Below are positions 1 to 42,520 of a stretch of 42,520 bases of DNA, piece by piece. The position numbers and the translations under genes were made by a program. The notes below the pieces were generated by a model. The model did no database searches and was not told the DNA's origin. It saw only the letters and a list, made by a program, of their open reading frames with translations. How positions within the stretch are numbered: position 1 is the first letter of the stretch; every line of letters starts with the position of its first letter. This DNA is from a virus, in the IMG/VR virus record IMGVR_UViG_3300045988_013082, positions 1 to 42,520 of that record; one strand, given 5' to 3'.

Positions 1-55
1 CCACCTTACTGATGGAATCGCTCACGCGGATGCCCTCAATGCTGGTGCCGATGAC
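1..55. repeat. Terminal overlap, copy 1 (identical to 42466..42520)
   Basis: Base-by-base comparison shows 55/55 identity with the last 55 nt of the window. This is typical of a circular molecule linearised by an assembler. Confidence 0.95.
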
Positions 56-298
56 AACCGGCTCCGCACCGGCGAATTTGACGCGAATCTGGACTGCCTG
101 AGAAGCGGATTTGAACTGAAAGGTTTCCTCCTGCGTCAGAGGGAACAGGAAGTTCCCGTCTGTGTCCGTCGTGACCTCTCCAGGGTAGATTTTGCGCAGC
201 TTTCCGACGATAAACTCGATCATCTCAATCTTGGATAGGTCGAGCGGTTGGCCGTCCTGCGTTCCAGTAAATACAATGGCGTACTGGTCGCCCTGCAT
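1..298 (-). CDS. Hypothetical tail-tip module protein, split by linearisation (101 aa once the circle is closed)
   Basis: ATG at 298 and an open frame to position 1 on manual translation (MQGDQYAIVF...SISKVVL). Across the junction the frame continues to TGA at 42458-42460. It is absent from the ORF track because it is split. Confidence 0.6.
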   Translation of the reverse strand, partial: MQGDQYAIVFTGTQDGQPLDLSKIEMIEFIVGKLRKIYPGEVTTDTDGNFLFPLTQEETFQFKSASQAVQIRVKFAGAEPVVIGTSIEGIRVSDSISKV

Positions 299-309
299 GA
301 TTTTTAGGC

Positions 310-669
310 TCATTCTTCCGCCTCCAATTCGATCAGACCTCTCAGGAGGCACAAGTCCTGATAACTGAGCTTCACATTCTCATCAACGGGGATCTTGATA
401 GGCTCGATCTCGTCCGCGACCTCAACGTCGATGACTTCCTGCATCTTCTTCCGGTACTCGTCGATTTTGTCATCATCGACGCGCCATCCCGTATCGATCT
501 CGTGGCCCATCGACTTCACAAGATGGGCCTGACGCTCGTTGTAAAACGTCAGAACATGGTCGAGCGAGTCCATGAGCTTGCCGACCTTGTAAAGCGTTCT
601 CGGCCTCATGTCTGCCGCCGCGACCTTCCGCAACGCTGGCATAGCCGAAACGATATTCCCGATTTTCAT
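310..669 (-). CDS. Hypothetical protein, tail-tip/fibre module
   Basis: 119-aa ORF with a GGAGGTGG RBS upstream of the ATG. It is co-oriented and tightly packed with the tail genes. I recognise no family. Confidence 0.6.
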   Translation of the reverse strand: MKIGNIVSAMPALRKVAAADMRPRTLYKVGKLMDSLDHVLTFYNERQAHLVKSMGHEIDTGWRVDDDKIDEYRKKMQEVIDVEVADEIEPIKIPVDENVKLSYQDLCLLRGLIELEAEE

Positions 670-679
670 ATTCCACCTC

Positions 680-1324
680 CTATGGGCGCAGATATTGGAT
701 TATCTTATTGATGGCGCTTTTCATGCTATATTCGTGGTTCGCGAATTTTGTGGCTCGAATCGCTTCACCTTTTTTGGGCTCGACGTTTTGATCGTATGGC
801 TCTGCTCCATCCAGCCCAAGTACACACAGCAACGTGCTCCAAAGATTTCTCCACAAAGGACTGATATCTCTATAAGTTATCACATCGCCTGGGGAAACAT
901 CAGGGAGCGTACTACTCGACCACCATATCCTTCCCAAATCGCCATTAAGCAAATCTACAACTTTTTTTATTGCGCTCGCTTTCAAATTTGATGGAAGTTC
1001 GCCTTCCTTTATCTTTGCTGCATCATCGTCTGTCCAGCTAAAATCAGCGACATATTTCCTGTTCACAAAATACAATGTAATTTTCCCATCGTCAGGGAAA
1101 GCGAATGTATCTGGGCCAAAGTGAGTCCACGGAATGCCGGATATTGTTGCTCTGCAATTTCGCAACGCATACGTTGTCCCATACGTTTTATAGGCCAGTG
1201 TTTCAGCGGGAACAATACTAGAACCCGATATTTCCTCTGTCAGCGTGTGAGTTTCGCTCCGCAGATATTTGTTTGTGTCGTTATCGTATATGTAAATCCA
1301 GACAGTCTCTTCTAATGTAGCCAT
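680..1324 (-). CDS. Hypothetical tail-tip/receptor-binding accessory protein
   Basis: ORF 680..1336. The ATG at 1324 (MATLEETVW...) lies 5 nt after the stop of the upstream tail gene. The gene is visibly more AT-rich than its neighbours. Confidence 0.55.
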   Translation of the reverse strand: MATLEETVWIYIYDNDTNKYLRSETHTLTEEISGSSIVPAETLAYKTYGTTYALRNCRATISGIPWTHFGPDTFAFPDDGKITLYFVNRKYVADFSWTDDDAAKIKEGELPSNLKASAIKKVVDLLNGDLGRIWWSSSTLPDVSPGDVITYRDISPLWRNLWSTLLCVLGLDGAEPYDQNVEPKKGEAIRATKFANHEYSMKSAINKIIQYLRP

Positions 1325-1328
1325 AAGA

Positions 1329-2978
1329 TCACCCAAATACCGCCACGCCGATGGGGCTGTTTACACCATTTACTGTTTTGAATACGCCAGAGTCCGTAAC
1401 ATATAGCGAATTCTGCCCAGCCGTCATACGGACGCCCTTCTCTGTAACGATAATGTAATGGCCACCGAGGTCTAAGTTTGTACGTCCGCCATAGGCCATA
1501 ACGATACCGTTCGTAGAAGAAACGCCATTGTTGCCGCTGCCCATGCCGATATAGCCGTAATCCGTTTGGCCTGTTGAATCCATCACGTGGAAATAGCCGC
1601 CACGAAGACCAATCTCGTTCGCTTCAATGTAGGGGGATTGCACCTTCGTGAAATCAATATAGGTCGCCTGAATGTACTCCGGGACGTTGCTGCTCTCGAT
1701 TTTGGTCTGTAAGTCCGCGCTTAGATCGCCAAACGTAATCGCGCCGGTCAGATTGAGATTGTCCGCCGTGATCGTGCCGACCTTCACAAGGCCGGTGATA
1801 TTGACGCCATCTTTCGAGAGCGTGATGTTCGCGCCGTTCTCTGCTGCCGTGTAGGAGAGTGTCAGCCCGTTCAGATTGATGTCAACAAGGGCCTGTGCCT
1901 CGTCTCCATCGATCTTTCCGGAGACTTCAAGCGCGATCTGCTCTGTGCTTTTGCGAATTTCCGAGACGGATCTCGCGTTCATCCGCTCTTCTCTCGTCCG
2001 CGCCTGATACGGATATTCGTGATTGACCTCTGTTTCGATCGGAGCCTCAATATCTGCGCTCATAGAGACGCCCACTGTAAAGGCCGCAGAGGCCATAATA
2101 GAGGCGTTTCCATTGGGCTTGACGCTGTCCCCCAATTCAAGTGCTGGGTTGAAGAACGCCGTTCCAGCACTGTACGGAAGGTATTTTACGCCGTTCAGAA
2201 CGCCACGGACGTAATTGCAAATCTCCTGTGTTGCGTAAATGCAATCTGCTTGGATCTCGTATCCACTATCCCCAGCGGAATACTGGGTGTTCGAATCCGG
2301 GTAGAGCGTTACCTTGCCGATGGTGGCTGTATCTCCGAGAATGTCGCAGCTCATGACCGGCACGTCGTCCGAGTTCGTCGGAGAGGCGAGACGGATAAGT
2401 CGGAGCTTTCCTCCTTCGGTAATAACGAAGTTGCCGCCTGATGCCGCCGCGATGCCGCAGAGGACTTCACGCATCGTGTAGACCTCTGTCGGAGAATCCA
2501 CCGTGTAGGGCGCGATCTGGCTTCTGGAATCCAACTCGACGCCCATCTTTCCGCAGATATAATTCACCGCAGCCGACATCGCCATCGGATATGTTCCGGA
2601 GTTGTCGATGTAATCCTGCTCGGCTTTCAGCATCGCGTCGTAGGCCGTAATGGTCATCCATCCATAAGCATCCGTGGAGCGCGTATCGATGTAGAACGTG
2701 CCGAACGGGAGCCAGTCTGTGACCTCATTACCATAATCCTTCAGCCGTATATAACACTTGATCTCCGCCGCCGTGGGAATTGCACCATCCGGCTCGAATA
2801 CCATATCCAGCATGGCCGAAGTAGCCTGTCCGATGGTCAGCTTATCCATCATGGATTTGGTGATCCGCGCAGATTTGATCTCGCCGTATGTATAGGTTTT
2901 TCCGTTTATGACCGCCTTGAAGTCAACCTGATAGTCTCCCGCAAGGATGTCATTCCATTTTGCCGGAACTGTCTGCAT
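1329..2978 (-). CDS. Tail tip protein (Tal-like / tail-associated hub), position-based
   Basis: 549-aa ORF, second gene after the tape measure, which is the usual position of siphovirus Tal/hub proteins. No catalytic motif recognised. Confidence 0.55.
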   Translation of the reverse strand: MQTVPAKWNDILAGDYQVDFKAVINGKTYTYGEIKSARITKSMMDKLTIGQATSAMLDMVFEPDGAIPTAAEIKCYIRLKDYGNEVTDWLPFGTFYIDTRSTDAYGWMTITAYDAMLKAEQDYIDNSGTYPMAMSAAVNYICGKMGVELDSRSQIAPYTVDSPTEVYTMREVLCGIAAASGGNFVITEGGKLRLIRLASPTNSDDVPVMSCDILGDTATIGKVTLYPDSNTQYSAGDSGYEIQADCIYATQEICNYVRGVLNGVKYLPYSAGTAFFNPALELGDSVKPNGNASIMASAAFTVGVSMSADIEAPIETEVNHEYPYQARTREERMNARSVSEIRKSTEQIALEVSGKIDGDEAQALVDINLNGLTLSYTAAENGANITLSKDGVNITGLVKVGTITADNLNLTGAITFGDLSADLQTKIESSNVPEYIQATYIDFTKVQSPYIEANEIGLRGGYFHVMDSTGQTDYGYIGMGSGNNGVSSTNGIVMAYGGRTNLDLGGHYIIVTEKGVRMTAGQNSLYVTDSGVFKTVNGVNSPIGVAVFG

Positions 2979-2986
2979 TACATCAC

Positions 2987-3352
2987 CTACTTTTCAATGA
3001 GGGGAAATGTGATACCGTCCCAATACTCCTGCCCGTTCTCTCTTTTGATAAGAAACGAGGCCGGGTTGTTGTTGGAATACATGGTTTTTGTCGTAACCGC
3101 CCCAAGCTGCGGGTCGTAATACTGCACAGTCACGAACACCGGCATAATAGCTGTGAGGACAGTAGCCGCTTCGGGACCTAGCAGAGGGCGGCAGGTAATG
3201 TCTAAGCGAACCTTCGTTGCCACTCTGTTTCTCTGCATAGCTCCATCAAGGGTTCGCCCTGCATCAGAGGATTCCACATCATTCCTCTGCCACTTGAAGC
3301 CCTGAAAAGCGATATAAGGGGCGATGTCTACGCCGCCGATTTTTACAGTCAT
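2987..3352 (-). CDS. Small distal-tail component (Dit position)
   Basis: 121-aa ORF immediately downstream of the tape measure, with a GGAGG RBS. The assignment is by position only. Confidence 0.5.
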   Translation of the reverse strand: MTVKIGGVDIAPYIAFQGFKWQRNDVESSDAGRTLDGAMQRNRVATKVRLDITCRPLLGPEAATVLTAIMPVFVTVQYYDPQLGAVTTKTMYSNNNPASFLIKRENGQEYWDGITFPLIEK

Positions 3353-3363
3353 AGCTCGCCTCC

Positions 3364-5766
3364 TTACACGTTCGCCGTAGCGATCCCGTACATCCGGTTT
3401 CTGCGGTTCTGGCTCGAAGTAATTTCCTTGCCGTCCAGATAAATCTTCTGCGGCCTATCCGCGATATTGCCCATAACCGAAGCAACCGCTCTAGCCACAC
3501 CAGCAGATACCGCCTCAACGATCTGATCATTGTTCGCGACTGCTGTCCGCCCTCCGATTGTGCCGACCAGTTCAGGCCCGCTTTCTCGTGCGGCAAACAA
3601 TTCGCCGGAGGAAACAAAACCGCCGTTTGCTTTCAAGGAGACTTTCCCGAAACTGCCAGATCGGCCAGAGCCGCCGCCACCAGATACAGAGACGCTTTTT
3701 GCCCCAGAGAAAATGTTGTTGATTTTATTCTTCCAGTTGTCGATAGTCGGCTGAACGCTTGTGTTCCACCAGTTTGAAATAGCAGACCAAGCATTTTTGA
3801 TTGGAGTAAAGACACTGTTCCAGTCCGGGTCTCTGCTTTGCGCAAGCGAAGCCCCACCCTCAATGAGCATCCCAAGCCCGAGAGGAATTCCGACGCCGGT
3901 AAAGCACAGCAAAACGCCGAGCGCGACCATGCCGGAGCTTTTAGCAATTTTCTTGACGTCTTCAAAGACTTCCGTTGCTTTTGTAGACACATTGTCCCAA
4001 ACCGGGGTCCTCTTTTCAGCGAGAGACTTTGCGCCCTCTTCAATGAGGCCGATGCCAAGCGGCAATCCAATGACCGTACAGCAAAGGAGAACGCCAAGCG
4101 CAAGATACCCAACACTGACAATTACGCGTTTAGCCTTTTCAAGGGCCTGTTTGCACCACTGGCTGATAGAATCCCAATTCGCAACGACTGTTGCAGCCAA
4201 TCCAGCCGCACCAACGATCATAAGCCCAATCCCAAGAGGAACATTCGCGCCCGAGAATGTCAGGACTGCGCCGAGCGCGAGAAATGCAGTAGACACAGCT
4301 GCGGTGATAATTCCGAGAGTCCCTTGAAGGGACTTCTTCAGACGGTTCCAGTCCAGCTTCGCAGCCGTTCCGAGAATTGCTGCACCTGTAAGCATGAGGC
4401 CAATTCCGAGCGGAATATTTGCACCAGAGAAAGCAAGAATCGCGCCGATTGCAAATACCGCTCCGCCTACGATCAGCATGATCTTCATAATGGAGTCTTT
4501 GACCTCTTCACTCAAAGAACCCCACTTTGCCGCAATCTCTTTTGCGAAAAGAACGCCGCCAAGAACCATCATACCGATGCCGAGTGGGATATTCGCACCG
4601 GAAAATGCCAGAATTGCGCCGATGACAAACAGGCCAAGCGCGGTTGTCAAAATGCCGATTGCCGAGGTCAAAAATTCCTTGATCTTATCAATAGTTTTCT
4701 TTGTCCATTCAGCAATTTTCTTGACCTTATCGCTGACCTGTGCCTCTTCAAACATGTCGCTGTAATCAACACCAGAAGCGCCGCCACCTCCGCCAGAGTT
4801 TTTATCGTTTAAGCGGTTGATCTCATCGAAGCCGAGAAGCGTTTTCTGAAGTTCCTTTGCTGCGCCGGATGCCGTATTGAGGCTCTTAGCGTAATCCACA
4901 GAGTTTTTCTTGGCTTTTGTGAATGTGCCTTTCCCCTGTAGTGCTTGGAAGAACATATTGATTGCATTTGCAGCGGTGATAAACGCGCTTGCAATCGTAT
5001 TGATTAGAGGAAGCAGCGCAGTCAGCACCGGCATGACCGCAGAACCGATGGAATTTTTGACCTGTTGAAGCGTCGACGCATATTCAGACATTGTCCGATT
5101 TGCATTGGCAGCATCGGTGCTGTTCATCGCGGCACTATAGCGGACGAGATTTTGGATGCCCTCTCTAGCTGCGGAAGAAATATTCTTGATCGCGCTGCGT
5201 ACAGCGCGATACAGCGCGATTCTTCCGATTGATTTTGCAAGATTTACAAACTGGCTTCCGAGATTTCTGATTGGCGCTGTCGCTCTTTTGGCAGCACCGA
5301 TCACAAGCGTATTCAGCCCAGCGGAAAAAGCCTTAAAGTCGGCAACAGACGATTTCGCGGCGTTACCGGATTCTTCTACCGCCTCCGATGTTTTTTGAAC
5401 ATCCGAATCTTTAAATTCCCCCGTTGGGATTGTTGGGGCCGTCTGAGTTTGCCCACTAGTACGCGGGACTGCGCCGATGTTGGCGATACTGTCAATATCC
5501 TTTGCGGCGCCCTTGAGATTTGAAAAGTCGATTGAAGCAATACTTTCCAATCTGCGGATAGTGCCGTCAAGGCCTCTTCCAGCATCACTTACGCCGGTGA
5601 TAGCCTCTCCAATCCTTCTGATCTGCCGGACAGCCGAGGCAAGTCCAGCGCCGCCACTTGCGGCCTGTTTGAGCCGATTAAGGGTACCGATAAGGCCATC
5701 TATACCGCTGGAAGCATCAGATGCACTTTTCTTGATCTCGATTTCAAGGGTTTCAACTGTCGGCAT
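3364..5766 (-). CDS. Tail tape measure protein
   Basis: 800 aa, and it follows the G/GT chaperone pair. It has an alpha-helical N-terminus and five tandem hydrophobic Gly-rich segments ([11 protein letters not shown]-type). Confidence 0.85.
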
Positions 5767-6473
5767 TTAATCACCACACTTTGCTTTGTATTTCCGTTCC
5801 ATTGCCTTGAAGAACATGATCGCCTTCTGGCGTTCTCGTTCAGCTCTCTCTTCCTTCTCGTCCGGTGTCTCTCGTGTGATTTTCCGGGGTTTACTCGGAT
5901 ATTCCATAGGTTTTTTCCCTTTCGAGGCAAAAGCATTAGAGAGGGCAATGGAAAGAGCATCGTAAAAATAGACGCCCTGGAGCCAGATTTCATAATTCCT
6001 GCTCTCAAGGCGCAACCTGTCTGCCTCTATGTAAGGCTTCATCTTGGCGGGGTTCATATTCCAGAACCCCGCTTCGCTGATGCCTATTACAAGACTTTGC
6101 GGAAGGTACGCCGCAATGCACTCTTCACGAAAGGATTTGTACTTTTTTACTTCGCTTCCGTCTCGCTCTGGCTGTCCGTCTCCGCCGCTCTCTTGGAGAG
6201 AGCCTGAAAAAAACCGCTTTCCTCCACGGCTTCCTTCAGCACTTCCGCAATGTCGTCCATGCTGCCGCCGTTGATGATGTGCTTCTCGATCTCTTCGCCC
6301 GCCTGATCCGCTTTCTTGCCCATGCACATAGCCACATAGGCCCGAATGAACATGATGGACTTCTCTTCGATTTCGGCCATCGGGATTCCCATGTCCTCAA
6401 ACTGGCAGACCGTATTGAACGTGATCTCCTTTGTAGGGTAAATATGGCCGTTGATGGTGATTTCCTTCTTCAT
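5767..6473 (-). CDS. Tail assembly chaperone G-T fusion product (-1 programmed frameshift)
   Basis: The G frame (6147..6473) and the overlapping -1 frame open to 5767 are joined at a T7 slippery run. The shifted reading gives ...GFF/SGSLQESGGDG..., which matches the 5767..6327 ORF. Confidence 0.75.
6147..6473 (-). CDS. Tail assembly chaperone (gpG-like)
   Basis: 108-aa acidic protein between the major tail protein and the tape measure, with a slippery site near its 3' end. Confidence 0.75.
   Translation of the reverse strand: MKKEITINGHIYPTKEITFNTVCQFEDMGIPMAEIEEKSIMFIRAYVAMCMGKKADQAGEEIEKHIINGGSMDDIAEVLKEAVEESGFFQALSKRAAETDSQSETEAK
6207..6213 (-). other. -1 ribosomal frameshift slippery heptamer T_TTT_TTT
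   Basis: Seven A on the plus strand, which is GGT TTT TTT CAG in the G frame on the minus strand. Confidence 0.7.
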
Positions 6474-6497
6474 ACTCGATACTCCTTCTCTTCCAGA

Positions 6498-6971
6498 TTA
6501 ACCAGCTGTAGGCTTTACAGCCGTTGCCCATCCGATATTCCCGTTCGGCGTGATATAGGCAGTGTTTTCGAGAACGCTGTCAACTTCCGCGCCAGCAAAG
6601 CCGAGCGGTGACGGGTTGCCAGTGAAGAAGAACGCCTTAGTCAAGCCGGGAATGTAGAACTCCCACCAAGTCTTCTTACCAGCCTCGGCGGCAGTCTTGT
6701 ACGCTTCGACAATCGCGTCCCATGTGGTCTGAAGATCTTCTGTCATATTGAACGTGACGCTCAGCGCACCGCCAGGGTCCTTCAGACCATCAATATAGGT
6801 CTTCCACTCCGTAGCTTCGAGCGGAGTAGTTTCAAGGGTGGAGGGTTCCGGGTTGAAGTCCGGGAGGCTCTTTGCACCCTTAATCTGCGTAAACGCAGTA
6901 GGCTTCGTTCCTGCGGTCTGTTCGACAGCATAGCCGAGCAAAATACCGGCAGTACTAAGTTCAATCGCCAT
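6498..6971 (-). CDS. Major tail protein
   Basis: 157-aa ORF directly upstream of the chaperone pair, with no sheath gene nearby. This is the siphovirus arrangement. Confidence 0.7.
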   Translation of the reverse strand: MAIELSTAGILLGYAVEQTAGTKPTAFTQIKGAKSLPDFNPEPSTLETTPLEATEWKTYIDGLKDPGGALSVTFNMTEDLQTTWDAIVEAYKTAAEAGKKTWWEFYIPGLTKAFFFTGNPSPLGFAGAEVDSVLENTAYITPNGNIGWATAVKPTAG

Positions 6972-6974
6972 GTT

Positions 6975-7382
6975 TTACCTCCTTAGAAGTCGTTTATTTT
7001 CGTCTACGACCGTCCGATAACGTGCCTCCATTCTGTAAATAGAAGTTTCAGCGTTTGGAAGCGTCAAGGGCTGTCTGCTCAACCTGGCAAAACCGAGCGC
7101 CTGCATTTTCTCGTCGATCGTCTGCATGATTTCTTTTACCTGTTCTTTCTTTCCAGTGGAAAGGTTGCTGTAGACATTCACGTCGTACATGAGCTGCGAG
7201 TGGTGCGACCCTTCGGAATCCAAAGCTGGTAGGAACGAGCTATTATCTTCTTCGATCACGCTCACAGACGGAAAACTCTCTGGAACATGAACGTATTCGC
7301 TGTAGATAGAAATGCCGTCGTACTTTTCCGTCAAAATTCCTGCGATTGCGTCAAAGACATCGGTTTCAATATCAGGAACCAT
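6975..7382 (-). CDS. Tail terminator / tail completion protein (position-based)
   Basis: 135-aa ORF between the neck genes and the major tail protein. Confidence 0.45.
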   Translation of the reverse strand: MVPDIETDVFDAIAGILTEKYDGISIYSEYVHVPESFPSVSVIEEDNSSFLPALDSEGSHHSQLMYDVNVYSNLSTGKKEQVKEIMQTIDEKMQALGFARLSRQPLTLPNAETSIYRMEARYRTVVDENKRLLRR

Positions 7383-7857
7383 TGAATACCTCCCTTGCGA
7401 TTCTCAAAACCTCCTGCCGGAGATCCTTTGCTGTGTGGTACATCGTCGCAGACGGCGGATTACCGTAGGTATGGGTACCGCCCTTCTCTTTCGGGAGATA
7501 CCAGCCTTTTGGGTCATTCCAGTGCCCTTCACCGGGATATGTGCCGGGTCCGTACTCCATTGGAGCCGGATGACCGTAACCGTAGGTTACGCCTGACCCG
7601 AACTCAATGAAGAGAACGGCTTCACCGGATGCGATGATGGAATAGCCGTTCTCAATCGGTTCCACAGAGACGGAAACGTCATTGTCTCCCGTATAGACCG
7701 CCCTTGAGAAGTCGAGAGAGGCTTTTGTGGCTCCAATCGATGCCAGCCTTTGAAGAAGAGTGTCTATTTTCCTGTCCCACTCTGCATCCAACTTGCGAAT
7801 CTGCTTGATCGCTCTGTCGATGGAATGGGAATTCAGCTCGAACTCGATCTTCTTCAT
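7372..7857 (-). CDS. HK97 gp10-like neck/tail-completion protein
   Basis: 161 aa. The N-terminal helical part plus a Gly/Pro-rich core resembles the HK97 gp10 family. The position fits. Confidence 0.5.
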   Translation of the reverse strand: MKKIEFELNSHSIDRAIKQIRKLDAEWDRKIDTLLQRLASIGATKASLDFSRAVYTGDNDVSVSVEPIENGYSIIASGEAVLFIEFGSGVTYGYGHPAPMEYGPGTYPGEGHWNDPKGWYLPKEKGGTHTYGNPPSATMYHTAKDLRQEVLRIAREVFNGS

Positions 7858-8231
7858 TGCACAGACACTTTCCGAATTGCAACAGTAACGCTATTGATAG
7901 ACCTCGCAACTTTCACTACAACGTAATCCCACGGAGTATCTGTCGAGCCGTCATAGGCGACTTCCGGCGTTTTTTCGATCCAGAGAACCGACGATTCGGA
8001 AATGTCAAAATCACGGTTACAGGACGTTATTGTCCTGTCGTAGTCTGTCTGGATTCCAAAAAGCTCATTGTCGAGAGAACCCCTTGCTGCGGAAAGATTT
8101 TCCGAGATCTTAACCGGGTTGGAGTACAAAACCTTGTACTGGCCGGTCCGTTTCCCGTTCTTCAGAATTTCTTCTTTTCCATGATAGTTCGCATACCAGA
8201 AATCCGTTTTATTGCGGTTCAGAGATCTCAA
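7854..8231 (-). CDS. Head closure / head-tail adaptor protein (position-based)
   Basis: 125-aa ORF with 4-nt overlaps to both neighbours in the neck gene string. Confidence 0.45.
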   Translation of the reverse strand: MRSLNRNKTDFWYANYHGKEEILKNGKRTGQYKVLYSNPVKISENLSAARGSLDNELFGIQTDYDRTITSCNRDFDISESSVLWIEKTPEVAYDGSTDTPWDYVVVKVARSINSVTVAIRKVSVQ

Positions 8232-8527
8232 TAGACCACCGCCTTTGCAAAGACGTTGTTTCTGATATAGTCAAGCATATCTGAGTACTTGAAGGCTCTG
8301 GAAATGTTATTTTCCGTATGCGAGGTCTGGTTCTCTGCGCCAATCATGTTGTACCCCGCGAGAACTGCCATGATCTGGACTGTATCGTACACAGGAGAAA
8401 TACTTTCAGCGCCAGACCATGACAGGATCTCACTTTCAGCCATGTCGAGGTACGCACCGATCAGTTCCTCTTCGTCGGTCTTATTCAAAAGAAGCTGAAT
8501 CCGATTGACTTTCTCGTCGAATGTCAC
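8228..8527 (-). CDS. Head-tail connector (gp6/gp15-like)
   Basis: ORF 8228..8548. I prefer the GTG at 8527 because it is preceded by AAGGGGGG at 8 nt. GTG 8548 is the alternative and overlaps the capsid stop as GTGA. First gene after the capsid gene. Confidence 0.55.
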   Translation of the reverse strand: MTFDEKVNRIQLLLNKTDEEELIGAYLDMAESEILSWSGAESISPVYDTVQIMAVLAGYNMIGAENQTSHTENNISRAFKYSDMLDYIRNNVFAKAVVY

Positions 8528-8544
8528 GATGCGTACCCCCCTTA

Positions 8545-9459
8545 TCACGCGATGGTGTACCAGCCCTTGTCCTTCGGGCTGTCACTGGATGCCGGAGTGA
8601 CCTTCACATAGCCGGAGCCGGACTTTTCATAATAGGTTTTGCCGGAACTCGGCGTAGTTTCAGTCGCAGCCGTAGCAGTGCCCTTGAAAATCTTGATGTC
8701 CTTCGTCTCGTCGGTGAGCGCTGCCAGATAGTACTTGCGGGAGTAGATCGTGTTCTTTCTGGTGTTGCCGTCACGCTCCTGCTCAACTTCAGTGCCCTTC
8801 TTGTTGAACAGCGTGACCGCTTCTTTGGTCGCCATGTAGATAGAGCCGCTCGTCGCATCCTTCTTGGTGTAAATGTTGACGCCAGCGACGGTGCCGATAT
8901 ATCCGTTCTTTGCGAACGCCTCGACATACTGAAGAGTATCTTTCAGTTCCTTGCGGAGTTCTGCAACATCAGTCGGGGAGACAAAAGCAAAGATGGTGAC
9001 ATCTTCGAGATTTTCAAGGTTGAGCATAGCCTGCGCGTCGGCGAAGGCCGCAAAGTCCAGCTTGGACACAACAACAACTTTGGTCGCTTTCGCGTATTCT
9101 GCGTAGACATCCGCATTGACCGTATTGAACAGGCCGGTACCCATTCGGCGAGTGCCGACAGGAACGGTCATCGGGTCCTTCATGGCTTCTTCGTCGTAGT
9201 AGGCGAAACGGTTCTGCGCAAGCAGGATCTCATATTCCTTCTGAGTAAAGGAAACTTCGATCGTCTGAGTGTTGCCCTTCGTCATGGCAAGCTTTTCTGT
9301 GCCATCCGTAGCACTGTAGACGTTGATCATGCGCTTCATGCCGGGAGTGCCGACGAGGTTATTGTCTACAGTGCAAAACTGGGTAAGATCGAGGTGAGAG
9401 TTGTACTGATCTTCGATCTCATTGGAAAGATAGAAATTCTCGTAAACTTTATTTGCCAA
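8545..9459 (-). CDS. Major capsid protein
   Basis: 304 aa, following the scaffold gene. It uses a TTG start 9 nt after a GGAGG. Overall it resembles ~300-aa HK97-fold capsid proteins of Firmicutes phages. Confidence 0.8.
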   Translation of the reverse strand: MANKVYENFYLSNEIEDQYNSHLDLTQFCTVDNNLVGTPGMKRMINVYSATDGTEKLAMTKGNTQTIEVSFTQKEYEILLAQNRFAYYDEEAMKDPMTVPVGTRRMGTGLFNTVNADVYAEYAKATKVVVVSKLDFAAFADAQAMLNLENLEDVTIFAFVSPTDVAELRKELKDTLQYVEAFAKNGYIGTVAGVNIYTKKDATSGSIYMATKEAVTLFNKKGTEVEQERDGNTRKNTIYSRKYYLAALTDETKDIKIFKGTATAATETTPSSGKTYYEKSGSGYVKVTPASSDSPKDKGWYTIA

Positions 9460-9461
9460 TT

Positions 9462-10028
9462 TTAGTTACCTCCATATAGTGTTTTATATTCTTCAGGGTG
9501 TTTTTCCGAAAAATCGTACCGTTCCTGCGGCGTCATCTTGCGGAATTTTTCGATTGTCATACCACCAGAGTCCTTCCCGGCAGGCAGGTCGTTATTTTTG
9601 GCAAGGCTTTCGGCGGCAGCGGCTTTTTTGACAGCGTCAAGGTGCTTCTGATGATTTTCAAAAACAGCGTCCATATTCCCGTCGGAAAATGCCTTTGCCG
9701 TATCTGCCGCCAACGTCGCATCATAGCCGAGCGTCAAATATCTGGAAGTGTACTCAGAAATCTGTTTTTCTTTCCGAAGGGTTTCAAGTTCTTCCATGAT
9801 TTTCCGCTCATTTTCGGCCCGCTCGGCCTCCTTTGCCTCATCGTCCGTCATCTTCGCCTTAAGCTGCTTCGCCAGATCAGCAGCTTCGGATGCCTTCTTG
9901 TCGAAGGTAGCTTTAGAGACGAACTGTGCCATATCTACAGGATCGGAAAACTCCATTCCGAGAATGGCGTTTCTCGCTTCTTCCGGGAGCGAGTCGAAAT
10001 TAGGAATTTTGCTGGTGTCAATTTTCAT
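9462..10028 (-). CDS. Scaffolding protein
   Basis: The ATG at 10028 has an AAAGGAGAA RBS. The product is 188 aa, highly charged, with a coiled-coil-like composition (KEAERAENERKIMEELETLRKEK), and lies between the MuF-like and capsid genes. Confidence 0.7.
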   Translation of the reverse strand: MKIDTSKIPNFDSLPEEARNAILGMEFSDPVDMAQFVSKATFDKKASEAADLAKQLKAKMTDDEAKEAERAENERKIMEELETLRKEKQISEYTSRYLTLGYDATLAADTAKAFSDGNMDAVFENHQKHLDAVKKAAAAESLAKNNDLPAGKDSGGMTIEKFRKMTPQERYDFSEKHPEEYKTLYGGN

Positions 10029-10211
10029 AATTTTTCTCCTTTGGGTTTTTATCGTTGTTCTCTCAACTATTTTGGGCTTATAGACGTCTCCGTCTTTTCT
10101 GGGCTTTTTAATGTGCATCTCCGCACAAACAAAAACGGCCAGCAAGGGAAAAATCCCTTGCCGACCGTACCTTGTCGCTTCTATTGAACATCACCTTATC
10201 AATAGGACGAT

Positions 10212-10349
10212 ATTCACTTTTTCTCAGGCCGGTATTTTACCTTTCTGGAAACATCTACAACGACGATTCCGGCCCGCTCTTCCTTGATCTCGGCAATTCC
10301 TCCATTTTTTAGAATCGCTTCGACAACTTCGATAACCTCTCTATTCAGC
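10212..10349 (-). CDS. Possible small ORF (45 aa)
   Basis: A TTG lies immediately after the MuF-like stop. Manual translation gives MLNREVIEVVEAILKNGGIAEIKEERAGIVVVDVSRKVKYRPEKK. It fills an otherwise empty 200-nt gap and is below the ORF-track cutoff. Confidence 0.3.
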
Positions 10350-10351
10350 AA

Positions 10352-11008
10352 TCAATCGCGCCTCCCAACCGGGAGCAGGACACATCTGCACCCGTAGTGT
10401 TCCTTTGGCGGAACTTTATTGACGTCGTATACGACGCCGTCCCTCGCATCGCAGTCATCGCAAACTCTTCCGTCTTCCATTGTGCGCCAAACGACCTTCT
10501 GAACGCCGGAATCAATATAGGCGTCCAGCATTGCCTGATCGCAAATGCCGATTCCGTACTGTGTGGTTTGTATCCACCAATATGAAGCAGCTTTTCGCAA
10601 GTCGGCCTGAAAATCCTCCCGGCTGTTAAAAGCTCGATCTGTCAAAATGGCTTCATTCAGCCGCATCCTGCGTCTGTCCGTCTCCTGATCGTAGATATAC
10701 CTTGTAATAGGATTGTATGATTTCAGGTATTCTTGAACCCAAATATTGTCTATTTTTCGCTTTTCCACGCGAAAACCTTGTTCTTCGGCTCTTTCAAATG
10801 CAAACCGATACGCAAAATACCCGCTATCGAGATACATTTTCTGATTCCTTGAGACGAGACGTTCGAAAAGCTCTTTCGTGGCCTTTTTGGTGTTCAGAAC
10901 GTTCAATTCGTCAAAGCCCATGACAGAGAGCCGATTGAACTCTCTTCGAAGGGCCTTTTTCGTTCCTGGGAGTAGTTTATCCAGTCTGCTGTAAATCATC
11001 ATTGACAT
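10352..11008 (-). CDS. Head morphogenesis protein, SPP1 gp7 / Mu F-like
   Basis: 218 aa, directly after the portal gene. The C-terminal CDDCDARDG...HYGCRC motif is typical of the family. Confidence 0.75.
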   Translation of the reverse strand: MSMMIYSRLDKLLPGTKKALRREFNRLSVMGFDELNVLNTKKATKELFERLVSRNQKMYLDSGYFAYRFAFERAEEQGFRVEKRKIDNIWVQEYLKSYNPITRYIYDQETDRRRMRLNEAILTDRAFNSREDFQADLRKAASYWWIQTTQYGIGICDQAMLDAYIDSGVQKVVWRTMEDGRVCDDCDARDGVVYDVNKVPPKEHYGCRCVLLPVGRRD

Positions 11009-12413
11009 CTACCGGCTCCCATTTCTGCATCTGCTCCTGATAGTAATTCTCAGACATATTGAAAGCGGACTGCGGATCGCTGAACATACCGCAGTGTTCA
11101 AACGCGAGTGCAGGGTGAATATGCGAGTTATTAAGCATAGAAACAAGGACCTGTGCCTTGCTCTGGATATTATCGTAGTTGTGGCGGGTAAACTTGATGT
11201 CTACGTCCTTCAGAAGAAGCTCAGTCCCGACAGCCCTGCGAATAATAGACAGTGCGACTTTCAGGAACTCTCTCTCGGAGCGTTTGAAGTTAGCCTCGTC
11301 GGACTTCGCTCTCGCTTCAGCGGTAGACCATCCGTCTCTTACAATAACCGCAGCGCCCGTATCGCTTGTGGATGTTCCGCCGTTTCTGTTCGGCATGCCT
11401 ACAATTTCCAGAACCTTTTGATAGAGATCATCAATCAGAGTCTGCGTCTGAGTCTGGTTGAGCTGCTCGTTGAGAATCTTGATGTCAGCTTTGTTGTCCC
11501 CGAACGATTTCAGGATAATAAGCCCCGCGTCCCGAAGGTTCTTTGCCTTATCTTCATCGATCTCGGCATTATAAAGCACCATAAGGGACTGAATGAACTG
11601 ATCGACGCCGTCTACGCGGTCACTCTGGGTATCGTTGATCGCATCCAGAAGTGGAAGGACAATTTCAAATGCGCCCTGTCGGGAGTTGTTGAGCGTATAC
11701 TCGATGACAGGGATGCTTCCAATGGTGTTTGGTGCTTCCTTTACGATCTTCTCTCCACCGGTCAGCTCATTCCCGACAATCTCGAAATACTCGGTATCCG
11801 TCCAAATGCTATAAACGACGTCCAAATCGTCTTTCTTCACATACTTTACACCCATGACCGGCTTTTCACCGATCCCGGAGTAATGCACGATAAAAGAGCT
11901 TCTTGGGTCGAGACAGTAGATGGAGAAGGGTGATTCGTCACCGAGATCTGGTTTCACTCCCTTAGAAAGAGCCGGGACCGCTTTGGAGATCAGTGCATCG
12001 CTGTTCGGCAAAATAAGCCGGTGCCCAACGCCGCAGATATAGAGCCATTCCGCGATGTCGTTGTCCACACAGGGCTTGTTGCAAAGCTCCATGATGTCGT
12101 TGAGTTCCCCAACCTCTTTACTGGTGTCGTAATCGGACCGGGAAACATACTGGATCGGCTCCCCTAAGAGATACCCAGTTTTGAAAGAGACAATCTCGTT
12201 CGCAATGTTCTCTACAATTTTATTGCAGATTTCAGGGCGAATTTCCTTTTCTCTCGCTAAAACAGGCTGATCTCCCTTGAAATACCGATAAAGGTAATCA
12301 ATATCCGCTCGATTTGCGTTGTGAGCTGTCAGCGCATCGGCAAGCACGCTCAAAACATTGTTCCTATTGACTTTTTCAACGTCTGTTTTGATTTTTGTGC
12401 GTCCGAATTGCAT
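10977..12413 (-). CDS. Portal protein (SPP1 gp6-like)
   Basis: ORF 10977..12443. The ATG at 12413 has a GAAGAGGTGA RBS. Size and position after terL fit, and the N-terminal motif pattern is portal-like. Confidence 0.9.
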   Translation of the reverse strand: MQFGRTKIKTDVEKVNRNNVLSVLADALTAHNANRADIDYLYRYFKGDQPVLAREKEIRPEICNKIVENIANEIVSFKTGYLLGEPIQYVSRSDYDTSKEVGELNDIMELCNKPCVDNDIAEWLYICGVGHRLILPNSDALISKAVPALSKGVKPDLGDESPFSIYCLDPRSSFIVHYSGIGEKPVMGVKYVKKDDLDVVYSIWTDTEYFEIVGNELTGGEKIVKEAPNTIGSIPVIEYTLNNSRQGAFEIVLPLLDAINDTQSDRVDGVDQFIQSLMVLYNAEIDEDKAKNLRDAGLIILKSFGDNKADIKILNEQLNQTQTQTLIDDLYQKVLEIVGMPNRNGGTSTSDTGAAVIVRDGWSTAEARAKSDEANFKRSEREFLKVALSIIRRAVGTELLLKDVDIKFTRHNYDNIQSKAQVLVSMLNNSHIHPALAFEHCGMFSDPQSAFNMSENYYQEQMQKWEPVDVNDDLQQTG

Positions 12414-12477
12414 GAAATCACCTCTTCCATTCCAGTAAACCACATTTCCTAAACTTTTTCAACCGATACAAGCAATG

Positions 12478-12506
12478 TGTTGCACACTTTTGTACCACTT
12501 GTTTTT
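12478..12506. promoter_or_regulatory. Palindrome-containing 29-nt element, copy A (terL-portal spacer)
   Basis: tgttgcacacttttgtaccacttgttttt matches copy B (15143..15171) at 26/29 positions. Confidence 0.6.
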
Positions 12507-12513
12507 ATTTTTC

Positions 12514-14157
12514 TTAAAAAGCTCGTTTTCGAACCTCTACCTGAGCAGAGCCGTGATAAAGTTCGTCTGCCAACATTGCAAGGCTGTCCGGCGCGTCGTC
12601 GTGCGGGTTCTTGCCTGTCTGAGAGAATGTGCAAACTTCCCGCATGAACTCGTCGTACTCCGGCGTCCGATGTTCCTTATCGACAAAGTAGAACCTTTTG
12701 ATCTCAGGGGAGTATTGGATGATCCTGCCGACCTTGCTTTGATTATTGGGCGCTCGCTGAGTCGTGATGTTTGTCCGAACGCCCACAGACGAAAGCTGCC
12801 GGTCGACATCCGCGGCAAACTCTCCGCCGCCGTTGTTGGCCTCGAATCGCTCCTTGTGAGGGGTGTGTTCCTTCGTCCGGTTGACGATCATAGGCTGCGT
12901 GACATCCTTGCTGCCTTTAGAGAAGATAACGTCGTGTATGTAAACGTCTCCGTCTCCCGTAACGTAGGCAAACGGCATCGCCAAACTATCTCCGCCACCC
13001 CACGCAACATCACACACAGCGACTTTGTAGAAATCGCTCTCCGGGAGAACGCCGTTATAATATCGCAGAGCTTCAGCTGGGAAGAGAAGCCCTTCTCGGA
13101 CATAGGGCTTACCCTGATACTTCGCACTCCACGTCGCATCGTCGATACTGGCTTTCATGTCTTTGTAGTATTCTGTCGTAAATCCGAGGCCATATTGATA
13201 ATCAAAGTTCGATTCTCCGTTTTCATTCAAAGCAGGAATGACCCGGAAGCGATACCTCGGATTCCCGGAATACTGTTCTTCGATTCTGCCCAAAGGGTCA
13301 GCAACGTTCCACCTGGTACCGACCATCAGTTCAAAGGCCCCGTCTTTCTTTCGGTCCTTCAGCTGATTCAAATAAGCATCGTATTTTGCCTGTAAACGAA
13401 CGGGATTCAGAGATTCTTCAAGATCCTCTACAAGGTCGTCGACGTACAAACAACCTCCCGTTCCGACCTCAACAGCGCCGGTAAGCGTTCCTCCAATAGA
13501 CCGAGCCGTAAAAGTGGGGAATCGTTTCTTTCTCGCAAGGTCTACCGTTTCGTTCTTTGCAGAATTGTCTACGATCTCTACATCCGGGAATACATCTCCC
13601 CAAAGATAGGTGGATTTATCCGACAAGATGTTCATGACCTCTCGGTAAAACCCGTCCGTTAACTTATCCGAGTGCCCCGACATGACATTCGCCACTTCAG
13701 GCCGTTTCCCCATGATCCATGTCATGAAGAAAATACAAAGGGTGGACTTTCCTACTCGCGGAGGCAGGGAGACGCCTAAAAAATCAAGCTTCCCATTGTT
13801 CAAATCCTGAAGGTCCTGCACAAGAGGCCTTAAAACCCGTCTTCTTGGGACATAGAACCTTCTCGTTTTCTCCCTATTCCATTCCAAATAGACGCAGTAC
13901 GAATCGAAGTCATCCTTCGCCATCAGCAAATACGTCTTTTTGTTTATTTCGAAAAATTTAGAGATCGAAATTCCGTCTTCCAGTTCCTGAACCTTCCGCT
14001 CCGTCTCTTTCCTCAACCATAGAGCCTTCTCTATGGCGCTATCCCTATCCTCTCCGTAAAGGGAACGGACAATATCGAAATAATCTTGATATGCCGAAGC
14101 GTCTGGCCGCTTCTCTATAAACTTCTCAATGTTCTTCAACGTCTCTTCGTAATTCAT
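12514..14157 (-). CDS. terL: Terminase large subunit
   Basis: 547 aa with a Walker A-like PPRVGKST motif. The GGAGGAGAAGG RBS and the position upstream of the portal gene fit. Confidence 0.9.
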   Translation of the reverse strand: MNYEETLKNIEKFIEKRPDASAYQDYFDIVRSLYGEDRDSAIEKALWLRKETERKVQELEDGISISKFFEINKKTYLLMAKDDFDSYCVYLEWNREKTRRFYVPRRRVLRPLVQDLQDLNNGKLDFLGVSLPPRVGKSTLCIFFMTWIMGKRPEVANVMSGHSDKLTDGFYREVMNILSDKSTYLWGDVFPDVEIVDNSAKNETVDLARKKRFPTFTARSIGGTLTGAVEVGTGGCLYVDDLVEDLEESLNPVRLQAKYDAYLNQLKDRKKDGAFELMVGTRWNVADPLGRIEEQYSGNPRYRFRVIPALNENGESNFDYQYGLGFTTEYYKDMKASIDDATWSAKYQGKPYVREGLLFPAEALRYYNGVLPESDFYKVAVCDVAWGGGDSLAMPFAYVTGDGDVYIHDVIFSKGSKDVTQPMIVNRTKEHTPHKERFEANNGGGEFAADVDRQLSSVGVRTNITTQRAPNNQSKVGRIIQYSPEIKRFYFVDKEHRTPEYDEFMREVCTFSQTGKNPHDDAPDSLAMLADELYHGSAQVEVRKRAF

Positions 14158-14168
14158 CCTTCTCCTCC

Positions 14169-14198
14169 AAAAAAGAAAGACTGACGGTAATCCGTCAG
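14169..14198 (-). terminator. Intrinsic-terminator-like hairpin just upstream of the terL RBS
   Basis: On the minus strand: CTGACGG-ATTA-CCGTCAG followed by TCTTTCTTTTTT, which runs straight into the GGAGGAGA RBS of terL. Confidence 0.5.
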
Positions 14199-14466
14199 CC
14201 CTGCTTTGCTGCTTACACCGAACCCTTTATCGGTGCGGTATGTATTCCTTTTTTATTTTTTCGGGAGTAGAGGGGCTAACCCGCTGGGATAGCCTGCCCA
14301 CATATTCCCCCTCCGGTATGTGTGCGGCATTTATGCGCCATCCGTGCATAATATCCGCCGTAGCCGCGATGTATACGCATAATGTTGGCAAATATCCTAG
14401 TTTTGCAGGAAACACAGAACTATTTTGCAAAAACTAACGCAACAAAATAGATATTTGGTGGCGTTA

Positions 14467-15033
14467 TCAATCCTCGACCGTAGAAGATGGTATCGCGTCC
14501 TTGTATTTATCCGCGATTGCATCCGGATCGGCATCATCGCCAAGCGGATTATTAGGCGTAACCACCACGTCTTGTACATCTTTATAGCCGAACATATTTT
14601 TTCCGAGGAAAATGCCAGCAGCCGGATTGACTTTTCCGTTGAGCATCCAGTCGTTCCATTGTTCCTCGATTAGAGCTATGGCTTTTTTAATCACTCCACA
14701 GTGCGTTTCCTTCCTATAATCGCCCCTGCGCCATCTCATCACAGTTTCATGGTCAACGCCAATCCAGTTCCCCATACCGATAATACTTGGTTTCCGATCG
14801 TTTTGCGCGCAATGCATGAAGTATTCTTTGATTCGCTGCTCTACCTGTTTTGGATCGCTAATGTCGATAGGTGGGAGATCCCAAGAGGCGAGGGCAAACC
14901 GAAGGAACCGGCTATTATCGCCTGGCTCTGCGTGCTCGTTCCCAAAGTCCGCCAAATCCGGCCTATTGCGCTTACGCTTTGTTTTAACTACATCTTGAGC
15001 CTGCTCACTCGTCAATTCCTGTGCCTTGCCCAT
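14467..15033 (-). CDS. terS: Terminase small subunit
   Basis: ORF 14467..15042. The ATG at 15033 lies 8 nt after GAGAGG. The product has a basic N-terminus plus an HTH-like core and a C-terminal LGKNMFGYKD-type motif typical of small terminases. Confidence 0.7.
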   Translation of the reverse strand: MGKAQELTSEQAQDVVKTKRKRNRPDLADFGNEHAEPGDNSRFLRFALASWDLPPIDISDPKQVEQRIKEYFMHCAQNDRKPSIIGMGNWIGVDHETVMRWRRGDYRKETHCGVIKKAIALIEEQWNDWMLNGKVNPAAGIFLGKNMFGYKDVQDVVVTPNNPLGDDADPDAIADKYKDAIPSSTVED

Positions 15034-15109
15034 CGTCTTCACCTCTCAAAATTGCGCTTTCGCGTTGCTGCACGCGTGCAAGCTAGCTTGCTGCGCTGCT
15101 GCTAGCGAA

Positions 15110-15138
15110 AGCATAACGTTAATTTTCGCAAAAGTCAA
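15110..15138 (-). promoter_or_regulatory. Candidate promoter of the packaging/structural operon
   Basis: Minus strand reads TTGACT, 17 nt, TATGCT. It lies immediately downstream of element B and about 75 nt upstream of the terS ATG. Confidence 0.5.
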
Positions 15139-15142
15139 ATTT

Positions 15143-15171
15143 TGTGGTACACTTTTGTACCACTTATTTTT
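15143..15171. promoter_or_regulatory. Palindrome-containing 29-nt element, copy B (upstream of terS promoter)
   Basis: tgtggtacacttttgtaccacttattttt contains the perfect inverted repeat GTGGTACA-cttt-TGTACCAC. Confidence 0.6.
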
Positions 15172-15179
15172 GATAGAGT

Positions 15180-15218
15180 AAAAAAGAGCACCGACCGCCG
15201 TTAATCGGTAGTCGGTGC
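15180..15218 (-). terminator. Rho-independent terminator of the RHH gene
   Basis: Minus strand GCACCGAC...GTCGGTGC stem followed by TCTTTTTT. The hairpin overlaps the last codons of the RHH ORF. Confidence 0.6.
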
Positions 15219-15392
15219 CTTGCTCATGCTCTCGCGGATTGCATCCAAAATATACGCCTGTACGCTCTTCCCGGCCCGCTGGGCTGCGTCCCGGATTGCC
15301 GCGCCCTCCTCGATAGTAGGGCGGATCATGATATTATCCCGGCTGGAGTTCCAGCGAGCAGAGGCCCGCTTGTGCGCGTCGCTCACTGCCAT
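15201..15392 (-). CDS. Ribbon-helix-helix (CopG/Arc-like) DNA-binding protein
   Basis: ATG at 15392 after AAGGAGG. The 63-aa product contains IMIRPTIEEGAAIRDAAQRAGKSVQAYILDAIRE, a typical RHH beta-strand plus two helices. It is divergent from the FtsK cassette. Confidence 0.65.
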   Translation of the reverse strand: MAVSDAHKRASARWNSSRDNIMIRPTIEEGAAIRDAAQRAGKSVQAYILDAIRESMSKAPTTD

Positions 15393-15432
15393 GTTGTCGC
15401 CTCCTTTGTGTGTAAGTATATCACGGATCGCG

Positions 15433-15452
15433 CATAACCGTAAACGTGTAAT
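15433..15452. promoter_or_regulatory. Degenerate second copy of the cassette operator
   Basis: cataaccgtaaacgtgtaat matches the 20-bp core of the 15511..15530 palindrome at 14/20 positions. It overlaps a possible RHH promoter (minus strand TTTACG, 18 nt, TATACT). Confidence 0.4.
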
Positions 15453-15503
15453 ATTGCACAAAATACCATGATTTATTTGTGCATATTTTTTCGCTCACAC
15501 CTG

Positions 15504-15532
15504 TTGACTTTATAACCGTTAACGGTTATAAT
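15504..15532 (+). promoter_or_regulatory. Near-consensus sigma-70 promoter overlapped by a 22-bp perfect palindrome
   Basis: TTGACT (15504-15509), 17-nt spacer, TATAAT (15527-15532). The palindrome TTATAACCGTTAACGGTTATAA (15510-15531) fills the spacer and part of the -10. Confidence 0.75.
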
Positions 15533-15594
15533 GAATACGTAAACAAGAGGTGATCCCCTCCCCTATCAGGGCTGGGCAAAATGGAGGTATTACA

Positions 15595-15936
15595 ATGGCT
15601 AAAATGTATTTTGTGGATACGAACGGCGGATATCTTACAGTTGCAGTTGCTGAGCTACCCGGAATAAACATAACAGATTTTCGAGCCTGCTATATGTGGC
15701 AGGATGGCCGCGAAGGAAACTACCCATGCAATAATCCGCGCTGGGATGATGCAGGAGTAGCAGAGCGCGAGGAAATCGCCACGGCATGGCTTAAGCAGCT
15801 TGCAGAGTGCAACGATTTCGAATCGCTCTATTCTGATTGCGATTGCTATAGCGGCTTCCGCGGAGTTTATACCGCGGGCGAATTCTGGCGCGACATCGCC
15901 ACTGGTGATGATATACTCGCCGAAATCGATTTTTGA
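15595..15936 (+). CDS. Hypothetical protein (cassette gene 1)
   Basis: ATG at 15595 lies 8 nt after GGAGG. The product is 113 aa. I recognise no family. Confidence 0.6.
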   Translation: MAKMYFVDTNGGYLTVAVAELPGINITDFRACYMWQDGREGNYPCNNPRWDDAGVAEREEIATAWLKQLAECNDFESLYSDCDCYSGFRGVYTAGEFWRDIATGDDILAEIDF

Positions 15937-16006
15937 TGATTCCGGGCTTCTGGGCGGTTGAGCCGATCAGCCGCACCACATAATCTTAAATCAGGAGGAA
16001 CAAACA

Positions 16007-16660
16007 ATGACAATCATTAAGAACGGCGAAGATTTCCGCATCATCGATCTTTTGAACCAGTACGACAATCTTTACTTTGAGGGCCTGAACGTTTCGGCCC
16101 ATCCGTACTGCAGCAGCCTTGTTGTTATCGACTTGTCGGACGCTATGAAGCCCGGCAAGAGCTGCACGCGCTGGCTTTTCTCGGCCAGCCCGTGGAAGAT
16201 GGACGCTGACCGCCTCTGCATGACGGAATATGTAGAAATGGCCGCGCCTGAGTGCGACACGCTGGCCGAGCTGGTGGCGTGGTTGAGAGCCAGTAAGCCT
16301 CTGCAAGAGGTGGACGGCCTGACTGTTGAAACAGAAGCACAGTCCAGCAGCCGGACATTCTCCCCGTTTGCTCCTGTAAAGCCCGTCAAACTCGGCGAGC
16401 GCCTGAACGCCTCGACGATTGCAAAGGCCATTCGTGCTGGGCAGATCGTCGCAGGGCGTACCGAGGGCCGCTATACTGACGACTATGCAGCCGATGCCGC
16501 CTATGATTTTTACCGGGGCGAAATTGACTTGCAGGCGTTTGCCCAAGACATCTATGAGCATCCCAGCGGCTGGCGCTTTTGGTGGCACGACGAGAGCCGG
16601 AAAGAAATTACGGCAGCTTGTCACACGTTCGATTATAAGAGACTCGCGGTAGCGGTTTGA
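16007..16660 (+). CDS. Hypothetical protein (cassette gene 2)
   Basis: 217-aa ORF with an AGGAGGAA RBS. I recognise no family. Confidence 0.6.
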   Translation: MTIIKNGEDFRIIDLLNQYDNLYFEGLNVSAHPYCSSLVVIDLSDAMKPGKSCTRWLFSASPWKMDADRLCMTEYVEMAAPECDTLAELVAWLRASKPLQEVDGLTVETEAQSSSRTFSPFAPVKPVKLGERLNASTIAKAIRAGQIVAGRTEGRYTDDYAADAAYDFYRGEIDLQAFAQDIYEHPSGWRFWWHDESRKEITAACHTFDYKRLAVAV

Positions 16661-16688
16661 CCGCCCCGCGACGAATGGAGGAATTCTC

Positions 16689-16832
16689 ATGGTAAAGAAC
16701 ATTCTTTGCAGCCTGCGCGATGATGTTCTATCCGGCAAAATCACGCTTCACGAGGCAGCCGAGGAATTGCACGAAAGCGGCTGGACAAACTTCATCGACG
16801 AGGACGCGGCCCGCCGCCTTCTGGGTCTTTAG
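16689..16832 (+). CDS. Small hypothetical protein (cassette gene 3, 47 aa)
   Basis: Manual translation gives MVKNILCSLRDDVLSGKITLHEAAEELHESGWTNFIDEDAARRLLGL. It has a GGAGGAA RBS and is below the ORF-track cutoff. Confidence 0.45.
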   Translation: MVKNILCSLRDDVLSGKITLHEAAEELHESGWTNFIDEDAARRLLGL

Positions 16833-16860
16833 GTGCCAACGAAAATTGGAGGGTTTAATA

Positions 16861-17142
16861 ATGGCTAACTTTTATATTGCAGTCTCTGTAAAACAGGACC
16901 GAAACGAAACCACTTTCACAGAGCGCAAAAACCCGGAATATAATCCCGGCTATTATGCTTTTGTTATCCGCTGTTCCGAAAACGACAACCTTCTGCACAG
17001 TCTGGACTGCATCGGCGGCATTATCCATGCGAACATTCTTCCGACAAAGAAACGCGCCGAAGAAGTCGCGCAGTATTGGAATGACTGCTATAAAGCGAAC
17101 GGAACATATTTCTTCGCCGAACCGAAAGAGGAAATAGCATGA
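16861..17142 (+). CDS. Hypothetical protein (cassette gene 4)
   Basis: ATG at 16861 after GGAGGG. The product is 93 aa. The ORF-track entry 16720..17142 starts too early. Confidence 0.55.
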   Translation: MANFYIAVSVKQDRNETTFTERKNPEYNPGYYAFVIRCSENDNLLHSLDCIGGIIHANILPTKKRAEEVAQYWNDCYKANGTYFFAEPKEEIA

Positions 17143-17870
17143 AAAAGATTACCAACATCGGCGGACGGGTTCCCGGCCTGTTCGCCGACATGCTCGTTCA
17201 ACCGCATGTGTTAATTGCCGGTGCTTCTGGCTCCGGTAAGTCCGTTCTTCTAAATGGGTTGATCTGCTCTATCCTGCGATACCATCCCAACGCCAAGCAG
17301 ATGATCCTGATCGATCCCAAGCGGACAGAGCTTAACGAGTATGCGGATATGCCGCACACCCTCCAGCACGCGACGGAGCCGGGGGATATCGTTTCGGCTT
17401 TGGAATACGCGATGCAGATCACAGAGAACCGTTACAAGGCCATGCAGTGCCGCAGAGAGCGGCTTTATAACGGGGCCGACGTGTATGTTATAATCGACGA
17501 ATTCGCCGACCTCATGACCACCAACAAGCGTCAAACCATGCCGACGGTGCAAAGGCTTTGCCAGATTGGGCGAGCTGCGAAAGTCCATATCATCTTGGCC
17601 ACTCAATGCCCATTGGCTAAGATCCTGCCAACTGAGATCAAAGTCAACTTTACAGCTATCTGCGGGCTGCATACCAGATCCCGACAGGATAGCCGCAACA
17701 TTATTGGCTGTCCGGGCTGTGAGAATCTACCGAGATTCGGTCGGTGCCTTTATCTCACGCCGGAAGGGTTCACGCGGAACCTTGTACCCTATACAAGCGA
17801 TGCTGATATCTTGGCCTATACCGATTTTTACCGCAAGCAAGGCCGCCCTTTCTGGAGGCGAGCAGTATAA
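17139..17870 (+). CDS. FtsK/SpoIIIE-family ATPase, motor domain only
   Basis: 243 aa with Walker A GASGSGKS and Walker B VYVIIDEFADL, plus ILATQ and an arginine-finger region. There are no TM or gamma domains. The ATGA start overlaps gene 4. Confidence 0.8.
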   Translation: MKKITNIGGRVPGLFADMLVQPHVLIAGASGSGKSVLLNGLICSILRYHPNAKQMILIDPKRTELNEYADMPHTLQHATEPGDIVSALEYAMQITENRYKAMQCRRERLYNGADVYVIIDEFADLMTTNKRQTMPTVQRLCQIGRAAKVHIILATQCPLAKILPTEIKVNFTAICGLHTRSRQDSRNIIGCPGCENLPRFGRCLYLTPEGFTRNLVPYTSDADILAYTDFYRKQGRPFWRRAV

Positions 17871-17873
17871 AGC

Positions 17874-17901
17874 AAATCCCCGCCCGTTTGGGTGGGGATT
17901 T
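17874..17901. terminator. Bidirectional terminator between convergent genes
   Basis: A 12-bp stem, AAATCCCCGCCC-gttt-GGGTGGGGATTT, has A-rich and T-rich flanks. It sits between the stops at 17870 (+) and 17904 (-). Confidence 0.7.
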
Positions 17902-17903
17902 TG

Positions 17904-18419
17904 TTATAGCTTTACGCCTTTTATATGCTTATCGTAGTATGTAGCGGCTACCGCCATAGCCGCCCACATGTCCGCGGAGAACCCGAAAAAGAATCCCGGC
18001 TGTTTCTTTGTGCCCTTGCCAAAGTTCGGCTGTGCGGGCGCGTATCGATCAACTAGGGCCTGACGGATATTGCTATCCTTTGCGTTGGGAGAGCCGCAGA
18101 TGTCGAGCTTTTCTTCCCGGCGGAAGATTTTTGCCATCGCCCGGAATTCTTGATTTAGGGCAAGCTGCCAGAAACGCCCGATCCAAACACAGGTATCAAA
18201 CACCTCTTGTCCTACTGGCATACCCATCCCGGCAATCATTTCGATTACAAAATCAAAATTCTCGCTTTCTGCGCCTTTTGCGATGATCTCCATGATCTCA
18301 TTGTTCTCGATCTTCCCAGCTTTTCGGATTTTGGTTATGTCGTTCTGGTCGTACTCTGCGATAACATAGCCACTTTTGATGTTTCCGGGGTCTATTGCGA
18401 GGATGACGCCTATCTCAAT
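17904..18419 (-). CDS. RuvC-like Holliday junction resolvase (RNase H fold) with a probable non-canonical start
   Basis: The ATG ORF is 17904..18293. The same frame stays open 126 nt further upstream and encodes IEIGVILAIDPGNIKSGYVI, the catalytic-Asp motif. No ATG, GTG or TTG occurs after the in-frame TAA, so an ATT (18419) or ATA start is implied. Confidence 0.55.
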   Translation of the reverse strand: MEIGVILAIDPGNIKSGYVIAEYDQNDITKIRKAGKIENNEIMEIIAKGAESENFDFVIEMIAGMGMPVGQEVFDTCVWIGRFWQLALNQEFRAMAKIFRREEKLDICGSPNAKDSNIRQALVDRYAPAQPNFGKGTKKQPGFFFGFSADMWAAMAVAATYYDKHIKGVKL

Positions 18420-18675
18420 CGCCCCCTTTCGTCCTTCTGCGGCTTACTGTGGTTTTGTTTTCTGTTGTGTTCATAAGGCCGCGATACTCAGGGCGAAAGG
18501 CGCATTCTTCTAAAGTGCATCTTTCACAGTTTCCGAAAAATGGGCAGCGTACTTTCTGCGCCCTTCGGAGCGTCCGAGCCGCAGTAGATCGGTTGATTCC
18601 GTACTTTCTGGCGATTTCTCCGGTCGTCATGCCGGAATTATAGAGCTTTAGAAATTCCGCTTGCCTTTCTGTCAC
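18415..18675 (-). CDS. HTH (sigma-70 region 4/LuxR-like) protein with a C-terminal Cys cluster
   Basis: GTG start 7 nt after GGAGG. The product contains MTTGEIARKYGINRSTAARTLRRA followed by CPFFGNCERCTLEEC. Confidence 0.6.
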   Translation of the reverse strand: MTERQAEFLKLYNSGMTTGEIARKYGINRSTAARTLRRAQKVRCPFFGNCERCTLEECAFRPEYRGLMNTTENKTTVSRRRTKGGD

Positions 18676-18849
18676 CTAATCGCCTCCATCTTGCTTTCCG
18701 GGCATAAGAATTATCGATTCGATCATCTTCCCGGTCAGGTTCGCGGCAACATCCACGGAGAGCCCGTTTCTCAAAAGCGTATTGAAAAAACTTGCGACAC
18801 TTTCTGCGAGTGCGTTCATTGAATCCACCATTTTACAGTTTTCTATCAT
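18676..18849 (-). CDS. Small hypothetical protein (57 aa)
   Basis: ATG at 18849 after GGAGGAGGA. The longer ORF-track version (to 18954) has an implausible Arg/Trp-rich N-terminus. Confidence 0.45.
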   Translation of the reverse strand: MIENCKMVDSMNALAESVASFFNTLLRNGLSVDVAANLTGKMIESIILMPGKQDGGD

Positions 18850-18973
18850 CCTTTTCGTCCTCCTCCAAACATTCCTCGCACGGCAGCGGCCCGTTCTCAT
18901 CCGAATCCAGAAACCGTTCATAGAGATCGCACCACCACGCGATGCAGGATTCACAGCTATTACAGTTCTTCAT
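18833..18973 (-). CDS. Possible small Cys-rich ORF (46 aa)
   Basis: Manual translation gives MKNCNSCESCIAWWCDLYERFLDSDENGPLPCEECLEEDEKDDRKL. It fills the gap after the 18989 stop. Confidence 0.3.
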   Translation of the reverse strand: MKNCNSCESCIAWWCDLYERFLDSDENGPLPCEECLEEDEKDDRKL

Positions 18974-18988
18974 CACTGTCACCATCCT

Positions 18989-19324
18989 CTATCCGTCGAT
19001 GATTGACGCAAAAGGTATCGCCTTGCAAAACGTGTACGGGTTCACCTCGTTATCCTGTGCACACAGAAAGGCCGCATTGCACGCTACGTGCCACAGAGAC
19101 GGCAGGCCAGATTCCTCATCAATGTGCATCGGATCATTCCAAATCGCCAGCACATGGCGCAGCAGCGCCTCGTGCCACCGTTCCGGGGCAATGTGCTTCC
19201 AGTTCTCAGGATCGGTGTACTTTCTGTCCCCGAAATCCCGTACTCTGGCCACCGCCTCAATGAGTTCCGGCGGCACACGGGAGAGCTTCAGTTTCCCGTT
19301 GTCGTCTTTCGTTCCCTCGATCAT
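18989..19324 (-). CDS. All-alpha NTP pyrophosphohydrolase-like protein (DUF5664 / phage dATP-dGTP diphosphohydrolase type), tentative
   Basis: ATG 19324 overlaps the upstream stop as ATGA. The product is 111 aa. The pattern DNGKLKLSRVPPE...VRDFGDRKY..ENW...W.EALLRH...DEESGLPSLWH fits my recollection of that family. Confidence 0.5.
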   Translation of the reverse strand: MIEGTKDDNGKLKLSRVPPELIEAVARVRDFGDRKYTDPENWKHIAPERWHEALLRHVLAIWNDPMHIDEESGLPSLWHVACNAAFLCAQDNEVNPYTFCKAIPFASIIDG

Positions 19325-19533
19325 TCCATAACCGCCTTTCTGACCGCATAGAGCTTGATTTCCAGCTCCGTGATTTTCTCCTTGATCTCCTTGTATTCCT
19401 TCTCGTCTACCTCCGCAACAGAGATCACCTTGTGGCATTTCCGGCATTCGTACCGTCTCCGTTGCAGTATGCCGTTCTTTTTGTAAGGCCGGACTTCCAG
19501 CGAGTAAAACTTTCCGCCACAGCTGCATATCAT
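19321..19533 (-). CDS. Zinc-ribbon protein with an NrdR-like N-terminal pattern plus a coiled coil
   Basis: ATG 19533 (ATGA overlap). The product is MICSCGGKFYSLEV...RRRYECRKCHKVISVAEV followed by a charged helix. Confidence 0.5.
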   Translation of the reverse strand: MICSCGGKFYSLEVRPYKKNGILQRRRYECRKCHKVISVAEVDEKEYKEIKEKITELEIKLYAVRKAVME

Positions 19534-19850
19534 CTGTCCCACCAGTCCTTTATCAGGTCGTTCCGCTCAAAAAACGGCTGGAAGTACCCGCCGCAGACCT
19601 TTTTGAGCACATAATCGATCCTCGCAATCGCTTCGTCGGATTCCGGCCTGCACTGCCATGCGACGCCGTACTCGGATTCCAGCTGCGTCAAGGTCTCCAT
19701 CAGCTTCTTCGCCTTTTCGGGCGTGCGGACGAAACCGCACTCATAGGCCGCCACCAGAAGAAGGTCACACGCCTTCTGCGTCCCGGCGTCCACACCGGCG
19801 TCAAAATACTGCTTGTTGCTGCTTCTGATCCGCTTTGCCAGCTTTTCCAT
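19530..19850 (-). CDS. Hypothetical protein
   Basis: 106-aa ORF with a GAGAAGGAGG RBS. Confidence 0.55.
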   Translation of the reverse strand: MEKLAKRIRSSNKQYFDAGVDAGTQKACDLLLVAAYECGFVRTPEKAKKLMETLTQLESEYGVAWQCRPESDEAIARIDYVLKKVCGGYFQPFFERNDLIKDWWDR

Positions 19851-19974
19851 TCCGCGCCTCCTTCTCGCTCATCGCCTTTACCGCTCCGAACATCAGCAGA
19901 TACGCCTCTCTCCGCTCATCCGTATCGATCGGAAGATACGGGGCCGTCAGCTTCCATGCCTCCATGTACGTCAT
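19801..19974 (-). CDS. Possible small ORF (57 aa)
   Basis: The ATG overlaps the ThyX-like stop as ATGA, and the first ~40 codons fill the 19851-19970 gap. The tail overlaps the next gene out of frame. Confidence 0.3.
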   Translation of the reverse strand: MTYMEAWKLTAPYLPIDTDERREAYLLMFGAVKAMSEKEARNGKAGKADQKQQQAVF

Positions 19975-20570
19975 GCCTTGCCCCTCGCTTTCCGGAACAG
20001 ATCGTTGTACTTGTCATACCGAGCCTGAATGTTCGTGCTCGCGATCTCCGGATGAAACTTCAGCCACCATTCATACATCCCGCACGGATGAAGCTCCGGG
20101 CATCCACATCGATAGACACAGTTCGGGACGAGCACGTCGGCAATCTCCGGCTGGATCTCATGCAGCTTGGTCTTGAAGTCCTCGGCGTAGGCCCGCGTTT
20201 CCGGAGCAGCCTGACTGCACAACCGCTTACGCATCGTGTCGATAAGCGCCTGAACGTTCGCCTCGCCGACGAAATTGACTGGCGCATCCTGTGTCAGCTT
20301 ATCACGCGGAATTCCCGTGCGGTCGCTCCTCTGGGTTGAGATGAAGCACTCCCATTTGTGCCTAGACCAGTGCGTAGCAATCCAGCTCTTGATCCCGTTC
20401 CACATCCACTTGACCGAGATCGTGCGGATCGGCCCATGCTCTGCAATCAGGATTCTGCGCTTGAAATCCTCGCTTGGCTCATGCCCGAGCGGCGGTTTCC
20501 CAACCGTCGCCCGGCAATCGTCTACAACCTCTTCCCATGATCCCTTGATCTTCTTGATTTCAGTGTTCAT
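19971..20570 (-). CDS. ThyX-like (flavin-dependent thymidylate synthase fold) protein, divergent
   Basis: ATG 20570 after GGGAGGAA. The product is 199 aa. AEHGPIRTISVKWMWNGIKSWIATHWSRHK...STQRSDR and NVQALIDTMRKRLCSQAAPETR parallel the ThyX core motifs, but the RHR signature reads RHK and the Ser spacing is shifted. Confidence 0.55.
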   Translation of the reverse strand: MNTEIKKIKGSWEEVVDDCRATVGKPPLGHEPSEDFKRRILIAEHGPIRTISVKWMWNGIKSWIATHWSRHKWECFISTQRSDRTGIPRDKLTQDAPVNFVGEANVQALIDTMRKRLCSQAAPETRAYAEDFKTKLHEIQPEIADVLVPNCVYRCGCPELHPCGMYEWWLKFHPEIASTNIQARYDKYNDLFRKARGKA

Positions 20571-20581
20571 TGTTCCTCCCA

Positions 20582-20974
20582 TCAAATCGCGCCAAAGATT
20601 CCCGGCATCATCCCAATGCTGGATTTCCCGGTCGCGTAGTCCAGCATCCGCACCATGTCATAGCAGCGCGAGAGTTGTCCAGTCACAGAGTCCATCTGCT
20701 GCACCTGATAGAAAAGGTCATAGCATCGCTCCGTCGCGCTCTCCCGATCTGCGCCGTACAGCAGTGAGATTCCGTTCAGCATCGTCTGGTATTCATCAGT
20801 GTGCAACCCCTTCACCCTTTCCAGTATTGCGTATAGCTCCGACGCAGTTTTCTCCACGTCCGGCGCTTCCTTTGGCTCGCCCAGCTTGATCTTCGGAATC
20901 CCGCCATGCAGCAGTGCATCAATGTACGTCAGCACCAGCTCCCGCATTTCCTTTGCATCTTTCGGTTTATCCAT
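20582..20974 (-). CDS. Hypothetical protein
   Basis: ORF 20582..21034. I prefer the ATG at 20974, which lies 9 nt after GGAGG. Confidence 0.5.
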   Translation of the reverse strand: MDKPKDAKEMRELVLTYIDALLHGGIPKIKLGEPKEAPDVEKTASELYAILERVKGLHTDEYQTMLNGISLLYGADRESATERCYDLFYQVQQMDSVTGQLSRCYDMVRMLDYATGKSSIGMMPGIFGAI

Positions 20975-21062
20975 TTTCATTTCCTCCATCCATTTTCGCC
21001 CCGCAGTATGGGCAGTAAAGTGCCTTTTCAGCATCCTCGCGCCGGATATGTTTGTCAGCCAT
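20967..21062 (-). CDS. Possible small zinc-ribbon ORF (31 aa)
   Basis: Manual translation gives MADKHIRREDAEKALYCPYCGAKMDGGNENG. The start overlaps the upstream stop (ATGGCTGA) and the end overlaps the next start. Confidence 0.3.
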   Translation of the reverse strand: MADKHIRREDAEKALYCPYCGAKMDGGNENG

Positions 21063-21282
21063 CGTCATCATCTCCATACTGTTTGTCGTATTCCTCTGGC
21101 GGAATAAACGTAACGTCCTCGCCTGTATAGCCGAGCTGATCAAGACACATCATTTCGAGCAATGCATTCTTATCAATGCTACGTTCCAGTTCTTCGCGTG
21201 GAATCTCTGCCTCGGAATCGAATTTCATTTCTGCCCCGAACTCACCTCTGACGCTGAAACACACACGATTTTCAAACATCAT
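21055..21282 (-). CDS. Small acidic hypothetical protein
   Basis: 75-aa ORF with a CAGGAGGG RBS and a C-terminal DDDDG. Confidence 0.5.
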   Translation of the reverse strand: MMFENRVCFSVRGEFGAEMKFDSEAEIPREELERSIDKNALLEMMCLDQLGYTGEDVTFIPPEEYDKQYGDDDDG

Positions 21283-21550
21283 TTACCCTCCTGTTCCAAG
21301 CCTCTTCGGCTTTTGCTTCTAGAGTTTTGTCCGTCGTAACCCAGTCTGGAAACTGAGAGCAGCGTGTCCACGGGTCATCCATAACACGACCACCAATAGC
21401 GCCTCCACGCGCGTGGCAGGTGTTGCATCGGACAGAATAGGTGTGCATTTCTACGCGCATATCAAGACCATTCCACCCGGCAAGCCGCGACTTTCGTTCT
21501 ATTTTGAGTTTCGTGCCGCCGCAGAACGGGCACGGCTTTAACTTATCCAT
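21272..21550 (-). CDS. lar: Lar-family restriction alleviation protein
   Basis: ATG 21550 after GGAGGTG. The product has MDKLKPCPFCGG...C..CHARG...EAKAEEAWNRR, the characteristic Lar zinc-ribbon and AWNRR ending. Confidence 0.65.
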   Translation of the reverse strand: MDKLKPCPFCGGTKLKIERKSRLAGWNGLDMRVEMHTYSVRCNTCHARGGAIGGRVMDDPWTRCSQFPDWVTTDKTLEAKAEEAWNRRVNDV

Positions 21551-21767
21551 CCCGCACCTCCACATTTGCTTTTTCCAGAAGATCGTTCAGTCCATTATTG
21601 TCACTGGAACCGACAAAGTCCCCGTTCTCGTCGTAGTACAAGTATGCGGTGTATGGCCTAGCCTCAATTCCGGTGTATTTCCGGAGCAGGTCGTGTGCAT
21701 CTTCAACGCCAAACGTGCAGGCTTCTTCGAGTTCCGCCCGTTGGGCTTTGGTTATGCTCCTATTCAT
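21543..21767 (-). CDS. Hypothetical protein
   Basis: 74-aa ORF with 8-nt overlaps on both sides. Confidence 0.5.
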   Translation of the reverse strand: MNRSITKAQRAELEEACTFGVEDAHDLLRKYTGIEARPYTAYLYYDENGDFVGSSDNNGLNDLLEKANVEVRDG

Positions 21768-22269
21768 CCTTCTTGCCCTCCATTTCCGCCAGCGCCTTTT
21801 CAGCTTCTTCGCGGGTTAAAAATACGGTTTTGCCAAATCCATTTAGCGCTACGCCATACTTCCGCCCTCTGGCCCCTATTGGCTCAAGGCCAACAAATCC
21901 GATCTCATTAAGGCCGATTTGCTTGACCTCGCACTCGCTTATATGCTTATCCGTGTCCAGCAGGGCAAACACCCGCTGACCTACCTTGCACGGCAGGACG
22001 ATCACGTGCCCCTCTTGATCTGCCACAGCCAGCTCCCGCAGGCGGGTATATCTGCAAAAGCTCTCCAAATCGGCAAGCCTCATGAGCTTTAACGCAATCT
22101 CGTCCGCCTTATCTTTCGGCAGGACTTCCTCCGGCTCAAGCCCTGTTGCCTCATAGGCTTTCAGCCTCTCCCAGACATGCTTTTGGCTGCAACCATCCTT
22201 GTATGGGAACGTTGGATACCCGCACCGCGCAATCTCGCAGAAGCTTCCCTCAAAGGTCAGTCGTTCCAT
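21760..22269 (-). CDS. Hypothetical protein
   Basis: 169-aa ORF with an AAGGAGGA RBS. Confidence 0.6.
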   Translation of the reverse strand: MERLTFEGSFCEIARCGYPTFPYKDGCSQKHVWERLKAYEATGLEPEEVLPKDKADEIALKLMRLADLESFCRYTRLRELAVADQEGHVIVLPCKVGQRVFALLDTDKHISECEVKQIGLNEIGFVGLEPIGARGRKYGVALNGFGKTVFLTREEAEKALAEMEGKKDE

Positions 22270-22281
22270 CCTTAGTCCTCC

Positions 22282-22593
22282 TTATCCTGCGTCGCGCACG
22301 CGGAAGAAAACCGTGATGTTCAGTTCGTAGTCGTTCTCAATGATGAGCCGAACACTGTTTTCCCGCCACTGCGAACCGTGGTCATAAGATTGCGATACCA
22401 TACGAGCAACGATCTGGTTCACGATTTCCGTCGCCGTTTCCCTTGATACGCCTTGCTGAAACTTGAAAAAGGTGAATCTATAGCCGAAATCAGTTTGCAG
22501 CTTTTCGTAGTAAACATCAATTTCGTCATCAACCTTGAGCCGCAGCGTGGATGGGATGAATTCGTCGCTTGGAATATAAAATTCAATTTTCAT
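22282..22593 (-). CDS. Hypothetical protein
   Basis: ATG 22593 after AAAGGAGGA. The product is 103 aa. Confidence 0.55.
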   Translation of the reverse strand: MKIEFYIPSDEFIPSTLRLKVDDEIDVYYEKLQTDFGYRFTFFKFQQGVSRETATEIVNQIVARMVSQSYDHGSQWRENSVRLIIENDYELNITVFFRVRDAG

Positions 22594-22909
22594 GATTATC
22601 CTCCTTTTTCCGGCGTTGAATCCATTCCGCAATTGACGCCAGAATGTACTTTTTCCCGATGTAGTCGCAGTAGCTCATTTCTATCTGAGCACCAGTGCTG
22701 AGGAACCAATCCCGCAAAAACAGAACCCTGTCCGCCACATCGATCATGGCGAAGCAGATGCGCATATAGTCCTTCGGTTCCATGCCCTCCGGCAGCGTGG
22801 CCGGATTGAGCACGATGTGCCCCTGTGCTTCGATCTGGCGCTGTGCATCTGCAAATTTCGTCCGATAATCCGGATCGCCGGTGATCTTCCCGGCTATGTA
22901 GATTTTCAT
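22583..22909 (-). CDS. DUF4406 / nucleoside 2-deoxyribosyltransferase-like protein
   Basis: MKIYIAGKITGDPDY...HIVLNP...VADRVLFLRDWFLSTGAQIEMSYC is the typical DUF4406 pattern. The RBS is GAGGAGGA. Confidence 0.65.
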   Translation of the reverse strand: MKIYIAGKITGDPDYRTKFADAQRQIEAQGHIVLNPATLPEGMEPKDYMRICFAMIDVADRVLFLRDWFLSTGAQIEMSYCDYIGKKYILASIAEWIQRRKKEDNHEN

Positions 22910-22921
22910 GGTTCGTCCTCC

Positions 22922-23164
22922 TCACAGTGTCGACGCCGTATGCACCGGATGCGGCTCAAAAAGCAGCCGCGTCAATCGCTCGTTTTCCTCCCGCAGCTCG
23001 GCAATCTCCTTCTGGTCACGCTCGATCTGGTCAATGCAATGCTTGAATAGCACACCGATGCAGGTCGATTCATCCTTTTGCAACTCTACCGGGCACGTTT
23101 TGCACGGATAATCGTTGCTGCAATACCGCAGCGCCTTGACCAGTTCTTCCGGTTTCAAATTCAT
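22922..23164 (-). CDS. Hypothetical Cys-containing coiled-coil protein
   Basis: ATG 23164 overlaps the upstream stop (ATGA). The product is 80 aa, with CSNDYPCKTCP followed by a charged helix. Confidence 0.5.
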   Translation of the reverse strand: MNLKPEELVKALRYCSNDYPCKTCPVELQKDESTCIGVLFKHCIDQIERDQKEIAELREENERLTRLLFEPHPVHTASTL

Positions 23165-23853
23165 TTCAGAACCCCCGCTTTCCGTCCGAAATTCTCCGCC
23201 CCCCATTGTTCCGCCATCGCTGCCGCGATTCCTTCAAATGTCTTTGCCCTGTTTTTTGCTCTGTCTGTCGTGAACATTCCTTTATGCTGGTTGCCGTGTT
23301 TATGGCTATATGACCCAGACGGGCACCATGTTGCGGTCGGCTCTACTATTTGCGTCGGTATCAGCGGTGGGAGATTCTTTAACCATAGGCACGTTCTTTT
23401 TGTATATGGATGCCCGAATTGATACGGCTGAATTGTCTGCGTATATTCCGGCATTGCAAATACGCGGCTCGGAATCGGATTTTCTACCGCTATTCTCGGA
23501 ATATCAGCAAGCCAAAAGCGCATGAAAAAATCTCTCGCTTGAATCCCTAGTATTACGCGGTCGGCTTGTAATTGATGCCCTTTCCAAAGATGCCTCGCAC
23601 CCGCATTGCTAAGATACGTACACGGCGGATGCGCAATCAGCAAATCCCATTGTGTAATCCCGTGCATTTTCCCGTCCATTGTCCGAAATTCCGAACACTT
23701 TCCGTCTATCAGTTTCAGCGCATCCCCCATGACGTGCCATTCAGGATGGCCGCCGGACGGCTCCTGAATATCGCATGAGTACGCTTCGTGCCCTCGTGCC
23801 CGGAATGCTTTGCACACCTCCTGCGATTCCTCACAAGCTACCAGCACTTTCAT
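23161..23853 (-). CDS. C5-cytosine DNA methyltransferase-like protein lacking a recognisable motif I
   Basis: 230 aa. HPPCTYLSNAG resembles motif IV (PC) and AVENP resembles motif VI (ENV). The N-terminus reads VLVACEESQEV instead of FxGxG. Confidence 0.5.
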   Translation of the reverse strand: MKVLVACEESQEVCKAFRARGHEAYSCDIQEPSGGHPEWHVMGDALKLIDGKCSEFRTMDGKMHGITQWDLLIAHPPCTYLSNAGARHLWKGHQLQADRVILGIQARDFFMRFWLADIPRIAVENPIPSRVFAMPEYTQTIQPYQFGHPYTKRTCLWLKNLPPLIPTQIVEPTATWCPSGSYSHKHGNQHKGMFTTDRAKNRAKTFEGIAAAMAEQWGAENFGRKAGVLK

Positions 23854-24053
23854 TTCAGCAACCCCGCTTTCCGTAGCCGCTCCACGCTCTTACACCGCTT
23901 CTTCGCGTCCGCAGTGTAGGCGTCGCGGCTCCGTTCAACTTCTCTCGCCCGATATTCCGCCTGTTTTGCTTCCTCGTATTCCAGATAAGGCGCGAACCTG
24001 GTGTGACATTCCGCTGGACGCCTCGGGCAGTCCCTCTCACACGGCGGCTTCAT
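23850..24053 (-). CDS. Small Cys-containing hypothetical protein
   Basis: 67-aa ORF that overlaps both neighbours. Confidence 0.45.
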   Translation of the reverse strand: MKPPCERDCPRRPAECHTRFAPYLEYEEAKQAEYRAREVERSRDAYTADAKKRCKSVERLRKAGLLK

Positions 24054-24414
24054 CCGAGATCACCACCCTCATGTAATTTTCGTCGTGGAAAAAGCTATGT
24101 TTCTCTCTGTAATGCCGCCGGTCATCGTTCCGGAGCAGCCAGCCTTTGATCGCATCCACGGTCATTTTCTCGATCGCCGCATGGTTGTCGACGTCCATGC
24201 GGGTGTTGTGCCAGAAGGAAATCGATACCGGCTTTTCAAACAGCCGAACCGAAATACCCTGTTGTCTCAGGCACAGCCGCACAAACGTCTCAAGATCTCT
24301 TGCGTCCGCCGCCCGGACGCAAGGTTTCTTTCCGGCCCAATAGGCGTTGAATCCATAGCGCTTCGTCCACGCGCTCTTGCGGGCAGGATATGGAACAGTG
24401 AACTCAATCGTCAT
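24037..24414 (-). CDS. rusA: RusA-family Holliday junction resolvase
   Basis: 125 aa. The MDVDNHAAIEKMTVDAIKGWLLRNDD motif is typical of RusA (D.DN...K...D.......DD). Confidence 0.7.
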   Translation of the reverse strand: MTIEFTVPYPARKSAWTKRYGFNAYWAGKKPCVRAADARDLETFVRLCLRQQGISVRLFEKPVSISFWHNTRMDVDNHAAIEKMTVDAIKGWLLRNDDRRHYREKHSFFHDENYMRVVISDEAAV

Positions 24415-24625
24415 TTACGGCCTCCGGCAGAACCCCGCGTCGCTGATGCCGCTTATTAGCATCCTTCAGCAGCATTTCCGTGCCGCCATCGTCTTTTATT
24501 TTCACAGTCTTGCTATATTTAATTTGGGTTCCGTTGAGATGTAGCGTGGTAACTTTGTTGTTCCCATGAATCACCGACAGTATTGCGAATCCGGCGTCGT
24601 CCGGTAAATCAAGCGTGATCTTCAT
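24404..24625 (-). CDS. Hypothetical protein
   Basis: 73-aa ORF in the gene string. Confidence 0.45.
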   Translation of the reverse strand: MKITLDLPDDAGFAILSVIHGNNKVTTLHLNGTQIKYSKTVKIKDDGGTEMLLKDANKRHQRRGVLPEAVNDD

Positions 24626-24950
24626 GTTCTTCCTCCTTCGGCGCCCACAGGTGGCAGTTATAACGGGACAGTTCTCCCGGCTTCGGCTTTACGCGGCATT
24701 TTTTACCGCAGTTGTCACAGTTTTTTTCAGAAATCACGGCAAGGGATTCAATCGCATCCTCGCACAGCAGCTGTTGTTCGTCCGCCGCTTGACGGGCGGC
24801 GTCGCGCTCCTTTTTGATCTCATCCAGCACATGGTTTAGCCGGAGGATTTCGCGGGCCTGTTCGTCGGTGTGAATTTGAAGCTCGTAGAGCTTCGATGGG
24901 TTTTCACAGTGCTTGCAGGCGATTGCCCGCGCCAGTTTTTCGAGAAGCAT
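24609..24950 (-). CDS. Hypothetical coiled-coil/Cys protein
   Basis: 113-aa ORF with CKHC and CDNCGKKC motifs around a coiled coil. Confidence 0.5.
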   Translation of the reverse strand: MLLEKLARAIACKHCENPSKLYELQIHTDEQAREILRLNHVLDEIKKERDAARQAADEQQLLCEDAIESLAVISEKNCDNCGKKCRVKPKPGELSRYNCHLWAPKEEEHEDHA

Positions 24951-25021
24951 TTTCCGTTCCTTTCCCGCTGCATCTGCGCAGCGTTCCGCGCGGCTAAATA
25001 GCCGCAGTTCGTCGTTTTCAT

Positions 25022-25840
25022 TCAGTCCTCCCGGCGTAACCGCCAGTTCTTATCCGTTCCGGTATTTCTCAGACAGAACCCCTTCGACCGCTCATAAATG
25101 CGGCTTCCGAGGGCTTCGTCCAGCTCCAAAAGCTCACTAATGCTTCGCTCCGTGGAGATCACCGTCAGCTTGTCCGGCTGGTTGTACCGCGCCATCAGGA
25201 TCTCAAGGGCAACGTCCGTATCAGCCTTTGTCGGCACTTCGTTTTTGCCGCACTTGAGAAAGTCGTCGATGTAGAGCACATCCGCTGTCTTGTACTTTCG
25301 GAGTTGGTCGCTGCGCTCGTCCATGTCCCCGTCGTAGGATTTCAGGGCGCGGATCTGATCGCGCCACATGAGGTACTGCACCGAGCGCCCCTGCTTCAGC
25401 AGCTCTCCGCAGATCGCCACGCAAAGGTGGGATTTGCCGGAACCGACCGCGCCGGACATCACGAACCAGCCTTTCTGCTCCTGCAAGTATTTCTCTGCCG
25501 TCCGCTTTGCTGCCGCTTGCCACGGCTCCACGGTCTGGAACCGGCCAAGTGTGTAGATCGGCAAAAGGTCTTTCAGGCCGCTGGCCTCTGCCCGCTGGAT
25601 GCTGTTCCGGGCGTCCATGCAGGCGCAGCGCACCATCGTCACGGCGTTATGGCGAACCTCTGCGATGCACCCGCGGTTCTTGCAAAGCGGGCAATCATAG
25701 CCCGTCAGCGCCCCCAGATTTGCGTTGAACGAATCGCAGCGGAATTGCAGATAGGCCGCGTTGTCAAAGCTCGATGATGTCGAGATCCCACGTCCGCTTA
25801 TCAGTCGGTTGATTCTCTCCGGCACTCCGATAGCCTCCAT
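25022..25840 (-). CDS. DnaC/DnaI-like AAA+ helicase loader
   Basis: 272 aa with Walker A GAVGSGKSH and Walker B VLYIDDF, plus an N-terminal Cys-rich zinc module. Confidence 0.8.
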   Translation of the reverse strand: MEAIGVPERINRLISGRGISTSSSFDNAAYLQFRCDSFNANLGALTGYDCPLCKNRGCIAEVRHNAVTMVRCACMDARNSIQRAEASGLKDLLPIYTLGRFQTVEPWQAAAKRTAEKYLQEQKGWFVMSGAVGSGKSHLCVAICGELLKQGRSVQYLMWRDQIRALKSYDGDMDERSDQLRKYKTADVLYIDDFLKCGKNEVPTKADTDVALEILMARYNQPDKLTVISTERSISELLELDEALGSRIYERSKGFCLRNTGTDKNWRLRRED

Positions 25841-26390
25841 TTGCGTCCCTCCTTTCCCACGTCCGAACCGCCGCTTTCCAGTCCTTCATCTTCGTTTTTC
25901 CAACAATCCAGCCGTTGGAAGCGTAATAATTCACGAATCTTTCAGCGTCTACGGAATTTTTCCGTTCAAGGCAATAGGCCCTGACTTCTTCGACTGCCGG
26001 GGGCGTGAAGCGCGTCGTGCGCGCTTTATCCCCCGTTTTGTCCTTGTCCTTGTCCTTGTCCTTGTCCTTGTCTTTGGTATTTTTCGTATACGAATCATTA
26101 CGGTCGTATACGTTCGTATTCGATGGTATACGTTCGTATGTGTCCTTATCCCATCGGCTTTTGATGTTGGACTTGTTCGCCTTGCATTTGGCGTCATATT
26201 TCGCCTTATCCCTATCTATCTGCTCTTTCATCATCGGAAAGACAAACCGCTCATTACCGCGCAAATCGGGGACTTCGCCCGTCATGCTATATTGTAGGCA
26301 TGCCGTGAAAAGCCGCCCTCTTTCCGCATCATTAAGCAGCTCAATCGACTTCAAGTAGCTGTGATAGGCATTGAAGCTCTCAAGCGCCAT
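25764..26390 (-). CDS. Replication organiser / initiator-like protein (DnaD-type phage replication protein)
   Basis: ATG 26390 after AGAGGGA. The N-terminus has LNDAERGRLFTACLQY and the C-terminus has FTPPAVEEVRAYC...FVNYYASNGW...MKDWKAAVRTWE, as in phage replication proteins. A central (KD)n linker is present. Confidence 0.6.
   Translation of the reverse strand: MALESFNAYHSYLKSIELLNDAERGRLFTACLQYSMTGEVPDLRGNERFVFPMMKEQIDRDKAKYDAKCKANKSNIKSRWDKDTYERIPSNTNVYDRNDSYTKNTKDKDKDKDKDKDKTGDKARTTRFTPPAVEEVRAYCLERKNSVDAERFVNYYASNGWIVGKTKMKDWKAAVRTWERRDANGGYRSAGENQPTDKRTWDLDIIEL
26038..26073. repeat. Hexanucleotide tandem repeat (TTGTCC)x5 plus one variant
   Basis: Five perfect TTGTCC units (26038-26067) plus TTGTCT. 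On the coding strand it encodes the KDKDKDKDKDKD linker. Confidence 0.9.
26085..26139. repeat. Phased iteron-like repeats (candidate replication origin)
   Basis: GTATACG occurs at 26086, 26106 and 26126, exactly 20 bp apart. The first copy lies in the 12-bp palindrome TTCGTATACGAA. The last two copies share GTATACGTTCGTAT. Confidence 0.5.
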
Positions 26391-26475
26391 AGCATTATCC
26401 CTCTGCAAGCGCGACGCCGCTGCGTTCGCCGATTGCTTCAATCAGAACCTCGAAATTCATGTGTATCGCCTCCCA

Positions 26476-26871
26476 TCAAAGCGGAAGATCCGGGTCATCT
26501 CCTGTGATCTCGCTGAATCCGCCCTGCGGTTCGTATGTCTCCGCCCTGTCCTTCTTGCCCTCGCCGAAGTAGACGTGATCGGCAAGGATCTCCGCCGAGC
26601 GGCGCTTGTTGCCCTCCTTGTCCTCCCAGTTGCGGATTTGAAGTCTACCGGTCACAACGGCCATCTGACCTTTTGAGAAGTACTTCTCGACGAACTCCGC
26701 TGTGTATCTCCAAGCGCAGACATCGATGAAATCCGTTTCCTTGTCTGCCCCTTGTGGCGCGAAGTCGCGCTCACAGGCCAGCGTGAAGGAAGCAACCGCA
26801 ACGCCGCTGCTTGTCCGTCTGAGTTCTGGGTCGCGCGTGAGCCGTCCCATAATCGTAATTGTGTTTAACAT
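26476..26871 (-). CDS. ssb: Single-stranded DNA-binding protein
   Basis: 131 aa with an OB-fold N-terminus (NTITIMGRLTRDPELR...) and an acidic tail ending DDPDLPL. Confidence 0.9.
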   Translation of the reverse strand: MLNTITIMGRLTRDPELRRTSSGVAVASFTLACERDFAPQGADKETDFIDVCAWRYTAEFVEKYFSKGQMAVVTGRLQIRNWEDKEGNKRRSAEILADHVYFGEGKKDRAETYEPQGGFSEITGDDPDLPL

Positions 26872-26872
26872 T

Positions 26873-27181
26873 TCAAGTTCCTTTCCTGTAAATCAATTTT
26901 GTTTCATCCCATCCTGGATATTTGCTTCTCAGATAATTCGCCAGCGCTTCTTTGAGCGCCGCACGGTCGGCTGACTGGTCAAACCGTTGGTGGCAAGGGT
27001 CGCACAGCGTAATGACGTTCTCAACGATTCCAAGGCCGCCCTGCGCCCGAGAAATGTAATGGCACCATGGATTGCCCGGCCTCCCGCAGAGGACGCAGCG
27101 CCCGCCGTCGCGCTCCCAGACGGCCTGTTTGACCGCTGCCGGGATGCTAGTGGCCCTCGTCTGCCTGTGCAGCTCTCTCAC
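26873..27181 (-). CDS. HNH endonuclease
   Basis: CVLCGRPGNPWCHYISRAQGG...ENVITLCDPCH is an HNH motif. The start is a GTG and is uncertain. Confidence 0.75.
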   Translation of the reverse strand: MRELHRQTRATSIPAAVKQAVWERDGGRCVLCGRPGNPWCHYISRAQGGLGIVENVITLCDPCHQRFDQSADRAALKEALANYLRSKYPGWDETKLIYRKGT

Positions 27182-27710
27182 CCCATTCCAGATTCATCCG
27201 CGCCAGCTCGTCCGGCGTCAATGTTTCAATGCCCAAGTCCTTCGCATCCTCGACGGCCCGGTCAATGATCCGGCCCATCTGCTTTGCATTGTATTTGGAA
27301 GAACCGTAATAGGCGCGGATCACAAGATTGTCTCCGTCCTGCTGGTAATCCACTTCCTCGGTCGGCCAGCCTGTCCCGATCATTGACCACGCCGTCCGAA
27401 ACGTCGCAGCCTCGTCGCGGGAAAGATGAAAGTCCTTGAACACGCCGACCTCCTTGATGTACTCGACGTAGAGATCTTCCTTCGTGCGTCCGAGCTTTTC
27501 CGCGATCTGGTCGCAGAGCTGCCAGAAGTAGGAGTTCGAATCATTGCTCCGCTTCTTGAAGAACTGCTTCAGAACCGCAACGTATTTCTTGCCGACCTTC
27601 ATGTTCTCCAGAAACGCCAGCGCCTTCTTCGGCGTGTCGACCTTCAGCCGCAGCCACGTTCCGGCCGCGTCCATCGTCCAGTCCGCCGCAGAAAACGTCA
27701 GCTCAGTCAT
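27147..27710 (-). CDS. ninB: NinB (lambda Orf-like) recombination mediator
   Basis: KKRSNDSNSYFWQLCDQIAEKLG and the C-terminal LARMNLEWGERAAQ parallel lambda NinB (RSLDQNRKLW... and LALEWKARWGDRAA). The alignment was made from memory. Confidence 0.55.
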   Translation of the reverse strand: MTELTFSAADWTMDAAGTWLRLKVDTPKKALAFLENMKVGKKYVAVLKQFFKKRSNDSNSYFWQLCDQIAEKLGRTKEDLYVEYIKEVGVFKDFHLSRDEAATFRTAWSMIGTGWPTEEVDYQQDGDNLVIRAYYGSSKYNAKQMGRIIDRAVEDAKDLGIETLTPDELARMNLEWGERAAQADEGH

Positions 27711-28401
27711 GTTGTACCGCCTTCATGTAGCAGTCCCAGCACATACACCGGCCGTAATTCTTCGTGGTCTTCTCAGCAATGGCCCGTGCCGAGTAGTTTG
27801 TGCCGTTGAATGTAGCCGATACAACATCATTGCCGCAGACGGAGCACTTGAAGGGTTTTGCCGTCTGCTTCGGCTCCTGCGGAGCTGCGCCGTGTCCGAA
27901 GGTGTAGACCGTCTTGCCCTTGAGCGCCAGCGTCAGGGTCTTGATCCGCTCTGCCTCGTCATAGCTGATCTCCGTCACATCGAACTGGTCGTAGCACTGC
28001 CAGCGGCCGGTTTTGTCGTTCTTTTTTAGCCGTTCGCACTTCGCAGCATCGATCCAAATAAACGGCGCAGAATAAAGCTCCCGGCCAATGCCGTGCTTAA
28101 ATCCGGCGCGCTTGAACGCATCCGATGCGCGCCCCTTCTCGGCCTCCGTGTTGCTCTCCGTCCCGGCGTCCCATTTCCAGATCAGCTTTCCGTTGCCGAC
28201 GTAGTCAATGCCGATCCCGCCGTACAGAACGCCATCCACCAACTTAAAGTCGTTCTCCCAGTTCTGTGCGCCGACCGTCTCATCCAGAATGTCAGCGTCC
28301 GTCCGCGCCGTCTTGTAAAGCAGGATGGACGCGCCTTTCTCGCTGCACTGGGCAACGCGGCACTCGATCTCATCCGGCCTCAGTGTCCGAAACTGTTTCA
28401 T
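27703..28401 (-). CDS. Rad52/Sak-type single-strand annealing protein with a C-terminal zinc ribbon
   Basis: GASILLYKTARTDADILDETVG...GRASDAFKRAGFKHGIGRELY is the Rad52-family core. The C-terminus carries CSVCG...CMCWDC. Confidence 0.7.
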   Translation of the reverse strand: MKQFRTLRPDEIECRVAQCSEKGASILLYKTARTDADILDETVGAQNWENDFKLVDGVLYGGIGIDYVGNGKLIWKWDAGTESNTEAEKGRASDAFKRAGFKHGIGRELYSAPFIWIDAAKCERLKKNDKTGRWQCYDQFDVTEISYDEAERIKTLTLALKGKTVYTFGHGAAPQEPKQTAKPFKCSVCGNDVVSATFNGTNYSARAIAEKTTKNYGRCMCWDCYMKAVQHD

Positions 28402-28612
28402 TCAAATCCTCCAATTCCAGACGGCAGTAGTAACCTCTGCCGTACTCGTTTAACAGGTATTCCCCGGTCAGTCTGCACCGCTTCCGATTCTCAATCGGCG
28501 TTTCCTCATAAAACGGGCAGAATTTACAGCAAATGTGGTCTTTCTCGAAATACACACTGCACCGCACTTCAACCGGGATGTAGACGTACTCATTCGATGA
28601 TCCTTTTTTCAT
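28370..28612 (-). CDS. Small Cys-rich hypothetical protein
   Basis: ATG 28612 (MKKGSSNEYVYIP...). The longer ORF-track N-terminus is Trp/Arg/Cys-rich and looks like noise. Confidence 0.45.
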   Translation of the reverse strand: MKKGSSNEYVYIPVEVRCSVYFEKDHICCKFCPFYEETPIENRKRCRLTGEYLLNEYGRGYYCRLELEDLNETVSDTEAG

Positions 28613-28826
28613 AGCCAAGCTGCTCCAAAATGTACCGCGTTCCCAACTGCTGCACCAGCAGCGCCATGACCGCGTTTTCCGAATTGTAATTGTCATCGCC
28701 GGGGTCGCACATCATGCCCTCGTCGCCGCAGTACACGGTGTCCCCCTTGTATACCTCGTCGCCGAAGATGTCATAGCAGTACGGCGACACGTTTTGCGGG
28801 TCTTTGGAATAATCAATTTCCGGCAA
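28590..28826 (-). CDS. Hypothetical protein
   Basis: I prefer TTG 28826, which lies 9 nt after GGAGG. The alternative TTG at 28856 would overlap the upstream gene by 44 nt. Confidence 0.4.
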   Translation of the reverse strand: MPEIDYSKDPQNVSPYCYDIFGDEVYKGDTVYCGDEGMMCDPGDDNYNSENAVMALLVQQLGTRYILEQLGYEKRIIE

Positions 28827-29040
28827 CGTTTCTGTCCTCCAATCTGTACTTCGCAAATCTCACGACTTCGCCAAACCGGTTTTTCTTCTGCACGATCTCG
28901 CTTGTAATGGGGTATCCTTCGGCCTTTAGCTCCGCTACCCGCGCCGCCAGCCGGAAGCATCCGTACTGGTCAAGCGCTTCCACGGGCGTAATGGAGCCGA
29001 TCGTCTGCAAATGAAACAGAATCTTATCGCACTGCGTCAC
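28813..29040 (-). CDS. Winged-helix DNA-binding protein (HTH_39-like)
   Basis: GTG 29040 overlaps the upstream stop as GTGA. ILFHLQTIGSITPVEALDQYGCFRLAARVAELKAEGYPI is the typical pattern. Confidence 0.55.
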   Translation of the reverse strand: MTQCDKILFHLQTIGSITPVEALDQYGCFRLAARVAELKAEGYPITSEIVQKKNRFGEVVRFAKYRLEDRNVAGN

Positions 29041-29267
29041 TTGACATCCCACCAACCTTCTGTTAAAGTATGAGTAAAGACATATTCCCGATGGCTGATC
29101 GGTTTGTCTTCTGGCTGTTCGCGTCTGACCACGCGGGCAGCCTTTTTCTTTGCAGCGGCGCGGATGTTGTCCCAGCTGCACAGCCATTCCCGCTGCCAGC
29201 TGGACTTGCAAAGGCGCTCCTCGCAGATCTCTTCGCGGGGGCAGCCCTCGCATAGCTTCACAGACAT
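29037..29267 (-). CDS. Small Cys-rich hypothetical protein
   Basis: 76-aa ORF (MSVKLCEGCPREEICEERLCK...). Confidence 0.45.
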   Translation of the reverse strand: MSVKLCEGCPREEICEERLCKSSWQREWLCSWDNIRAAAKKKAARVVRREQPEDKPISHREYVFTHTLTEGWWDVK

Positions 29268-29371
29268 TGGTCAGTCCTCCGCATCCCAGTAGTTCCTCTG
29301 CCTCTCTGCGGCGTCCTCCAGCGCTTTCCACGCCGCCTTGAGCCGGGAGGCCAGATAACAGATCCAGCCCA

Positions 29372-29551
29372 TCATGCCGCCCCGTACCCCACGAGCACAG
29401 CGGAGATCGTCGACATCACTGCCGCATCCAGCGGCAATCCCCAAACGCGCCAGTAGAATAATGCGGTCATCAAAAATAGGCCTCCGAACCACAGCGCAGC
29501 CCGCTTCAACACCCGCCGAAGCGTGGCGTACCATTCTCTTTTTGAGATCAT
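29372..29551 (-). CDS. Small membrane protein (59 aa)
   Basis: Manual translation gives MISKREWYATLRRVLKRAALWFGGLFLMTALFYWRVWGLPLDAAVMSTISAVLVGYGAA, with two hydrophobic segments and an AAGGAGGAAGGAAG RBS. A further 34-codon ORF (29271..29375) follows with an ATGA overlap. Confidence 0.45.
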   Translation of the reverse strand: MISKREWYATLRRVLKRAALWFGGLFLMTALFYWRVWGLPLDAAVMSTISAVLVGYGAA

Positions 29552-29564
29552 CTTCCTTCCTCCT

Positions 29565-29804
29565 TTACCACGGGTAGCTGATCGCCGCCCGCATTTCCTC
29601 GACCGGGATGCTCAGCGCCCGCATCAGCCGCAGCGTTTGCGGAAAGTACGCCGTCGGCCGCTTGAGCAGATTGTAAAGCGTAGGCCGTGAAACCCCGGCG
29701 TACTCCGCCGCCTTTTCCGGCTTCACGTTCTGCGCCCCCATCTCTCCGTGAATCATCACGGACAGGCGGTAATCCGTGTCCCGCTTGACTGCCAGTTTCG
29801 GCAT
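29565..29804 (-). CDS. HTH DNA-binding protein (early regulator or excisionase-like)
   Basis: 79 aa with a GAAGGAGGAA RBS. AAEYAGVSRPTLYNLLKRP is an HTH. Second gene of the Cro-side operon. Confidence 0.5.
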   Translation of the reverse strand: MPKLAVKRDTDYRLSVMIHGEMGAQNVKPEKAAEYAGVSRPTLYNLLKRPTAYFPQTLRLMRALSIPVEEMRAAISYPW

Positions 29805-29818
29805 TTCTCATTCCTCCT

Positions 29819-30007
29819 TCATCTCAGCAGATACCCGACTGTGACGCCGAAATAATCAGCAATTTTCTGAACCGTCGCCACAGAAGGTGAACTCTTTCGC
29901 AGATTCCACTTCCCAATCGTGCCATTTGCGATTCCGCACTCCCTTTCCAGAGCATAAATGCTGATTTTCCGTTTTTTGCACAGGCGCTTGATATTGTCGT
30001 ATACCAA
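29819..30007 (-). CDS. Cro-like XRE-family repressor
   Basis: 62 aa with a TTG start 11 nt after GGAGG. The whole protein is a single XRE HTH (ISIYALERECGIANGTIGKW...). It is divergent from the CI-like gene. Confidence 0.7.
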   Translation of the reverse strand: MVYDNIKRLCKKRKISIYALERECGIANGTIGKWNLRKSSPSVATVQKIADYFGVTVGYLLR

Positions 30008-30287
30008 TCTTTAATCAGCCTCCTTTCAATGTGTCGTAGATTTGTCAATAGACAAATCTCTGTTTCTCATCATAGATGAGAAAATTTTTTGTTTTTTTAT
30101 AGAGGGATGCGTCCACACTCTTGACATTCTTTAGAAATTAGGCTAAAATTGTTTTGTCAGACAAATAGCGTTTTTTGAAGCCTGTCAAGAGCGGGACGGT
30201 ATTTCTTTACCCTCTGATAGATATTATAATAGCCAATTAGCTAATTGTCAATAGCCAATCTTCTATTTTTAGAGAGTTTTTGATGCT
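30008..30287. promoter_or_regulatory. Lysis-lysogeny switch region with several palindromic operators
   Basis: GATTTGTCAATAGACAAATC (30039-30058), CTCATCATAGATGAG (30066-30080), TTTGTCAGACAAA (30153-30165) and CAATTAGCTAATTG (30234-30247). The plus-strand promoter is TTGACA (30121-30126), 17 nt, TAAAAT (30144-30149). Confidence 0.7.
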
Positions 30288-30656
30288 ATGAATAATAAGA
30301 ACAATGAGCAAAACAAAGTAATCGTTAACAACATCCGAACACTTGCTGCGTCCAGAAGGACAAATATTGCCACAATAGAACGCGAACTCGGAATTGGCAA
30401 CGGAACTATTGGGAAATGGGCAAAGGCCGCAAAAAGTCCGCCCTACGAAACCCTATATAAAATTGCGACGCATTTCGGTGTGACCGTCGCCGAGTTGACC
30501 GGAGAGGCGGACGAAAATGGTATAAAAAAAGAAACCATCACTTTCGGTGATGGTTTCACGGCCAAGCAGGCCAAAGGCATTGAACTTATAAAGTCTTTAT
30601 CTGAGGACGAATTAGATCGTGCTATGGCTGCGTTGGAAGCGTTCTTCAAAAAATAA
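30288..30656 (+). CDS. CI-like XRE-family repressor
   Basis: 122 aa with an N-terminal XRE HTH (IATIERELGIGNGTIGKW) and a C-terminal helical domain. It is divergent from the Cro-like gene. Confidence 0.7.
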   Translation: MNNKNNEQNKVIVNNIRTLAASRRTNIATIERELGIGNGTIGKWAKAAKSPPYETLYKIATHFGVTVAELTGEADENGIKKETITFGDGFTAKQAKGIELIKSLSEDELDRAMAALEAFFKK

Positions 30657-31189
30657 TGAAGAAGAAAGATGTTATTGCACTCTCCATTATTGCAGCTGTA
30701 TTTGTATTCGGCGGGGTTGGTGGTTTTGCATGGCAAATAGTAAAATTTAGACTTGACCCTCCTGATTTTGGAGGATTCAATATTAAACTCTTTTTACTAT
30801 TTGTTGTGATGATGGTATCTGGCGGAAAGCTAATTAAAGCCGTGCCAGACATTGGCCCATCAGAAATCAATAATATGACTGGTGTGCAGTTCGAAAACTA
30901 TGTGGCCGATCTGCTTCGCAAAAAAGGTCATTCCGTGCAGCTAACTCCAAAAACAGGCGACTACGGTGTTGACCTTATCATGGACGGACATGTAGCCATT
31001 CAGTGCAAGCGCTATGGAAAGGATGTCGGCGTAAAGGCCATTCAAGAGGTCTATTCCGGGATGCAGCATTACGGATGTAGCTCAGCCATTGTGGCCACAA
31101 ACTCAGTTTTTACCGCAAATGCAAAGACGTTAGCCAACGAGCTTGGTGTCATTCTCTGGGATGGCTCCACAATTTGCAGAGACATTTGA
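30656..31189 (+). CDS. Membrane-anchored Mrr-type (Mrr_cat) restriction endonuclease-like protein
   Basis: The start overlaps the CI stop (TAATGA). Two N-terminal hydrophobic helices are followed by FENYVADLLRKKGH...GDYGVDLIM...AIQCKRYG...V..IQEV...AIVATNSVFTANA, the Mrr catalytic core pattern. Confidence 0.7.
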   Translation: MKKKDVIALSIIAAVFVFGGVGGFAWQIVKFRLDPPDFGGFNIKLFLLFVVMMVSGGKLIKAVPDIGPSEINNMTGVQFENYVADLLRKKGHSVQLTPKTGDYGVDLIMDGHVAIQCKRYGKDVGVKAIQEVYSGMQHYGCSSAIVATNSVFTANAKTLANELGVILWDGSTICRDI

Positions 31190-31285
31190 GCGTGTAAACT
31201 GCTCGATAAACTCGTCCAGTTCACTTTCTGATAGCATGAGTAAGAGACTGATAGCTTTTTGTTCACGTTCTTCTCGACTTTTCAT
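31130..31285 (-). CDS. Small convergent ORF (51 aa) overlapping the 3' end of the Mrr-like gene
   Basis: ATG 31285 after GAGAGGAAAGGAA, giving MKSREEREQKAISLLLMLSESELDEFIEQFTRS.... It has its own promoter, and its last 60 nt are antisense to the nuclease gene. Confidence 0.4.
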   Translation of the reverse strand: MKSREEREQKAISLLLMLSESELDEFIEQFTRSNVSANCGAIPENDTKLVG

Positions 31286-31329
31286 TTCAATTCCTTTCCT
31301 CTCTCCGGTTCGTGTGTTTTCTGCTCTCA

Positions 31330-31358
31330 ATATTAAAACTTTTGTTCTATATAGTCAA
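31330..31358 (-). promoter_or_regulatory. Sigma-70-type promoter for the convergent small ORF / antisense transcript
   Basis: Minus strand reads TTGACT (31353-31358), 17 nt, TAATAT (31330-31335). Confidence 0.6.
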
Positions 31359-31376
31359 CCTGCACTTTGCACAATA

Positions 31377-31405
31377 TTGACGTAGTAAAATTCTATGCGC
31401 ATAAT
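31377..31405 (+). promoter_or_regulatory. Sigma-70-type promoter of the zinc-ribbon membrane protein gene
   Basis: TTGACG (31377-31382), 17 nt, CATAAT (31400-31405). It lies back-to-back with the minus-strand promoter. Confidence 0.55.
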
Positions 31406-31467
31406 TTTCAAGTGTCCGTACTATTGGACATGGTTTGTGATAGAAAAGAAAGAAGAGTGAAAATGAT

Positions 31468-32172
31468 ATGCGTAGGCCAGTGTATGAAGTAACCTGTCCG
31501 ATGTGCGGAGAGGTATTCGACGAGAGGTTGCGAAAATGTCCAAACTGCCGCGCGAAGAACCGGAAAGACGTGTGCCGCACTTGCGGAAACGAAATAAGCA
31601 AACAGGCCAGAAAATGCCCCGCTTGTGGTGCGCGTCACATGAAGAAGCTTTCAGACGGCGGAATTATCGCTATCCTCGTGACGCTGCTTCTTGTGGTGAT
31701 TATTCAAGAGCGCGTTATGGATATGCCAAATAGCGAGGCCGCAGTAGAAGACGCATCGAGTTTTGGAAGTTCCGCGGTTTCGGATGCACCGCCTGAGGCA
31801 CAAGCGGAAACGGACGATAAAAATGAAGTGGTTTCAAGAGAAAACTATATTGCGAAATGTGATGCCGTTTTGTATAACGATGTAGCGCGGAACCCGGATA
31901 GCTATGACGGTGAAAAGGTAATGTTTTCAGGCACCGTTATTCAGGTTTCAGAGGATGCGCTTGACTTATTCAGCACCAATTCAGTTGACTTCCGCGTTGA
32001 AACCTCTGATGGCATCTGGTATGTATCCTATAATCGGCCAGAGGGAGAGAGCCGAATCCTTGAGGGTGACTATATCACCTGCTATGGGGAGTGTGACGGC
32101 GTTACAACATATATCTCTGTGCTTGGCGGAAATGTCACCGTCCCGAAGCTCATTATGAAGTACCACGATTAA
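31468..32172 (+). CDS. Double zinc-ribbon / single-TM / extracytoplasmic-domain protein (moron)
   Basis: 234 aa with CPMCG...CPNC...CRTCG...CPACG, a hydrophobic helix (GGIIAILVTLLLVVII), an Ala/Ser/Glu-rich linker and a ~120-aa beta-rich C-terminal domain. Confidence 0.65.
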   Translation: MRRPVYEVTCPMCGEVFDERLRKCPNCRAKNRKDVCRTCGNEISKQARKCPACGARHMKKLSDGGIIAILVTLLLVVIIQERVMDMPNSEAAVEDASSFGSSAVSDAPPEAQAETDDKNEVVSRENYIAKCDAVLYNDVARNPDSYDGEKVMFSGTVIQVSEDALDLFSTNSVDFRVETSDGIWYVSYNRPEGESRILEGDYITCYGECDGVTTYISVLGGNVTVPKLIMKYHD

Positions 32173-32399
32173 CGTCTCAGGTGGGCATAACGCCTTGACA
32201 GGTAAAGCCGTAAACCATAGTCCTATGGGTGAGATCACCCCGCCGTCGAACCTCCCTGGCGGCGGGGCTTCGGCTTACCGCAAGCGAGTGGGAGCTTGCT
32301 TGCAAGTACAGAGTACGCTTTTCAAAGTTAACATTTCAAGTTCAAATCTTAACATTTTTTAGGAATAATCATGTATATTTCAGAAAGAAGTGACGTTTC

Positions 32400-33017
32400 T
32401 TGCACGATTCGACAATAAACGAGTATTGCAAAGCGGCCAAGGATCAAGCGTATCCAAAAATCACGAATCAGGAAATATGTGATAAAACGAACATCTCAGA
32501 TTCAACTTTGAACAACTTCTTCAGGGGCGCGACAAAAAATCCGTCCGTCTACCTCGTCGGCGATATTTGCCGTGCGCTCGACGTGTCATTAGATGAATAT
32601 TTCATGTTAAATTCTGAACATCTGCCATCTCAAGATCTGATTGATAAGATACACCAGCTGGAAGAAAAAAGCCATGAGTTGGAATCCGAGAATCATGCCT
32701 TGCAGCTTCAGCTTGCCGAGCTGTCCGGCTCTCTTGAAATGGCAAACGCAGAGATCAAGCACCAAAAAGAAAAGGCAGACTTTCTCCGTGCGCAGCTCAA
32801 AACGCGCCGCCCTGTGATCTATACCCTGATGTGCTCCTGCGCCGTCATGGCCTTCACCTTGCTGATCTACCTCGTTCTGGACTTCCGCGTCTCAGATGTA
32901 GGTTTTATCATAAATGGGAAACTGCAACCTGCGGCATGGATCGTGTTATGCACGATCGTTGCCGCAGTTGCCATCATCGCATGGTCAATCATCCATAACA
33001 CGAAACAGAGAAGGTGA
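32400..33017 (+). CDS. Membrane-tethered XRE-family HTH protein (HTH, coiled coil, two TM helices)
   Basis: A TTG start is forced by an in-frame TGA at 32391. The product has an HTH (ITNQEICDKTNISDSTLNNFFRG), a heptad-like region (LEEKSHELESENHALQLQLAEL...) and two hydrophobic helices. The stop lies 4 nt before the integrase ATG. Confidence 0.6.
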   Translation: MHDSTINEYCKAAKDQAYPKITNQEICDKTNISDSTLNNFFRGATKNPSVYLVGDICRALDVSLDEYFMLNSEHLPSQDLIDKIHQLEEKSHELESENHALQLQLAELSGSLEMANAEIKHQKEKADFLRAQLKTRRPVIYTLMCSCAVMAFTLLIYLVLDFRVSDVGFIINGKLQPAAWIVLCTIVAAVAIIAWSIIHNTKQRR

Positions 33018-33021
33018 AAAA

Positions 33022-34089
33022 ATGAAAGTCCCAGAGCCGCGCAAACTCCCCAGCGGCACATGGTTCATCCAAATGCGTCTGAACGGCATTAGCGTCCCCG
33101 TGTCCGCCTCAACAAAGAAAGAGTGTATCCGTCAAGCCCAGCTCATAAAAGCCGAACACAGAGCGGGGAAGAGGCGCTTCGTATTGACTGACATAACCGT
33201 AAAAGACGTGTTGGATGAATACATTGAAAAGAAAAGGGGAGGTCTTTCACCGTCCACCATTCAGGGGTATGAAAAAATAAGGGATCAATATTTTCGGTGC
33301 CTTATGGATGTAGCGATTAAATCCATTGATGCAGAAAAAGTCAACGACGCTATCTGCGCAGAACAGAAACGAACAAGCAAACGCGGAAGGCCGCTGTCTG
33401 CAAAAACAATATGCGAGGCATGGCATCTGATTTCAACCGCGCTGTCCAAAAAGGGGGTTAGCTTTTCCGGCGAAATTGATCTGCCAGAAATCAAGAAAAA
33501 GCCTGTTCAAATCCTATCATTTGAGCAGATATATCCAGCGATCAAAGGATCATCGATAGAATTGGAATGCCTGCTTGCTGCGCGGCTGAGTCTTTCGATG
33601 TCCGAAATTCGCGGCCTGACAAAATCCAAATCAATTCATGACGGAAAACTCACTGTCGTTGAAACCGTTGTGGATATTGGTGGAAAAGCAGTTCGGAAAG
33701 AGGGCGCAAAAGAAGTTGATCGTGTGCGAACTTTGGCGATCCCAGATTTCATACAAACGCTGATTGATGAAGTCGATGGAGATATTATCTGCGATAAGTC
33801 TTCGCAAACGATCAACAAACGTTACCAACGGTTGTTAGAAAAAGCCGGTTTGCCAAAGAGCAGTTTTCATAAGCTGCGTCACACATTCGCGTCAACCGGA
33901 GCTATGCTTCAAATTCAGCCAGAGATACTGCAAGAAGAGGGTGGTTGGCACACCGACCACACTATGAAGACCGTTTATACACATACATTCCCGTCCGCTC
34001 GCATTGCTGCCGACAAACTTCTCGACGAGCATTTTTCAAAAATAATTTTGCAAAATGCTAATGAAAATGCTAACGTAAACCAAGAGTGA
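33022..34089 (+). CDS. int: Tyrosine integrase
   Basis: ATG 33022 after GAAGGTGA. The product is 355 aa. The C-terminal HKLRHTFAS...GGWHTDHTMKTVYTHT carries the R-H-R-Y-type catalytic pattern. It lies next to attP. Confidence 0.9.
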   Translation: MKVPEPRKLPSGTWFIQMRLNGISVPVSASTKKECIRQAQLIKAEHRAGKRRFVLTDITVKDVLDEYIEKKRGGLSPSTIQGYEKIRDQYFRCLMDVAIKSIDAEKVNDAICAEQKRTSKRGRPLSAKTICEAWHLISTALSKKGVSFSGEIDLPEIKKKPVQILSFEQIYPAIKGSSIELECLLAARLSLSMSEIRGLTKSKSIHDGKLTVVETVVDIGGKAVRKEGAKEVDRVRTLAIPDFIQTLIDEVDGDIICDKSSQTINKRYQRLLEKAGLPKSSFHKLRHTFASTGAMLQIQPEILQEEGGWHTDHTMKTVYTHTFPSARIAADKLLDEHFSKIILQNANENANVNQE

Positions 34090-34120
34090 TTGATTTTCAA
34101 CGTGCTTTGGTAATTTACAA

Positions 34121-34148
34121 AGGGGTTCGATTCCCCTCAGCTCCACCA
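34121..34148 (+). other. attP core: 3' end of a tRNA-Ala- or tmRNA-like gene (T-arm, acceptor strand, ACCA)
   Basis: AGGGG-TTCGATT-CCCCT followed by CAGCTCC-A-CCA. No complementary 5' acceptor strand (GGAGCTG) lies upstream, so only the 3' part of the gene is present. Confidence 0.7.
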
Positions 34149-34156
34149 AGAAAAAG

Positions 34157-34188
34157 AAACCAGCAATCGATTGAGATTGCTGGTTTTT
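34157..34188 (+). terminator. Rho-independent terminator after the tRNA-like fragment and integrase
   Basis: AAACCAGCAAT-cgattgag-ATTGCTGGTTT followed by TTCTTTT. Confidence 0.7.
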
Positions 34189-34308
34189 CTTTTATTCTCA
34201 ACGGTTTTCTTCTTTTTATACTGTCAATTTCTTTTACAACCAGTAATAGATTAGAGCAAGTTCATTAGCGATTTTGACAATAAAATGCTAACGGAAAATG
34301 CTAATGAA

Positions 34309-34785
34309 TCAGTCCCGCTTCACAATCCCATGATAATACCCGGCCATCTTCGCCTCCGGGCCTCCGGCATCCTTATCCATGAGGAAGGCTTTGGCAAGGT
34401 CGGCGTAGAACTCCGGCCGGTCAAGGCCGTACTTGGCAGCCACACCGTAATAGTCCGAGTACATCATGTTCATTGCCGCCCACCAGATGCAGGACTTCGC
34501 ATGAACACCTGTGATATTGGCCACAGCATCCGTCTGCTCCATCGTCCAGTGTGCGCCGGTCGTACCGTCCTCGTTTTCCATGTGCGATACCCACTTTTCA
34601 GCATCCTCGCGGGTGAATTCCATCATTTTCGTGGACTCACGAAAATGGTCATCGTCCAGTTTGTGCAGCGCACAAATGGCGTCCGCGTACACCGTGACTT
34701 CTTCCGCGCGCCCAAGCGTCACCGGGCGCTCCATGATCTCATGCAGCTGCCGTTTCAGTTCTTCGATATAATGCTCTTTTCCCAT
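34309..34785 (-). CDS. Hypothetical protein (cargo operon gene 3)
   Basis: 158-aa ORF with a conserved-looking core, MENEDGTTGAHWTMEQTDAV...WWAAMNMMYSDYYGV. I cannot name a family. Confidence 0.6.
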   Translation of the reverse strand: MGKEHYIEELKRQLHEIMERPVTLGRAEEVTVYADAICALHKLDDDHFRESTKMMEFTREDAEKWVSHMENEDGTTGAHWTMEQTDAVANITGVHAKSCIWWAAMNMMYSDYYGVAAKYGLDRPEFYADLAKAFLMDKDAGGPEAKMAGYYHGIVKRD

Positions 34786-34786
34786 G

Positions 34787-35125
34787 TCAAGCCTCCTGAA
34801 TGTATTTGTAAAGCCGGTCGACGTCGTTCACATCGAACCGCAGCTCCCCAATGACCGGAATGGTCAGTGGGATCTTCTTTCCGTCCACCTGCGTTCTCGC
34901 GGCGTTGTAGAGCCGGTCAAGGTCGATATTGCCCTCTGCATCCATAATGCCCATCATCTGCACTGCCGGGTGATCCTTCAGCGCAAGGATGCGGCTTTTG
35001 CCGCCATCCATGATAAGCGCCAGCGCGATTCCGGCTCCAATGCCCTTGCCGGTTGGCAGGTGCGGGATGATCTCATTGTCGGCATACTGCGCCACGCCGC
35101 GCATGGCCTGATCTATTGTCACCAT
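34787..35125 (-). CDS. Hypothetical protein with one Gly/Ala-rich hydrophobic segment (cargo operon gene 2)
   Basis: 112-aa ORF whose stop lies 1 nt from the next ATG. It contains GKGIGAGIALALIMDGG. Confidence 0.55.
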   Translation of the reverse strand: MVTIDQAMRGVAQYADNEIIPHLPTGKGIGAGIALALIMDGGKSRILALKDHPAVQMMGIMDAEGNIDLDRLYNAARTQVDGKKIPLTIPVIGELRFDVNDVDRLYKYIQEA

Positions 35126-35175
35126 ATTGGTTTACCTCCATTTTAAGGTGGGGCGGCTATTGCCGCCCCTTTTGC

Positions 35176-35754
35176 TTAGTTCTTGCAGCAGCCGCACTTC
35201 GGGAGCGGATTGTAGAGCGTCTGCGCAGTGGTCGCGGTTCCGGTGGTGACGTCTGCAACCTGCTTCGGATAAAAGGTGGCGTTGGCATAAGTCACGATGG
35301 CGTTGTCGCCGCAGCAGCGCCGCTCGGCCTCCATCTCGATCTCGCGGTGCAGCTCGGACTTGACCGAAGCGATGTCCTGGCGGGCAAGGACGAAGCTGTC
35401 CTCGGTGCGCTGGTTATGCACGGCCTGATCGCAGATCGACTTACGGATGTCCTTGAGCTGGCCGTCGATGTAAGCGTACATCTCCAGCGACTTCTGATCG
35501 TTGTAGGTGTTGGCCTTGAGCATCGCGATCTCGCTGTCCTTCGCGGCCAGCTTCTGCTCCCGGTCGAGCTCGTAGCGCGTGACCGGCATGTTCTCGCTGC
35601 ACGTGCCCGCCGCTACAGCCGCAGCAGCCGGATTTACACCCCAGCCGTTCCAGCCGCCGAGTAGGTTGCCCAGCAGTCCAAGACCGACGCCAGCCGTGCC
35701 GATGATGCCAGTGGTCAGGGCCGCATTGGCCTTGCCGTTGCTTGCGTATTCCAT
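35176..35754 (-). CDS. Hypothetical membrane/coiled-coil protein with a Cys-rich C-terminus (cargo operon gene 1)
   Basis: ATG 35754 after GGAGGGAA. It has a glycine-zipper-like segment (GIIGTAGVGLGLLGNLLGGWNGWG), a coiled-coil middle, RRCCGDN and a terminal KCGCCKN. Confidence 0.6.
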   Translation of the reverse strand: MEYASNGKANAALTTGIIGTAGVGLGLLGNLLGGWNGWGVNPAAAAVAAGTCSENMPVTRYELDREQKLAAKDSEIAMLKANTYNDQKSLEMYAYIDGQLKDIRKSICDQAVHNQRTEDSFVLARQDIASVKSELHREIEMEAERRCCGDNAIVTYANATFYPKQVADVTTGTATTAQTLYNPLPKCGCCKN

Positions 35755-35933
35755 AGAGTTTCCCTCCAAAAAATGTAGTAAGCTGGCCAGCTCCTACGAT
35801 CAGTATGAGGGATTTTGAAATTCCGGGGGACGCACGAAGGTAGCATGAGAGACGCATTTATGTAGCATTTCTGACGCATCGGCGCATAAGTTCGATGCTA
35901 CATATTAAATTCTCGGAAATTTGCGAAAATCTA

Positions 35934-35961
35934 TTGCAAATTCTCGCAGTCGCGCTATAAT
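35934..35961 (+). promoter_or_regulatory. Sigma-70-type promoter of the Dcd-like/TM gene
   Basis: TTGCAA (35934-35939), 16-nt spacer, TATAAT (35956-35961). GGAGG at 35979-35983 lies 7 nt before the ATG. Confidence 0.65.
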
Positions 35962-35990
35962 TTAGGCAAAGAAAGAACGGAGGTAAGGAT

Positions 35991-36803
35991 ATGATTTTGG
36001 TTGACCACGATCTTTCAAAACTGATTGCTGATTCAGGAATCATTCAAGAAGACACGTTCTCTCCTGACTGCATTACAAACATCGGGTACGATCTTCGCAC
36101 AAAGGCTTTTTATGATGACGATGGGGAACACACGTCAAAGACCATCGCTCCGGGTGAATCCGTAATGGTTTCAACAGAAGAAATTATAAATATGCCCGTC
36201 GATATGGCGGCTATCGTGCATGACCGTAATAGCCGCATCCGTCAAGGATTGTCTGTCTCTGCTCCAATTTATCAACCAGGGCATAAGACGCGGGTGTTTT
36301 TCCGGCTTACTAATATTTCCGAGAATGAGATCCGCCTAAATGTAGAAGACAGCTATGCCATGATCGTTTTTGAAAAACTATCTGGCTCAGCAGACAAGCC
36401 TTACAGTGGGAAGTTTAAGGATGAAATCGGCGGTTACACAGGTTTAAGCGGATACAAAAAGGCTTATGAAAAACAAATCAATCAGCTTGACAAAAAGGCA
36501 GGCGATGTAAAAGAAATCGAAAAATCTATTTACGCAAACGTTCTGGCGATTCTTGCTGTCTTTGTTGCAATCTTCAGCTTGATTTCTACCAACGTAAAGC
36601 TTCTTGAAGATGAATCCACTTTGCGAAGTTTCATCGGCTATAACCTCATAACCGTTGGTGGAATCAGTTTCCTCCTGACATTGCTTCGCACCACAATTTT
36701 GAATGACCTTTCCAGAAAGAAACCAGTCAAAGGATTCTTTGTTTGGTTACCTACAATCGTCGTGTTTATTGCGGCACTTCTCGTTTTTCTGCTCGTAAAA
36801 TAG
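35991..36803 (+). CDS. dCTP deaminase/dUTPase-fold domain fused to a coiled coil and C-terminal transmembrane helices
   Basis: Residues 1-~150 align by eye along E. coli Dcd (ITNIGYDLR; IAPGESVMVSTEEIINMP; DRNSRIRQGLSV; IYQPGHKTRVFFRLTN; MIVFEKLSG..DKPY.GK). A charged helix and 2-3 hydrophobic helices follow (VLAILAVFVAIFSLI, LITVGGISFLLTLL, VWLPTIVVFIAALLVFLLV). Confidence 0.75.
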   Translation: MILVDHDLSKLIADSGIIQEDTFSPDCITNIGYDLRTKAFYDDDGEHTSKTIAPGESVMVSTEEIINMPVDMAAIVHDRNSRIRQGLSVSAPIYQPGHKTRVFFRLTNISENEIRLNVEDSYAMIVFEKLSGSADKPYSGKFKDEIGGYTGLSGYKKAYEKQINQLDKKAGDVKEIEKSIYANVLAILAVFVAIFSLISTNVKLLEDESTLRSFIGYNLITVGGISFLLTLLRTTILNDLSRKKPVKGFFVWLPTIVVFIAALLVFLLVK

Positions 36804-36808
36804 GAAAA

Positions 36809-36842
36809 GCCCCCGACAGGATCACTCCTGCCGGGGGCTTTT
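36809..36842. terminator. Bidirectional rho-independent terminator
   Basis: AAAA-GCCCCCGACAGG-atcact-CCTGCCGGGGGC-TTTT lies between the convergent stops at 36803 (+) and 36868 (-). Confidence 0.8.
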
Positions 36843-36867
36843 GTACCGTCACAATATCTTGTATCTG

Positions 36868-37134
36868 TTACTCGTTTATCATTTGCAGCTTTGCTGCCGT
36901 GTGCCGCGCTCGTGCGTAGATCTGCGGCAGTCTGCGGGTGATCGTGCTCCGCGCCATGTCCAGCTCCACCGCGACGTCAATTTGCGGCGTCTTGTCCATG
37001 ACATAGCGCCGGACGATCTCCGCGTCCTGCTCACTGTAGCCTGCCTGAGATATGATCTGCTCCCACTCGCCTTGCAGCAGGCCGGTCAAGTCATCCGGAA
37101 TCCGCACCCTCGCGCTGATCGTCACCACCTCCAA
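36868..37134 (-). CDS. Sigma-70 region-4-only HTH protein
   Basis: 88-aa ORF with an uncertain start (TTG or GTG). YSEQDAEIVRRYVMDKTPQIDVAVELDMARSTITRRL resembles a region 4 HTH. It is the last gene of the late operon, after the endolysin. Confidence 0.5.
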   Translation of the reverse strand: MEVVTISARVRIPDDLTGLLQGEWEQIISQAGYSEQDAEIVRRYVMDKTPQIDVAVELDMARSTITRRLPQIYARARHTAAKLQMINE

Positions 37135-37160
37135 TCCGGGTGGCGCGGCACACAGGGGCG

Positions 37161-37850
37161 CTACTGCTTATGATTCAGGATTGGGACATTGCCCTTGTTC
37201 GACACTTCGAGATCCAGCGCCTTTGCAATATCTCTGATCTTGATGTAGTTCGTGCCGTCCTTTAAGATCCGTTCGACCTCGACCTCCTGGCCATCTACGA
37301 TCATCTTTGCCTTTGTGACCACTTCGTCCACCTCCTCCAAGAGCTTCTTGAATGCTTCCCACTTCGTTTCGTCAATTAGCGGCAGCGGACACAGTTTCAT
37401 CGAAATGTCATAATGTCGGATTGCGGCCTGCACGCCCGGCAGCTGCTTCAACAGCATTTGATAAAGCCGCGCCGCATTTTTCATCGTCGCCTCCGGGATG
37501 TAATACTTGCCGGAGGCATCTGTGTGGCTCACCATCTCGATACTGACGGTGTTGTAGTTGCCGTACACCTTGCCGTATTTGCCGCTCCTGCCGTCGCCCA
37601 CGGCCCAGGCCACCACATCCAGCGGCACACACTGATAAACGGTATCGCCCTCGTCGACCACGAAATGTGCCGAAGCAGCGCGTCCCTCGGAGCCGTTTGC
37701 AAAATACCTGGCATTGCCAAGCGCCGTCGCGTGCAGACCGGTATTGGCCGTGTAGTGGAACACGATTGCCCGGATAGCCGAGAGCGGCCGCCTGCCGCCC
37801 ACTCTCGTTGCCCGGATGGTATCGTTAATTTTCAGTGCCATTGTCGTCAC
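37161..37850 (-). CDS. Endolysin, N-acetylmuramoyl-L-alanine amidase (Amidase_2/PGRP type) with a C-terminal binding domain
   Basis: IRAIVFHYTAN...SAHFVVDEGDTVYQCVP...AWAVGD is the amidase_2 pattern. It lies directly downstream of the holin. Confidence 0.85.
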   Translation of the reverse strand: MTTMALKINDTIRATRVGGRRPLSAIRAIVFHYTANTGLHATALGNARYFANGSEGRAASAHFVVDEGDTVYQCVPLDVVAWAVGDGRSGKYGKVYGNYNTVSIEMVSHTDASGKYYIPEATMKNAARLYQMLLKQLPGVQAAIRHYDISMKLCPLPLIDETKWEAFKKLLEEVDEVVTKAKMIVDGQEVEVERILKDGTNYIKIRDIAKALDLEVSNKGNVPILNHKQ

Positions 37851-38049
37851 CCTTCGCGTCCATCGCGTCCTGCGCCTTTTGCGACTGCGTGCCGAAGTAG
37901 AACGTTACTACCATCAGGAAGATCGTCAAAAAGTCTTTCCCTGTGATATCGCCCCGGAGCGCCAGCACCGTGAACACCACCGTCAGCAGCAGCGTCACCA
38001 GCGACTTCACGCTCAGCAGATTCGACAGCCGTTTCATAATTTTGTCCAT
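37825..38049 (-). CDS. Holin
   Basis: ATG 38049 lies 8 nt after AAGGAG. The 74-aa product has two hydrophobic helices and a charged C-terminus. It lies immediately upstream of the endolysin. Confidence 0.7.
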   Translation of the reverse strand: MDKIMKRLSNLLSVKSLVTLLLTVVFTVLALRGDITGKDFLTIFLMVVTFYFGTQSQKAQDAMDAKGDDNGTEN

Positions 38050-38063
38050 GTTATGTACTCCTT

Positions 38064-38366
38064 TCACGCTTCCACGATGTTGATACCGTACTGCTCCGCG
38101 CAGATATGCTCAATCTTGCAGCCGCGGGCGTTCTTCCAACCGGATGCGAAATACGCAGCGTCAGCCGTCGCCAGCAGCTCCAAAGACCGACCGAGACACC
38201 AGAGCGCCGTGTTCTGCACGTCCGGGTGCGTCTCGAAATATGTATCAATAACTTCTATCTCATCCCCGACAATCTCCCTCGCGCACCGGAGCGCATCTTT
38301 GCGATCTGCAAGTATTTCTTCTTTGCTCTTGCCCTTCATGGGCTGAGAGATAAACAGTTTTTTCAT
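38064..38366 (-). CDS. Second DUF4406 / nucleoside 2-deoxyribosyltransferase-like protein, inside the lysis cassette
   Basis: ATG 38366 after AAGGAG. KLFISQPMKGKS...ATADAAYFASGWKNARGCKIEHICAEQYGI has the same motif layout as the 22583..22909 protein. Confidence 0.5.
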   Translation of the reverse strand: MKKLFISQPMKGKSKEEILADRKDALRCAREIVGDEIEVIDTYFETHPDVQNTALWCLGRSLELLATADAAYFASGWKNARGCKIEHICAEQYGINIVEA

Positions 38367-38378
38367 AAGCAACTCCTT

Positions 38379-38636
38379 TCAGTCCTTTAGCACGATCTCC
38401 AAAAACCGTGCCTTTTCCTCTGCCGTATATGTTTCCGGCAGGCTCTCAATGTACTTGATTGCGTATTTACTTCTGTTCTCATTCTTTGCCTTCCAGAGGT
38501 AAAACATCCCAATCGCCGTCGCAAATCCGATGACTGCCAACGTGACCTCCACACTCAGCACGCCGAGCACATTCAGGATAATGCAAACGACGCTTGCCGC
38601 CGCGCTGCCAATCAGCAGCTTCTTCGAAGTCTCCAT
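38379..38636 (-). CDS. Small two-TM membrane protein (holin-like / lysis accessory)
   Basis: ATG 38636 overlaps the XhlA stop (TGATG). The 85-aa product has two hydrophobic helices followed by a charged tail. Confidence 0.5.
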   Translation of the reverse strand: METSKKLLIGSAAASVVCIILNVLGVLSVEVTLAVIGFATAIGMFYLWKAKNENRSKYAIKYIESLPETYTAEEKARFLEIVLKD

Positions 38637-38932
38637 CACACGATCCCCGCATGAGCCAGCGCGAAGCCAACCAGCGCCCCCACAATGGCCGTTAGGGTTG
38701 CCTTGACCAGCGCCTCCCATTTCCCGCCGGGGATGGCCTTGAGGCTCTTCACGTCGTCCTTGATCTCGCTGATATTGGCCTCGATCGTCTCCTGCTTCGT
38801 CGCCAGCACCTCTACCGAGGTCGCCAGCTGATGCAGCGCCCGGTTGTCCTCCTCCAAGTCGTCAATGCGGTGCGTGTTGCTCTTGCTGCGGGCCTCGATC
38901 TCCGCGATCTTCGCCTGAATTCCATCGTCCAT
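38636..38932 (-). CDS. xhlA: XhlA-family (haemolysin XhlA-like) lysis-associated membrane protein
   Basis: 98 aa with an N-terminal coiled coil (IAEIEARSKSNTHRIDDLEEDN...) and a C-terminal TM (LTAIVGALVGFALA), as in PBSX XhlA. Confidence 0.65.
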   Translation of the reverse strand: MDDGIQAKIAEIEARSKSNTHRIDDLEEDNRALHQLATSVEVLATKQETIEANISEIKDDVKSLKAIPGGKWEALVKATLTAIVGALVGFALAHAGIV

Positions 38933-38948
38933 CTCTTTTCTCCTTTAA

Positions 38949-39275
38949 TTAAAATTCGACGAATCGCTCATCATCCCAGCTCGGCATGGCCCAATCGGAG
39001 CCTGTCCAGACCTTTCTTACGCCGTCCTTCGTGTAGTAGAAGTTCGGATAAGCCGTCATGCCATCCTTCCAGACGATGGGGTTGTCCGCAGTTCCGACCT
39101 TGACCTCCTGCTCCACATAATCCTTACGCACCACGACATCGTTGACGGAATAGATGCGCCAGTCAAAGCCGAGCTTATCGCTCTGTTCCACCGCCACCGA
39201 AATGCCGCCAGCTCTCGCCACCATCCGCCCGTCTGTGATAGACTTCTTGATTTGATTCAGTTTAGCCGTTGTCAT
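38949..39275 (-). CDS. Hypothetical protein (post-fibre module)
   Basis: 108-aa ORF. Confidence 0.5.
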   Translation of the reverse strand: MTTAKLNQIKKSITDGRMVARAGGISVAVEQSDKLGFDWRIYSVNDVVVRKDYVEQEVKVGTADNPIVWKDGMTAYPNFYYTKDGVRKVWTGSDWAMPSWDDERFVEF

Positions 39276-39495
39276 ACGCCGCCTCCAATTCTGTCAGCAT
39301 TTCTTCAGCGGTCAGCTCCGGCGTTTCAATCGGCGTTTCCGTCTCTGTATAGGTGTATGCTGCACCTTCAACATCGATAGCCTCTGCATATTCCACACCA
39401 GTCTCATTCTGTCGAATCATCATTCCTGAATCAGAATAGGTGCGATAGAGCTTCACACCGTCTTTGCGCTGTGTATAAAATTCTCTCTGAATCAT
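39262..39495 (-). CDS. Hypothetical protein (post-fibre module)
   Basis: ATG 39495 lies just after the LRR-gene stop. The product is 77 aa. Confidence 0.45.
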   Translation of the reverse strand: MIQREFYTQRKDGVKLYRTYSDSGMMIRQNETGVEYAEAIDVEGAAYTYTETETPIETPELTAEEMLTELEAAYDNG

Positions 39496-39497
39496 CT

Positions 39498-40874
39498 TTA
39501 CACCCCCACAATATAGCTCGCGTATGTTGACCAGTTCGTTGCCGCTTTCCATGTATCAACAAGCGAGGCTGGAACACGAATTTGACAGTCAGCAACAATA
39601 CCAGAGAAAGCATTTGTATTTGATAGTGTCGGGACTGCTGTACAAGCTGTGAAATCATAGAAAGCAACACCGTAGCAATTATTAAACACATAATTTTCAA
39701 TACTTGTTACACCGTTTGGAATCGTGATCGATGCAAGAGAATAGCAATGGTAGAACGCATAATTTCCAATACTTGTTATGCTCTCTGGAATTGTGATTGA
39801 TGCAAGAGAATAGCAACCGCTGAACGCAGAATTTTCAATACTTGTTACACTATTTGGAATCGTAATTGATGCAAGAGACTCGCAATGGTAGAACGCATTA
39901 TTTCCAATACTTGTTATGCTCTCTGGAATTGTGATTGATGCAAGAGAATAGCAATTACCGAACGCATAGGCATTGATACTTGTTACCCCATCAGGAATCG
40001 TGATTGATGCAAGAGAATAGCACGTATAGAACGCATAGGCATTGATACTTGTTACCCCATCAGGAATCGTGATTGATGCAAGAGAATAGCACGTATAGAA
40101 CGCATAGGCATTGATACTTGTTACCCCATCAGGAATCGTGATTGATGCAAGAGAATAGCACGTATAGAACGCATAGGCATTGATACTTGTTACGCCATTT
40201 CCAATCTCAATTTTCTGAATGCTGTTTTGATAAACGTTATTGCGACTGTCATAGGTAGATGAATACCGAAGGATTGCGCCCCCCGCATTCTGTGAAGATT
40301 CACCATAAAACCCCATCGTCCCATCCACTGTTAGCTTAATCACATAATCGCCCGGAGCAGCATAGGCATGATTCGGTGTCCATTTTACAGTTGATGTGCT
40401 TGTTCCGGTCAGCGTATCTGGTGTAGTTCCATCACCCCAATCCACTGTGACCGTGCCATTCGGGCAAACGCCAAGCATAGGAGATGTGCGCCCTTCTTCC
40501 AGCCGGATATAGATTCTGGTCTTGCCATCATCTGTGATATACATCGCGCCGACGTTCATTTTGCGATTTGTAGATTTGAGGTCAGCCAGTGACCAGTTCC
40601 AGCCCTGACAGGTAAGCCCTTCATGTGATGGATAATCCGGCAGAGCGGTCTTTGTTGCCAGTTCTTCCAACATCCAAGACGTGACGATTGTGCCGTCGTA
40701 ATCATAGAACGTAATGTCACCGGGTGTGCCAGCTGCTCCACCGCCAGTCTGAATGTTCCCAATGGCCGTCACAAATCCATCCGGATAGACCAGCGGGTCA
40801 GACGTTCCACCTTTCTCCCGGATAGCTGCGGCAACCTTCGTCAGGTCGGTTGTGTTTGTCAGATATTCAGCCAT
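39498..40874 (-). CDS. Tail fibre / receptor-binding protein with BspA-type leucine-rich repeats
   Basis: 458 aa with eight to nine 23-aa repeats, ITIP.GVTSI...AF..C.SLAS. It lies in the fibre module, and its ATG overlaps the upstream stop (TGATG). Confidence 0.75.
   Translation of the reverse strand: MAEYLTNTTDLTKVAAAIREKGGTSDPLVYPDGFVTAIGNIQTGGGAAGTPGDITFYDYDGTIVTSWMLEELATKTALPDYPSHEGLTCQGWNWSLADLKSTNRKMNVGAMYITDDGKTRIYIRLEEGRTSPMLGVCPNGTVTVDWGDGTTPDTLTGTSTSTVKWTPNHAYAAPGDYVIKLTVDGTMGFYGESSQNAGGAILRYSSTYDSRNNVYQNSIQKIEIGNGVTSINAYAFYTCYSLASITIPDGVTSINAYAFYTCYSLASITIPDGVTSINAYAFYTCYSLASITIPDGVTSINAYAFGNCYSLASITIPESITSIGNNAFYHCESLASITIPNSVTSIENSAFSGCYSLASITIPESITSIGNYAFYHCYSLASITIPNGVTSIENYVFNNCYGVAFYDFTACTAVPTLSNTNAFSGIVADCQIRVPASLVDTWKAATNWSTYASYIVGV
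39660..40211. repeat. 69-bp tandem repeat array encoding the LRR units
   Basis: About eight 69-bp units. 39961..40193 holds about 3.4 perfectly identical copies, with unit starts at 39961, 40030, 40099 and 40168. Confidence 0.9.
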
Positions 40875-41071
40875 CAGAAGCTACCTCCATTCGCGTTTGC
40901 AATCTCTACAGCCGCCCATGCACCGGAAACAACACGCAGGAATTTCCCATTGTCAGCGGTGGTGACAGCGGGCAGCTCCTTCGCGCTCCATGCGACCTTA
41001 TTGTTCTGGACGTCAGACACCGCCTGATCGATCTCTGCGCCAGTGTGCGCACTGTTGTACTGATCTGCCAT
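40874..41071 (-). CDS. Small fibre-module protein
   Basis: 65-aa ORF with a GAAGGAG RBS. Confidence 0.5.
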   Translation of the reverse strand: MADQYNSAHTGAEIDQAVSDVQNNKVAWSAKELPAVTTADNGKFLRVVSGAWAAVEIANANGGSF

Positions 41072-41075
41072 AAAA

Positions 41076-41453
41076 TCACTCCTTCATGCAGAGAAATTCA
41101 TTGCCGTCTGCCGTCAGCATGGTCTTTGTCGTGCCGGACGGCACAAAACCATAGTTATCATTCCAACTTCCGTCCGCCCCCTGTGCGTAGAGGGAGATTC
41201 TATATTCTCCGTCACCATTCAGGAGGAAATCGTCGTAGACTTCAAAGGTTCGCTCCGTCCCCGCAGGGGTCTGGGAAAAGGACGCAATGAGCGCCCCTTT
41301 CCCTCGCCCCCAGTCCTCGCCGGTTTTCGTCGCGCGGCACTCAAAGGCCTGATACGCGATGTCCGACGAGAACTTGACGGTGATGGAATCGAAACCGGAG
41401 ACTGCCGAAATCTTATTTCCCGTGATGGTGAACGTCAGTCCCGGCGCGGCCAT
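41076..41453 (-). CDS. Beta-sandwich (Ig-like) fibre-module protein, paralogous to the upstream gene
   Basis: ATG 41453 overlaps the upstream TAA. FTITGNKISAVSGFDS...GDGEYRISLYAQGADGSW mirrors VTITGPDKTRISKVSGFDT...GDGTKIIKVFVRNAAGTW in 41453..42115. Confidence 0.55.
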   Translation of the reverse strand: MAAPGLTFTITGNKISAVSGFDSITVKFSSDIAYQAFECRATKTGEDWGRGKGALIASFSQTPAGTERTFEVYDDFLLNGDGEYRISLYAQGADGSWNDNYGFVPSGTTKTMLTADGNEFLCMKE

Positions 41454-42115
41454 TATGCCACGCTCCAAGTCCCGGCCGCGTTCCTCACAAAGACCTTGAT
41501 GATCTTCGTACCGTCGCCGGAGGATGCCGTCGCAAGGTCGACGCCCTTGATGGTGACATCAATCGCCGTGGCCTTTTTGTAGCCGCCCTTGCTGCCGGAG
41601 GTGTTTGTGGAGCCGCCAGTGGTCGGGATCTGCGTGCCGGCGTCGTGGAGGCTGCTGGTGCTCGGCACAACACGCACCGTGTATTCCTCGAAGTCCACGT
41701 CGCAGGTGAAGGAGAACGCGCAGGTGTCGAAGCCGGAGACTTTGGAAATCCTAGTCTTATCGGGACCAGTGATTGTGACCACCGGAACTGCCGTATTGAC
41801 CGTGATAGACGCTGTGACCGCAGCCGTTTCGTTGCCGACGTCATCCCGCACCTTGATATGCACGGTTTTCAGGCCATCGCCTTCCGTCAGGATGATGGAC
41901 TTGCTGGCCGCGAAGGTTTCCCACGATGCGTCCGCTTCCGTTGCAGCCGCCTTGATGCCCCAGAGCTTCATCTGGTAGCCGGTCTTGGTTTCATCCGTCA
42001 GCGTGATCGTTGCGGTGACGGTGTTGCTGGTTGCATACGTCGCGCCGCTGTTGAGCTTCAGTGTCAGCCCAGATGGTGCAAGCGTATCAAGAATTAGATT
42101 GAAAAAACTTGCCAT
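41453..42115 (-). CDS. Fibre-module protein with two tandem Ig-like modules
   Basis: 220-aa ORF. The two modules end in GDGLKTVHIKVRDDVGNET and GDGTKIIKVFVRNAAGTWS. Confidence 0.6.
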   Translation of the reverse strand: MASFFNLILDTLAPSGLTLKLNSGATYATSNTVTATITLTDETKTGYQMKLWGIKAAATEADASWETFAASKSIILTEGDGLKTVHIKVRDDVGNETAAVTASITVNTAVPVVTITGPDKTRISKVSGFDTCAFSFTCDVDFEEYTVRVVPSTSSLHDAGTQIPTTGGSTNTSGSKGGYKKATAIDVTIKGVDLATASSGDGTKIIKVFVRNAAGTWSVA

Positions 42116-42118
42116 AGG

Positions 42119-42262
42119 TTATGCCCCTTTCTTTTCGCTCATTTCGATGTATAAATATCCGCCCGGGCGGGTATAGATGGGTTCTTCGCCGATGCAGGCA
42201 TTCTTAATGCCCATCTCACCGACAAACAACTCCTTGAGCTGTTCTTCTCCGACTGTGATCAT
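42119..42262 (-). CDS. Possible small ORF (47 aa)
   Basis: Manual translation gives MITVGEEQLKELFVGEMGIKNACIGEEPIYTRPGGYLYIEMSEKKGA. It fills the gap between 42115 and 42267. Confidence 0.35.
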   Translation of the reverse strand: MITVGEEQLKELFVGEMGIKNACIGEEPIYTRPGGYLYIEMSEKKGA

Positions 42263-42266
42263 TCCG

Positions 42267-42458
42267 TCACCCCCGAATCAGATACAGTGTCTTCGCGTCC
42301 TTGACGGCCAGCGCGTCATATTCCGCCCGGTCGAGGACTACAATGGTGTTGATCTGCGCAGATGAGACGTTTCCGCCGCCACTGCCGCCGGGTGACACCC
42401 GCAAGGACGGCAGGCTGAATTGGATGCTCGGCTTCCCGCCGATGTCAAAGTGGATCAT
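42267..42458 (-). CDS. Small fibre-module protein
   Basis: ATG 42458 overlaps the stop of the junction-spanning gene (TGATG). The motif AEYDAL..KDAKTLYLI resembles tail-fibre N-terminal motifs. Confidence 0.5.
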   Translation of the reverse strand: MIHFDIGGKPSIQFSLPSLRVSPGGSGGGNVSSAQINTIVVLDRAEYDALAVKDAKTLYLIRG

Positions 42459-42465
42459 CACAGCA

Positions 42466-42520
42466 CCACCTTACTGATGGAATCGCTCACGCGGATGCCC
42501 TCAATGCTGGTGCCGATGAC
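42466..42520. repeat. Terminal overlap, copy 2 (identical to 1..55)
   Basis: See copy 1. This copy, together with 42458..42465, carries the 3' end and TGA stop (42458-42460) of the junction-spanning gene. Confidence 0.95.

What the first reader, a model, noticed from the sequence alone, without database searches (positions are those of the whole stretch)
15180..17901. Opposite-strand five-gene cassette ending in a minimal FtsK/SpoIIIE ATPase, controlled by a consensus promoter buried in a 22-bp perfect palindrome with a divergent RHH gene
**Seen in the sequence**
- Five plus-strand genes (113, 217, 47, 93 and 243 aa) interrupt an otherwise minus-strand genome between the packaging and early modules.
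- The last gene is a motor-only FtsK/SpoIIIE-type P-loop ATPase (GASGSGKS, VIIDEFADL) with no TM or gamma domain.
- I do not recognise a family for the other four genes.
- The promoter TTGACT-17-TATAAT is almost entirely covered by TTATAACCGTTAACGGTTATAA.
- A 14/20 degenerate copy of that palindrome lies 78 bp away, over the likely promoter of a divergent, separately terminated RHH gene.
- The cassette ends at a bidirectional terminator.

**Established knowledge:** FtsK-like pumps translocate dsDNA in chromosome segregation and conjugative transfer, and related P-loop ATPases occur in several defence systems. They are not part of the canonical siphovirus gene set.

**Inference:** this is a tightly repressed accessory module, probably repressed by the RHH protein. 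Its function is unknown. Candidates are DNA-transfer, exclusion, anti-defence or partition-like roles.
Basis: partly seen in the sequence, partly recalled or inferred. Interest (0 to 1): 0.7.

Follow-up and report, generated by a model that had tools for sequence, protein, structure and literature searches.

The report
Repressor-gated phage operon, FtsK-like motor
A virus of gut Clostridia carries a separately switched five-gene block ending in a stripped-down DNA-pumping ATPase; the layout is real and common in related viruses, but phage FtsK-like genes were already catalogued and their job is still unknown.

Summary
The window is a complete circular 42.5-kb temperate phage genome. At 15.2-17.9 kb it has an insulated plus-strand operon of five genes (113, 217, 47, 93 and 243 aa). 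A near-consensus sigma-A promoter drives it, and its spacer is filled by the only long perfect palindrome in the genome. A 63-aa ribbon-helix-helix (RHH)-like gene lies divergent to it.

The last gene is clearly FtsK/SpoIIIE-type, not HerA, VirB4 or terminase. It keeps only the RecA-like beta domain: no membrane anchor, no alpha domain, no gamma domain.

Relatives add three results.
- The ~240-aa ATPase is a very large family in gut Clostridia phages.
- In 53 of 80 relatives it lies within about 3 kb of a detectable terS homologue, antisense to the main strand. The upstream genes are unrelated, interchangeable cargo.
- Three alleles of the small regulator co-vary with three operator sequences at the same positions, which argues strongly that it represses the operon.

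Function remains inferred. My best reading is a repressor-gated accessory or "establishment" operon, patchy and horizontally exchanged, with cargo from the gene pool of plasmid and phage counter-defence proteins. Prophage defence and a DNA-metabolism helper role are live rivals; conjugation and partition are unsupported. Phage FtsK-like genes are already catalogued (PHROG 1358), so interest is moderate.

The parts
15178..15218 (-). Intrinsic terminator of the RHH-like gene
   Evidence: GC-rich hairpin, dG -22.6 kcal/mol, followed by a U-run on the minus strand.
15201..15392 (-). 63-aa RHH-like repressor gene
   Evidence: ATG preceded by AAGGAGG. The 63-aa call is reproduced on public contigs. 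Pfam hits are weak: NikA-like 9e-5 and TacA1 2e-3, both below cut-off; phrog_13890 1.8e-6. The six best matches of a PDB profile search are all RHH proteins but weak: two AtaR/DUF1778 sequences 0.08 and 0.15, Arc 0.29, ParD 0.5, pArc 0.6, NikA 1. dN/dS 0.10.
15415..15444 (-). Promoter-like site for the RHH-like gene (TTTACG-18-TATACT with an upstream TG)
   Evidence: Consensus scan gives 9 of 12. The position and the hexamers are kept in relatives L010, L014 and L047.
15432..15453 (.). Operator O2, a degenerate copy of the palindrome, overlapping the -35 of the RHH gene promoter
   Evidence: 15 of 22 matches to O1; left half 12 of 13; 78 bp from O1. The equivalent site changes sequence together with the regulator allele in L006 and L012.
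15504..15532 (+). Operon promoter TTGACT-17-TATAAT
   Evidence: 11 of 12 match to consensus. The same architecture is conserved at the head of g5 cassettes in several phage groups.
15510..15531 (.). Operator O1, the 22-bp perfect palindrome TTATAACCGTTAACGGTTATAA, filling the promoter spacer
   Evidence: Unique in the window; the core 18-mer has 0.01 expected matches; none of 22 bp or more in shuffles. The exact core occurs only in relatives with the same RHH allele; the 78-79% allele keeps TAACCGTTAACG.
15539..15549 (+). Conserved initial transcribed motif GTAAACAAGAG
   Evidence: Lies 6 nt after the -10. Conserved across cassettes with different operators, and in 102 IMG/VR stretches, most of them without g5.
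15595..15936 (+). g1, 113 aa, acidic (pI 4.05), no known family
   Evidence: No Pfam, PHROG, NCBIfam or PADLOC hit. Present, absent or partly deleted among close relatives. dN/dS 0.21.
16007..16660 (+). g2, 217 aa, confident fold without a PDB match, member of a large family
   Evidence: AlphaFold pLDDT 94. No PDB match. One BFVD match, E=3e-8. 608 representative clusters. One fusion with the LPD25 domain. A distant relative lies in a plasmid-like element near ArdA and ParAB. It occurs without g5 in L093.
16689..16832 (+). g3, 47 aa, unknown
   Evidence: ORF with a ribosome-binding site, called on public contigs. Present in only a few relatives. Coding status is the least secure of the five.
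16861..17142 (+). g4, 93 aa, unknown, start of g5 overlaps its stop
   Evidence: 34 homologues, no Pfam hit. pLDDT 84.5, no PDB match. Present in only some relatives. dN/dS 0.12.
17139..17870 (+). g5, 243-aa soluble FtsK/SpoIIIE beta-domain-only P-loop ATPase
   Evidence: PF01580 6e-33. phrog_1358 2e-52. FtsK PRK10263 8e-31. It aligns to residues 160-425 of the E. coli FtsK motor construct 2IUS, E=4e-31. Walker A, Walker B and the GRAA arginine are at least 90% conserved in 189 family members. pI 9.3, no transmembrane segment.
17871..17905 (.). Two-way terminator shared with the convergent resolvase-like gene
   Evidence: Hairpin dG -23.5 on the plus strand with UUUUGUUAU, and -19.4 on the minus strand with a weaker U-run.

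Best explanation
**What is shown**
- The block is a self-contained transcription unit in a temperate headful-packaging phage. A strong host sigma-A promoter drives it.
- The promoter spacer is an operator for a small RHH-like repressor encoded divergently. That repressor also sits on its own promoter.
- The operon carries interchangeable small acidic cytoplasmic proteins and one constant gene.
- The constant gene is a soluble FtsK-type ATPase reduced to the RecA-like motor core.

**What is inferred**
- With no repressor in the cell, as on entry into a naive host, the promoter fires at once. It is then shut off as the repressor accumulates.
- In a lysogen, the resident repressor keeps the prophage copy silent. 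It also silences any incoming copy of the same operator type.
- This is the logic of the P22 immI (Mnt/Arc-ant) region and of plasmid leading-region genes.
- The operon is therefore most likely an accessory "establishment" or conflict module. The cargo would be counter-defence-type effectors. g5 would form a ring-shaped dsDNA translocase that works on DNA in the cytoplasm rather than across a membrane.
- Tight repression is expected because an unanchored DNA pump should be harmful if made freely.

**Confidence by part**
- Regulatory anatomy: about 0.8.
- Accessory and mobile status: about 0.75.
- Timing and role: about 0.35.
For: **Insulated unit**
- It has its own promoter and terminators on both sides.

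**Link between repressor and operator**
- Allele A (window; recognition strand DNIMIRPT) goes with TAACCGTTAACG.
- Allele B (L006; 38% identical; KRVPLDMQ) goes with TGTGTACGTATA.
- Allele C (L012; 67 aa; YQTVKVRR) goes with ACGTTACAACGT.
- Each operator occurs in two or three copies at the same places, while the -35, the -10 and the leader stay fixed.

**Constant ATPase, variable cargo**
- g5 is present in 17 of 17 relatives with TerL at least 84% identical. These carry differing subsets of g1-g4 or other genes.
- The partner families are unrelated to each other by profile comparison.
- L093 has the regulator and g2 but no g5.

**Accessory and exchanged**
- g5 lies near TerL in only 4 of 38 relatives with TerL 59-76% identical.
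- Identities are incongruent: L150 has TerL 76% and g5 38%; L022 has TerL 32% and g5 59%.

**Cargo gene pool**
- A partner gene in L015 carries LPD25.
- One g2 homologue is fused to LPD25.
- A distant g2 homologue sits in a plasmid-like element with ArdA, ParAB and MazEF.
- LPD25 belongs to the polyvalent proteins of conjugative elements, which are proposed to act in inter-genome conflict (PMC5512222).

**Motor**
- g5 is FtsK-type with its catalytic motifs conserved.

**Promoter design**
- The same design, consensus hexamers with a palindrome in the spacer, is used at the phage's main switch promoter.
- The same promoter and leader type heads small-gene operons in other phages.
Against: - There are no expression data. 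Whether the repressor is made in lysogens is inferred, not shown.
- The RHH assignment rests on sub-threshold hits.
- g1-g4 match no known anti-defence family.
- In most other lineages the cassette lies beside a small serine recombinase.
- In Bacillus cereus-group phages the FtsK gene lies between the lysis genes and the integrase. Both positions would equally suit a role in lysogeny.
- Retention in 17 of 17 close relatives and dN/dS of about 0.24 would also fit a housekeeping DNA function.
Confidence: 0.45

Rival explanations
1. Prophage-expressed defence or superinfection-exclusion moron. The operon is expressed at a low, self-limited level from the prophage. The FtsK-like ATPase, alone or with cargo proteins, acts on incoming foreign DNA and protects the lysogen.
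For: - It has the classic moron layout: own promoter and terminator, antisense to phage genes, patchy and exchanged.
- It is on the same strand as the integrase block.
- PHROG 1358 is filed under "moron".
- The ATPase domain resembles that of the defence components SspH (4e-24) and mad8 (1e-20).
- Related FtsK modules sit next to an integrase or recombinase.
Against: - A dedicated repressor sitting on a consensus promoter argues for silence rather than constitutive expression.
- No partner gene of the Ssp or MADS systems is present, and no other PADLOC hit is found.
- Diversification of the repressor-operator pair is easier to explain if expression matters to the incoming phage.
- FtsK-like genes also occur in lytic phages (PMC13299392).
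Confidence: 0.2
2. Helper for phage DNA metabolism. g5 is a motor that processes replicated phage DNA, for example by untangling or resolving concatemers, migrating branches, or clearing proteins. It would act at the switch from replication to headful packaging, together with neighbouring functions (TerS, the junction resolvase, the small serine recombinase).
For: - A terS homologue lies within about 3 kb in 53 of 80 loci.
- In the window g5 is convergent with a Holliday-junction-resolvase-like gene.
- g5 is retained in all close relatives and is under purifying selection.
- It is closest to true DNA translocases.
- Similar suggestions exist in the literature for other phage FtsK-like genes (PMC13299392). 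FtsK gamma domains are fused to TerS in Bacillus phages (PMC8190038).
Against: - It is transcribed from its own repressible host-type promoter on the opposite strand, not with the replication or late genes.
- It is absent near TerL in 34 of 38 moderately related phages.
- It is co-transcribed with unrelated, interchangeable small genes.
Confidence: 0.2
3. Remnant or module for DNA transfer or partition. Either the ATPase is a coupling protein or TraB-like pump with an RHH relaxosome or centromere-binding protein, or the pair is a ParA/ParG-like partition system.
For: - The best Pfam hit for the small protein is NikA-like, and weak NCBIfam hits go to MobA, MbpA and TraJ.
- FtsK-like ATPases drive transfer in Gram-positive conjugation (established knowledge).
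Against: - No membrane segment.
- No relaxase and no other transfer gene in the window.
- TraB, VirD4 and TraG models match only the P-loop.
- The nearest plasmid-borne relatives are at most 40% identical and are true FtsK or TraB.
- g5 is not a ParA-type ATPase.
- The palindromes sit exactly on promoters.
- The phage has an integrase.
Confidence: 0.05

Closest known systems
Phage FtsK/SpoIIIE-like proteins (PHROG 1358 and 3551), e.g. phIS3501 gp051 of Bacillus thuringiensis and the cluster J mycobacteriophage "FtsK-like DNA translocase"
   Same: - An FtsK-type P-loop domain encoded by tailed phages as an extra module of unknown role.
- About 34-36% identity over most of g5.
   Different: - g5 is only 243 aa, the motor core alone; phIS3501 gp051 is 393 aa.
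- g5 sits beside terS rather than between the lysis genes and the integrase.
- g5 is the terminal gene of a repressor-gated operon with variable cargo.
Cellular FtsK/SpoIIIE DNA translocases
   Same: - The RecA-like beta domain with Walker A, Walker B and the GRAA arginine.
- Best PDB matches are the E. coli and P. aeruginosa FtsK motors, E about 1e-30.
   Different: - No N-terminal membrane domain or linker, no alpha domain, and no gamma winged-helix domain.
- The Arg of the FtsK "TQRP" motif is Cys in 145 of 189 family members.
Phage P22 immI region (mnt / arc-ant), from my own knowledge
   Same: - Small RHH repressors bind palindromic operators that overlap divergent promoters.
- The island lies among late genes and is independent of the main immunity repressor.
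- It gives burst-then-shut-off logic.
- Repressor and operator specificities diversify among relatives.
   Different: - The cargo is not an antirepressor; no Ant, KilAC or Bro domain is found.
- There is one regulator, not two.
- Binding has not been tested.
Streptomyces plasmid kil-kor pairs, e.g. pIJ101 korA-tra, from my own knowledge
   Same: An FtsK-like gene is held in check by a divergently transcribed repressor whose operator overlaps both promoters. The rationale is that the pump is harmful if unregulated.
   Different: - The repressor there is GntR-type.
- Tra/TraB is membrane-associated, recognises a transfer locus, and moves DNA between cells.
- None of these features is seen here.
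FtsK-like ATPase components of defence systems (SspH of Ssp; mad8 of MADS)
   Same: The ATPase domains resemble each other: PADLOC SspH 4e-24 and mad8 1e-20. mad8 is of similar size.
   Different: None of the other components that define those systems is present in the cassette.

Membership tests
FtsK/SpoIIIE family (Pfam PF01580) | Significant match to the family profile above the curated cut-off, and better than to sister P-loop families | tested here: met
   PF01580 scores 114.6 bits against a cut-off of 24. The next best are nSTAND1 35.9, HerA DUF87 27.2 (P-loop only) and Pox_A32 26.9. phrog_1358 2e-52 against the terminase phrog_2666 1e-13. FtsK PRK10263 8e-31 against VirB4 1e-7.
FtsK/SpoIIIE family | Catalytic motifs: Walker A GxxGxGKS/T, Walker B hhhhDE, arginine finger | tested here: met
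   GSGKS, IDE-ADLM and QiGRAA are at least 90% conserved in 189 family members. Equating the GRAA Arg with the FtsK arginine finger is from memory.
Cellular FtsK/SpoIIIE translocase (full architecture) | N-terminal membrane anchor | tested here: not met
   The highest 19-residue Kyte-Doolittle mean is 1.31, and the protein starts 13 residues before the aligned motor.
Cellular FtsK/SpoIIIE translocase (full architecture) | Alpha domain and gamma (KOPS-reading winged-helix) domain | tested here: not met
   g5 aligns only to residues 160-425 of the 512-residue 2IUS construct. No FtsK_gamma hit in Pfam.
FtsK/SpoIIIE family | Hexameric ring that translocates dsDNA using ATP | not testable with these tools
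   This needs biochemistry or a multimer model.
Arc/MetJ (ribbon-helix-helix) repressors | Profile match to an RHH family above threshold | tested here: inconclusive
   NikA-like scores 22.9 bits (cut-off 27) and TacA1 18.7 (cut-off 21). The six best PDB profile hits are all RHH proteins, but with E of 0.08 to 1.
Arc/MetJ (ribbon-helix-helix) repressors | Binds palindromic or tandem operators through the N-terminal strand; specificity set by strand residues | tested here: met
   The support is comparative only. Three alleles with different predicted strand residues go with three operator sequences at identical promoter positions. Physical binding is untested.
P22 immI-type secondary immunity region | The controlled gene is an antirepressor | tested here: not met
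   g1-g5 have no Ant, KilAC or Bro-N domain.
Ssp or MADS defence systems | Presence of the other system components next to the FtsK-like ATPase | tested here: not met
   Only g5 hits the PADLOC models (SspH C-terminus, mad8). g1-g4 and the RHH-like protein have no significant PADLOC hit.
Conjugative coupling protein or TraB-like dsDNA transfer | Membrane anchoring, relaxase or transfer locus, full-length match to T4CP or TraB models | tested here: not met
   No transmembrane segment. TraB NF041214 4.8e-3, TrwB 0.066, TraG 0.066. No relaxase was found among the neighbours scanned. The closest plasmid genes are at most 40% identical.
Type Ib partition (ParA with an RHH centromere-binding protein) | Deviant Walker A ParA/MinD-type ATPase | tested here: not met
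   The Walker A motif is GASGSGKS, and the best families are all FtsK-type. No CbiA, ParA or MipZ hit is found.
Type VII secretion EssC/EccC | Multi-ATPase membrane protein with partner membrane components | tested here: not met
   There are partial matches to single EccC/EssC ATPase domains only, 1e-15 to 1e-19 and far below cut-offs. g5 is a single domain with no transmembrane segment.
Domains associated with polyvalent proteins (LPD class), for g2 | Occurs fused to other LPD domains, or solo in phages and conjugative elements | tested here: inconclusive
   One of ten long homologues scanned has the g2 domain fused to LPD25. A solo homologue lies in a plasmid-like element near ArdA. g2 itself matches no Pfam LPD model.

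The most novel reading that the evidence does not exclude
The cassette may be a "first-in" pre-early operon.
- Assume the pac site lies in or near terS and headful packaging runs from terS towards terL, as in P22 and SPP1 (my own knowledge).
- Then the last-packaged DNA, which is the first injected, carries this cassette.
- Its antisense orientation would make it co-directional with DNA entry. It would enter kilobases ahead of the main early promoter.
- The strong host promoter would then deliver counter-defence cargo and a soluble FtsK-type motor before anything else.
- The motor might reel in or sweep the incoming genome, comparably to the first-step-transfer genes of T5 or RNA-polymerase-driven entry in T7.
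- This would explain two features that a simple hot-spot does not: the conserved antisense orientation and the nearness to terS.
Probability: 0.12. Interest if true: 0.8.

Novelty: new variant of a known kind. Interest (0 to 1): 0.4.

Why it matters
- Phage FtsK-like genes have been noted for years without an assigned role (PMC3335513; PMC13299392).
- This minimal form is very common in human-gut Clostridia phages. The search found 3736 homologues at E of 1e-10 or better, and one 90%-identity cluster alone holds 4360 sequences.
- The window offers a compact, genetically tractable version: one repressor, two operators, one promoter, a motor-only ATPase, and natural variants that lack individual cargo genes.
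- The three repressor-operator pairs are ready-made orthogonal switches.
- The cargo includes a large uncharacterised family, g2, with a confident fold absent from the PDB and links to the counter-defence gene pool of plasmids.
- If the motor acts on incoming or replicating DNA, it would add a new class of phage-encoded DNA machine.

Tried and rejected
- **Rfam.** Nothing at gathering score in the whole window, and nothing credible at 15100-16100.
- **PADLOC.** Only ATPase-domain resemblance; no defence system is present.
- **Fold searches.** g4 has no PDB match. g2 has no PDB match and only one unnamed viral match, A0A2I7QWQ4.
- **Remote homology among partner genes.** Profile comparison found the families unrelated, except f146 with f224 and a short stretch shared by g1 and f92.
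- **g1 against the first gene behind the same promoter type in L238.** No similarity.
- **Plasmid collection.** Only true FtsK or TraB at 40% identity or less.
- **"Listeria phage" short records with 34% hits.** These are unverified wastewater contigs and were not used.
- **Cross-control by the main repressor.** There is no copy of the switch palindrome near the cassette.
- **Physical genome ends next to the cassette.** Two contigs end in the GC-rich spacer of L063-type loci. They end at different bases and one carries a sequencing adapter, so this is not evidence for cos or pac ends.
- **terS next to g5 in every group.** 14 loci (L032-L045, L048) have no detectable TerS homologue. A candidate 228-aa gene has no PHROG or Pfam hit.
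- **Spirochaete hits in the genome collection.** At 35-42% identity, none of my other phage queries matched those loci. They are probably cellular FtsK and were set aside.
- **Literature on MADS mad8.** Nothing useful found.

Full report
**1. Context**

The window ends repeat 55 bp exactly, so it is a circular assembly of a complete genome of 42,465 bp.

The gene content marks a temperate tailed phage that packages by the headful:
- a large terminase (phrog_38, 5e-65), a P22 gp3-type small terminase (PF16677, 1.4e-13), an SPP1-type portal and a Mu F-like protein;
- a tyrosine integrase at 32914-34089 inside a plus-strand block at 30288-37173, an Erf-like annealing protein and a DnaC-like loader.

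Related sequences come from human-gut viromes and from Oscillospiraceae, Acutalibacteraceae, Lachnospiraceae and other Clostridia genome bins.

**2. The observation**

- The six genes have the stated sizes and strong ribosome-binding sites. The g4 stop overlaps the g5 start. Gene calls on independent public contigs agree.
- Comparison with diverged relatives gives dN/dS of 0.10-0.24 for the regulator, g1, g2, g4 and g5. Only the 47-aa g3 remains unproven as a gene.
- The promoter TTGACT-17-TATAAT (15504-15532) is the best match to consensus in the region.
- The 22-bp palindrome (15510-15531) fills the promoter spacer. It is the longest perfect palindrome in the genome, and none this long arose in shuffles.
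- A degenerate copy 78 bp away overlaps the -35 of a promoter-like site for the small divergent gene.
- Hairpin terminators close the unit on both sides.
- One correction: the genome also has a second plus-strand block, the lysogeny module.

**3. The ATPase**

g5 is an FtsK/SpoIIIE-family protein by every library.
- Pfam PF01580: 6e-33.
- PHROG 1358: 2e-52.
- NCBIfam FtsK: 8e-31.

HerA, VirB4, coupling-protein and terminase models match far more weakly, and mostly only at the P-loop.

Against solved structures g5 aligns to residues 160-425 of the E. coli FtsK motor construct (E=4e-31). That stretch is the RecA-like beta domain, without the alpha domain before it or the gamma domain after it. 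g5 has no hydrophobic segment and is basic, pI 9.3.

In 189 family members the Walker A motif, the Walker B motif and the GRAA arginine are at least 90% conserved. The arginine of the FtsK TQRP motif is cysteine in 145 of them.

**4. The family and its neighbourhood**

The word-indexed search returned 3736 proteins at E of 1e-10 or better. The best 120 are all 224-294 aa, and one cluster holds 4360 sequences. IMG/VR gave 99 confirmed loci at 46-100% identity.

In those loci g5 is on the strand opposite to the flanking terminase genes. In my rough ORF maps it is the last conserved gene of its same-strand block.
- In 38 of 66 loci with enough flank, a convergent terS homologue lies within 2.5 kb downstream.
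- In 15 of 56, terS lies upstream, as in the window.
- 14 loci have no detectable TerS homologue.

In many lineages, including seven Clostridia genome bins, the cassette lies between terS and terL. A 256-aa serine recombinase (Resolvase plus Recombinase domains) is divergent from it.

I also sampled relatives through TerL rather than through g5.
- All 17 relatives with TerL at least 84% identical and adequate flank have g5.
- Only 4 of 38 relatives with TerL 59-76% identical have g5.
- g5 identity does not follow TerL identity: 76% with 38% in L150, against 32% with 59% in L022.

The ATPase is therefore accessory and horizontally exchanged, although it is stable within a genus-level group.

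**5. The other four genes**

None of g1-g4 matches Pfam, PHROGs, NCBIfam or PADLOC. All four are acidic and cytoplasmic.

Among close relatives they occur in changing combinations: g2 with g5; g4 with g5; g1 with g5; g2, g4 and g5; or other genes in their place. One natural variant has most of g1 deleted. L093 keeps the regulator and g2 but has no g5. In distant loci the partners are other families, unrelated to each other by profile comparison. The four genes are cargo, not obligate subunits.

g2 folds confidently (pLDDT 94) into a fold with no PDB counterpart and one unnamed viral match. A full profile search finds 608 representative clusters. One homologue fuses the g2 domain to LPD25, and LPD25 also occurs in a partner gene of L015. 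A distant g2 homologue sits in a plasmid-like element beside a Toprim protein, ParA/ParB, MazEF and the antirestriction protein ArdA. LPD25 was defined in the polyvalent proteins of conjugative elements, which are proposed to act in inter-genome conflict (PMC5512222).

g4 (pLDDT 84.5) has no structural match.

**6. The switch**

The small protein scores below threshold for RHH families. Even so, the six best matches of a PDB profile search are all RHH proteins: two AtaR/DUF1778 antitoxin sequences, Arc, ParD, pArc and NikA.

The stronger evidence is comparative. Close relatives keep the -35, the -10, the leader and the regulator's own promoter, but they carry different regulators.
- Allele A (predicted recognition strand DNIMIRPT) goes with TAACCGTTAACG sites.
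- Allele B (38% identical; KRVPLDMQ) goes with TGTGTACGTATA sites.
- Allele C (67 aa; shares only the N-terminal arm; YQTVKVRR) goes with ACGTTACAACGT sites.

In every case there is one site in the operon promoter spacer, one over the -35 of the regulator's promoter, and often a third site between them.

This co-variation is what a repressor-operator pair predicts. It resembles the heteroimmune diversification of secondary immunity regions.

The design is not unique to this operon. The phage's main switch promoter (30251-30223, minus strand) is a perfect TTGACA-17-TATAAT with a 14-bp palindrome in its spacer. There is no copy of that palindrome near the cassette, so the two circuits look independent.

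**7. Mechanism**

Shown:
- an insulated unit driven by a host-type promoter;
- a dedicated, probably autoregulated repressor;
- a constant, soluble FtsK-core ATPase with intact catalytic motifs;
- variable cargo;
- accessory and mobile status.

Inferred:
- The promoter fires when the genome is free of repressor, and is then shut down.
- Resident prophages of the same type silence incoming copies.
- The products therefore act early, during establishment. The cargo would be counter-defence-type effectors, and g5 a cytoplasmic ring translocase whose uncontrolled synthesis would be harmful.

I rate this at 0.45 overall. Two rivals remain at about 0.2 each: a lysogen-expressed defence module and a DNA-processing helper linked to packaging. 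A transfer or partition role fails its defining features (0.05).

**8. Comparison with what is known**

- Phage FtsK-like genes are catalogued: PHROG 1358 and 3551, and 361 phage records match g5 at under 60% identity.
- They have been discussed as an extra module of unknown role in Bacillus cereus-group temperate phages (PMC3335513; gene map) and in a lytic podovirus (PMC13299392).
- An FtsK gamma domain fused to TerS is known in other Bacillus phages (PMC8190038).
- New here are the motor-only architecture, its great abundance in gut Clostridia phages, the nearness to terS with antisense orientation, the interchangeable cargo, and the allele-specific RHH switch.
- I therefore file it as a new variant of a known kind, of moderate interest.

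**9. Caveats**

- ORF maps of relatives were made with a simple longest-ORF rule and contain some antisense artefacts.
- The sets of loci overlap in contigs and are not phylogenetically independent.
- Timing and function are inferences, and no binding or expression was measured.

Noticed in passing
window 1-55 and 42466-42520: An exact 55-bp terminal overlap. The window is a circularly closed assembly of a complete genome of about 42,465 bp.
   Followed up: yes
window 30121-30251: The main genetic switch. A perfect TTGACA-17-TATAAT promoter on the minus strand (30251-30223) has the 14-bp perfect palindrome CAATTAGCTAATTG (30234-30247) in its spacer. It lies next to a plus-strand TTGACA-17-TAAAAT site (30121-30149). 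The design is the same as the cassette promoter, but the operator is different.
   Followed up: partly
window 15539-15549; loci L228-L307: The motif GTAAACAAGAG, 6 nt after the -10, is conserved behind consensus promoters with many different spacer palindromes in 102 IMG/VR stretches. Of the 80 loci examined, 12 have g5 downstream, 44 do not and 24 are too short to tell. A large class uses the palindrome ACGCTAATATTAGCGT. There is no Rfam match.
   Followed up: partly
L063 3883-5084 (also L057, L052, L097-L104): A 256-aa serine recombinase with Resolvase and Recombinase domains and no zinc ribbon is divergent from the cassette. Both promoters are perfect TTGACA-17-TATAAT and carry ATGCGAAT in the spacer. 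A GC-rich hairpin region separates them, and contigs L068 and L069 end in it.
   Followed up: partly
window 15078-15091 and 15144-15163: A 14-bp perfect palindrome GCAAGCTAGCTTGC and a separate hairpin lie between the RHH gene terminator and the terS start. Next to them is a TTGACT-17-TATGCT promoter-like site for terS (15138-15110). This is a possible late-promoter or pac-related region.
   Followed up: no
L002 4727-4795; L222 (public contig): Natural variants of the same phage have most of g1 deleted while the regulator and g2-g5 are intact. g1 is therefore dispensable in nature.
   Followed up: partly
g5 residue 156 (window 17604-17606): The arginine of the FtsK TQRP motif is cysteine here and in 145 of 189 family members. 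It is arginine in 27 and threonine in 16.
   Followed up: partly
L216 1-12684: A 29%-identical g2 homologue lies in a plasmid-like element of about 38.8 kb. The element carries a Toprim protein, ParA/ParB, MazEF, a Gp49/HTH pair, a resolvase, SRAP and the ArdA antirestriction protein.
   Followed up: no
window 23161-23853; 35991-36803; L221 14134-14412: Other conflict-related genes are present. A DNA methyltransferase (phrog_757) lies in the early region. A dCTP-deaminase-like gene lies on the plus strand in the lysogeny block. In a public contig carrying an identical g5 (L221), an early-region gene has a weak Lar restriction-alleviation hit.
   Followed up: no
L150 1723-2403: A relative with TerL 76% identical carries a very different FtsK-like gene, only 38% identical to g5, in the same convergent position next to terS. 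The position is kept while the sequence is replaced or strongly diverged.
   Followed up: no

What the first reader, a model, noticed from the sequence alone, without database searches (positions are those of the whole stretch)
30288..31358. Membrane-anchored Mrr-type nuclease co-transcribed with the CI-like repressor and opposed by a convergent promoter and small ORF
**Seen in the sequence**
- The ATG of the 177-aa gene overlaps the repressor stop (TAATGA), so it should be made whenever the repressor is made, that is, in the lysogen.
- The protein has two N-terminal hydrophobic helices followed by a complete Mrr_cat-type core (GDYGVDLI...IQCKRYG).
- A good minus-strand promoter (TTGACT-17-TAATAT, 31358 down to 31330) drives a 51-codon ORF with a strong RBS.
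- The transcript of that ORF would be antisense to the last 60 nt of the nuclease gene.
- The small protein's SESELDEF segment resembles the C-terminal LSEDELDRA segment of the CI-like protein.

**Inference:** this looks like a lysogen-expressed nuclease-type exclusion or abortive-infection module with an antisense or protein antagonist, in a toxin/antitoxin-like layout. Membrane tethering of an Mrr catalytic domain could position it to meet incoming DNA.
Basis: partly seen in the sequence, partly recalled or inferred. Interest (0 to 1): 0.66.

Follow-up and report, generated by a model that had tools for sequence, protein, structure and literature searches.

The report
SOS antirepressor beside cargo membrane nuclease
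The small convergent gene is most likely not an antidote to the membrane-anchored nuclease but a DNA-damage-induced mimic of the prophage repressor's tail that wakes the phage, and the nuclease is an optional, probably defensive, passenger gene parked between the two.

Summary
These are the TAATG overlap, two N-terminal hydrophobic helices plus an intact Mrr_cat core, the minus-strand promoter, a 51-codon ORF overlapping the nuclease 3' end by 60 nt, and the SESELDEF/LSEDELDRA resemblance.

The toxin/antitoxin-like reading is not supported. The small ORF family occurs in related prophage lysogeny modules that carry no nuclease. In one module it overlaps the repressor gene directly. About 200 other TM-Mrr_cat homologues have no such ORF.

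Three features follow the small ORF instead:
- A clostridial LexA box (GAAC-N4-GTTY) sits at a fixed place in its promoter.
- It resembles the two-helix C-terminal tail of the cognate repressor (SW z 5.1 and 8.3).
- An intrinsic terminator is written on its strand into the repressor's linker codons (12 of 12 modules, at least 6 unrelated stems).

My best reading is a LexA-controlled, SinI/AimX-like antirepressor of a short, non-cleavable repressor.

The nuclease is variable cargo expressed with the repressor. Its architecture matches the validated defence gene Epona. A SNIPE-like action on incoming DNA is plausible but untested.

Overall this is a new variant of known kinds, of moderate interest.

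The parts
30288..30656 (+). Short CI-like repressor, 122 aa. HTH domain residues 4-71 (30297-30500), disordered linker 72-91 (30501-30560), two-helix tail 92-121 (30561-30650). No S24 peptidase domain.
   Evidence: Pfam HTH_3/HTH_26 only. PHROG transcriptional regulator/repressor families. AF2 model. The tail is exchanged as a module among homologues.
30522..30557 (-). Intrinsic-terminator-like hairpin (11-bp stem, 5-nt loop, then T7) on the small-ORF strand, written into the repressor linker codons IKKETITFGDGF. Predicted 3' end of the SOS transcript.
   Evidence: Scan. Fold: the 61-nt window 30515-30575 (-), including a second small hairpin, has MFE -24 kcal/mol, z=-5.96. An equivalent hairpin + T-run over the linker is found in 12/12 representative modules with at least 6 unrelated stem sequences, against a background of 0.19 per kb per strand. 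Among close relatives the stem is invariant and only the loop varies.
30656..31189 (+). 177-aa membrane-anchored Mrr_cat (PD-(D/E)xK) nuclease. Hydrophobic helices about residues 6-29 (30671-30742) and 43-62 (30782-30841). Catalytic domain residues 71-175 (30866-31180). Core residues E80, D102/D106, Q116-x-K118. Translationally coupled to the repressor (TAATG).
   Evidence: Pfam, PADLOC domain-level hits, alignment, AF2 model, Foldseek MspJI/AF1548, PDB sequence hit 1y88.
31130..31285 (-). 51-codon small ORF, the candidate antirepressor. The N-terminal ~32 aa is the conserved part and resembles the repressor tail. The last 20 codons overlap the nuclease 3' end in antisense.
   Evidence: ORF list. 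Family of 30 clusters at 90% identity and 17 representative clusters. Excess of third-codon-position variation. Similarity to the tail.
31292..31301 (-). Shine-Dalgarno region (GAGGAAAGGA) of the small ORF.
   Evidence: Read from the sequence. Conserved AAAGGAA/GGAGG in relatives.
31330..31358 (-). Promoter of the small ORF: -35 TTGACT (31358-31353), 17-nt spacer, -10 TAATAT (31335-31330).
   Evidence: Scan, 9/12. The same layout appears in 13 distinct promoter variants of related modules.
31336..31347 (-). LexA (Cheo) box GAACAAAAGTTT, filling spacer positions 6-17 and abutting the -10 hexamer.
   Evidence: It is the only GAACNNNNGTTY in the 42.5-kb window. The same register is seen in the relatives. 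The clostridial LexA operator is GAACnnnnGTTT/C (PMC4234289).
29819..30007 (-). Cro-like HTH gene, first gene of the divergent lytic operon. It is on the same strand as the small ORF, which is why a terminator between them matters. Context only.
   Evidence: Pfam HTH_3 E=1.5e-10. Consensus promoters at 30251..30223 (-) and 30121..30149 (+).

Best explanation
The interval holds two separable things inside a prophage lysogeny module.

**1. The nuclease (30656..31189)**
- It is an intact PD-(D/E)xK nuclease of the Mrr_cat family, held at the membrane by two N-terminal helices.
- In this phage it is made from the repressor transcript, so it is present in lysogens.
- It is optional cargo. Related phages carry it in three different N-terminal formats, at different positions, or not at all.
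- Its most likely job (inferred) is defence of the lysogen against other phages. The membrane tether would keep the unspecific nuclease away from the chromosome and near incoming DNA. This matches the Epona architecture and the SNIPE principle.

**2. The small ORF (31285..31130)**
- It is not the nuclease's antagonist. It is most likely a LexA-repressed antirepressor.
- After DNA damage, LexA leaves the box in its promoter and the peptide is made.
- Its N-terminal helices resemble the repressor's two-helix C-terminal tail. The peptide would therefore pair with that tail and break up repressor oligomers (inferred, SinI/SinR- and AimX/AimC-like).
- This would induce a prophage whose 122-aa repressor has no self-cleaving domain.

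**3. The SOS transcript**
- It then runs antisense through whatever cargo lies there and through the tail-coding part of the repressor gene.
- It stops at a terminator embedded in the repressor's linker codons, before it can read into the cro-like lytic operon on the same strand.

**Shown:** anatomy, conservation, co-occurrence and sequence mimicry.
**Inferred:** LexA binding, peptide-repressor binding, termination, and the defence activity of the nuclease.
For: **Decoupling of nuclease and small ORF**
- Fifteen module architectures were recovered.
- The small ORF sits convergent to the end of the repressor operon, whatever the last gene is: Mrr_cat of 177-180, 301-304 or 366 aa, a 132-aa membrane protein, a 234-aa or 65-aa protein, or the repressor itself in L278.
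- Six architectures have no Mrr_cat gene.
- The small-ORF HMM finds nothing near about 200 other Mrr_cat loci.
- Roseburia phage Jekyll carries a TM-Mrr_cat gene in an Xre+ImmA-type lysogeny operon with no such ORF.

**LexA control**
- The box is the only GAACNNNNGTTY in the window and lies inside the promoter spacer.
- Of 1601 promoter-shaped sites in about 280 loci, 14 distinct ones carry the box (at most 1 mismatch) in this register. About 1 site is expected by chance. Thirteen of the 14 belong to this module, although their flanks are unrelated.
- The clostridial operator matches (PMC4234289).

**Mimicry of the repressor tail**
- hhalign of small ORFs against repressor tails gives P=7.7e-5 and score 24.5. 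Column shuffles give 9.2 +/- 2.1, maximum 19.4.
- Cognate pairs score best for the window (43, z 5.1) and for L278 (47, z 8.3, against at most 21 for non-cognate tails).
- L274 keeps the window's HTH domain, promoter and 5'UTR, but has swapped both the tail and the small ORF.
- Tails and HTH domains recombine as modules.

**Repressor architecture**
- HTH, disordered linker and two helices, with no S24 domain.

**Terminator in the linker codons**
- Present in 12/12 representative modules.

**Coding signature of the small ORF**
- The ORF is preserved at 20-30% identity, third-position variation is in excess, and the RBS is conserved.

**Precedents**
- AimX/AimC with a LexA site (bioRxiv 10.1101/2025.11.23.689978).
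- LexA-controlled antirepressors of the Gifsy phages (PMC3121763).

**Nuclease**
-.
- Epona (bioRxiv 10.1101/2024.07.02.601686).
- SNIPE (PMC13190303).
Against: - No experiment or transcript data exist. LexA binding, termination and peptide-repressor binding are all inferred.
- The similarity between the small ORF and the tail spans only about 26-32 residues of amphipathic helix.
- An exhaustive profile search of 1.8 billion proteins with the small ORF did not retrieve repressor tails.
- Pfam SinI does not match.
- Cognate similarity is clear for only two classes. In L274 the small ORF scores better against a non-cognate tail.
- Some relatives lack the box next to the ORF (L261-L263). L271 has the box promoter but no recognisable small ORF.
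- Membrane topology is only weakly indicated by the positive-inside rule.
- No homology test against Epona could be made.
- Defence activity of this nuclease is untested.
- In five or six architectures the small ORF does overlap a Mrr_cat gene. The antisense transcript would cover the whole nuclease gene, so some regulatory effect on the nuclease is not excluded.
Confidence: 0.68

Rival explanations
1. The nuclease is a toxin or abortive-infection effector, and the convergent small ORF or its antisense RNA is its dedicated antagonist, in a toxin/antitoxin-like pair.
For: - In the window and in L001-L011, L175 and L264-L269 the small ORF overlaps the 3' end of a Mrr_cat gene by 36-60 nt.
- The predicted transcript is antisense to the entire nuclease gene.
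Against: - The small ORF is present without any nuclease in L252, L254-L256, L261 and L274-L279, and it overlaps the repressor itself in L278.
- The conserved residues lie outside the overlap, and the overlapping tail is variable or missing.
- About 200 TM-Mrr_cat homologues, and phage Jekyll, have no such ORF.
- No PADLOC or TA family matches the small ORF.
- SOS control would remove, not supply, an antidote logic during normal growth.
Confidence: 0.06
2. The functional product is only the SOS-induced antisense RNA. It silences the repressor (and cargo) mRNA in cis or trans, and the small ORF is incidental.
For: - The terminator position guarantees antisense overlap with the 3' third of the repressor mRNA in every module.
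- Convergent transcription with the repressor operon is built in.
- Antisense action was the original proposal for aimX.
Against: - The ORF, its RBS and its N-terminal 32 aa are conserved across variants down to 20-30% identity, with third-position bias.
- The similarity to the cognate repressor tail is unexplained by an RNA-only role.
- In the arbitrium analogue, a start-to-stop mutation abolishes function and recoding of the overlap does not.
Confidence: 0.12
3. The nuclease serves the phage's own lytic programme or acts as a modification-dependent (type IV) restriction enzyme, rather than as a membrane-localised defence against injected DNA.
For: - The best fold matches are the type IV enzymes MspJI and AspBHI. 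PADLOC gives weak mREase_IV hits.
- One distant homologue (L025) has a LexA-box promoter directly upstream, so some family members may be SOS-induced.
Against: - The protein has no DNA-recognition domain, only two helices plus the catalytic core.
- It sits in the repressor operon on the lysogenic strand and would be opposed, not induced, by the SOS transcript.
- It is dispensable cargo in related phages.
Confidence: 0.12

Closest known systems
AimX-AimC antirepressor/repressor pair of arbitrium phages (phi106, phiW23, BMBtp14; bioRxiv 10.1101/2025.11.23.689978; PDB 9iaq)
   Same: - Short HTH repressor with a disordered linker and a helical C-terminal oligomerisation domain, and no RecA-dependent cleavage.
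- A 29-60 aa ORF convergent with, and sometimes overlapping, the repressor gene.
- A LexA site just upstream of the small ORF (phi106 family).
- A transcript antisense to the repressor.
- An occasional extra ORF between repressor and small ORF.
   Different: - No AimR/AimP quorum-sensing genes here, so LexA appears to be the only input.
- The hosts are gut Clostridia, not Bacillus.
- No detectable sequence homology beyond the generic HTH (9iaq E=0.0066 on the HTH only).
- Here the small ORF shows direct sequence resemblance to its cognate tail.
- A terminator is embedded in the linker codons.
- The space between repressor and small ORF is a variable cargo bay that often holds Mrr_cat genes.
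SinI/SinR of Bacillus subtilis (PDB 1b0n; PMC3163267)
   Same: A small helical protein resembling the repressor's C-terminal helical domain, which forms a heterodimer that abolishes repressor oligomerisation. This is the mechanistic model adopted here.
   Different: - It is a chromosomal biofilm switch under Spo0A, not a phage switch under LexA.
- Pfam SinI does not match either partner here.
- The Foldseek match of the repressor model to 1b0n is not significant.
LexA-controlled antirepressors of non-cleavable phage repressors (coliphage 186 Tum, from my own knowledge; Gifsy GfoA/GfhA, PMC3121763)
   Same: The SOS signal reaches a non-cleavable repressor through a LexA-repressed small antirepressor gene.
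   Different: - Those are proteobacterial systems with a CTGT-N8-ACAG box.
- The proteins are unrelated.
- Their antirepressors are not paralogues of the repressor tail and are not convergent with the repressor operon.
Epona (Vibrio cholerae superintegron cassette; bioRxiv 10.1101/2024.07.02.601686)
   Same: A single protein made of a 2-transmembrane N-terminal part fused to an Mrr_cat nuclease domain, experimentally anti-phage (in E. coli).
   Different: - Its N-terminal part is described as holin-like, whereas no holin family matches here.
- It is an integron cassette, not prophage cargo.
- Sequence relatedness could not be tested because the sequence was not retrievable.
- Its mechanism is unknown.
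SNIPE (PMC13190303)
   Same: An inner-membrane-anchored nuclease with a cytoplasmic catalytic domain. The tether prevents self-cleavage and places the enzyme where phage DNA enters.
   Different: - SNIPE has one TM helix, a DUF4041 DNA/tape-measure-binding domain and a GIY-YIG nuclease.
- The present protein has two helices, no DUF4041 and a PD-(D/E)xK core.

Membership tests
Mrr_cat / PD-(D/E)xK nucleases (PF04471) | Profile match above the curated threshold | tested here: met
   E=3.5e-29, 101.7 bits against a cut-off of 21, residues 71-175.
Mrr_cat / PD-(D/E)xK nucleases (PF04471) | Catalytic E ... D ... (Q/E)xK residues present | tested here: met
   E80, D102 and Q116-C-K118 are invariant and D106 is nearly invariant (one exception) in 22 homologues. 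GD[YF]G[VI]D...Q.K is kept in all fetched loci. One close cluster (P0001) has D106Y.
Mrr_cat / PD-(D/E)xK nucleases (PF04471) | Restriction-endonuclease-like alpha/beta fold | tested here: met
   AF2 core pLDDT 86-96. Foldseek: MspJI E=4e-5, AF1548 E=5e-5. Profile hit to 1y88.
Epona-type single-gene defence (2 TM + Mrr_cat) | Two N-terminal transmembrane helices fused to Mrr_cat | tested here: met
   Helices 3-33 and 43-62 followed by Mrr_cat.
Epona-type single-gene defence (2 TM + Mrr_cat) | Holin-like nature of the N-terminal part | tested here: inconclusive
   No holin or other family at E<=1 for residues 1-73.
Epona-type single-gene defence (2 TM + Mrr_cat) | Sequence homology to Epona, and anti-phage activity | not testable with these tools
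   The Epona sequence or locus tag was not found in the paper text or the held supplement. Activity needs an experiment.
SNIPE | DUF4041 domain and GIY-YIG nuclease | tested here: not met
   Only Mrr_cat-type families match. The fold is PD-(D/E)xK.
Toxin-antitoxin pair (nuclease + small ORF) | The two genes co-occur as a conserved pair | tested here: not met
   The small ORF occurs without the nuclease in 6 architectures. The nuclease family occurs without the small ORF in about 200 loci.
AimX/AimC-type antirepressor switch | Short HTH repressor with linker and helical C-terminal oligomerisation domain, and no S24 peptidase | tested here: met
   Pfam HTH only. AF2: HTH 4-71, linker 72-91, helices 92-103 and 106-121.
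AimX/AimC-type antirepressor switch | Small ORF convergent with the repressor gene or operon | tested here: met
   Seen in the window and in all 15 architectures. There is a direct 53-nt overlap with the repressor gene in L278.
AimX/AimC-type antirepressor switch | LexA site upstream of the small ORF | tested here: met
   GAACAAAAGTTT at 31336-31347, in register in 13 promoter variants. Actual binding was not testable.
AimX/AimC-type antirepressor switch | AimR receptor and AimP peptide genes upstream of the small ORF | tested here: not met
   Immediately upstream of the promoter lies a divergent zinc-ribbon membrane protein gene (31468..32172). No large minus-strand ORF is adjacent.
AimX/AimC-type antirepressor switch | Physical binding of the peptide to the repressor's C-terminal domain | not testable with these tools
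   No multimer prediction or experiment was available. Only sequence mimicry is shown.
SinI/SinR | The small protein resembles the repressor's C-terminal helices | tested here: met
   hhalign P=7.7e-5 with 0/300 shuffles as good. SW z 5.1 (window) and 8.3 (L278).
SinI/SinR | Match to the Pfam SinI family | tested here: not met
   No SinI hit at E<=10 for small ORFs or tails.
Lambda CI / LexA-type self-cleaving repressors | C-terminal S24 peptidase domain | tested here: not met
   122 aa with only HTH families.

The most novel reading that the evidence does not exclude
One LexA-controlled transcript may do three jobs.
- It encodes a mimic of the repressor tail that dissolves the repressor.
- It runs antisense across the cargo nuclease and the tail-coding third of the repressor mRNA and silences both in cis. 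The membrane nuclease would then be switched off exactly when the phage's own DNA starts to replicate.
- It is stopped by a terminator written into the codons of the repressor's disordered linker. This would make 'tail + cargo + antirepressor + promoter' a self-contained cassette that phages swap as a unit.
Probability: 0.2. Interest if true: 0.62.

Novelty: new variant of a known kind. Interest (0 to 1): 0.45.

Why it matters
**Annotation.** The result corrects a tempting mis-annotation. A small convergent ORF next to a nuclease looks like an antitoxin, yet the comparative evidence says it belongs to the lysis-lysogeny switch.

**Reach of the mechanism.** If the reading is right, the recently described AimX/AimC logic is not confined to Bacillus arbitrium phages. 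It also operates, with LexA as the sole input, in uncultured temperate phages of gut Clostridia. In these phages the route from DNA damage to induction of short, non-cleavable repressors is mostly unknown.

**Predictive signatures.** The analysis yields features that can be searched for:
- a Cheo box in the spacer of a convergent promoter;
- a peptide that resembles the repressor tail;
- an antisense terminator in the linker codons.

**Defence-gene hotspot.** The analysis also marks the gap between repressor and antirepressor as a hotspot where defence-type cargo accumulates, including three formats of membrane-anchored Mrr_cat nucleases.

Tried and rejected
- **DNA similarity.** A search of 29800-32400 against 50,697 phage records found nothing. 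tblastn of a small ORF against the same records found nothing.
- **Rfam.** No family in the window reaches the gathering score.
- **PADLOC.** Only domain-level hits of the Mrr_cat part (ZorD, PDC-S02, mREase_IV). None for the small ORF.
- **NCBIfam.** Nothing for the nuclease or the small ORF.
- **Wider surveys for the pair.** Genome contigs, metagenome contigs and viral contigs returned about 240 Mrr_cat loci. The small ORF appeared only in one phage lineage, and this is what turned me against the pair model.
- **Exhaustive profile search with the small ORF** (1.8 billion proteins). It found 17 clusters of small proteins but no repressor tails, so homology to the tail rests on targeted comparisons only.
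- **Repressor model.** Foldseek against the PDB gave no significant hit. SinR and AimC appear only at E 0.05-0.15.
- **Pfam at E<=10.** Small ORFs and tails gave no SinI match. Pfam at E<=1 on the N-terminal 73 aa and on the cargo proteins gave nothing usable.
- **Epona.** Its sequence could not be located.
- **A first regex to collect small ORFs missed several variants**. I replaced it with an HMM on stop-to-stop frames.
- **Ungapped upstream identities are meaningless** because of indels, and I did not use them.
- **Antisense-overlap artefact.** I considered that the small-ORF/tail similarity in L278 might come from the antisense overlap. I rejected this because an overlap would relate the two proteins in antiparallel order, and in the window the two regions do not overlap at all.
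Full report
**1. What is at the coordinates**

The window is a phage-sized contig. Its lysogeny module lies on the + strand: repressor-like gene 30288..30656, a 177-aa gene 30656..31189, a 234-aa zinc-ribbon membrane protein, a 205-aa HTH-membrane protein, and an integrase up to 34089. A cro-like gene (29819..30007) and the lytic genes lie on the - strand.

- The repressor stop and the next ATG share TAATG.
- The 177-aa protein has two long N-terminal helices and an Mrr_cat domain (E=3.5e-29).
- A 51-codon ORF on the - strand (31285..31130) has a good ribosome-binding site and overlaps the nuclease 3' end by 60 nt.
- TTGACT-17-TAATAT lies at 31358..31330. It scores 9/12, which is unremarkable alone because the region holds 13 such sites against 4.7 expected.

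**2. The nuclease is intact and belongs to a very broad family**

- In an alignment of 22 homologues, E80, D102, Q116 and K118 are invariant, and D106 is nearly invariant (one exception).
- Every Mrr_cat ORF in the roughly 250 fetched loci keeps GD[YF]G[VI]D...Q.K.
- The AF2 model has a confident core (pLDDT 86-96). Its best PDB matches are the catalytic domains of MspJI (E=4e-5) and AF1548 (E=5e-5). A profile search also finds 1y88.
- So the 'degenerate core' refutation test fails to refute.
- Short proteins with hydrophobic N-terminal segments plus Mrr_cat are common in Clostridia, Actinomycetota and beyond. Of 221 distinct ORFs, 72% have at least one such segment.
- A protein with this architecture, Epona, is an experimentally validated anti-phage cassette.
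- SNIPE shows how a membrane tether can both prevent self-cutting and place a nuclease at the DNA entry site, but SNIPE has different domains.

**3. Is the nuclease plus small ORF a conserved pair? No.**

- Full-length relatives (58-96% identity) do have a convergent small ORF, down to 27% peptide identity. At first this looked like support for the pair.
- An HMM of the small ORF found it only in one phage lineage among about 240 Mrr_cat loci. L175 is included, where the neighbour is a different, 304-aa Mrr_cat protein.
- I then searched from the small ORF itself (30 clusters) and from the repressor, and looked up their contigs.
- This gave modules in which the small ORF is convergent with:
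  - a 132-aa membrane protein (L252, L254-L256, L261, L262, L276);
  - a 234-aa protein (L270);
  - a 65-aa protein (L274);
  - the repressor gene itself, with a 53-nt overlap (L278).
- Six architectures have no Mrr_cat gene at all.
- The conserved part of the peptide is its N-terminal ~32 residues. The C-terminal tail that overlaps the neighbour is variable, or absent in the 38-40-aa forms.
- Roseburia phage Jekyll, a cultured phage, carries a Zn-ribbon-TM-Mrr_cat gene in an Xre+ImmA-type lysogeny operon with no such ORF.
- The nuclease is therefore exchangeable cargo. It occurs in three N-terminal formats and at different positions. The small ORF is a fixed part of the switch.

**4. What the small ORF tracks**

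*(a) A LexA box.*
- The promoter spacer holds GAACAAAAGTTT (31347..31336), directly abutting the -10 hexamer. It is the only GAACNNNNGTTY in 42.5 kb.
- The same layout (-35, 5 nt, GAAC-N4-GTT[CT], -10) recurs in relatives whose flanking sequences are unrelated.
- Among 1601 promoter-shaped sites in all loci, 14 distinct ones carry the box in this register with at most 1 mismatch, where about one site is expected by chance. Thirteen of the 14 belong to this module.
- GAACnnnnGTTT/C is the LexA operator used for Clostridium (PMC4234289).

*(b) The repressor's tail.*
- All repressors of these modules end in a two-helix tail behind a disordered linker (AF2 model).
- Tails and HTH domains are shuffled independently. 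One HTH domain occurs with at least 6 tails, and one tail occurs with at least 5 HTH domains.
- The small-ORF profile aligns to the tail profile with P=7.7e-5 and score 24.5. Three hundred column shuffles give 9.2 +/- 2.1, maximum 19.4.
- Cognate pairs stand out. The window pair scores 43 (z 5.1). The L278 pair scores 47 (z 8.3) over 32 residues, while all non-cognate tails score at most 21.
- L274 keeps the window's HTH domain, promoter and 5'UTR, but both its tail and its small ORF are replaced.
It points to the repressor, not the nuclease, as the partner.

*(c) A terminator.*
- On the small-ORF strand the first strong hairpin plus T-run is at 30557..30522. The 61-nt window containing it folds at -24 kcal/mol (z -6).
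- It lies inside the repressor gene, over the linker codons IKKETITFGDGF.
- An equivalent element covers the linker in 12/12 representative modules, with at least 6 unrelated stem sequences. The background is 0.19 such sites per kb per strand.
- The A-rich 'IKK' codons supply the U-run on the other strand.
- The predicted SOS transcript in the window is about 800 nt. It comprises the small ORF, the antisense of the whole nuclease gene, and the antisense of the tail-coding part of the repressor gene.
- It would stop before it can read into the cro-like operon on the same strand.

**5. Mechanism proposed**

The repressor is 122 aa and has no S24 peptidase domain, so it cannot respond to RecA by self-cleavage. 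My best reading has four steps.
1. LexA represses the small ORF.
2. DNA damage removes LexA.
3. The peptide, a mimic of the repressor tail, pairs with the tail and prevents repressor oligomerisation.
4. The prophage is induced.

The anatomy, conservation and mimicry are shown. Binding, LexA control and termination are inferred.

The closest precedent is AimX/AimC of Bacillus arbitrium phages.
- There a 29-aa ORF sits downstream of a LexA site and is convergent with and overlapping a short HTH repressor.
- It forms a heterodimer through the repressor's C-terminal oligomerisation domain, and the authors liken it to SinI/SinR.
- In that system a start-to-stop mutation abolishes function, while recoding the antisense overlap does not. 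This argues against an RNA-only role.
- Here there are no AimR/AimP genes, the hosts are gut Clostridia, and no homology to AimC is detectable beyond the generic HTH (9iaq, E=0.0066).

LexA-controlled antirepressors of non-cleavable repressors are also known from the Gifsy phages (PMC3121763).

**6. The nuclease's role**

- In this window it is translationally coupled to the repressor, so it is made in the lysogen. This is the usual position of prophage defence or exclusion genes.
- It has no DNA-recognition domain, so any selectivity must come from location.
- I therefore rate a membrane-localised defence (Epona architecture, SNIPE principle) as the most likely role. It remains an inference.
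- Topology is only weakly indicated by charge: N terminus +2, inter-helix loop +1.
- A side effect of the layout is that SOS transcription runs antisense over the nuclease gene. That could shut it off at induction. This is the most novel reading left open (probability about 0.2).

**7. Verdict**

A lysogen-expressed membrane nuclease with a possible defence role stands. The toxin/antitoxin-like pairing with the small ORF does not.
- The finding is a new variant of known kinds: an arbitrium-free, LexA-only AimX/SinI-type antirepressor switch with a cargo bay and a linker-embedded antisense terminator, together with an Epona-like cargo nuclease.
- Interest is moderate.

Noticed in passing
window 30042-30268 (promoters 30121..30149 + and 30251..30223 -): The repressor-side and cro-side promoters are near-perfect consensus (11/12 and 12/12). 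They face each other, so their transcripts would overlap by about 60 nt. Operator-like repeats TTGTCAATAG(A/C)CAA lie at 30042 and 30245, and a related TTGTCAGACAA lies at 30152.
   Followed up: partly
window 30531-30557 versus L092/L007/L097: Among close relatives the 11-bp stem of the linker hairpin is invariant, while the 5-nt loop is TTTCG, CGAAA or CGGAA. TTTCG and CGAAA are reverse complements, as if the loop had flipped. This changes the peptide from FG to ES.
   Followed up: no
L025 3750-3830 (Clostridiaceae genome contig CAJTGI010000011.1): A promoter with a perfect LexA box in the same register (TTGACT-TCTAT-GAACGTATGTTC-TATTAT) lies directly upstream of a TM-Mrr_cat gene. Some members of the nuclease family may therefore themselves be SOS-induced.
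   Followed up: no
L274 5502-5660 (-) and L261 2718-2930 (+): A second family of small ORFs (MSDEELRAAVSRGIARAME... and MLSEKEILQAVSNGIELAIRS...) lies convergent with and overlapping a 65-69-aa gene. In L261/L262 it sits directly behind a LexA-box promoter. In L274 it sits behind the first small ORF.
   Followed up: no
L253 2255-2392, L257 5217-5354, L001 2890-3027: A 45-aa peptide with one hydrophobic helix and a basic tail (MIDYLVENGWVDSFIRTAVTIGIYLGWK...RLHKN) follows the small ORF on the same strand. It would therefore be SOS-induced, and it resembles small membrane toxins or holin-like peptides.
   Followed up: no
L253 2415-2636: A second, N-terminally truncated copy of the small ORF overlaps the Mrr_cat 3' end, while an intact copy lies upstream. 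This looks like the scar of a cassette insertion of the '45-aa gene + Mrr_cat'.
   Followed up: no
L271 6700-6790: The LexA-box promoter (TTGATA-TATTG-AAACGAATGTTT-TAGAAT) abuts the stop of a 411-aa cargo gene, but no member of the small-ORF family follows. The repressor there has yet another tail type.
   Followed up: partly
window 32400-33017 and 32914-34089: A 205-aa protein with an N-terminal HTH, a coiled coil and C-terminal hydrophobic helices precedes the integrase, and its ORF overlaps the longest integrase ORF. The same gene pair (a 129-239-aa, mostly ~197-aa, HTH-membrane protein plus integrase) is conserved in most related modules.
   Followed up: no
window 31468-32172: A 234-aa protein with a double zinc ribbon, one hydrophobic helix and a conserved C-terminal domain (PHROG 5319, annotated 'outer membrane protein'). 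It is transcribed divergently from the small-ORF promoter (promoter-like site at 31377..31405). It recurs as cargo in related modules.
   Followed up: no
P0001 (96% identical homologue cluster, 94 member sequences): This cluster carries D106Y in the GDYGVD motif, a likely inactivating change of a catalytic aspartate. It was not seen in any fetched locus.
   Followed up: partly
A7 alignment of repressor homologues: The repressors are strongly modular. The window's HTH domain is joined to at least 6 unrelated C-terminal tails, and the window's tail is joined to at least 5 unrelated HTH domains. The junction is at the linker that holds the antisense hairpin.
   Followed up: partly

What the first reader, a model, noticed from the sequence alone, without database searches (positions are those of the whole stretch)
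34309..35990. attP-proximal three-gene operon of unknown membrane/Cys-rich proteins, divergent from the Dcd-like gene across a repeat-rich control region
**Seen in the sequence**
- Three tightly coupled minus-strand genes (192, 112 and 158 aa) lie between the attP terminator (34157-34188) and the Dcd-like gene.
- Gene 1 has a glycine-zipper-like hydrophobic segment, a coiled coil, and a C-terminus with RRCCGDN and a terminal KCGCCKN.
- Gene 2 has a GxxxG-rich hydrophobic stretch.
- Gene 3 has a conserved-looking MENEDGTTGAHWTMEQT...MYSDYYG core.
- The 236-bp divergent intergenic region carries these repeats:
  - an inverted repeat, TATGTAGCAT (35859-35868) and ATGCTACATA (35895-35904);
  - a third TAGCAT at 35841;
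  - GACGCAT twice (35851 and 35872);
  - AAATTCTCG twice (35907 and 35938), flanking the -35 of the plus promoter.
- A plausible minus-strand promoter reads TTCGCA-17-TATGTA (35927 down to 35899).

**Inference:** terminators bound the whole 34.3-36.8 kb block on both sides, so it behaves as one cargo island. It may be a four-gene system under common regulation. I cannot assign any of the three proteins to a characterised family.
Basis: partly seen in the sequence, partly recalled or inferred. Interest (0 to 1): 0.62.

Follow-up and report, generated by a model that had tools for sequence, protein, structure and literature searches.

The report
Self-regulated late gene cassette of gut phages
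The three genes are real and belong to a widespread gut-phage gene cassette of unknown function that carries its own small regulator and a promoter built for very high expression, whereas the neighbouring Dcd-like gene is an unrelated passenger inserted at a cargo hot spot.

Summary
**Observation:** confirmed. The three minus-strand genes and every listed repeat are present; one coordinate is off by one base.

**What it is:**
- The window is a complete 42.5-kb temperate phage of gut Clostridia.
- The trio (g1, g2, g3) is a conserved phage module, not a cargo island.
- Among phages sampled through their endolysin, 45 of 54 carry the trio. The Dcd-like gene is in only 1 of those 54, and in 2 of 99 g1-bearing loci.
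- The Dcd-like gene is low-GC. It occupies a hot spot that elsewhere holds ToxN, Panacea, DUF3800 or NYN genes.
- g3 is Pfam DUF7841. In other phages a half-ferritin takes its place.
- g2 gives a confident model with no match among solved structures.
- Relatives occur in Bacteroidota phages, including the prototype crAssphage (gp61, gp59, gp58).

**Regulation:**
- The "repeat-rich region" is five direct repeats spaced exactly 11 bp apart, upstream of a promoter with no -35 element.
- A covarying 5' hairpin follows the promoter, and a GC hairpin follows g1.
- A small sigma-region-4-like gene ending the lysis operon precedes the cassette in 92 of 100 loci.

**Best reading (inferred):** an activator-driven, very late, g1-dominated module that builds a membrane-anchored coiled-coil assembly acting at the cell envelope around lysis.

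The scan has found this cassette before on other DNA.

The parts
35176..35754 (-). g1, 192 aa. Gly-rich hydrophobic N-terminus (residues ~13-36), one long helix (60-160) and a Cys-rich C-terminus (CCGDN...CGCC). It is the dominant product of the cassette.
   Evidence: - ORF.
- 4338 relatives among 90%-identity clusters and 490 representatives at 50% identity.
- Alignment A1 has an 18-residue stretch identical from Clostridia to Alistipes loci.
- AF2 gives helix 60-160 with block pLDDT 73-89; the rest is below 50.
- No Pfam, NCBIfam or PADLOC hit, and no PDB sequence hit.
34787..35125 (-). g2, 112 aa. Soluble helical protein with a beta-hairpin. The fold has no solved counterpart.
   Evidence: - ORF.
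- Follows g1 in 89 of 99 loci.
- AF2 pLDDT 85.4, pTM 0.75.
- Best PDB match by Foldseek has E 0.8 and TM below 0.3.
- BFVD matches are only uncharacterised proteins of uncultured phages, including crAss-like cr108_1.
34309..34785 (-). g3, 158 aa, Pfam DUF7841. Its start lies one base after the g2 stop codon.
   Evidence: - PF25223: 92.7 bits, E 2.4e-26.
- 1749 relatives, all carrying PF25223.
- Present in 60 of 99 g1 loci.
- In many other loci the slot holds a ~100-aa half-ferritin/rubrerythrin-like protein, which is not homologous to g3.
35150..35169 (-). Intercistronic GC hairpin GGGGCGGC-AAUA-GCCGCCCC after g1, with no U-tract. Probably a 3' stabiliser or partial terminator that sets g1 well above g2 and g3 in abundance.
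   Evidence: -: -24.2 kcal/mol, z -4.5.
- Conserved in nearly all loci. L098 and L104 have a different sequence that forms the same hairpin.
35775..35797 (-). Hairpin near the 5' end of the g1 leader: GUAGGAGCUGGCCAGCUUACUAC. It begins a few nt after the -10 element.
   Evidence: - Fold.
- Alignment A7 of 26 loci: 92% of cells paired, 20 cells changed on both sides against 6.7 in shuffles, and at most 60% paired when the partner column is slid.
- Non-palindromic loops (GGAA, GAAA, GAAC) in relatives argue for an RNA hairpin rather than a DNA operator.
35802..35807 (-). -10 element CATACT of the conserved g1 promoter. There is no recognisable -35; the sequence at that position is C-rich.
   Evidence: - Positions 2 (A) and 6 (T) are nearly invariant in alignment A7.
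- Upstream sequences of 99 loci.
- The sigma-70 consensus scan did not call it.
35762..35767 (-). Shine-Dalgarno sequence GGAGGG of g1.
   Evidence: Sequence; conserved.
35829..35879 (-). Array of five direct repeats ATGC[GT][TA]C phased at exactly 11 bp; the last repeat abuts the -35 position. Putative activator-binding sites.
   Evidence: - Unique in the window.
- Phased arrays of 3-5 units with subgroup-specific motifs (TGACGA x5, TGCGTC x4, CATGGT x4, AATTGC x4) occur in many related loci and are rarely reached by shuffles.
35895..35901 (+). Inverted sixth copy of the repeat, at the edge of the Dcd-like insert.
36868..37134 (-). hth88, an 88-aa sigma-region-4-like HTH. It is the last gene of the lysis operon, 26 nt after the endolysin. 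Putative dedicated activator of the cassette.
   Evidence: - ORF. Weak PHROG HTH and sigma hits.
- A small HTH gene occupies this position in 92 of 100 loci.
- Positional counterparts reach Pfam Sigma70_r4_2 (29.6 bits, L023) and weakly Mor (L022).
- hth88 itself has no Pfam hit.
35991..36803 (+). NOT part of the cassette. Dcd-like / transmembrane gene with its own promoter (35934-35961). It is low-GC cargo inserted between the regulator gene and its target promoter.
   Evidence: - Pfam DCD 49.5 bits.
- GC 42-45%.
- Present in 2 of 99 and 1 of 54 related loci.
- Beside a different cassette variant in L113.
36805..36842 (.). Bidirectional terminator ending the lysis/hth88 operon and the Dcd-like gene.
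   Evidence: -.
- In loci without an insert, the same terminator directly abuts the repeat array (L008 and L052).
34155..34188 (.). Terminator downstream of g3. It sits next to the attP core, which mimics a tRNA 3' end (34122-34148).
   Evidence: sequence; no complete tRNA found.

Best explanation
The three genes, together with the small HTH gene at 36868-37134, form one copy of a self-contained phage cassette that is widespread in gut phages.

**Proposed working**
1. The sigma-region-4/Mor-like HTH protein is made as the last product of the late lysis operon.
2. It binds the five 11-bp-phased direct repeats and activates a promoter that has a -10 element but no -35.
3. The transcript starts with a stabilising 5' hairpin, carries a strong ribosome-binding site and, after g1, a GC hairpin. 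g1 is therefore made in large excess over the translationally coupled g2 and g3.
4. g1 anchors in the cytoplasmic membrane through its Gly-rich N-terminus. It projects a roughly 100-residue coiled-coil stalk ending in a Cys-rich tip.
5. g2 (a fold with no solved counterpart) and g3 (DUF7841) are minor partners or assembly factors.
6. The assembly acts at the cell envelope at the very end of the lytic cycle, in lysis or in release of progeny.

**Status of each step**
- Shown here: gene content, synteny, distribution, the RNA hairpins, the repeat array, and the independence of the Dcd-like gene.
- Inferred: the activator role of the HTH protein, the late timing, the membrane topology and the envelope function.
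For: **Distribution**
- g1 has thousands of relatives, none with a name.
- The order lysis genes - small HTH - [optional insert] - g1 - g2 - g3 holds across 99 loci.
- 45 of 54 loci sampled through the endolysin, independently of g1, carry the cassette.
- The cassette is present in crAss-like phages, which are not classical integrating prophages. In Carjivirus communis, gp58 is DUF7841 (E 2.5e-39), gp61 shares the N-terminal motif and architecture of g1, and gp59 sits in the g2 position.
- It is also present in the cultured Bacteroides phage BF1-TP2.
- In L104 a variant sits just upstream of the portal gene.

**Composition**
- GC matches the phage backbone.

**Regulation**
- The repeat array is unique in the window and exactly phased.
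- Comparable arrays with motifs that differ by HTH subtype occur in related loci.
- A conserved -10 without a -35.
- The repeats lie upstream of the promoter, the geometry of an activator rather than a repressor.
- The HTH gene follows the endolysin or holin by 7-26 nt with no terminator between.
- Some HTH counterparts reach Sigma70_r4_2, and one weakly matches Mor.

**Expression design**
- The 5' hairpin shows covariation.
- The GC hairpin after g1 is conserved.

**Protein features**
- g1 has a long helix.
- Its N-terminal flank is more positively charged than its C-terminal flank in 58 representatives, against 9 the other way. This predicts N-in, C-out.
- g1 has invariant Cys at positions 52 and 148 and nearly invariant Cys at 147, 187, 189 and 190.
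Against: - There are no expression data.
- hth88 itself has no Pfam hit. Its link to the repeats could reflect shared ancestry of neighbouring DNA rather than binding.
- The hydrophobic segment of g1 is marginal for a transmembrane helix (mean Kyte-Doolittle 1.35), and AF2 confidence there is below 50.
- g2 and g3 have no signal peptide, which fits poorly with a partner whose stalk lies outside the membrane.
- The cassette is absent from 9 of 54 phages sharing the endolysin and from crAss001, so it is not essential for lysis.
- Its position varies: after the lysis genes here, among genes annotated as putative tail genes in crAssphage, and before the portal gene in L104. That fits a virion role equally well.
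- No fold or sequence link to any lysis protein was found.
Confidence: 0.42

Rival explanations
1. Virion-associated module. g1 would be an abundant trimeric coiled-coil fibre or decoration protein, or a membrane-inserting ejection protein, that joins the particle late. g2 and g3 would be its chaperones or assembly factors.
For: - The cassette is always co-oriented with late genes.
- In crAssphage it lies among genes annotated as putative tail proteins.
- In L104 it lies directly upstream of the portal gene.
- g1 is built for high expression relative to g2 and g3. That pattern is typical of a structural protein with minor assembly factors.
- g1 has a long coiled coil with a small C-terminal region.
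Against: - A dedicated regulator and a separate promoter are unusual for virion parts.
- A strongly hydrophobic Gly-rich N-terminus is not expected in a soluble fibre.
- The cassette is missing from about a sixth of phages with the same endolysin and from crAss001.
- No PHROG structural family matches.
- The crAssphage 'tail protein' label is an unverified annotation.
Confidence: 0.2
2. Lysogenic-conversion or superinfection-exclusion moron. The operon would be expressed from the prophage and place a membrane protein that blocks incoming phages or changes the host envelope.
For: - It sits between the lysis genes and attP, the classical moron site.
- It has its own promoter and terminators.
- It neighbours a hot spot filled with toxin-antitoxin and defence-like genes.
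- g1 looks membrane-anchored.
Against: - Its GC equals the phage backbone.
- It occurs in crAss-like phages and next to a portal gene.
- The promoter lacks a -35 and appears to need an activator encoded at the end of the late operon.
- There are no PADLOC hits.
- The mRNA design for very high expression is atypical for exclusion proteins.
Confidence: 0.14
3. Redox or metal-handling module of phages of anaerobes. The Cys clusters of g1 would bind a metal or sense oxidation, and the third gene (DUF7841 or a half-ferritin) would handle iron or peroxide, protecting infection or virions on exposure to oxygen.
For: - In other loci the third slot is a rubrerythrin/ferritin-like half domain with invariant E, E and H and a nearly invariant D.
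- A Mn-catalase gene follows g3 in L100.
- g1 has conserved Cys clusters.
- All host assignments found here are strict anaerobes of the gut.
Against: - g3 of this window is not homologous to the ferritin-like proteins.
- Nothing in g1 or g2 matches a known redox fold.
- The restriction to anaerobes may simply reflect sampling of gut metagenomes.
- The catalase may be independent cargo.
Confidence: 0.08
4. One reading: a four-gene system in which the Dcd-like membrane protein and the three genes are divergently co-regulated from the repeat-rich region.
For: - The two units are physically adjacent and divergent in this window.
- Terminators lie on both sides.
- An inverted copy of the repeat lies on the Dcd side.
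Against: - The Dcd-like gene is present in 2 of 99 and 1 of 54 related loci.
- Its GC differs from the trio.
- The same slot is empty in 46 loci and otherwise filled by unrelated cargo.
- In L113 the Dcd-like gene sits next to a different cassette variant.
Confidence: 0.02

Closest known systems
Pfam DUF7841 (PF25223) and the unnamed cassette around it in gut phages, e.g. Carjivirus communis KP06_gp61-gp58 and Bacteroides phage BF1-TP2 gp40-gp36
   Same: - g3 is a clear member of DUF7841.
- crAssphage gp58 and BF1-TP2 gp36 are DUF7841.
- crAssphage gp61 and BF1-TP2 gp40 share the N-terminal NGKANAxLTxGIIGTA motif of g1, its coiled coil and its Cys-rich end.
- Gene order is the same.
   Different: - The Bacteroidota versions carry extra genes (gp60; gp39-38).
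- Similarity to g1 outside the N-terminus is low: hhalign aligns only 28 columns.
- The gp59-g2 link is weak (probability 39%).
- None of these proteins has a known function, so the comparison names the family and does not explain it.
i-spanin Rz of phage lambda (inner-membrane spanin subunit)
   Same: - Architecture: N-terminal membrane anchor, long coiled coil beyond the membrane, and conserved Cys that could form intermolecular disulfides.
- Encoded next to holin and endolysin genes and needed in many copies late in infection. The properties of Rz are from established knowledge.
   Different: - There is no sequence or family match.
- There is no outer-membrane lipoprotein partner, since g2 and g3 have no lipobox or signal peptide.
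- The hosts here are monoderm Clostridia.
- The cassette has its own regulator and is dispensable in related phages.
Small phage late-gene activators acting at promoters without a -35 (Mor and C of phage Mu; p4 of phi29; Alp of TP901-1)
   Same: A small HTH protein encoded by the phage, binding sites just upstream of a promoter that has a -10 but no -35, and a cascade in which one late unit switches on the next (established knowledge). One positional counterpart gives a weak Mor hit, and others reach Sigma70_r4.
   Different: - Here the sites are 3-5 direct repeats at 11-bp phasing, not a dyad.
- The regulator appears dedicated to one three-gene operon.
- hth88 itself has no significant family hit.
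- Binding and activation are untested.
5' mRNA stabiliser hairpins of Gram-positive bacteria (ermC leader, aprE leader, phage SP82 stabiliser) and intercistronic hairpins that set subunit ratios
   Same: A stem-loop within a few nt of the predicted 5' end, followed by a strong SD, and a stable GC hairpin after the first cistron.
   Different: The transcription start has not been mapped, so the distance of the hairpin from the 5' end is inferred from the -10 element.

Membership tests
Pfam DUF7841 (g3) | Score above the curated gathering threshold over most of the model | tested here: met
   92.7 bits against a cut-off of 25.2, covering model positions 10-113 of 114. All 120 listed relatives carry PF25223.
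Two-component spanin (i-spanin role for g1) | N-terminal transmembrane domain with N-in, C-out topology | tested here: inconclusive
   The hydrophobic segment has mean Kyte-Doolittle 1.35, below the usual value for a transmembrane helix. Charge bias favours N-in in 58 representatives against 9. AF2 confidence there is below 50.
Two-component spanin (i-spanin role for g1) | Adjacent or embedded o-spanin gene encoding a lipoprotein with a lipobox | tested here: not met
   g2 (MVTIDQAMRG...) and g3 (MGKEHYIEEL...) have no signal peptide or lipobox. g2 models as a compact soluble domain.
Two-component spanin (i-spanin role for g1) | Host with an outer membrane | tested here: not met
   The closest host assignments are Oscillospiraceae/Clostridia MAGs. 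Relatives in Bacteroidota phages do meet this feature.
Holin | Match to a holin family, or a small protein with one or more clear transmembrane helices and a charged C-terminus | tested here: not met
   g1-g3 have no Pfam or PHROG holin hit. A separate two-TM holin-like gene lies at 37825-38067.
   2 of 99 g1 loci; 1 of 54 endolysin-sampled loci.
Known anti-phage defence systems (PADLOC) | Match of any of the proteins to a PADLOC model | tested here: not met
   No hits at E up to 1 for g1, g2, g3 or the Dcd-like protein.
Moron / lysogenic-conversion cargo | Base composition deviating from the phage backbone | tested here: not met
   g1-g3 have 54-63% GC, like the lysis genes. Only the Dcd-like gene deviates, at 40-46%.
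Moron / lysogenic-conversion cargo | Expression from the repressed prophage | not testable with these tools
Ferritin-like / rubrerythrin superfamily (g3) | Homology to the half-ferritin proteins that occupy the same slot in other loci | tested here: not met
   hhalign of A5 against A6 gives probability 0.1%. The Rubrerythrin Pfam hits belong to L026 and L104 proteins only.
Sigma-70 region 4 / Mor-type activator (hth88) | Significant match to Sigma70_r4, Sigma70_r4_2 or Mor | tested here: inconclusive
   - hth88 has no Pfam hit at E up to 1 and only weak PHROG HTH and sigma hits.
- Positional counterparts: L023 Sigma70_r4_2 29.6 bits (above cut-off), L094 23.8 bits, L022 Mor at E 0.0067.
Sigma-70 region 4 / Mor-type activator (hth88) | Binding to the repeat array and activation of the g1 promoter | not testable with these tools
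   Only correlative evidence exists: repeat motifs differ with HTH subtype.

The most novel reading that the evidence does not exclude
The cassette would be an unrecognised, phylum-spanning functional module of phages of gut anaerobes. A dedicated region-4/Mor-like activator would drive a burst of one abundant, membrane-anchored, Cys-tipped coiled-coil protein with two novel partners. Together they would carry out a so-far undescribed step at the end of infection, for example envelope disruption or progeny release in both monoderm and diderm hosts, possibly sensitive to redox state. Because the prototype crAssphage carries a version, this would assign a function to some of the most abundant 'hypothetical' genes in the human gut virome.
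Probability: 0.3. Interest if true: 0.8.

Novelty: categorically new. Interest (0 to 1): 0.6.

Why it matters
**Scale**
- The g1 family alone has thousands of sequence clusters, and 490 representatives at 50% identity.
- Relatives occur in phages of Clostridia and Bacteroidota, including the prototype crAssphage.
- No member has a name, a solved fold or a tested function.

**What this report adds**
- A regulatory model that can be tested directly: a small HTH protein, 11-bp-phased repeats, a promoter without a -35, a 5' hairpin and an intercistronic hairpin.
- The Dcd-like gene is removed from the system.
- The gap between the regulator gene and its promoter is shown to be a recurrent landing site for toxin-antitoxin and defence-like cargo.

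**Why a defined function would matter**
- It would explain a conserved block of gut-virome dark matter.
- It might reveal a new step of the phage life cycle.
- The promoter-leader design could also serve as an expression tool for gut Clostridia.

**Caveat on the novelty class**
The function is unknown. "Categorically new" here means that no known kind of system matches. It does not mean a new mechanism has been shown.

Tried and rejected
1. **Family searches.** Pfam, NCBIfam, PADLOC and PHROG scans of g1 and g2 gave nothing usable. The Bacteroidota homologues also gave no PHROG hit.
2. **PDB sequence searches.** Profile searches for g1, g2 and g3 gave only chance-level hits.
3. **AF2 of g1 as a monomer.** It yields one long helix and pTM 0.25. 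This is too poor for a fold search, so none was run.
4. **First hhalign of DUF7841 against the half-ferritins.** This was an artefact, because both alignments contained the same L092 row. Repeated without that row, it shows no homology.
5. **Sporulation-sigma promoter.** The idea that CATACT is a sporulation-sigma -10 (sigma E, G or K) was considered and dropped.
   - No matching -35 lies at the right spacing.
   - The -10 varies as (C/T)A(T/G/C)A(C/A)T with A2 and T6 kept, which is the sigma-A type.
   - The cassette also occurs in phages of non-sporulating Bacteroidota.
6. **Same repeat motif before other operons.** A search of the window found none.
7. **Domain fusion.** P0419 (630 aa) carries the g1 C-terminus, but its N-terminal part matches nothing and it may be an assembly or gene-calling artefact.
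8. **Cultured-phage relatives of g1.** Only weak hits to Bacteroides DAC phages were found.
9. **Literature.** There are no papers on DUF7841 or BF1-TP2. The crAssphage culturing paper (PMC10983915) does not mention gp58-gp61 or transcripts.


Full report
**1. The observation**

The window is a complete virus record of 42,520 bp with direct terminal repeats.

| Gene | Coordinates | Length |
|---|---|---|
| g1 | 35176-35754 | 192 aa from the ATG |
| g2 | 34787-35125 | 112 aa |
| g3 | 34309-34785 | 158 aa |

The only slip is the second GACGCAT, which starts at 35873, not 35872.
- Terminator-like hairpins lie at 34155-34188 and 36805-36842.
- The integrase stop is followed by a mimic of a tRNA 3' end (34122-34148). 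No complete tRNA is present.
- g2 and g3 are translationally coupled (TGA-C-ATG).
- g1 and g2 are not coupled. A 50-nt spacer separates them and holds an 8-bp GC hairpin (35150-35169; -24.2 kcal/mol, z -4.5).

**2. The trio is a conserved phage module; the Dcd-like gene is a passenger**

- g1 has 4338 relatives among 90%-identity clusters and 490 representatives at 50% identity. None has a name or a Pfam domain.
- In 99 g1-bearing loci from viral and bacterial contigs, g2 follows g1 in 89 and g3 in 60. The order is fixed: holin/endolysin, small HTH, g1, g2, g3, then an integrase on the other strand.
- The Dcd-like gene is present in only 2 of those loci.
- Those loci were chosen through g1, so I sampled again through the endolysin. 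Of 54 loci with at least 4.5 kb downstream, 45 carry g1-g2-g3 and 1 carries the Dcd-like gene.
- In that one locus (L113) the Dcd-like gene sits beside a different, five-gene cassette variant that also ends in DUF7841.
- The Dcd-like gene has 42-45% GC. The trio and the lysis genes have 54-63%.
- A small HTH gene lies upstream of g1 in 92 of 100 loci.
  - In 46 it is 118-186 bp away.
  - In the other 46 it is separated by 0.8-2.4 kb of inserted DNA.
- The inserts encode ToxN, a SocA/Panacea antitoxin pair, DUF3800 proteins or a NYN nuclease.

The site between the regulator gene and the cassette promoter is therefore a cargo hot spot. In this window it holds the Dcd-like gene. The four-gene reading is not supported.

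**3. The proteins**

- **g3** is Pfam DUF7841 (92.7 bits).
  - In other loci the third slot instead holds a ~100-aa protein with invariant E, E and H and a nearly invariant D.
  - Two of these reach the Pfam Rubrerythrin threshold.
  - The two kinds of third gene are not homologous. The earlier positive result was an artefact of a shared row.
- **g2** gives a confident AF2 model (pLDDT 85, pTM 0.75).
  - It has no solved structural neighbour: best Foldseek E 0.8, TM below 0.3.
  - In BFVD it matches only uncharacterised proteins of uncultured phages, one of them crAss-like.
- **g1** models as one long helix (residues 60-160). The Gly-rich N-terminus and the Cys-rich C-terminus have low confidence.
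  - Its core is unusually conserved. The stretch AKDSEIALLKANTYNDQK is identical in loci binned to Clostridia and to Alistipes.
  - C52 and C148 are invariant, and C147, C187, C189 and C190 are nearly so.
  - In one phage subgroup g1 keeps 82-85% identity while g2 falls to 34% and the endolysin is no longer detectable.
  - A second g1 allele (~37% identity) occurs with near-identical g2 and g3.
  - The hydrophobic segment is marginal for a transmembrane helix (mean Kyte-Doolittle 1.35).
  - Its N-flank carries more K+R than its C-flank in 58 representatives, against 9 the other way. If it does span the membrane, this predicts N-in, C-out.

**4. Reach beyond Clostridia**

- A DUF7841 protein from an Alistipes-binned locus finds 43 phage records. 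These include Carjivirus communis (KP06_gp58) and the cultured Bacteroides phage BF1-TP2. The Pfam model confirms both.
- In both phages the gene order matches: a g1-like protein, one or two extra genes, a g2-sized protein, then DUF7841. The g1-like proteins are gp61 and gp40. They share the NGKANAxLTxGIIGTA motif, a coiled coil and a Cys-rich end.
- hhalign supports the g1-gp61 link only over the N-terminal 28 columns (probability 90%). It supports g2-gp59 weakly (39%).
- crAss001 lacks DUF7841.
- In L104 a variant (g1-like, g2-like, half-ferritin) lies directly upstream of the portal gene.

A module found in crAss-like phages, which are not classical integrating prophages, and inside morphogenesis regions is unlikely to be lysogeny-specific cargo.

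**5. The control region**

- No other such cluster exists in the window.
- Related loci carry arrays of 3-5 phased repeats with other motifs: TGACGA x5, TGCGTC x4, CATGGT x4, AATTGC x4. Shuffled sequences rarely reach these lengths.
- The motif class follows the subtype of the upstream HTH protein. This fits cognate binding, but it could also come from linkage alone.
- Downstream of the array lies a conserved -10 (CATACT, 35807-35802; A2 and T6 nearly invariant). There is no -35.
- Next comes a hairpin (35797-35775) with covariation:
  - 92% of cells are paired.
  - 20 cells are changed on both sides, against 6.7 in shuffles.
  - At most 60% are paired when the partner column is slid.
- Loops such as GAAA and GGAA in relatives are not palindromic. 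That favours an RNA hairpin over a DNA operator.
- A GGAGG ribosome-binding site follows.
- The hairpin after g1 is conserved in nearly all loci. L098 and L104 keep the structure with a different sequence.

**6. The regulator**

- hth88 follows the endolysin by 26 nt with no terminator between. Its counterparts follow the holin or endolysin by 7-11 nt.
- hth88 has no Pfam hit.
- Among its positional counterparts, L023 reaches Sigma70_r4_2 (29.6 bits), L094 comes close (23.8 bits), and L022 gives a weak Mor hit.
- Repeats placed upstream of a promoter without a -35 are the geometry of an activator. Mu Mor/C and phi29 p4 are precedents from established knowledge.

I infer a cascade: late operon, then HTH protein, then cassette. 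This is inferred, not shown.

**7. Mechanism and rivals**

*Best-supported reading (confidence about 0.4).* This is a very late, self-regulated module.
- It produces g1 in excess as a membrane-anchored coiled-coil stalk with a Cys-rich tip.
- g2 and g3 are minor partners.
- It acts at the envelope around lysis or release.
- The nearest architectural analogue is the i-spanin Rz.
- Membership in the spanin family fails: there is no lipoprotein partner, the hosts are monoderm, and the cassette is dispensable in related phages.

*Rivals.*

| Rival | Confidence |
|---|---|
| Virion fibre, decoration or ejection protein | 0.2 |
| Prophage-expressed exclusion or conversion module | 0.14 |
| Redox or metal module of anaerobe phages | 0.08 |

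*Main weaknesses.*
- The membrane anchor is uncertain.
- g2 and g3 lack export signals.

**8. Novelty**

- No characterised family, fold or system matches g1 or g2, and g3 is a DUF.
- Earlier reports of this scan describe the same cassette on other DNA and likewise left its function open. Their crAssphage lead was checked here and holds.
- Added here:
  - the regulatory anatomy;
  - the hot spot between regulator and promoter;
  - the interchangeable third gene;
  - the exclusion of the Dcd-like gene.

Noticed in passing
window 35880-36804; L004, L012, L019, L025, L029 gaps between the HTH gene and g1: The short interval between the small HTH gene and the cassette promoter is a recurrent insertion hot spot: 46 of 92 loci carry 0.8-2.4 kb there. 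The inserts are interchangeable cargo such as ToxN, a SocA/Panacea pair, DUF3800, a NYN nuclease and, in this window, the Dcd-like transmembrane protein.
   Followed up: partly
L100:1243-1731, L101:5890-6492, and many loci: A second g1 allele with ~37% identity and a different, less Cys-rich C-terminus is combined with near-identical g2 and g3. This suggests exchange of modules within the cassette.
   Followed up: no
L100:2609-3127: A manganese-catalase (CotJC-like) gene follows g3 directly (Pfam Mn_catalase, E 2.3e-46).
   Followed up: no
L113:8982-11143: The only other Dcd-like locus that is not a near-copy of this window has a five-gene cassette variant. It comprises 137-aa and 77-aa Q-rich proteins, a 202-aa TM/coiled-coil/Cys-rich protein, a 130-aa Cys-rich protein, and DUF7841.
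   Followed up: partly
window 34122-34148: GGGGTTCGATTCCCCTCAGCTCCACCA after the integrase stop reads as the T-arm and acceptor 3' end of a tRNA-like gene. It is the probable attP core; ARAGORN finds no complete tRNA.
   Followed up: no
L106 (Bacteroides phage BF1-TP2) 1003-2708: Upstream of the cassette homologue lie three genes: a DnaA_C-like HTH gene, an ATP-binding (histidine-kinase-like) gene and a STAS/DUF4325 gene. This resembles a partner-switching regulatory set.
   Followed up: no
P0419 (630 aa): A protein in the representative library fuses ~525 unrelated residues to the C-terminal 100 residues of a g1 homologue. The N-terminal part matches no family, and the fusion may be an artefact.
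   Followed up: partly
window 38064-38372 and 38379-38720: A nucleoside 2-deoxyribosyltransferase-like gene (phrog_355, E 2e-19) and a 113-aa membrane protein sit just upstream of the holin in the lysis region. Both vary among related loci.
   Followed up: no
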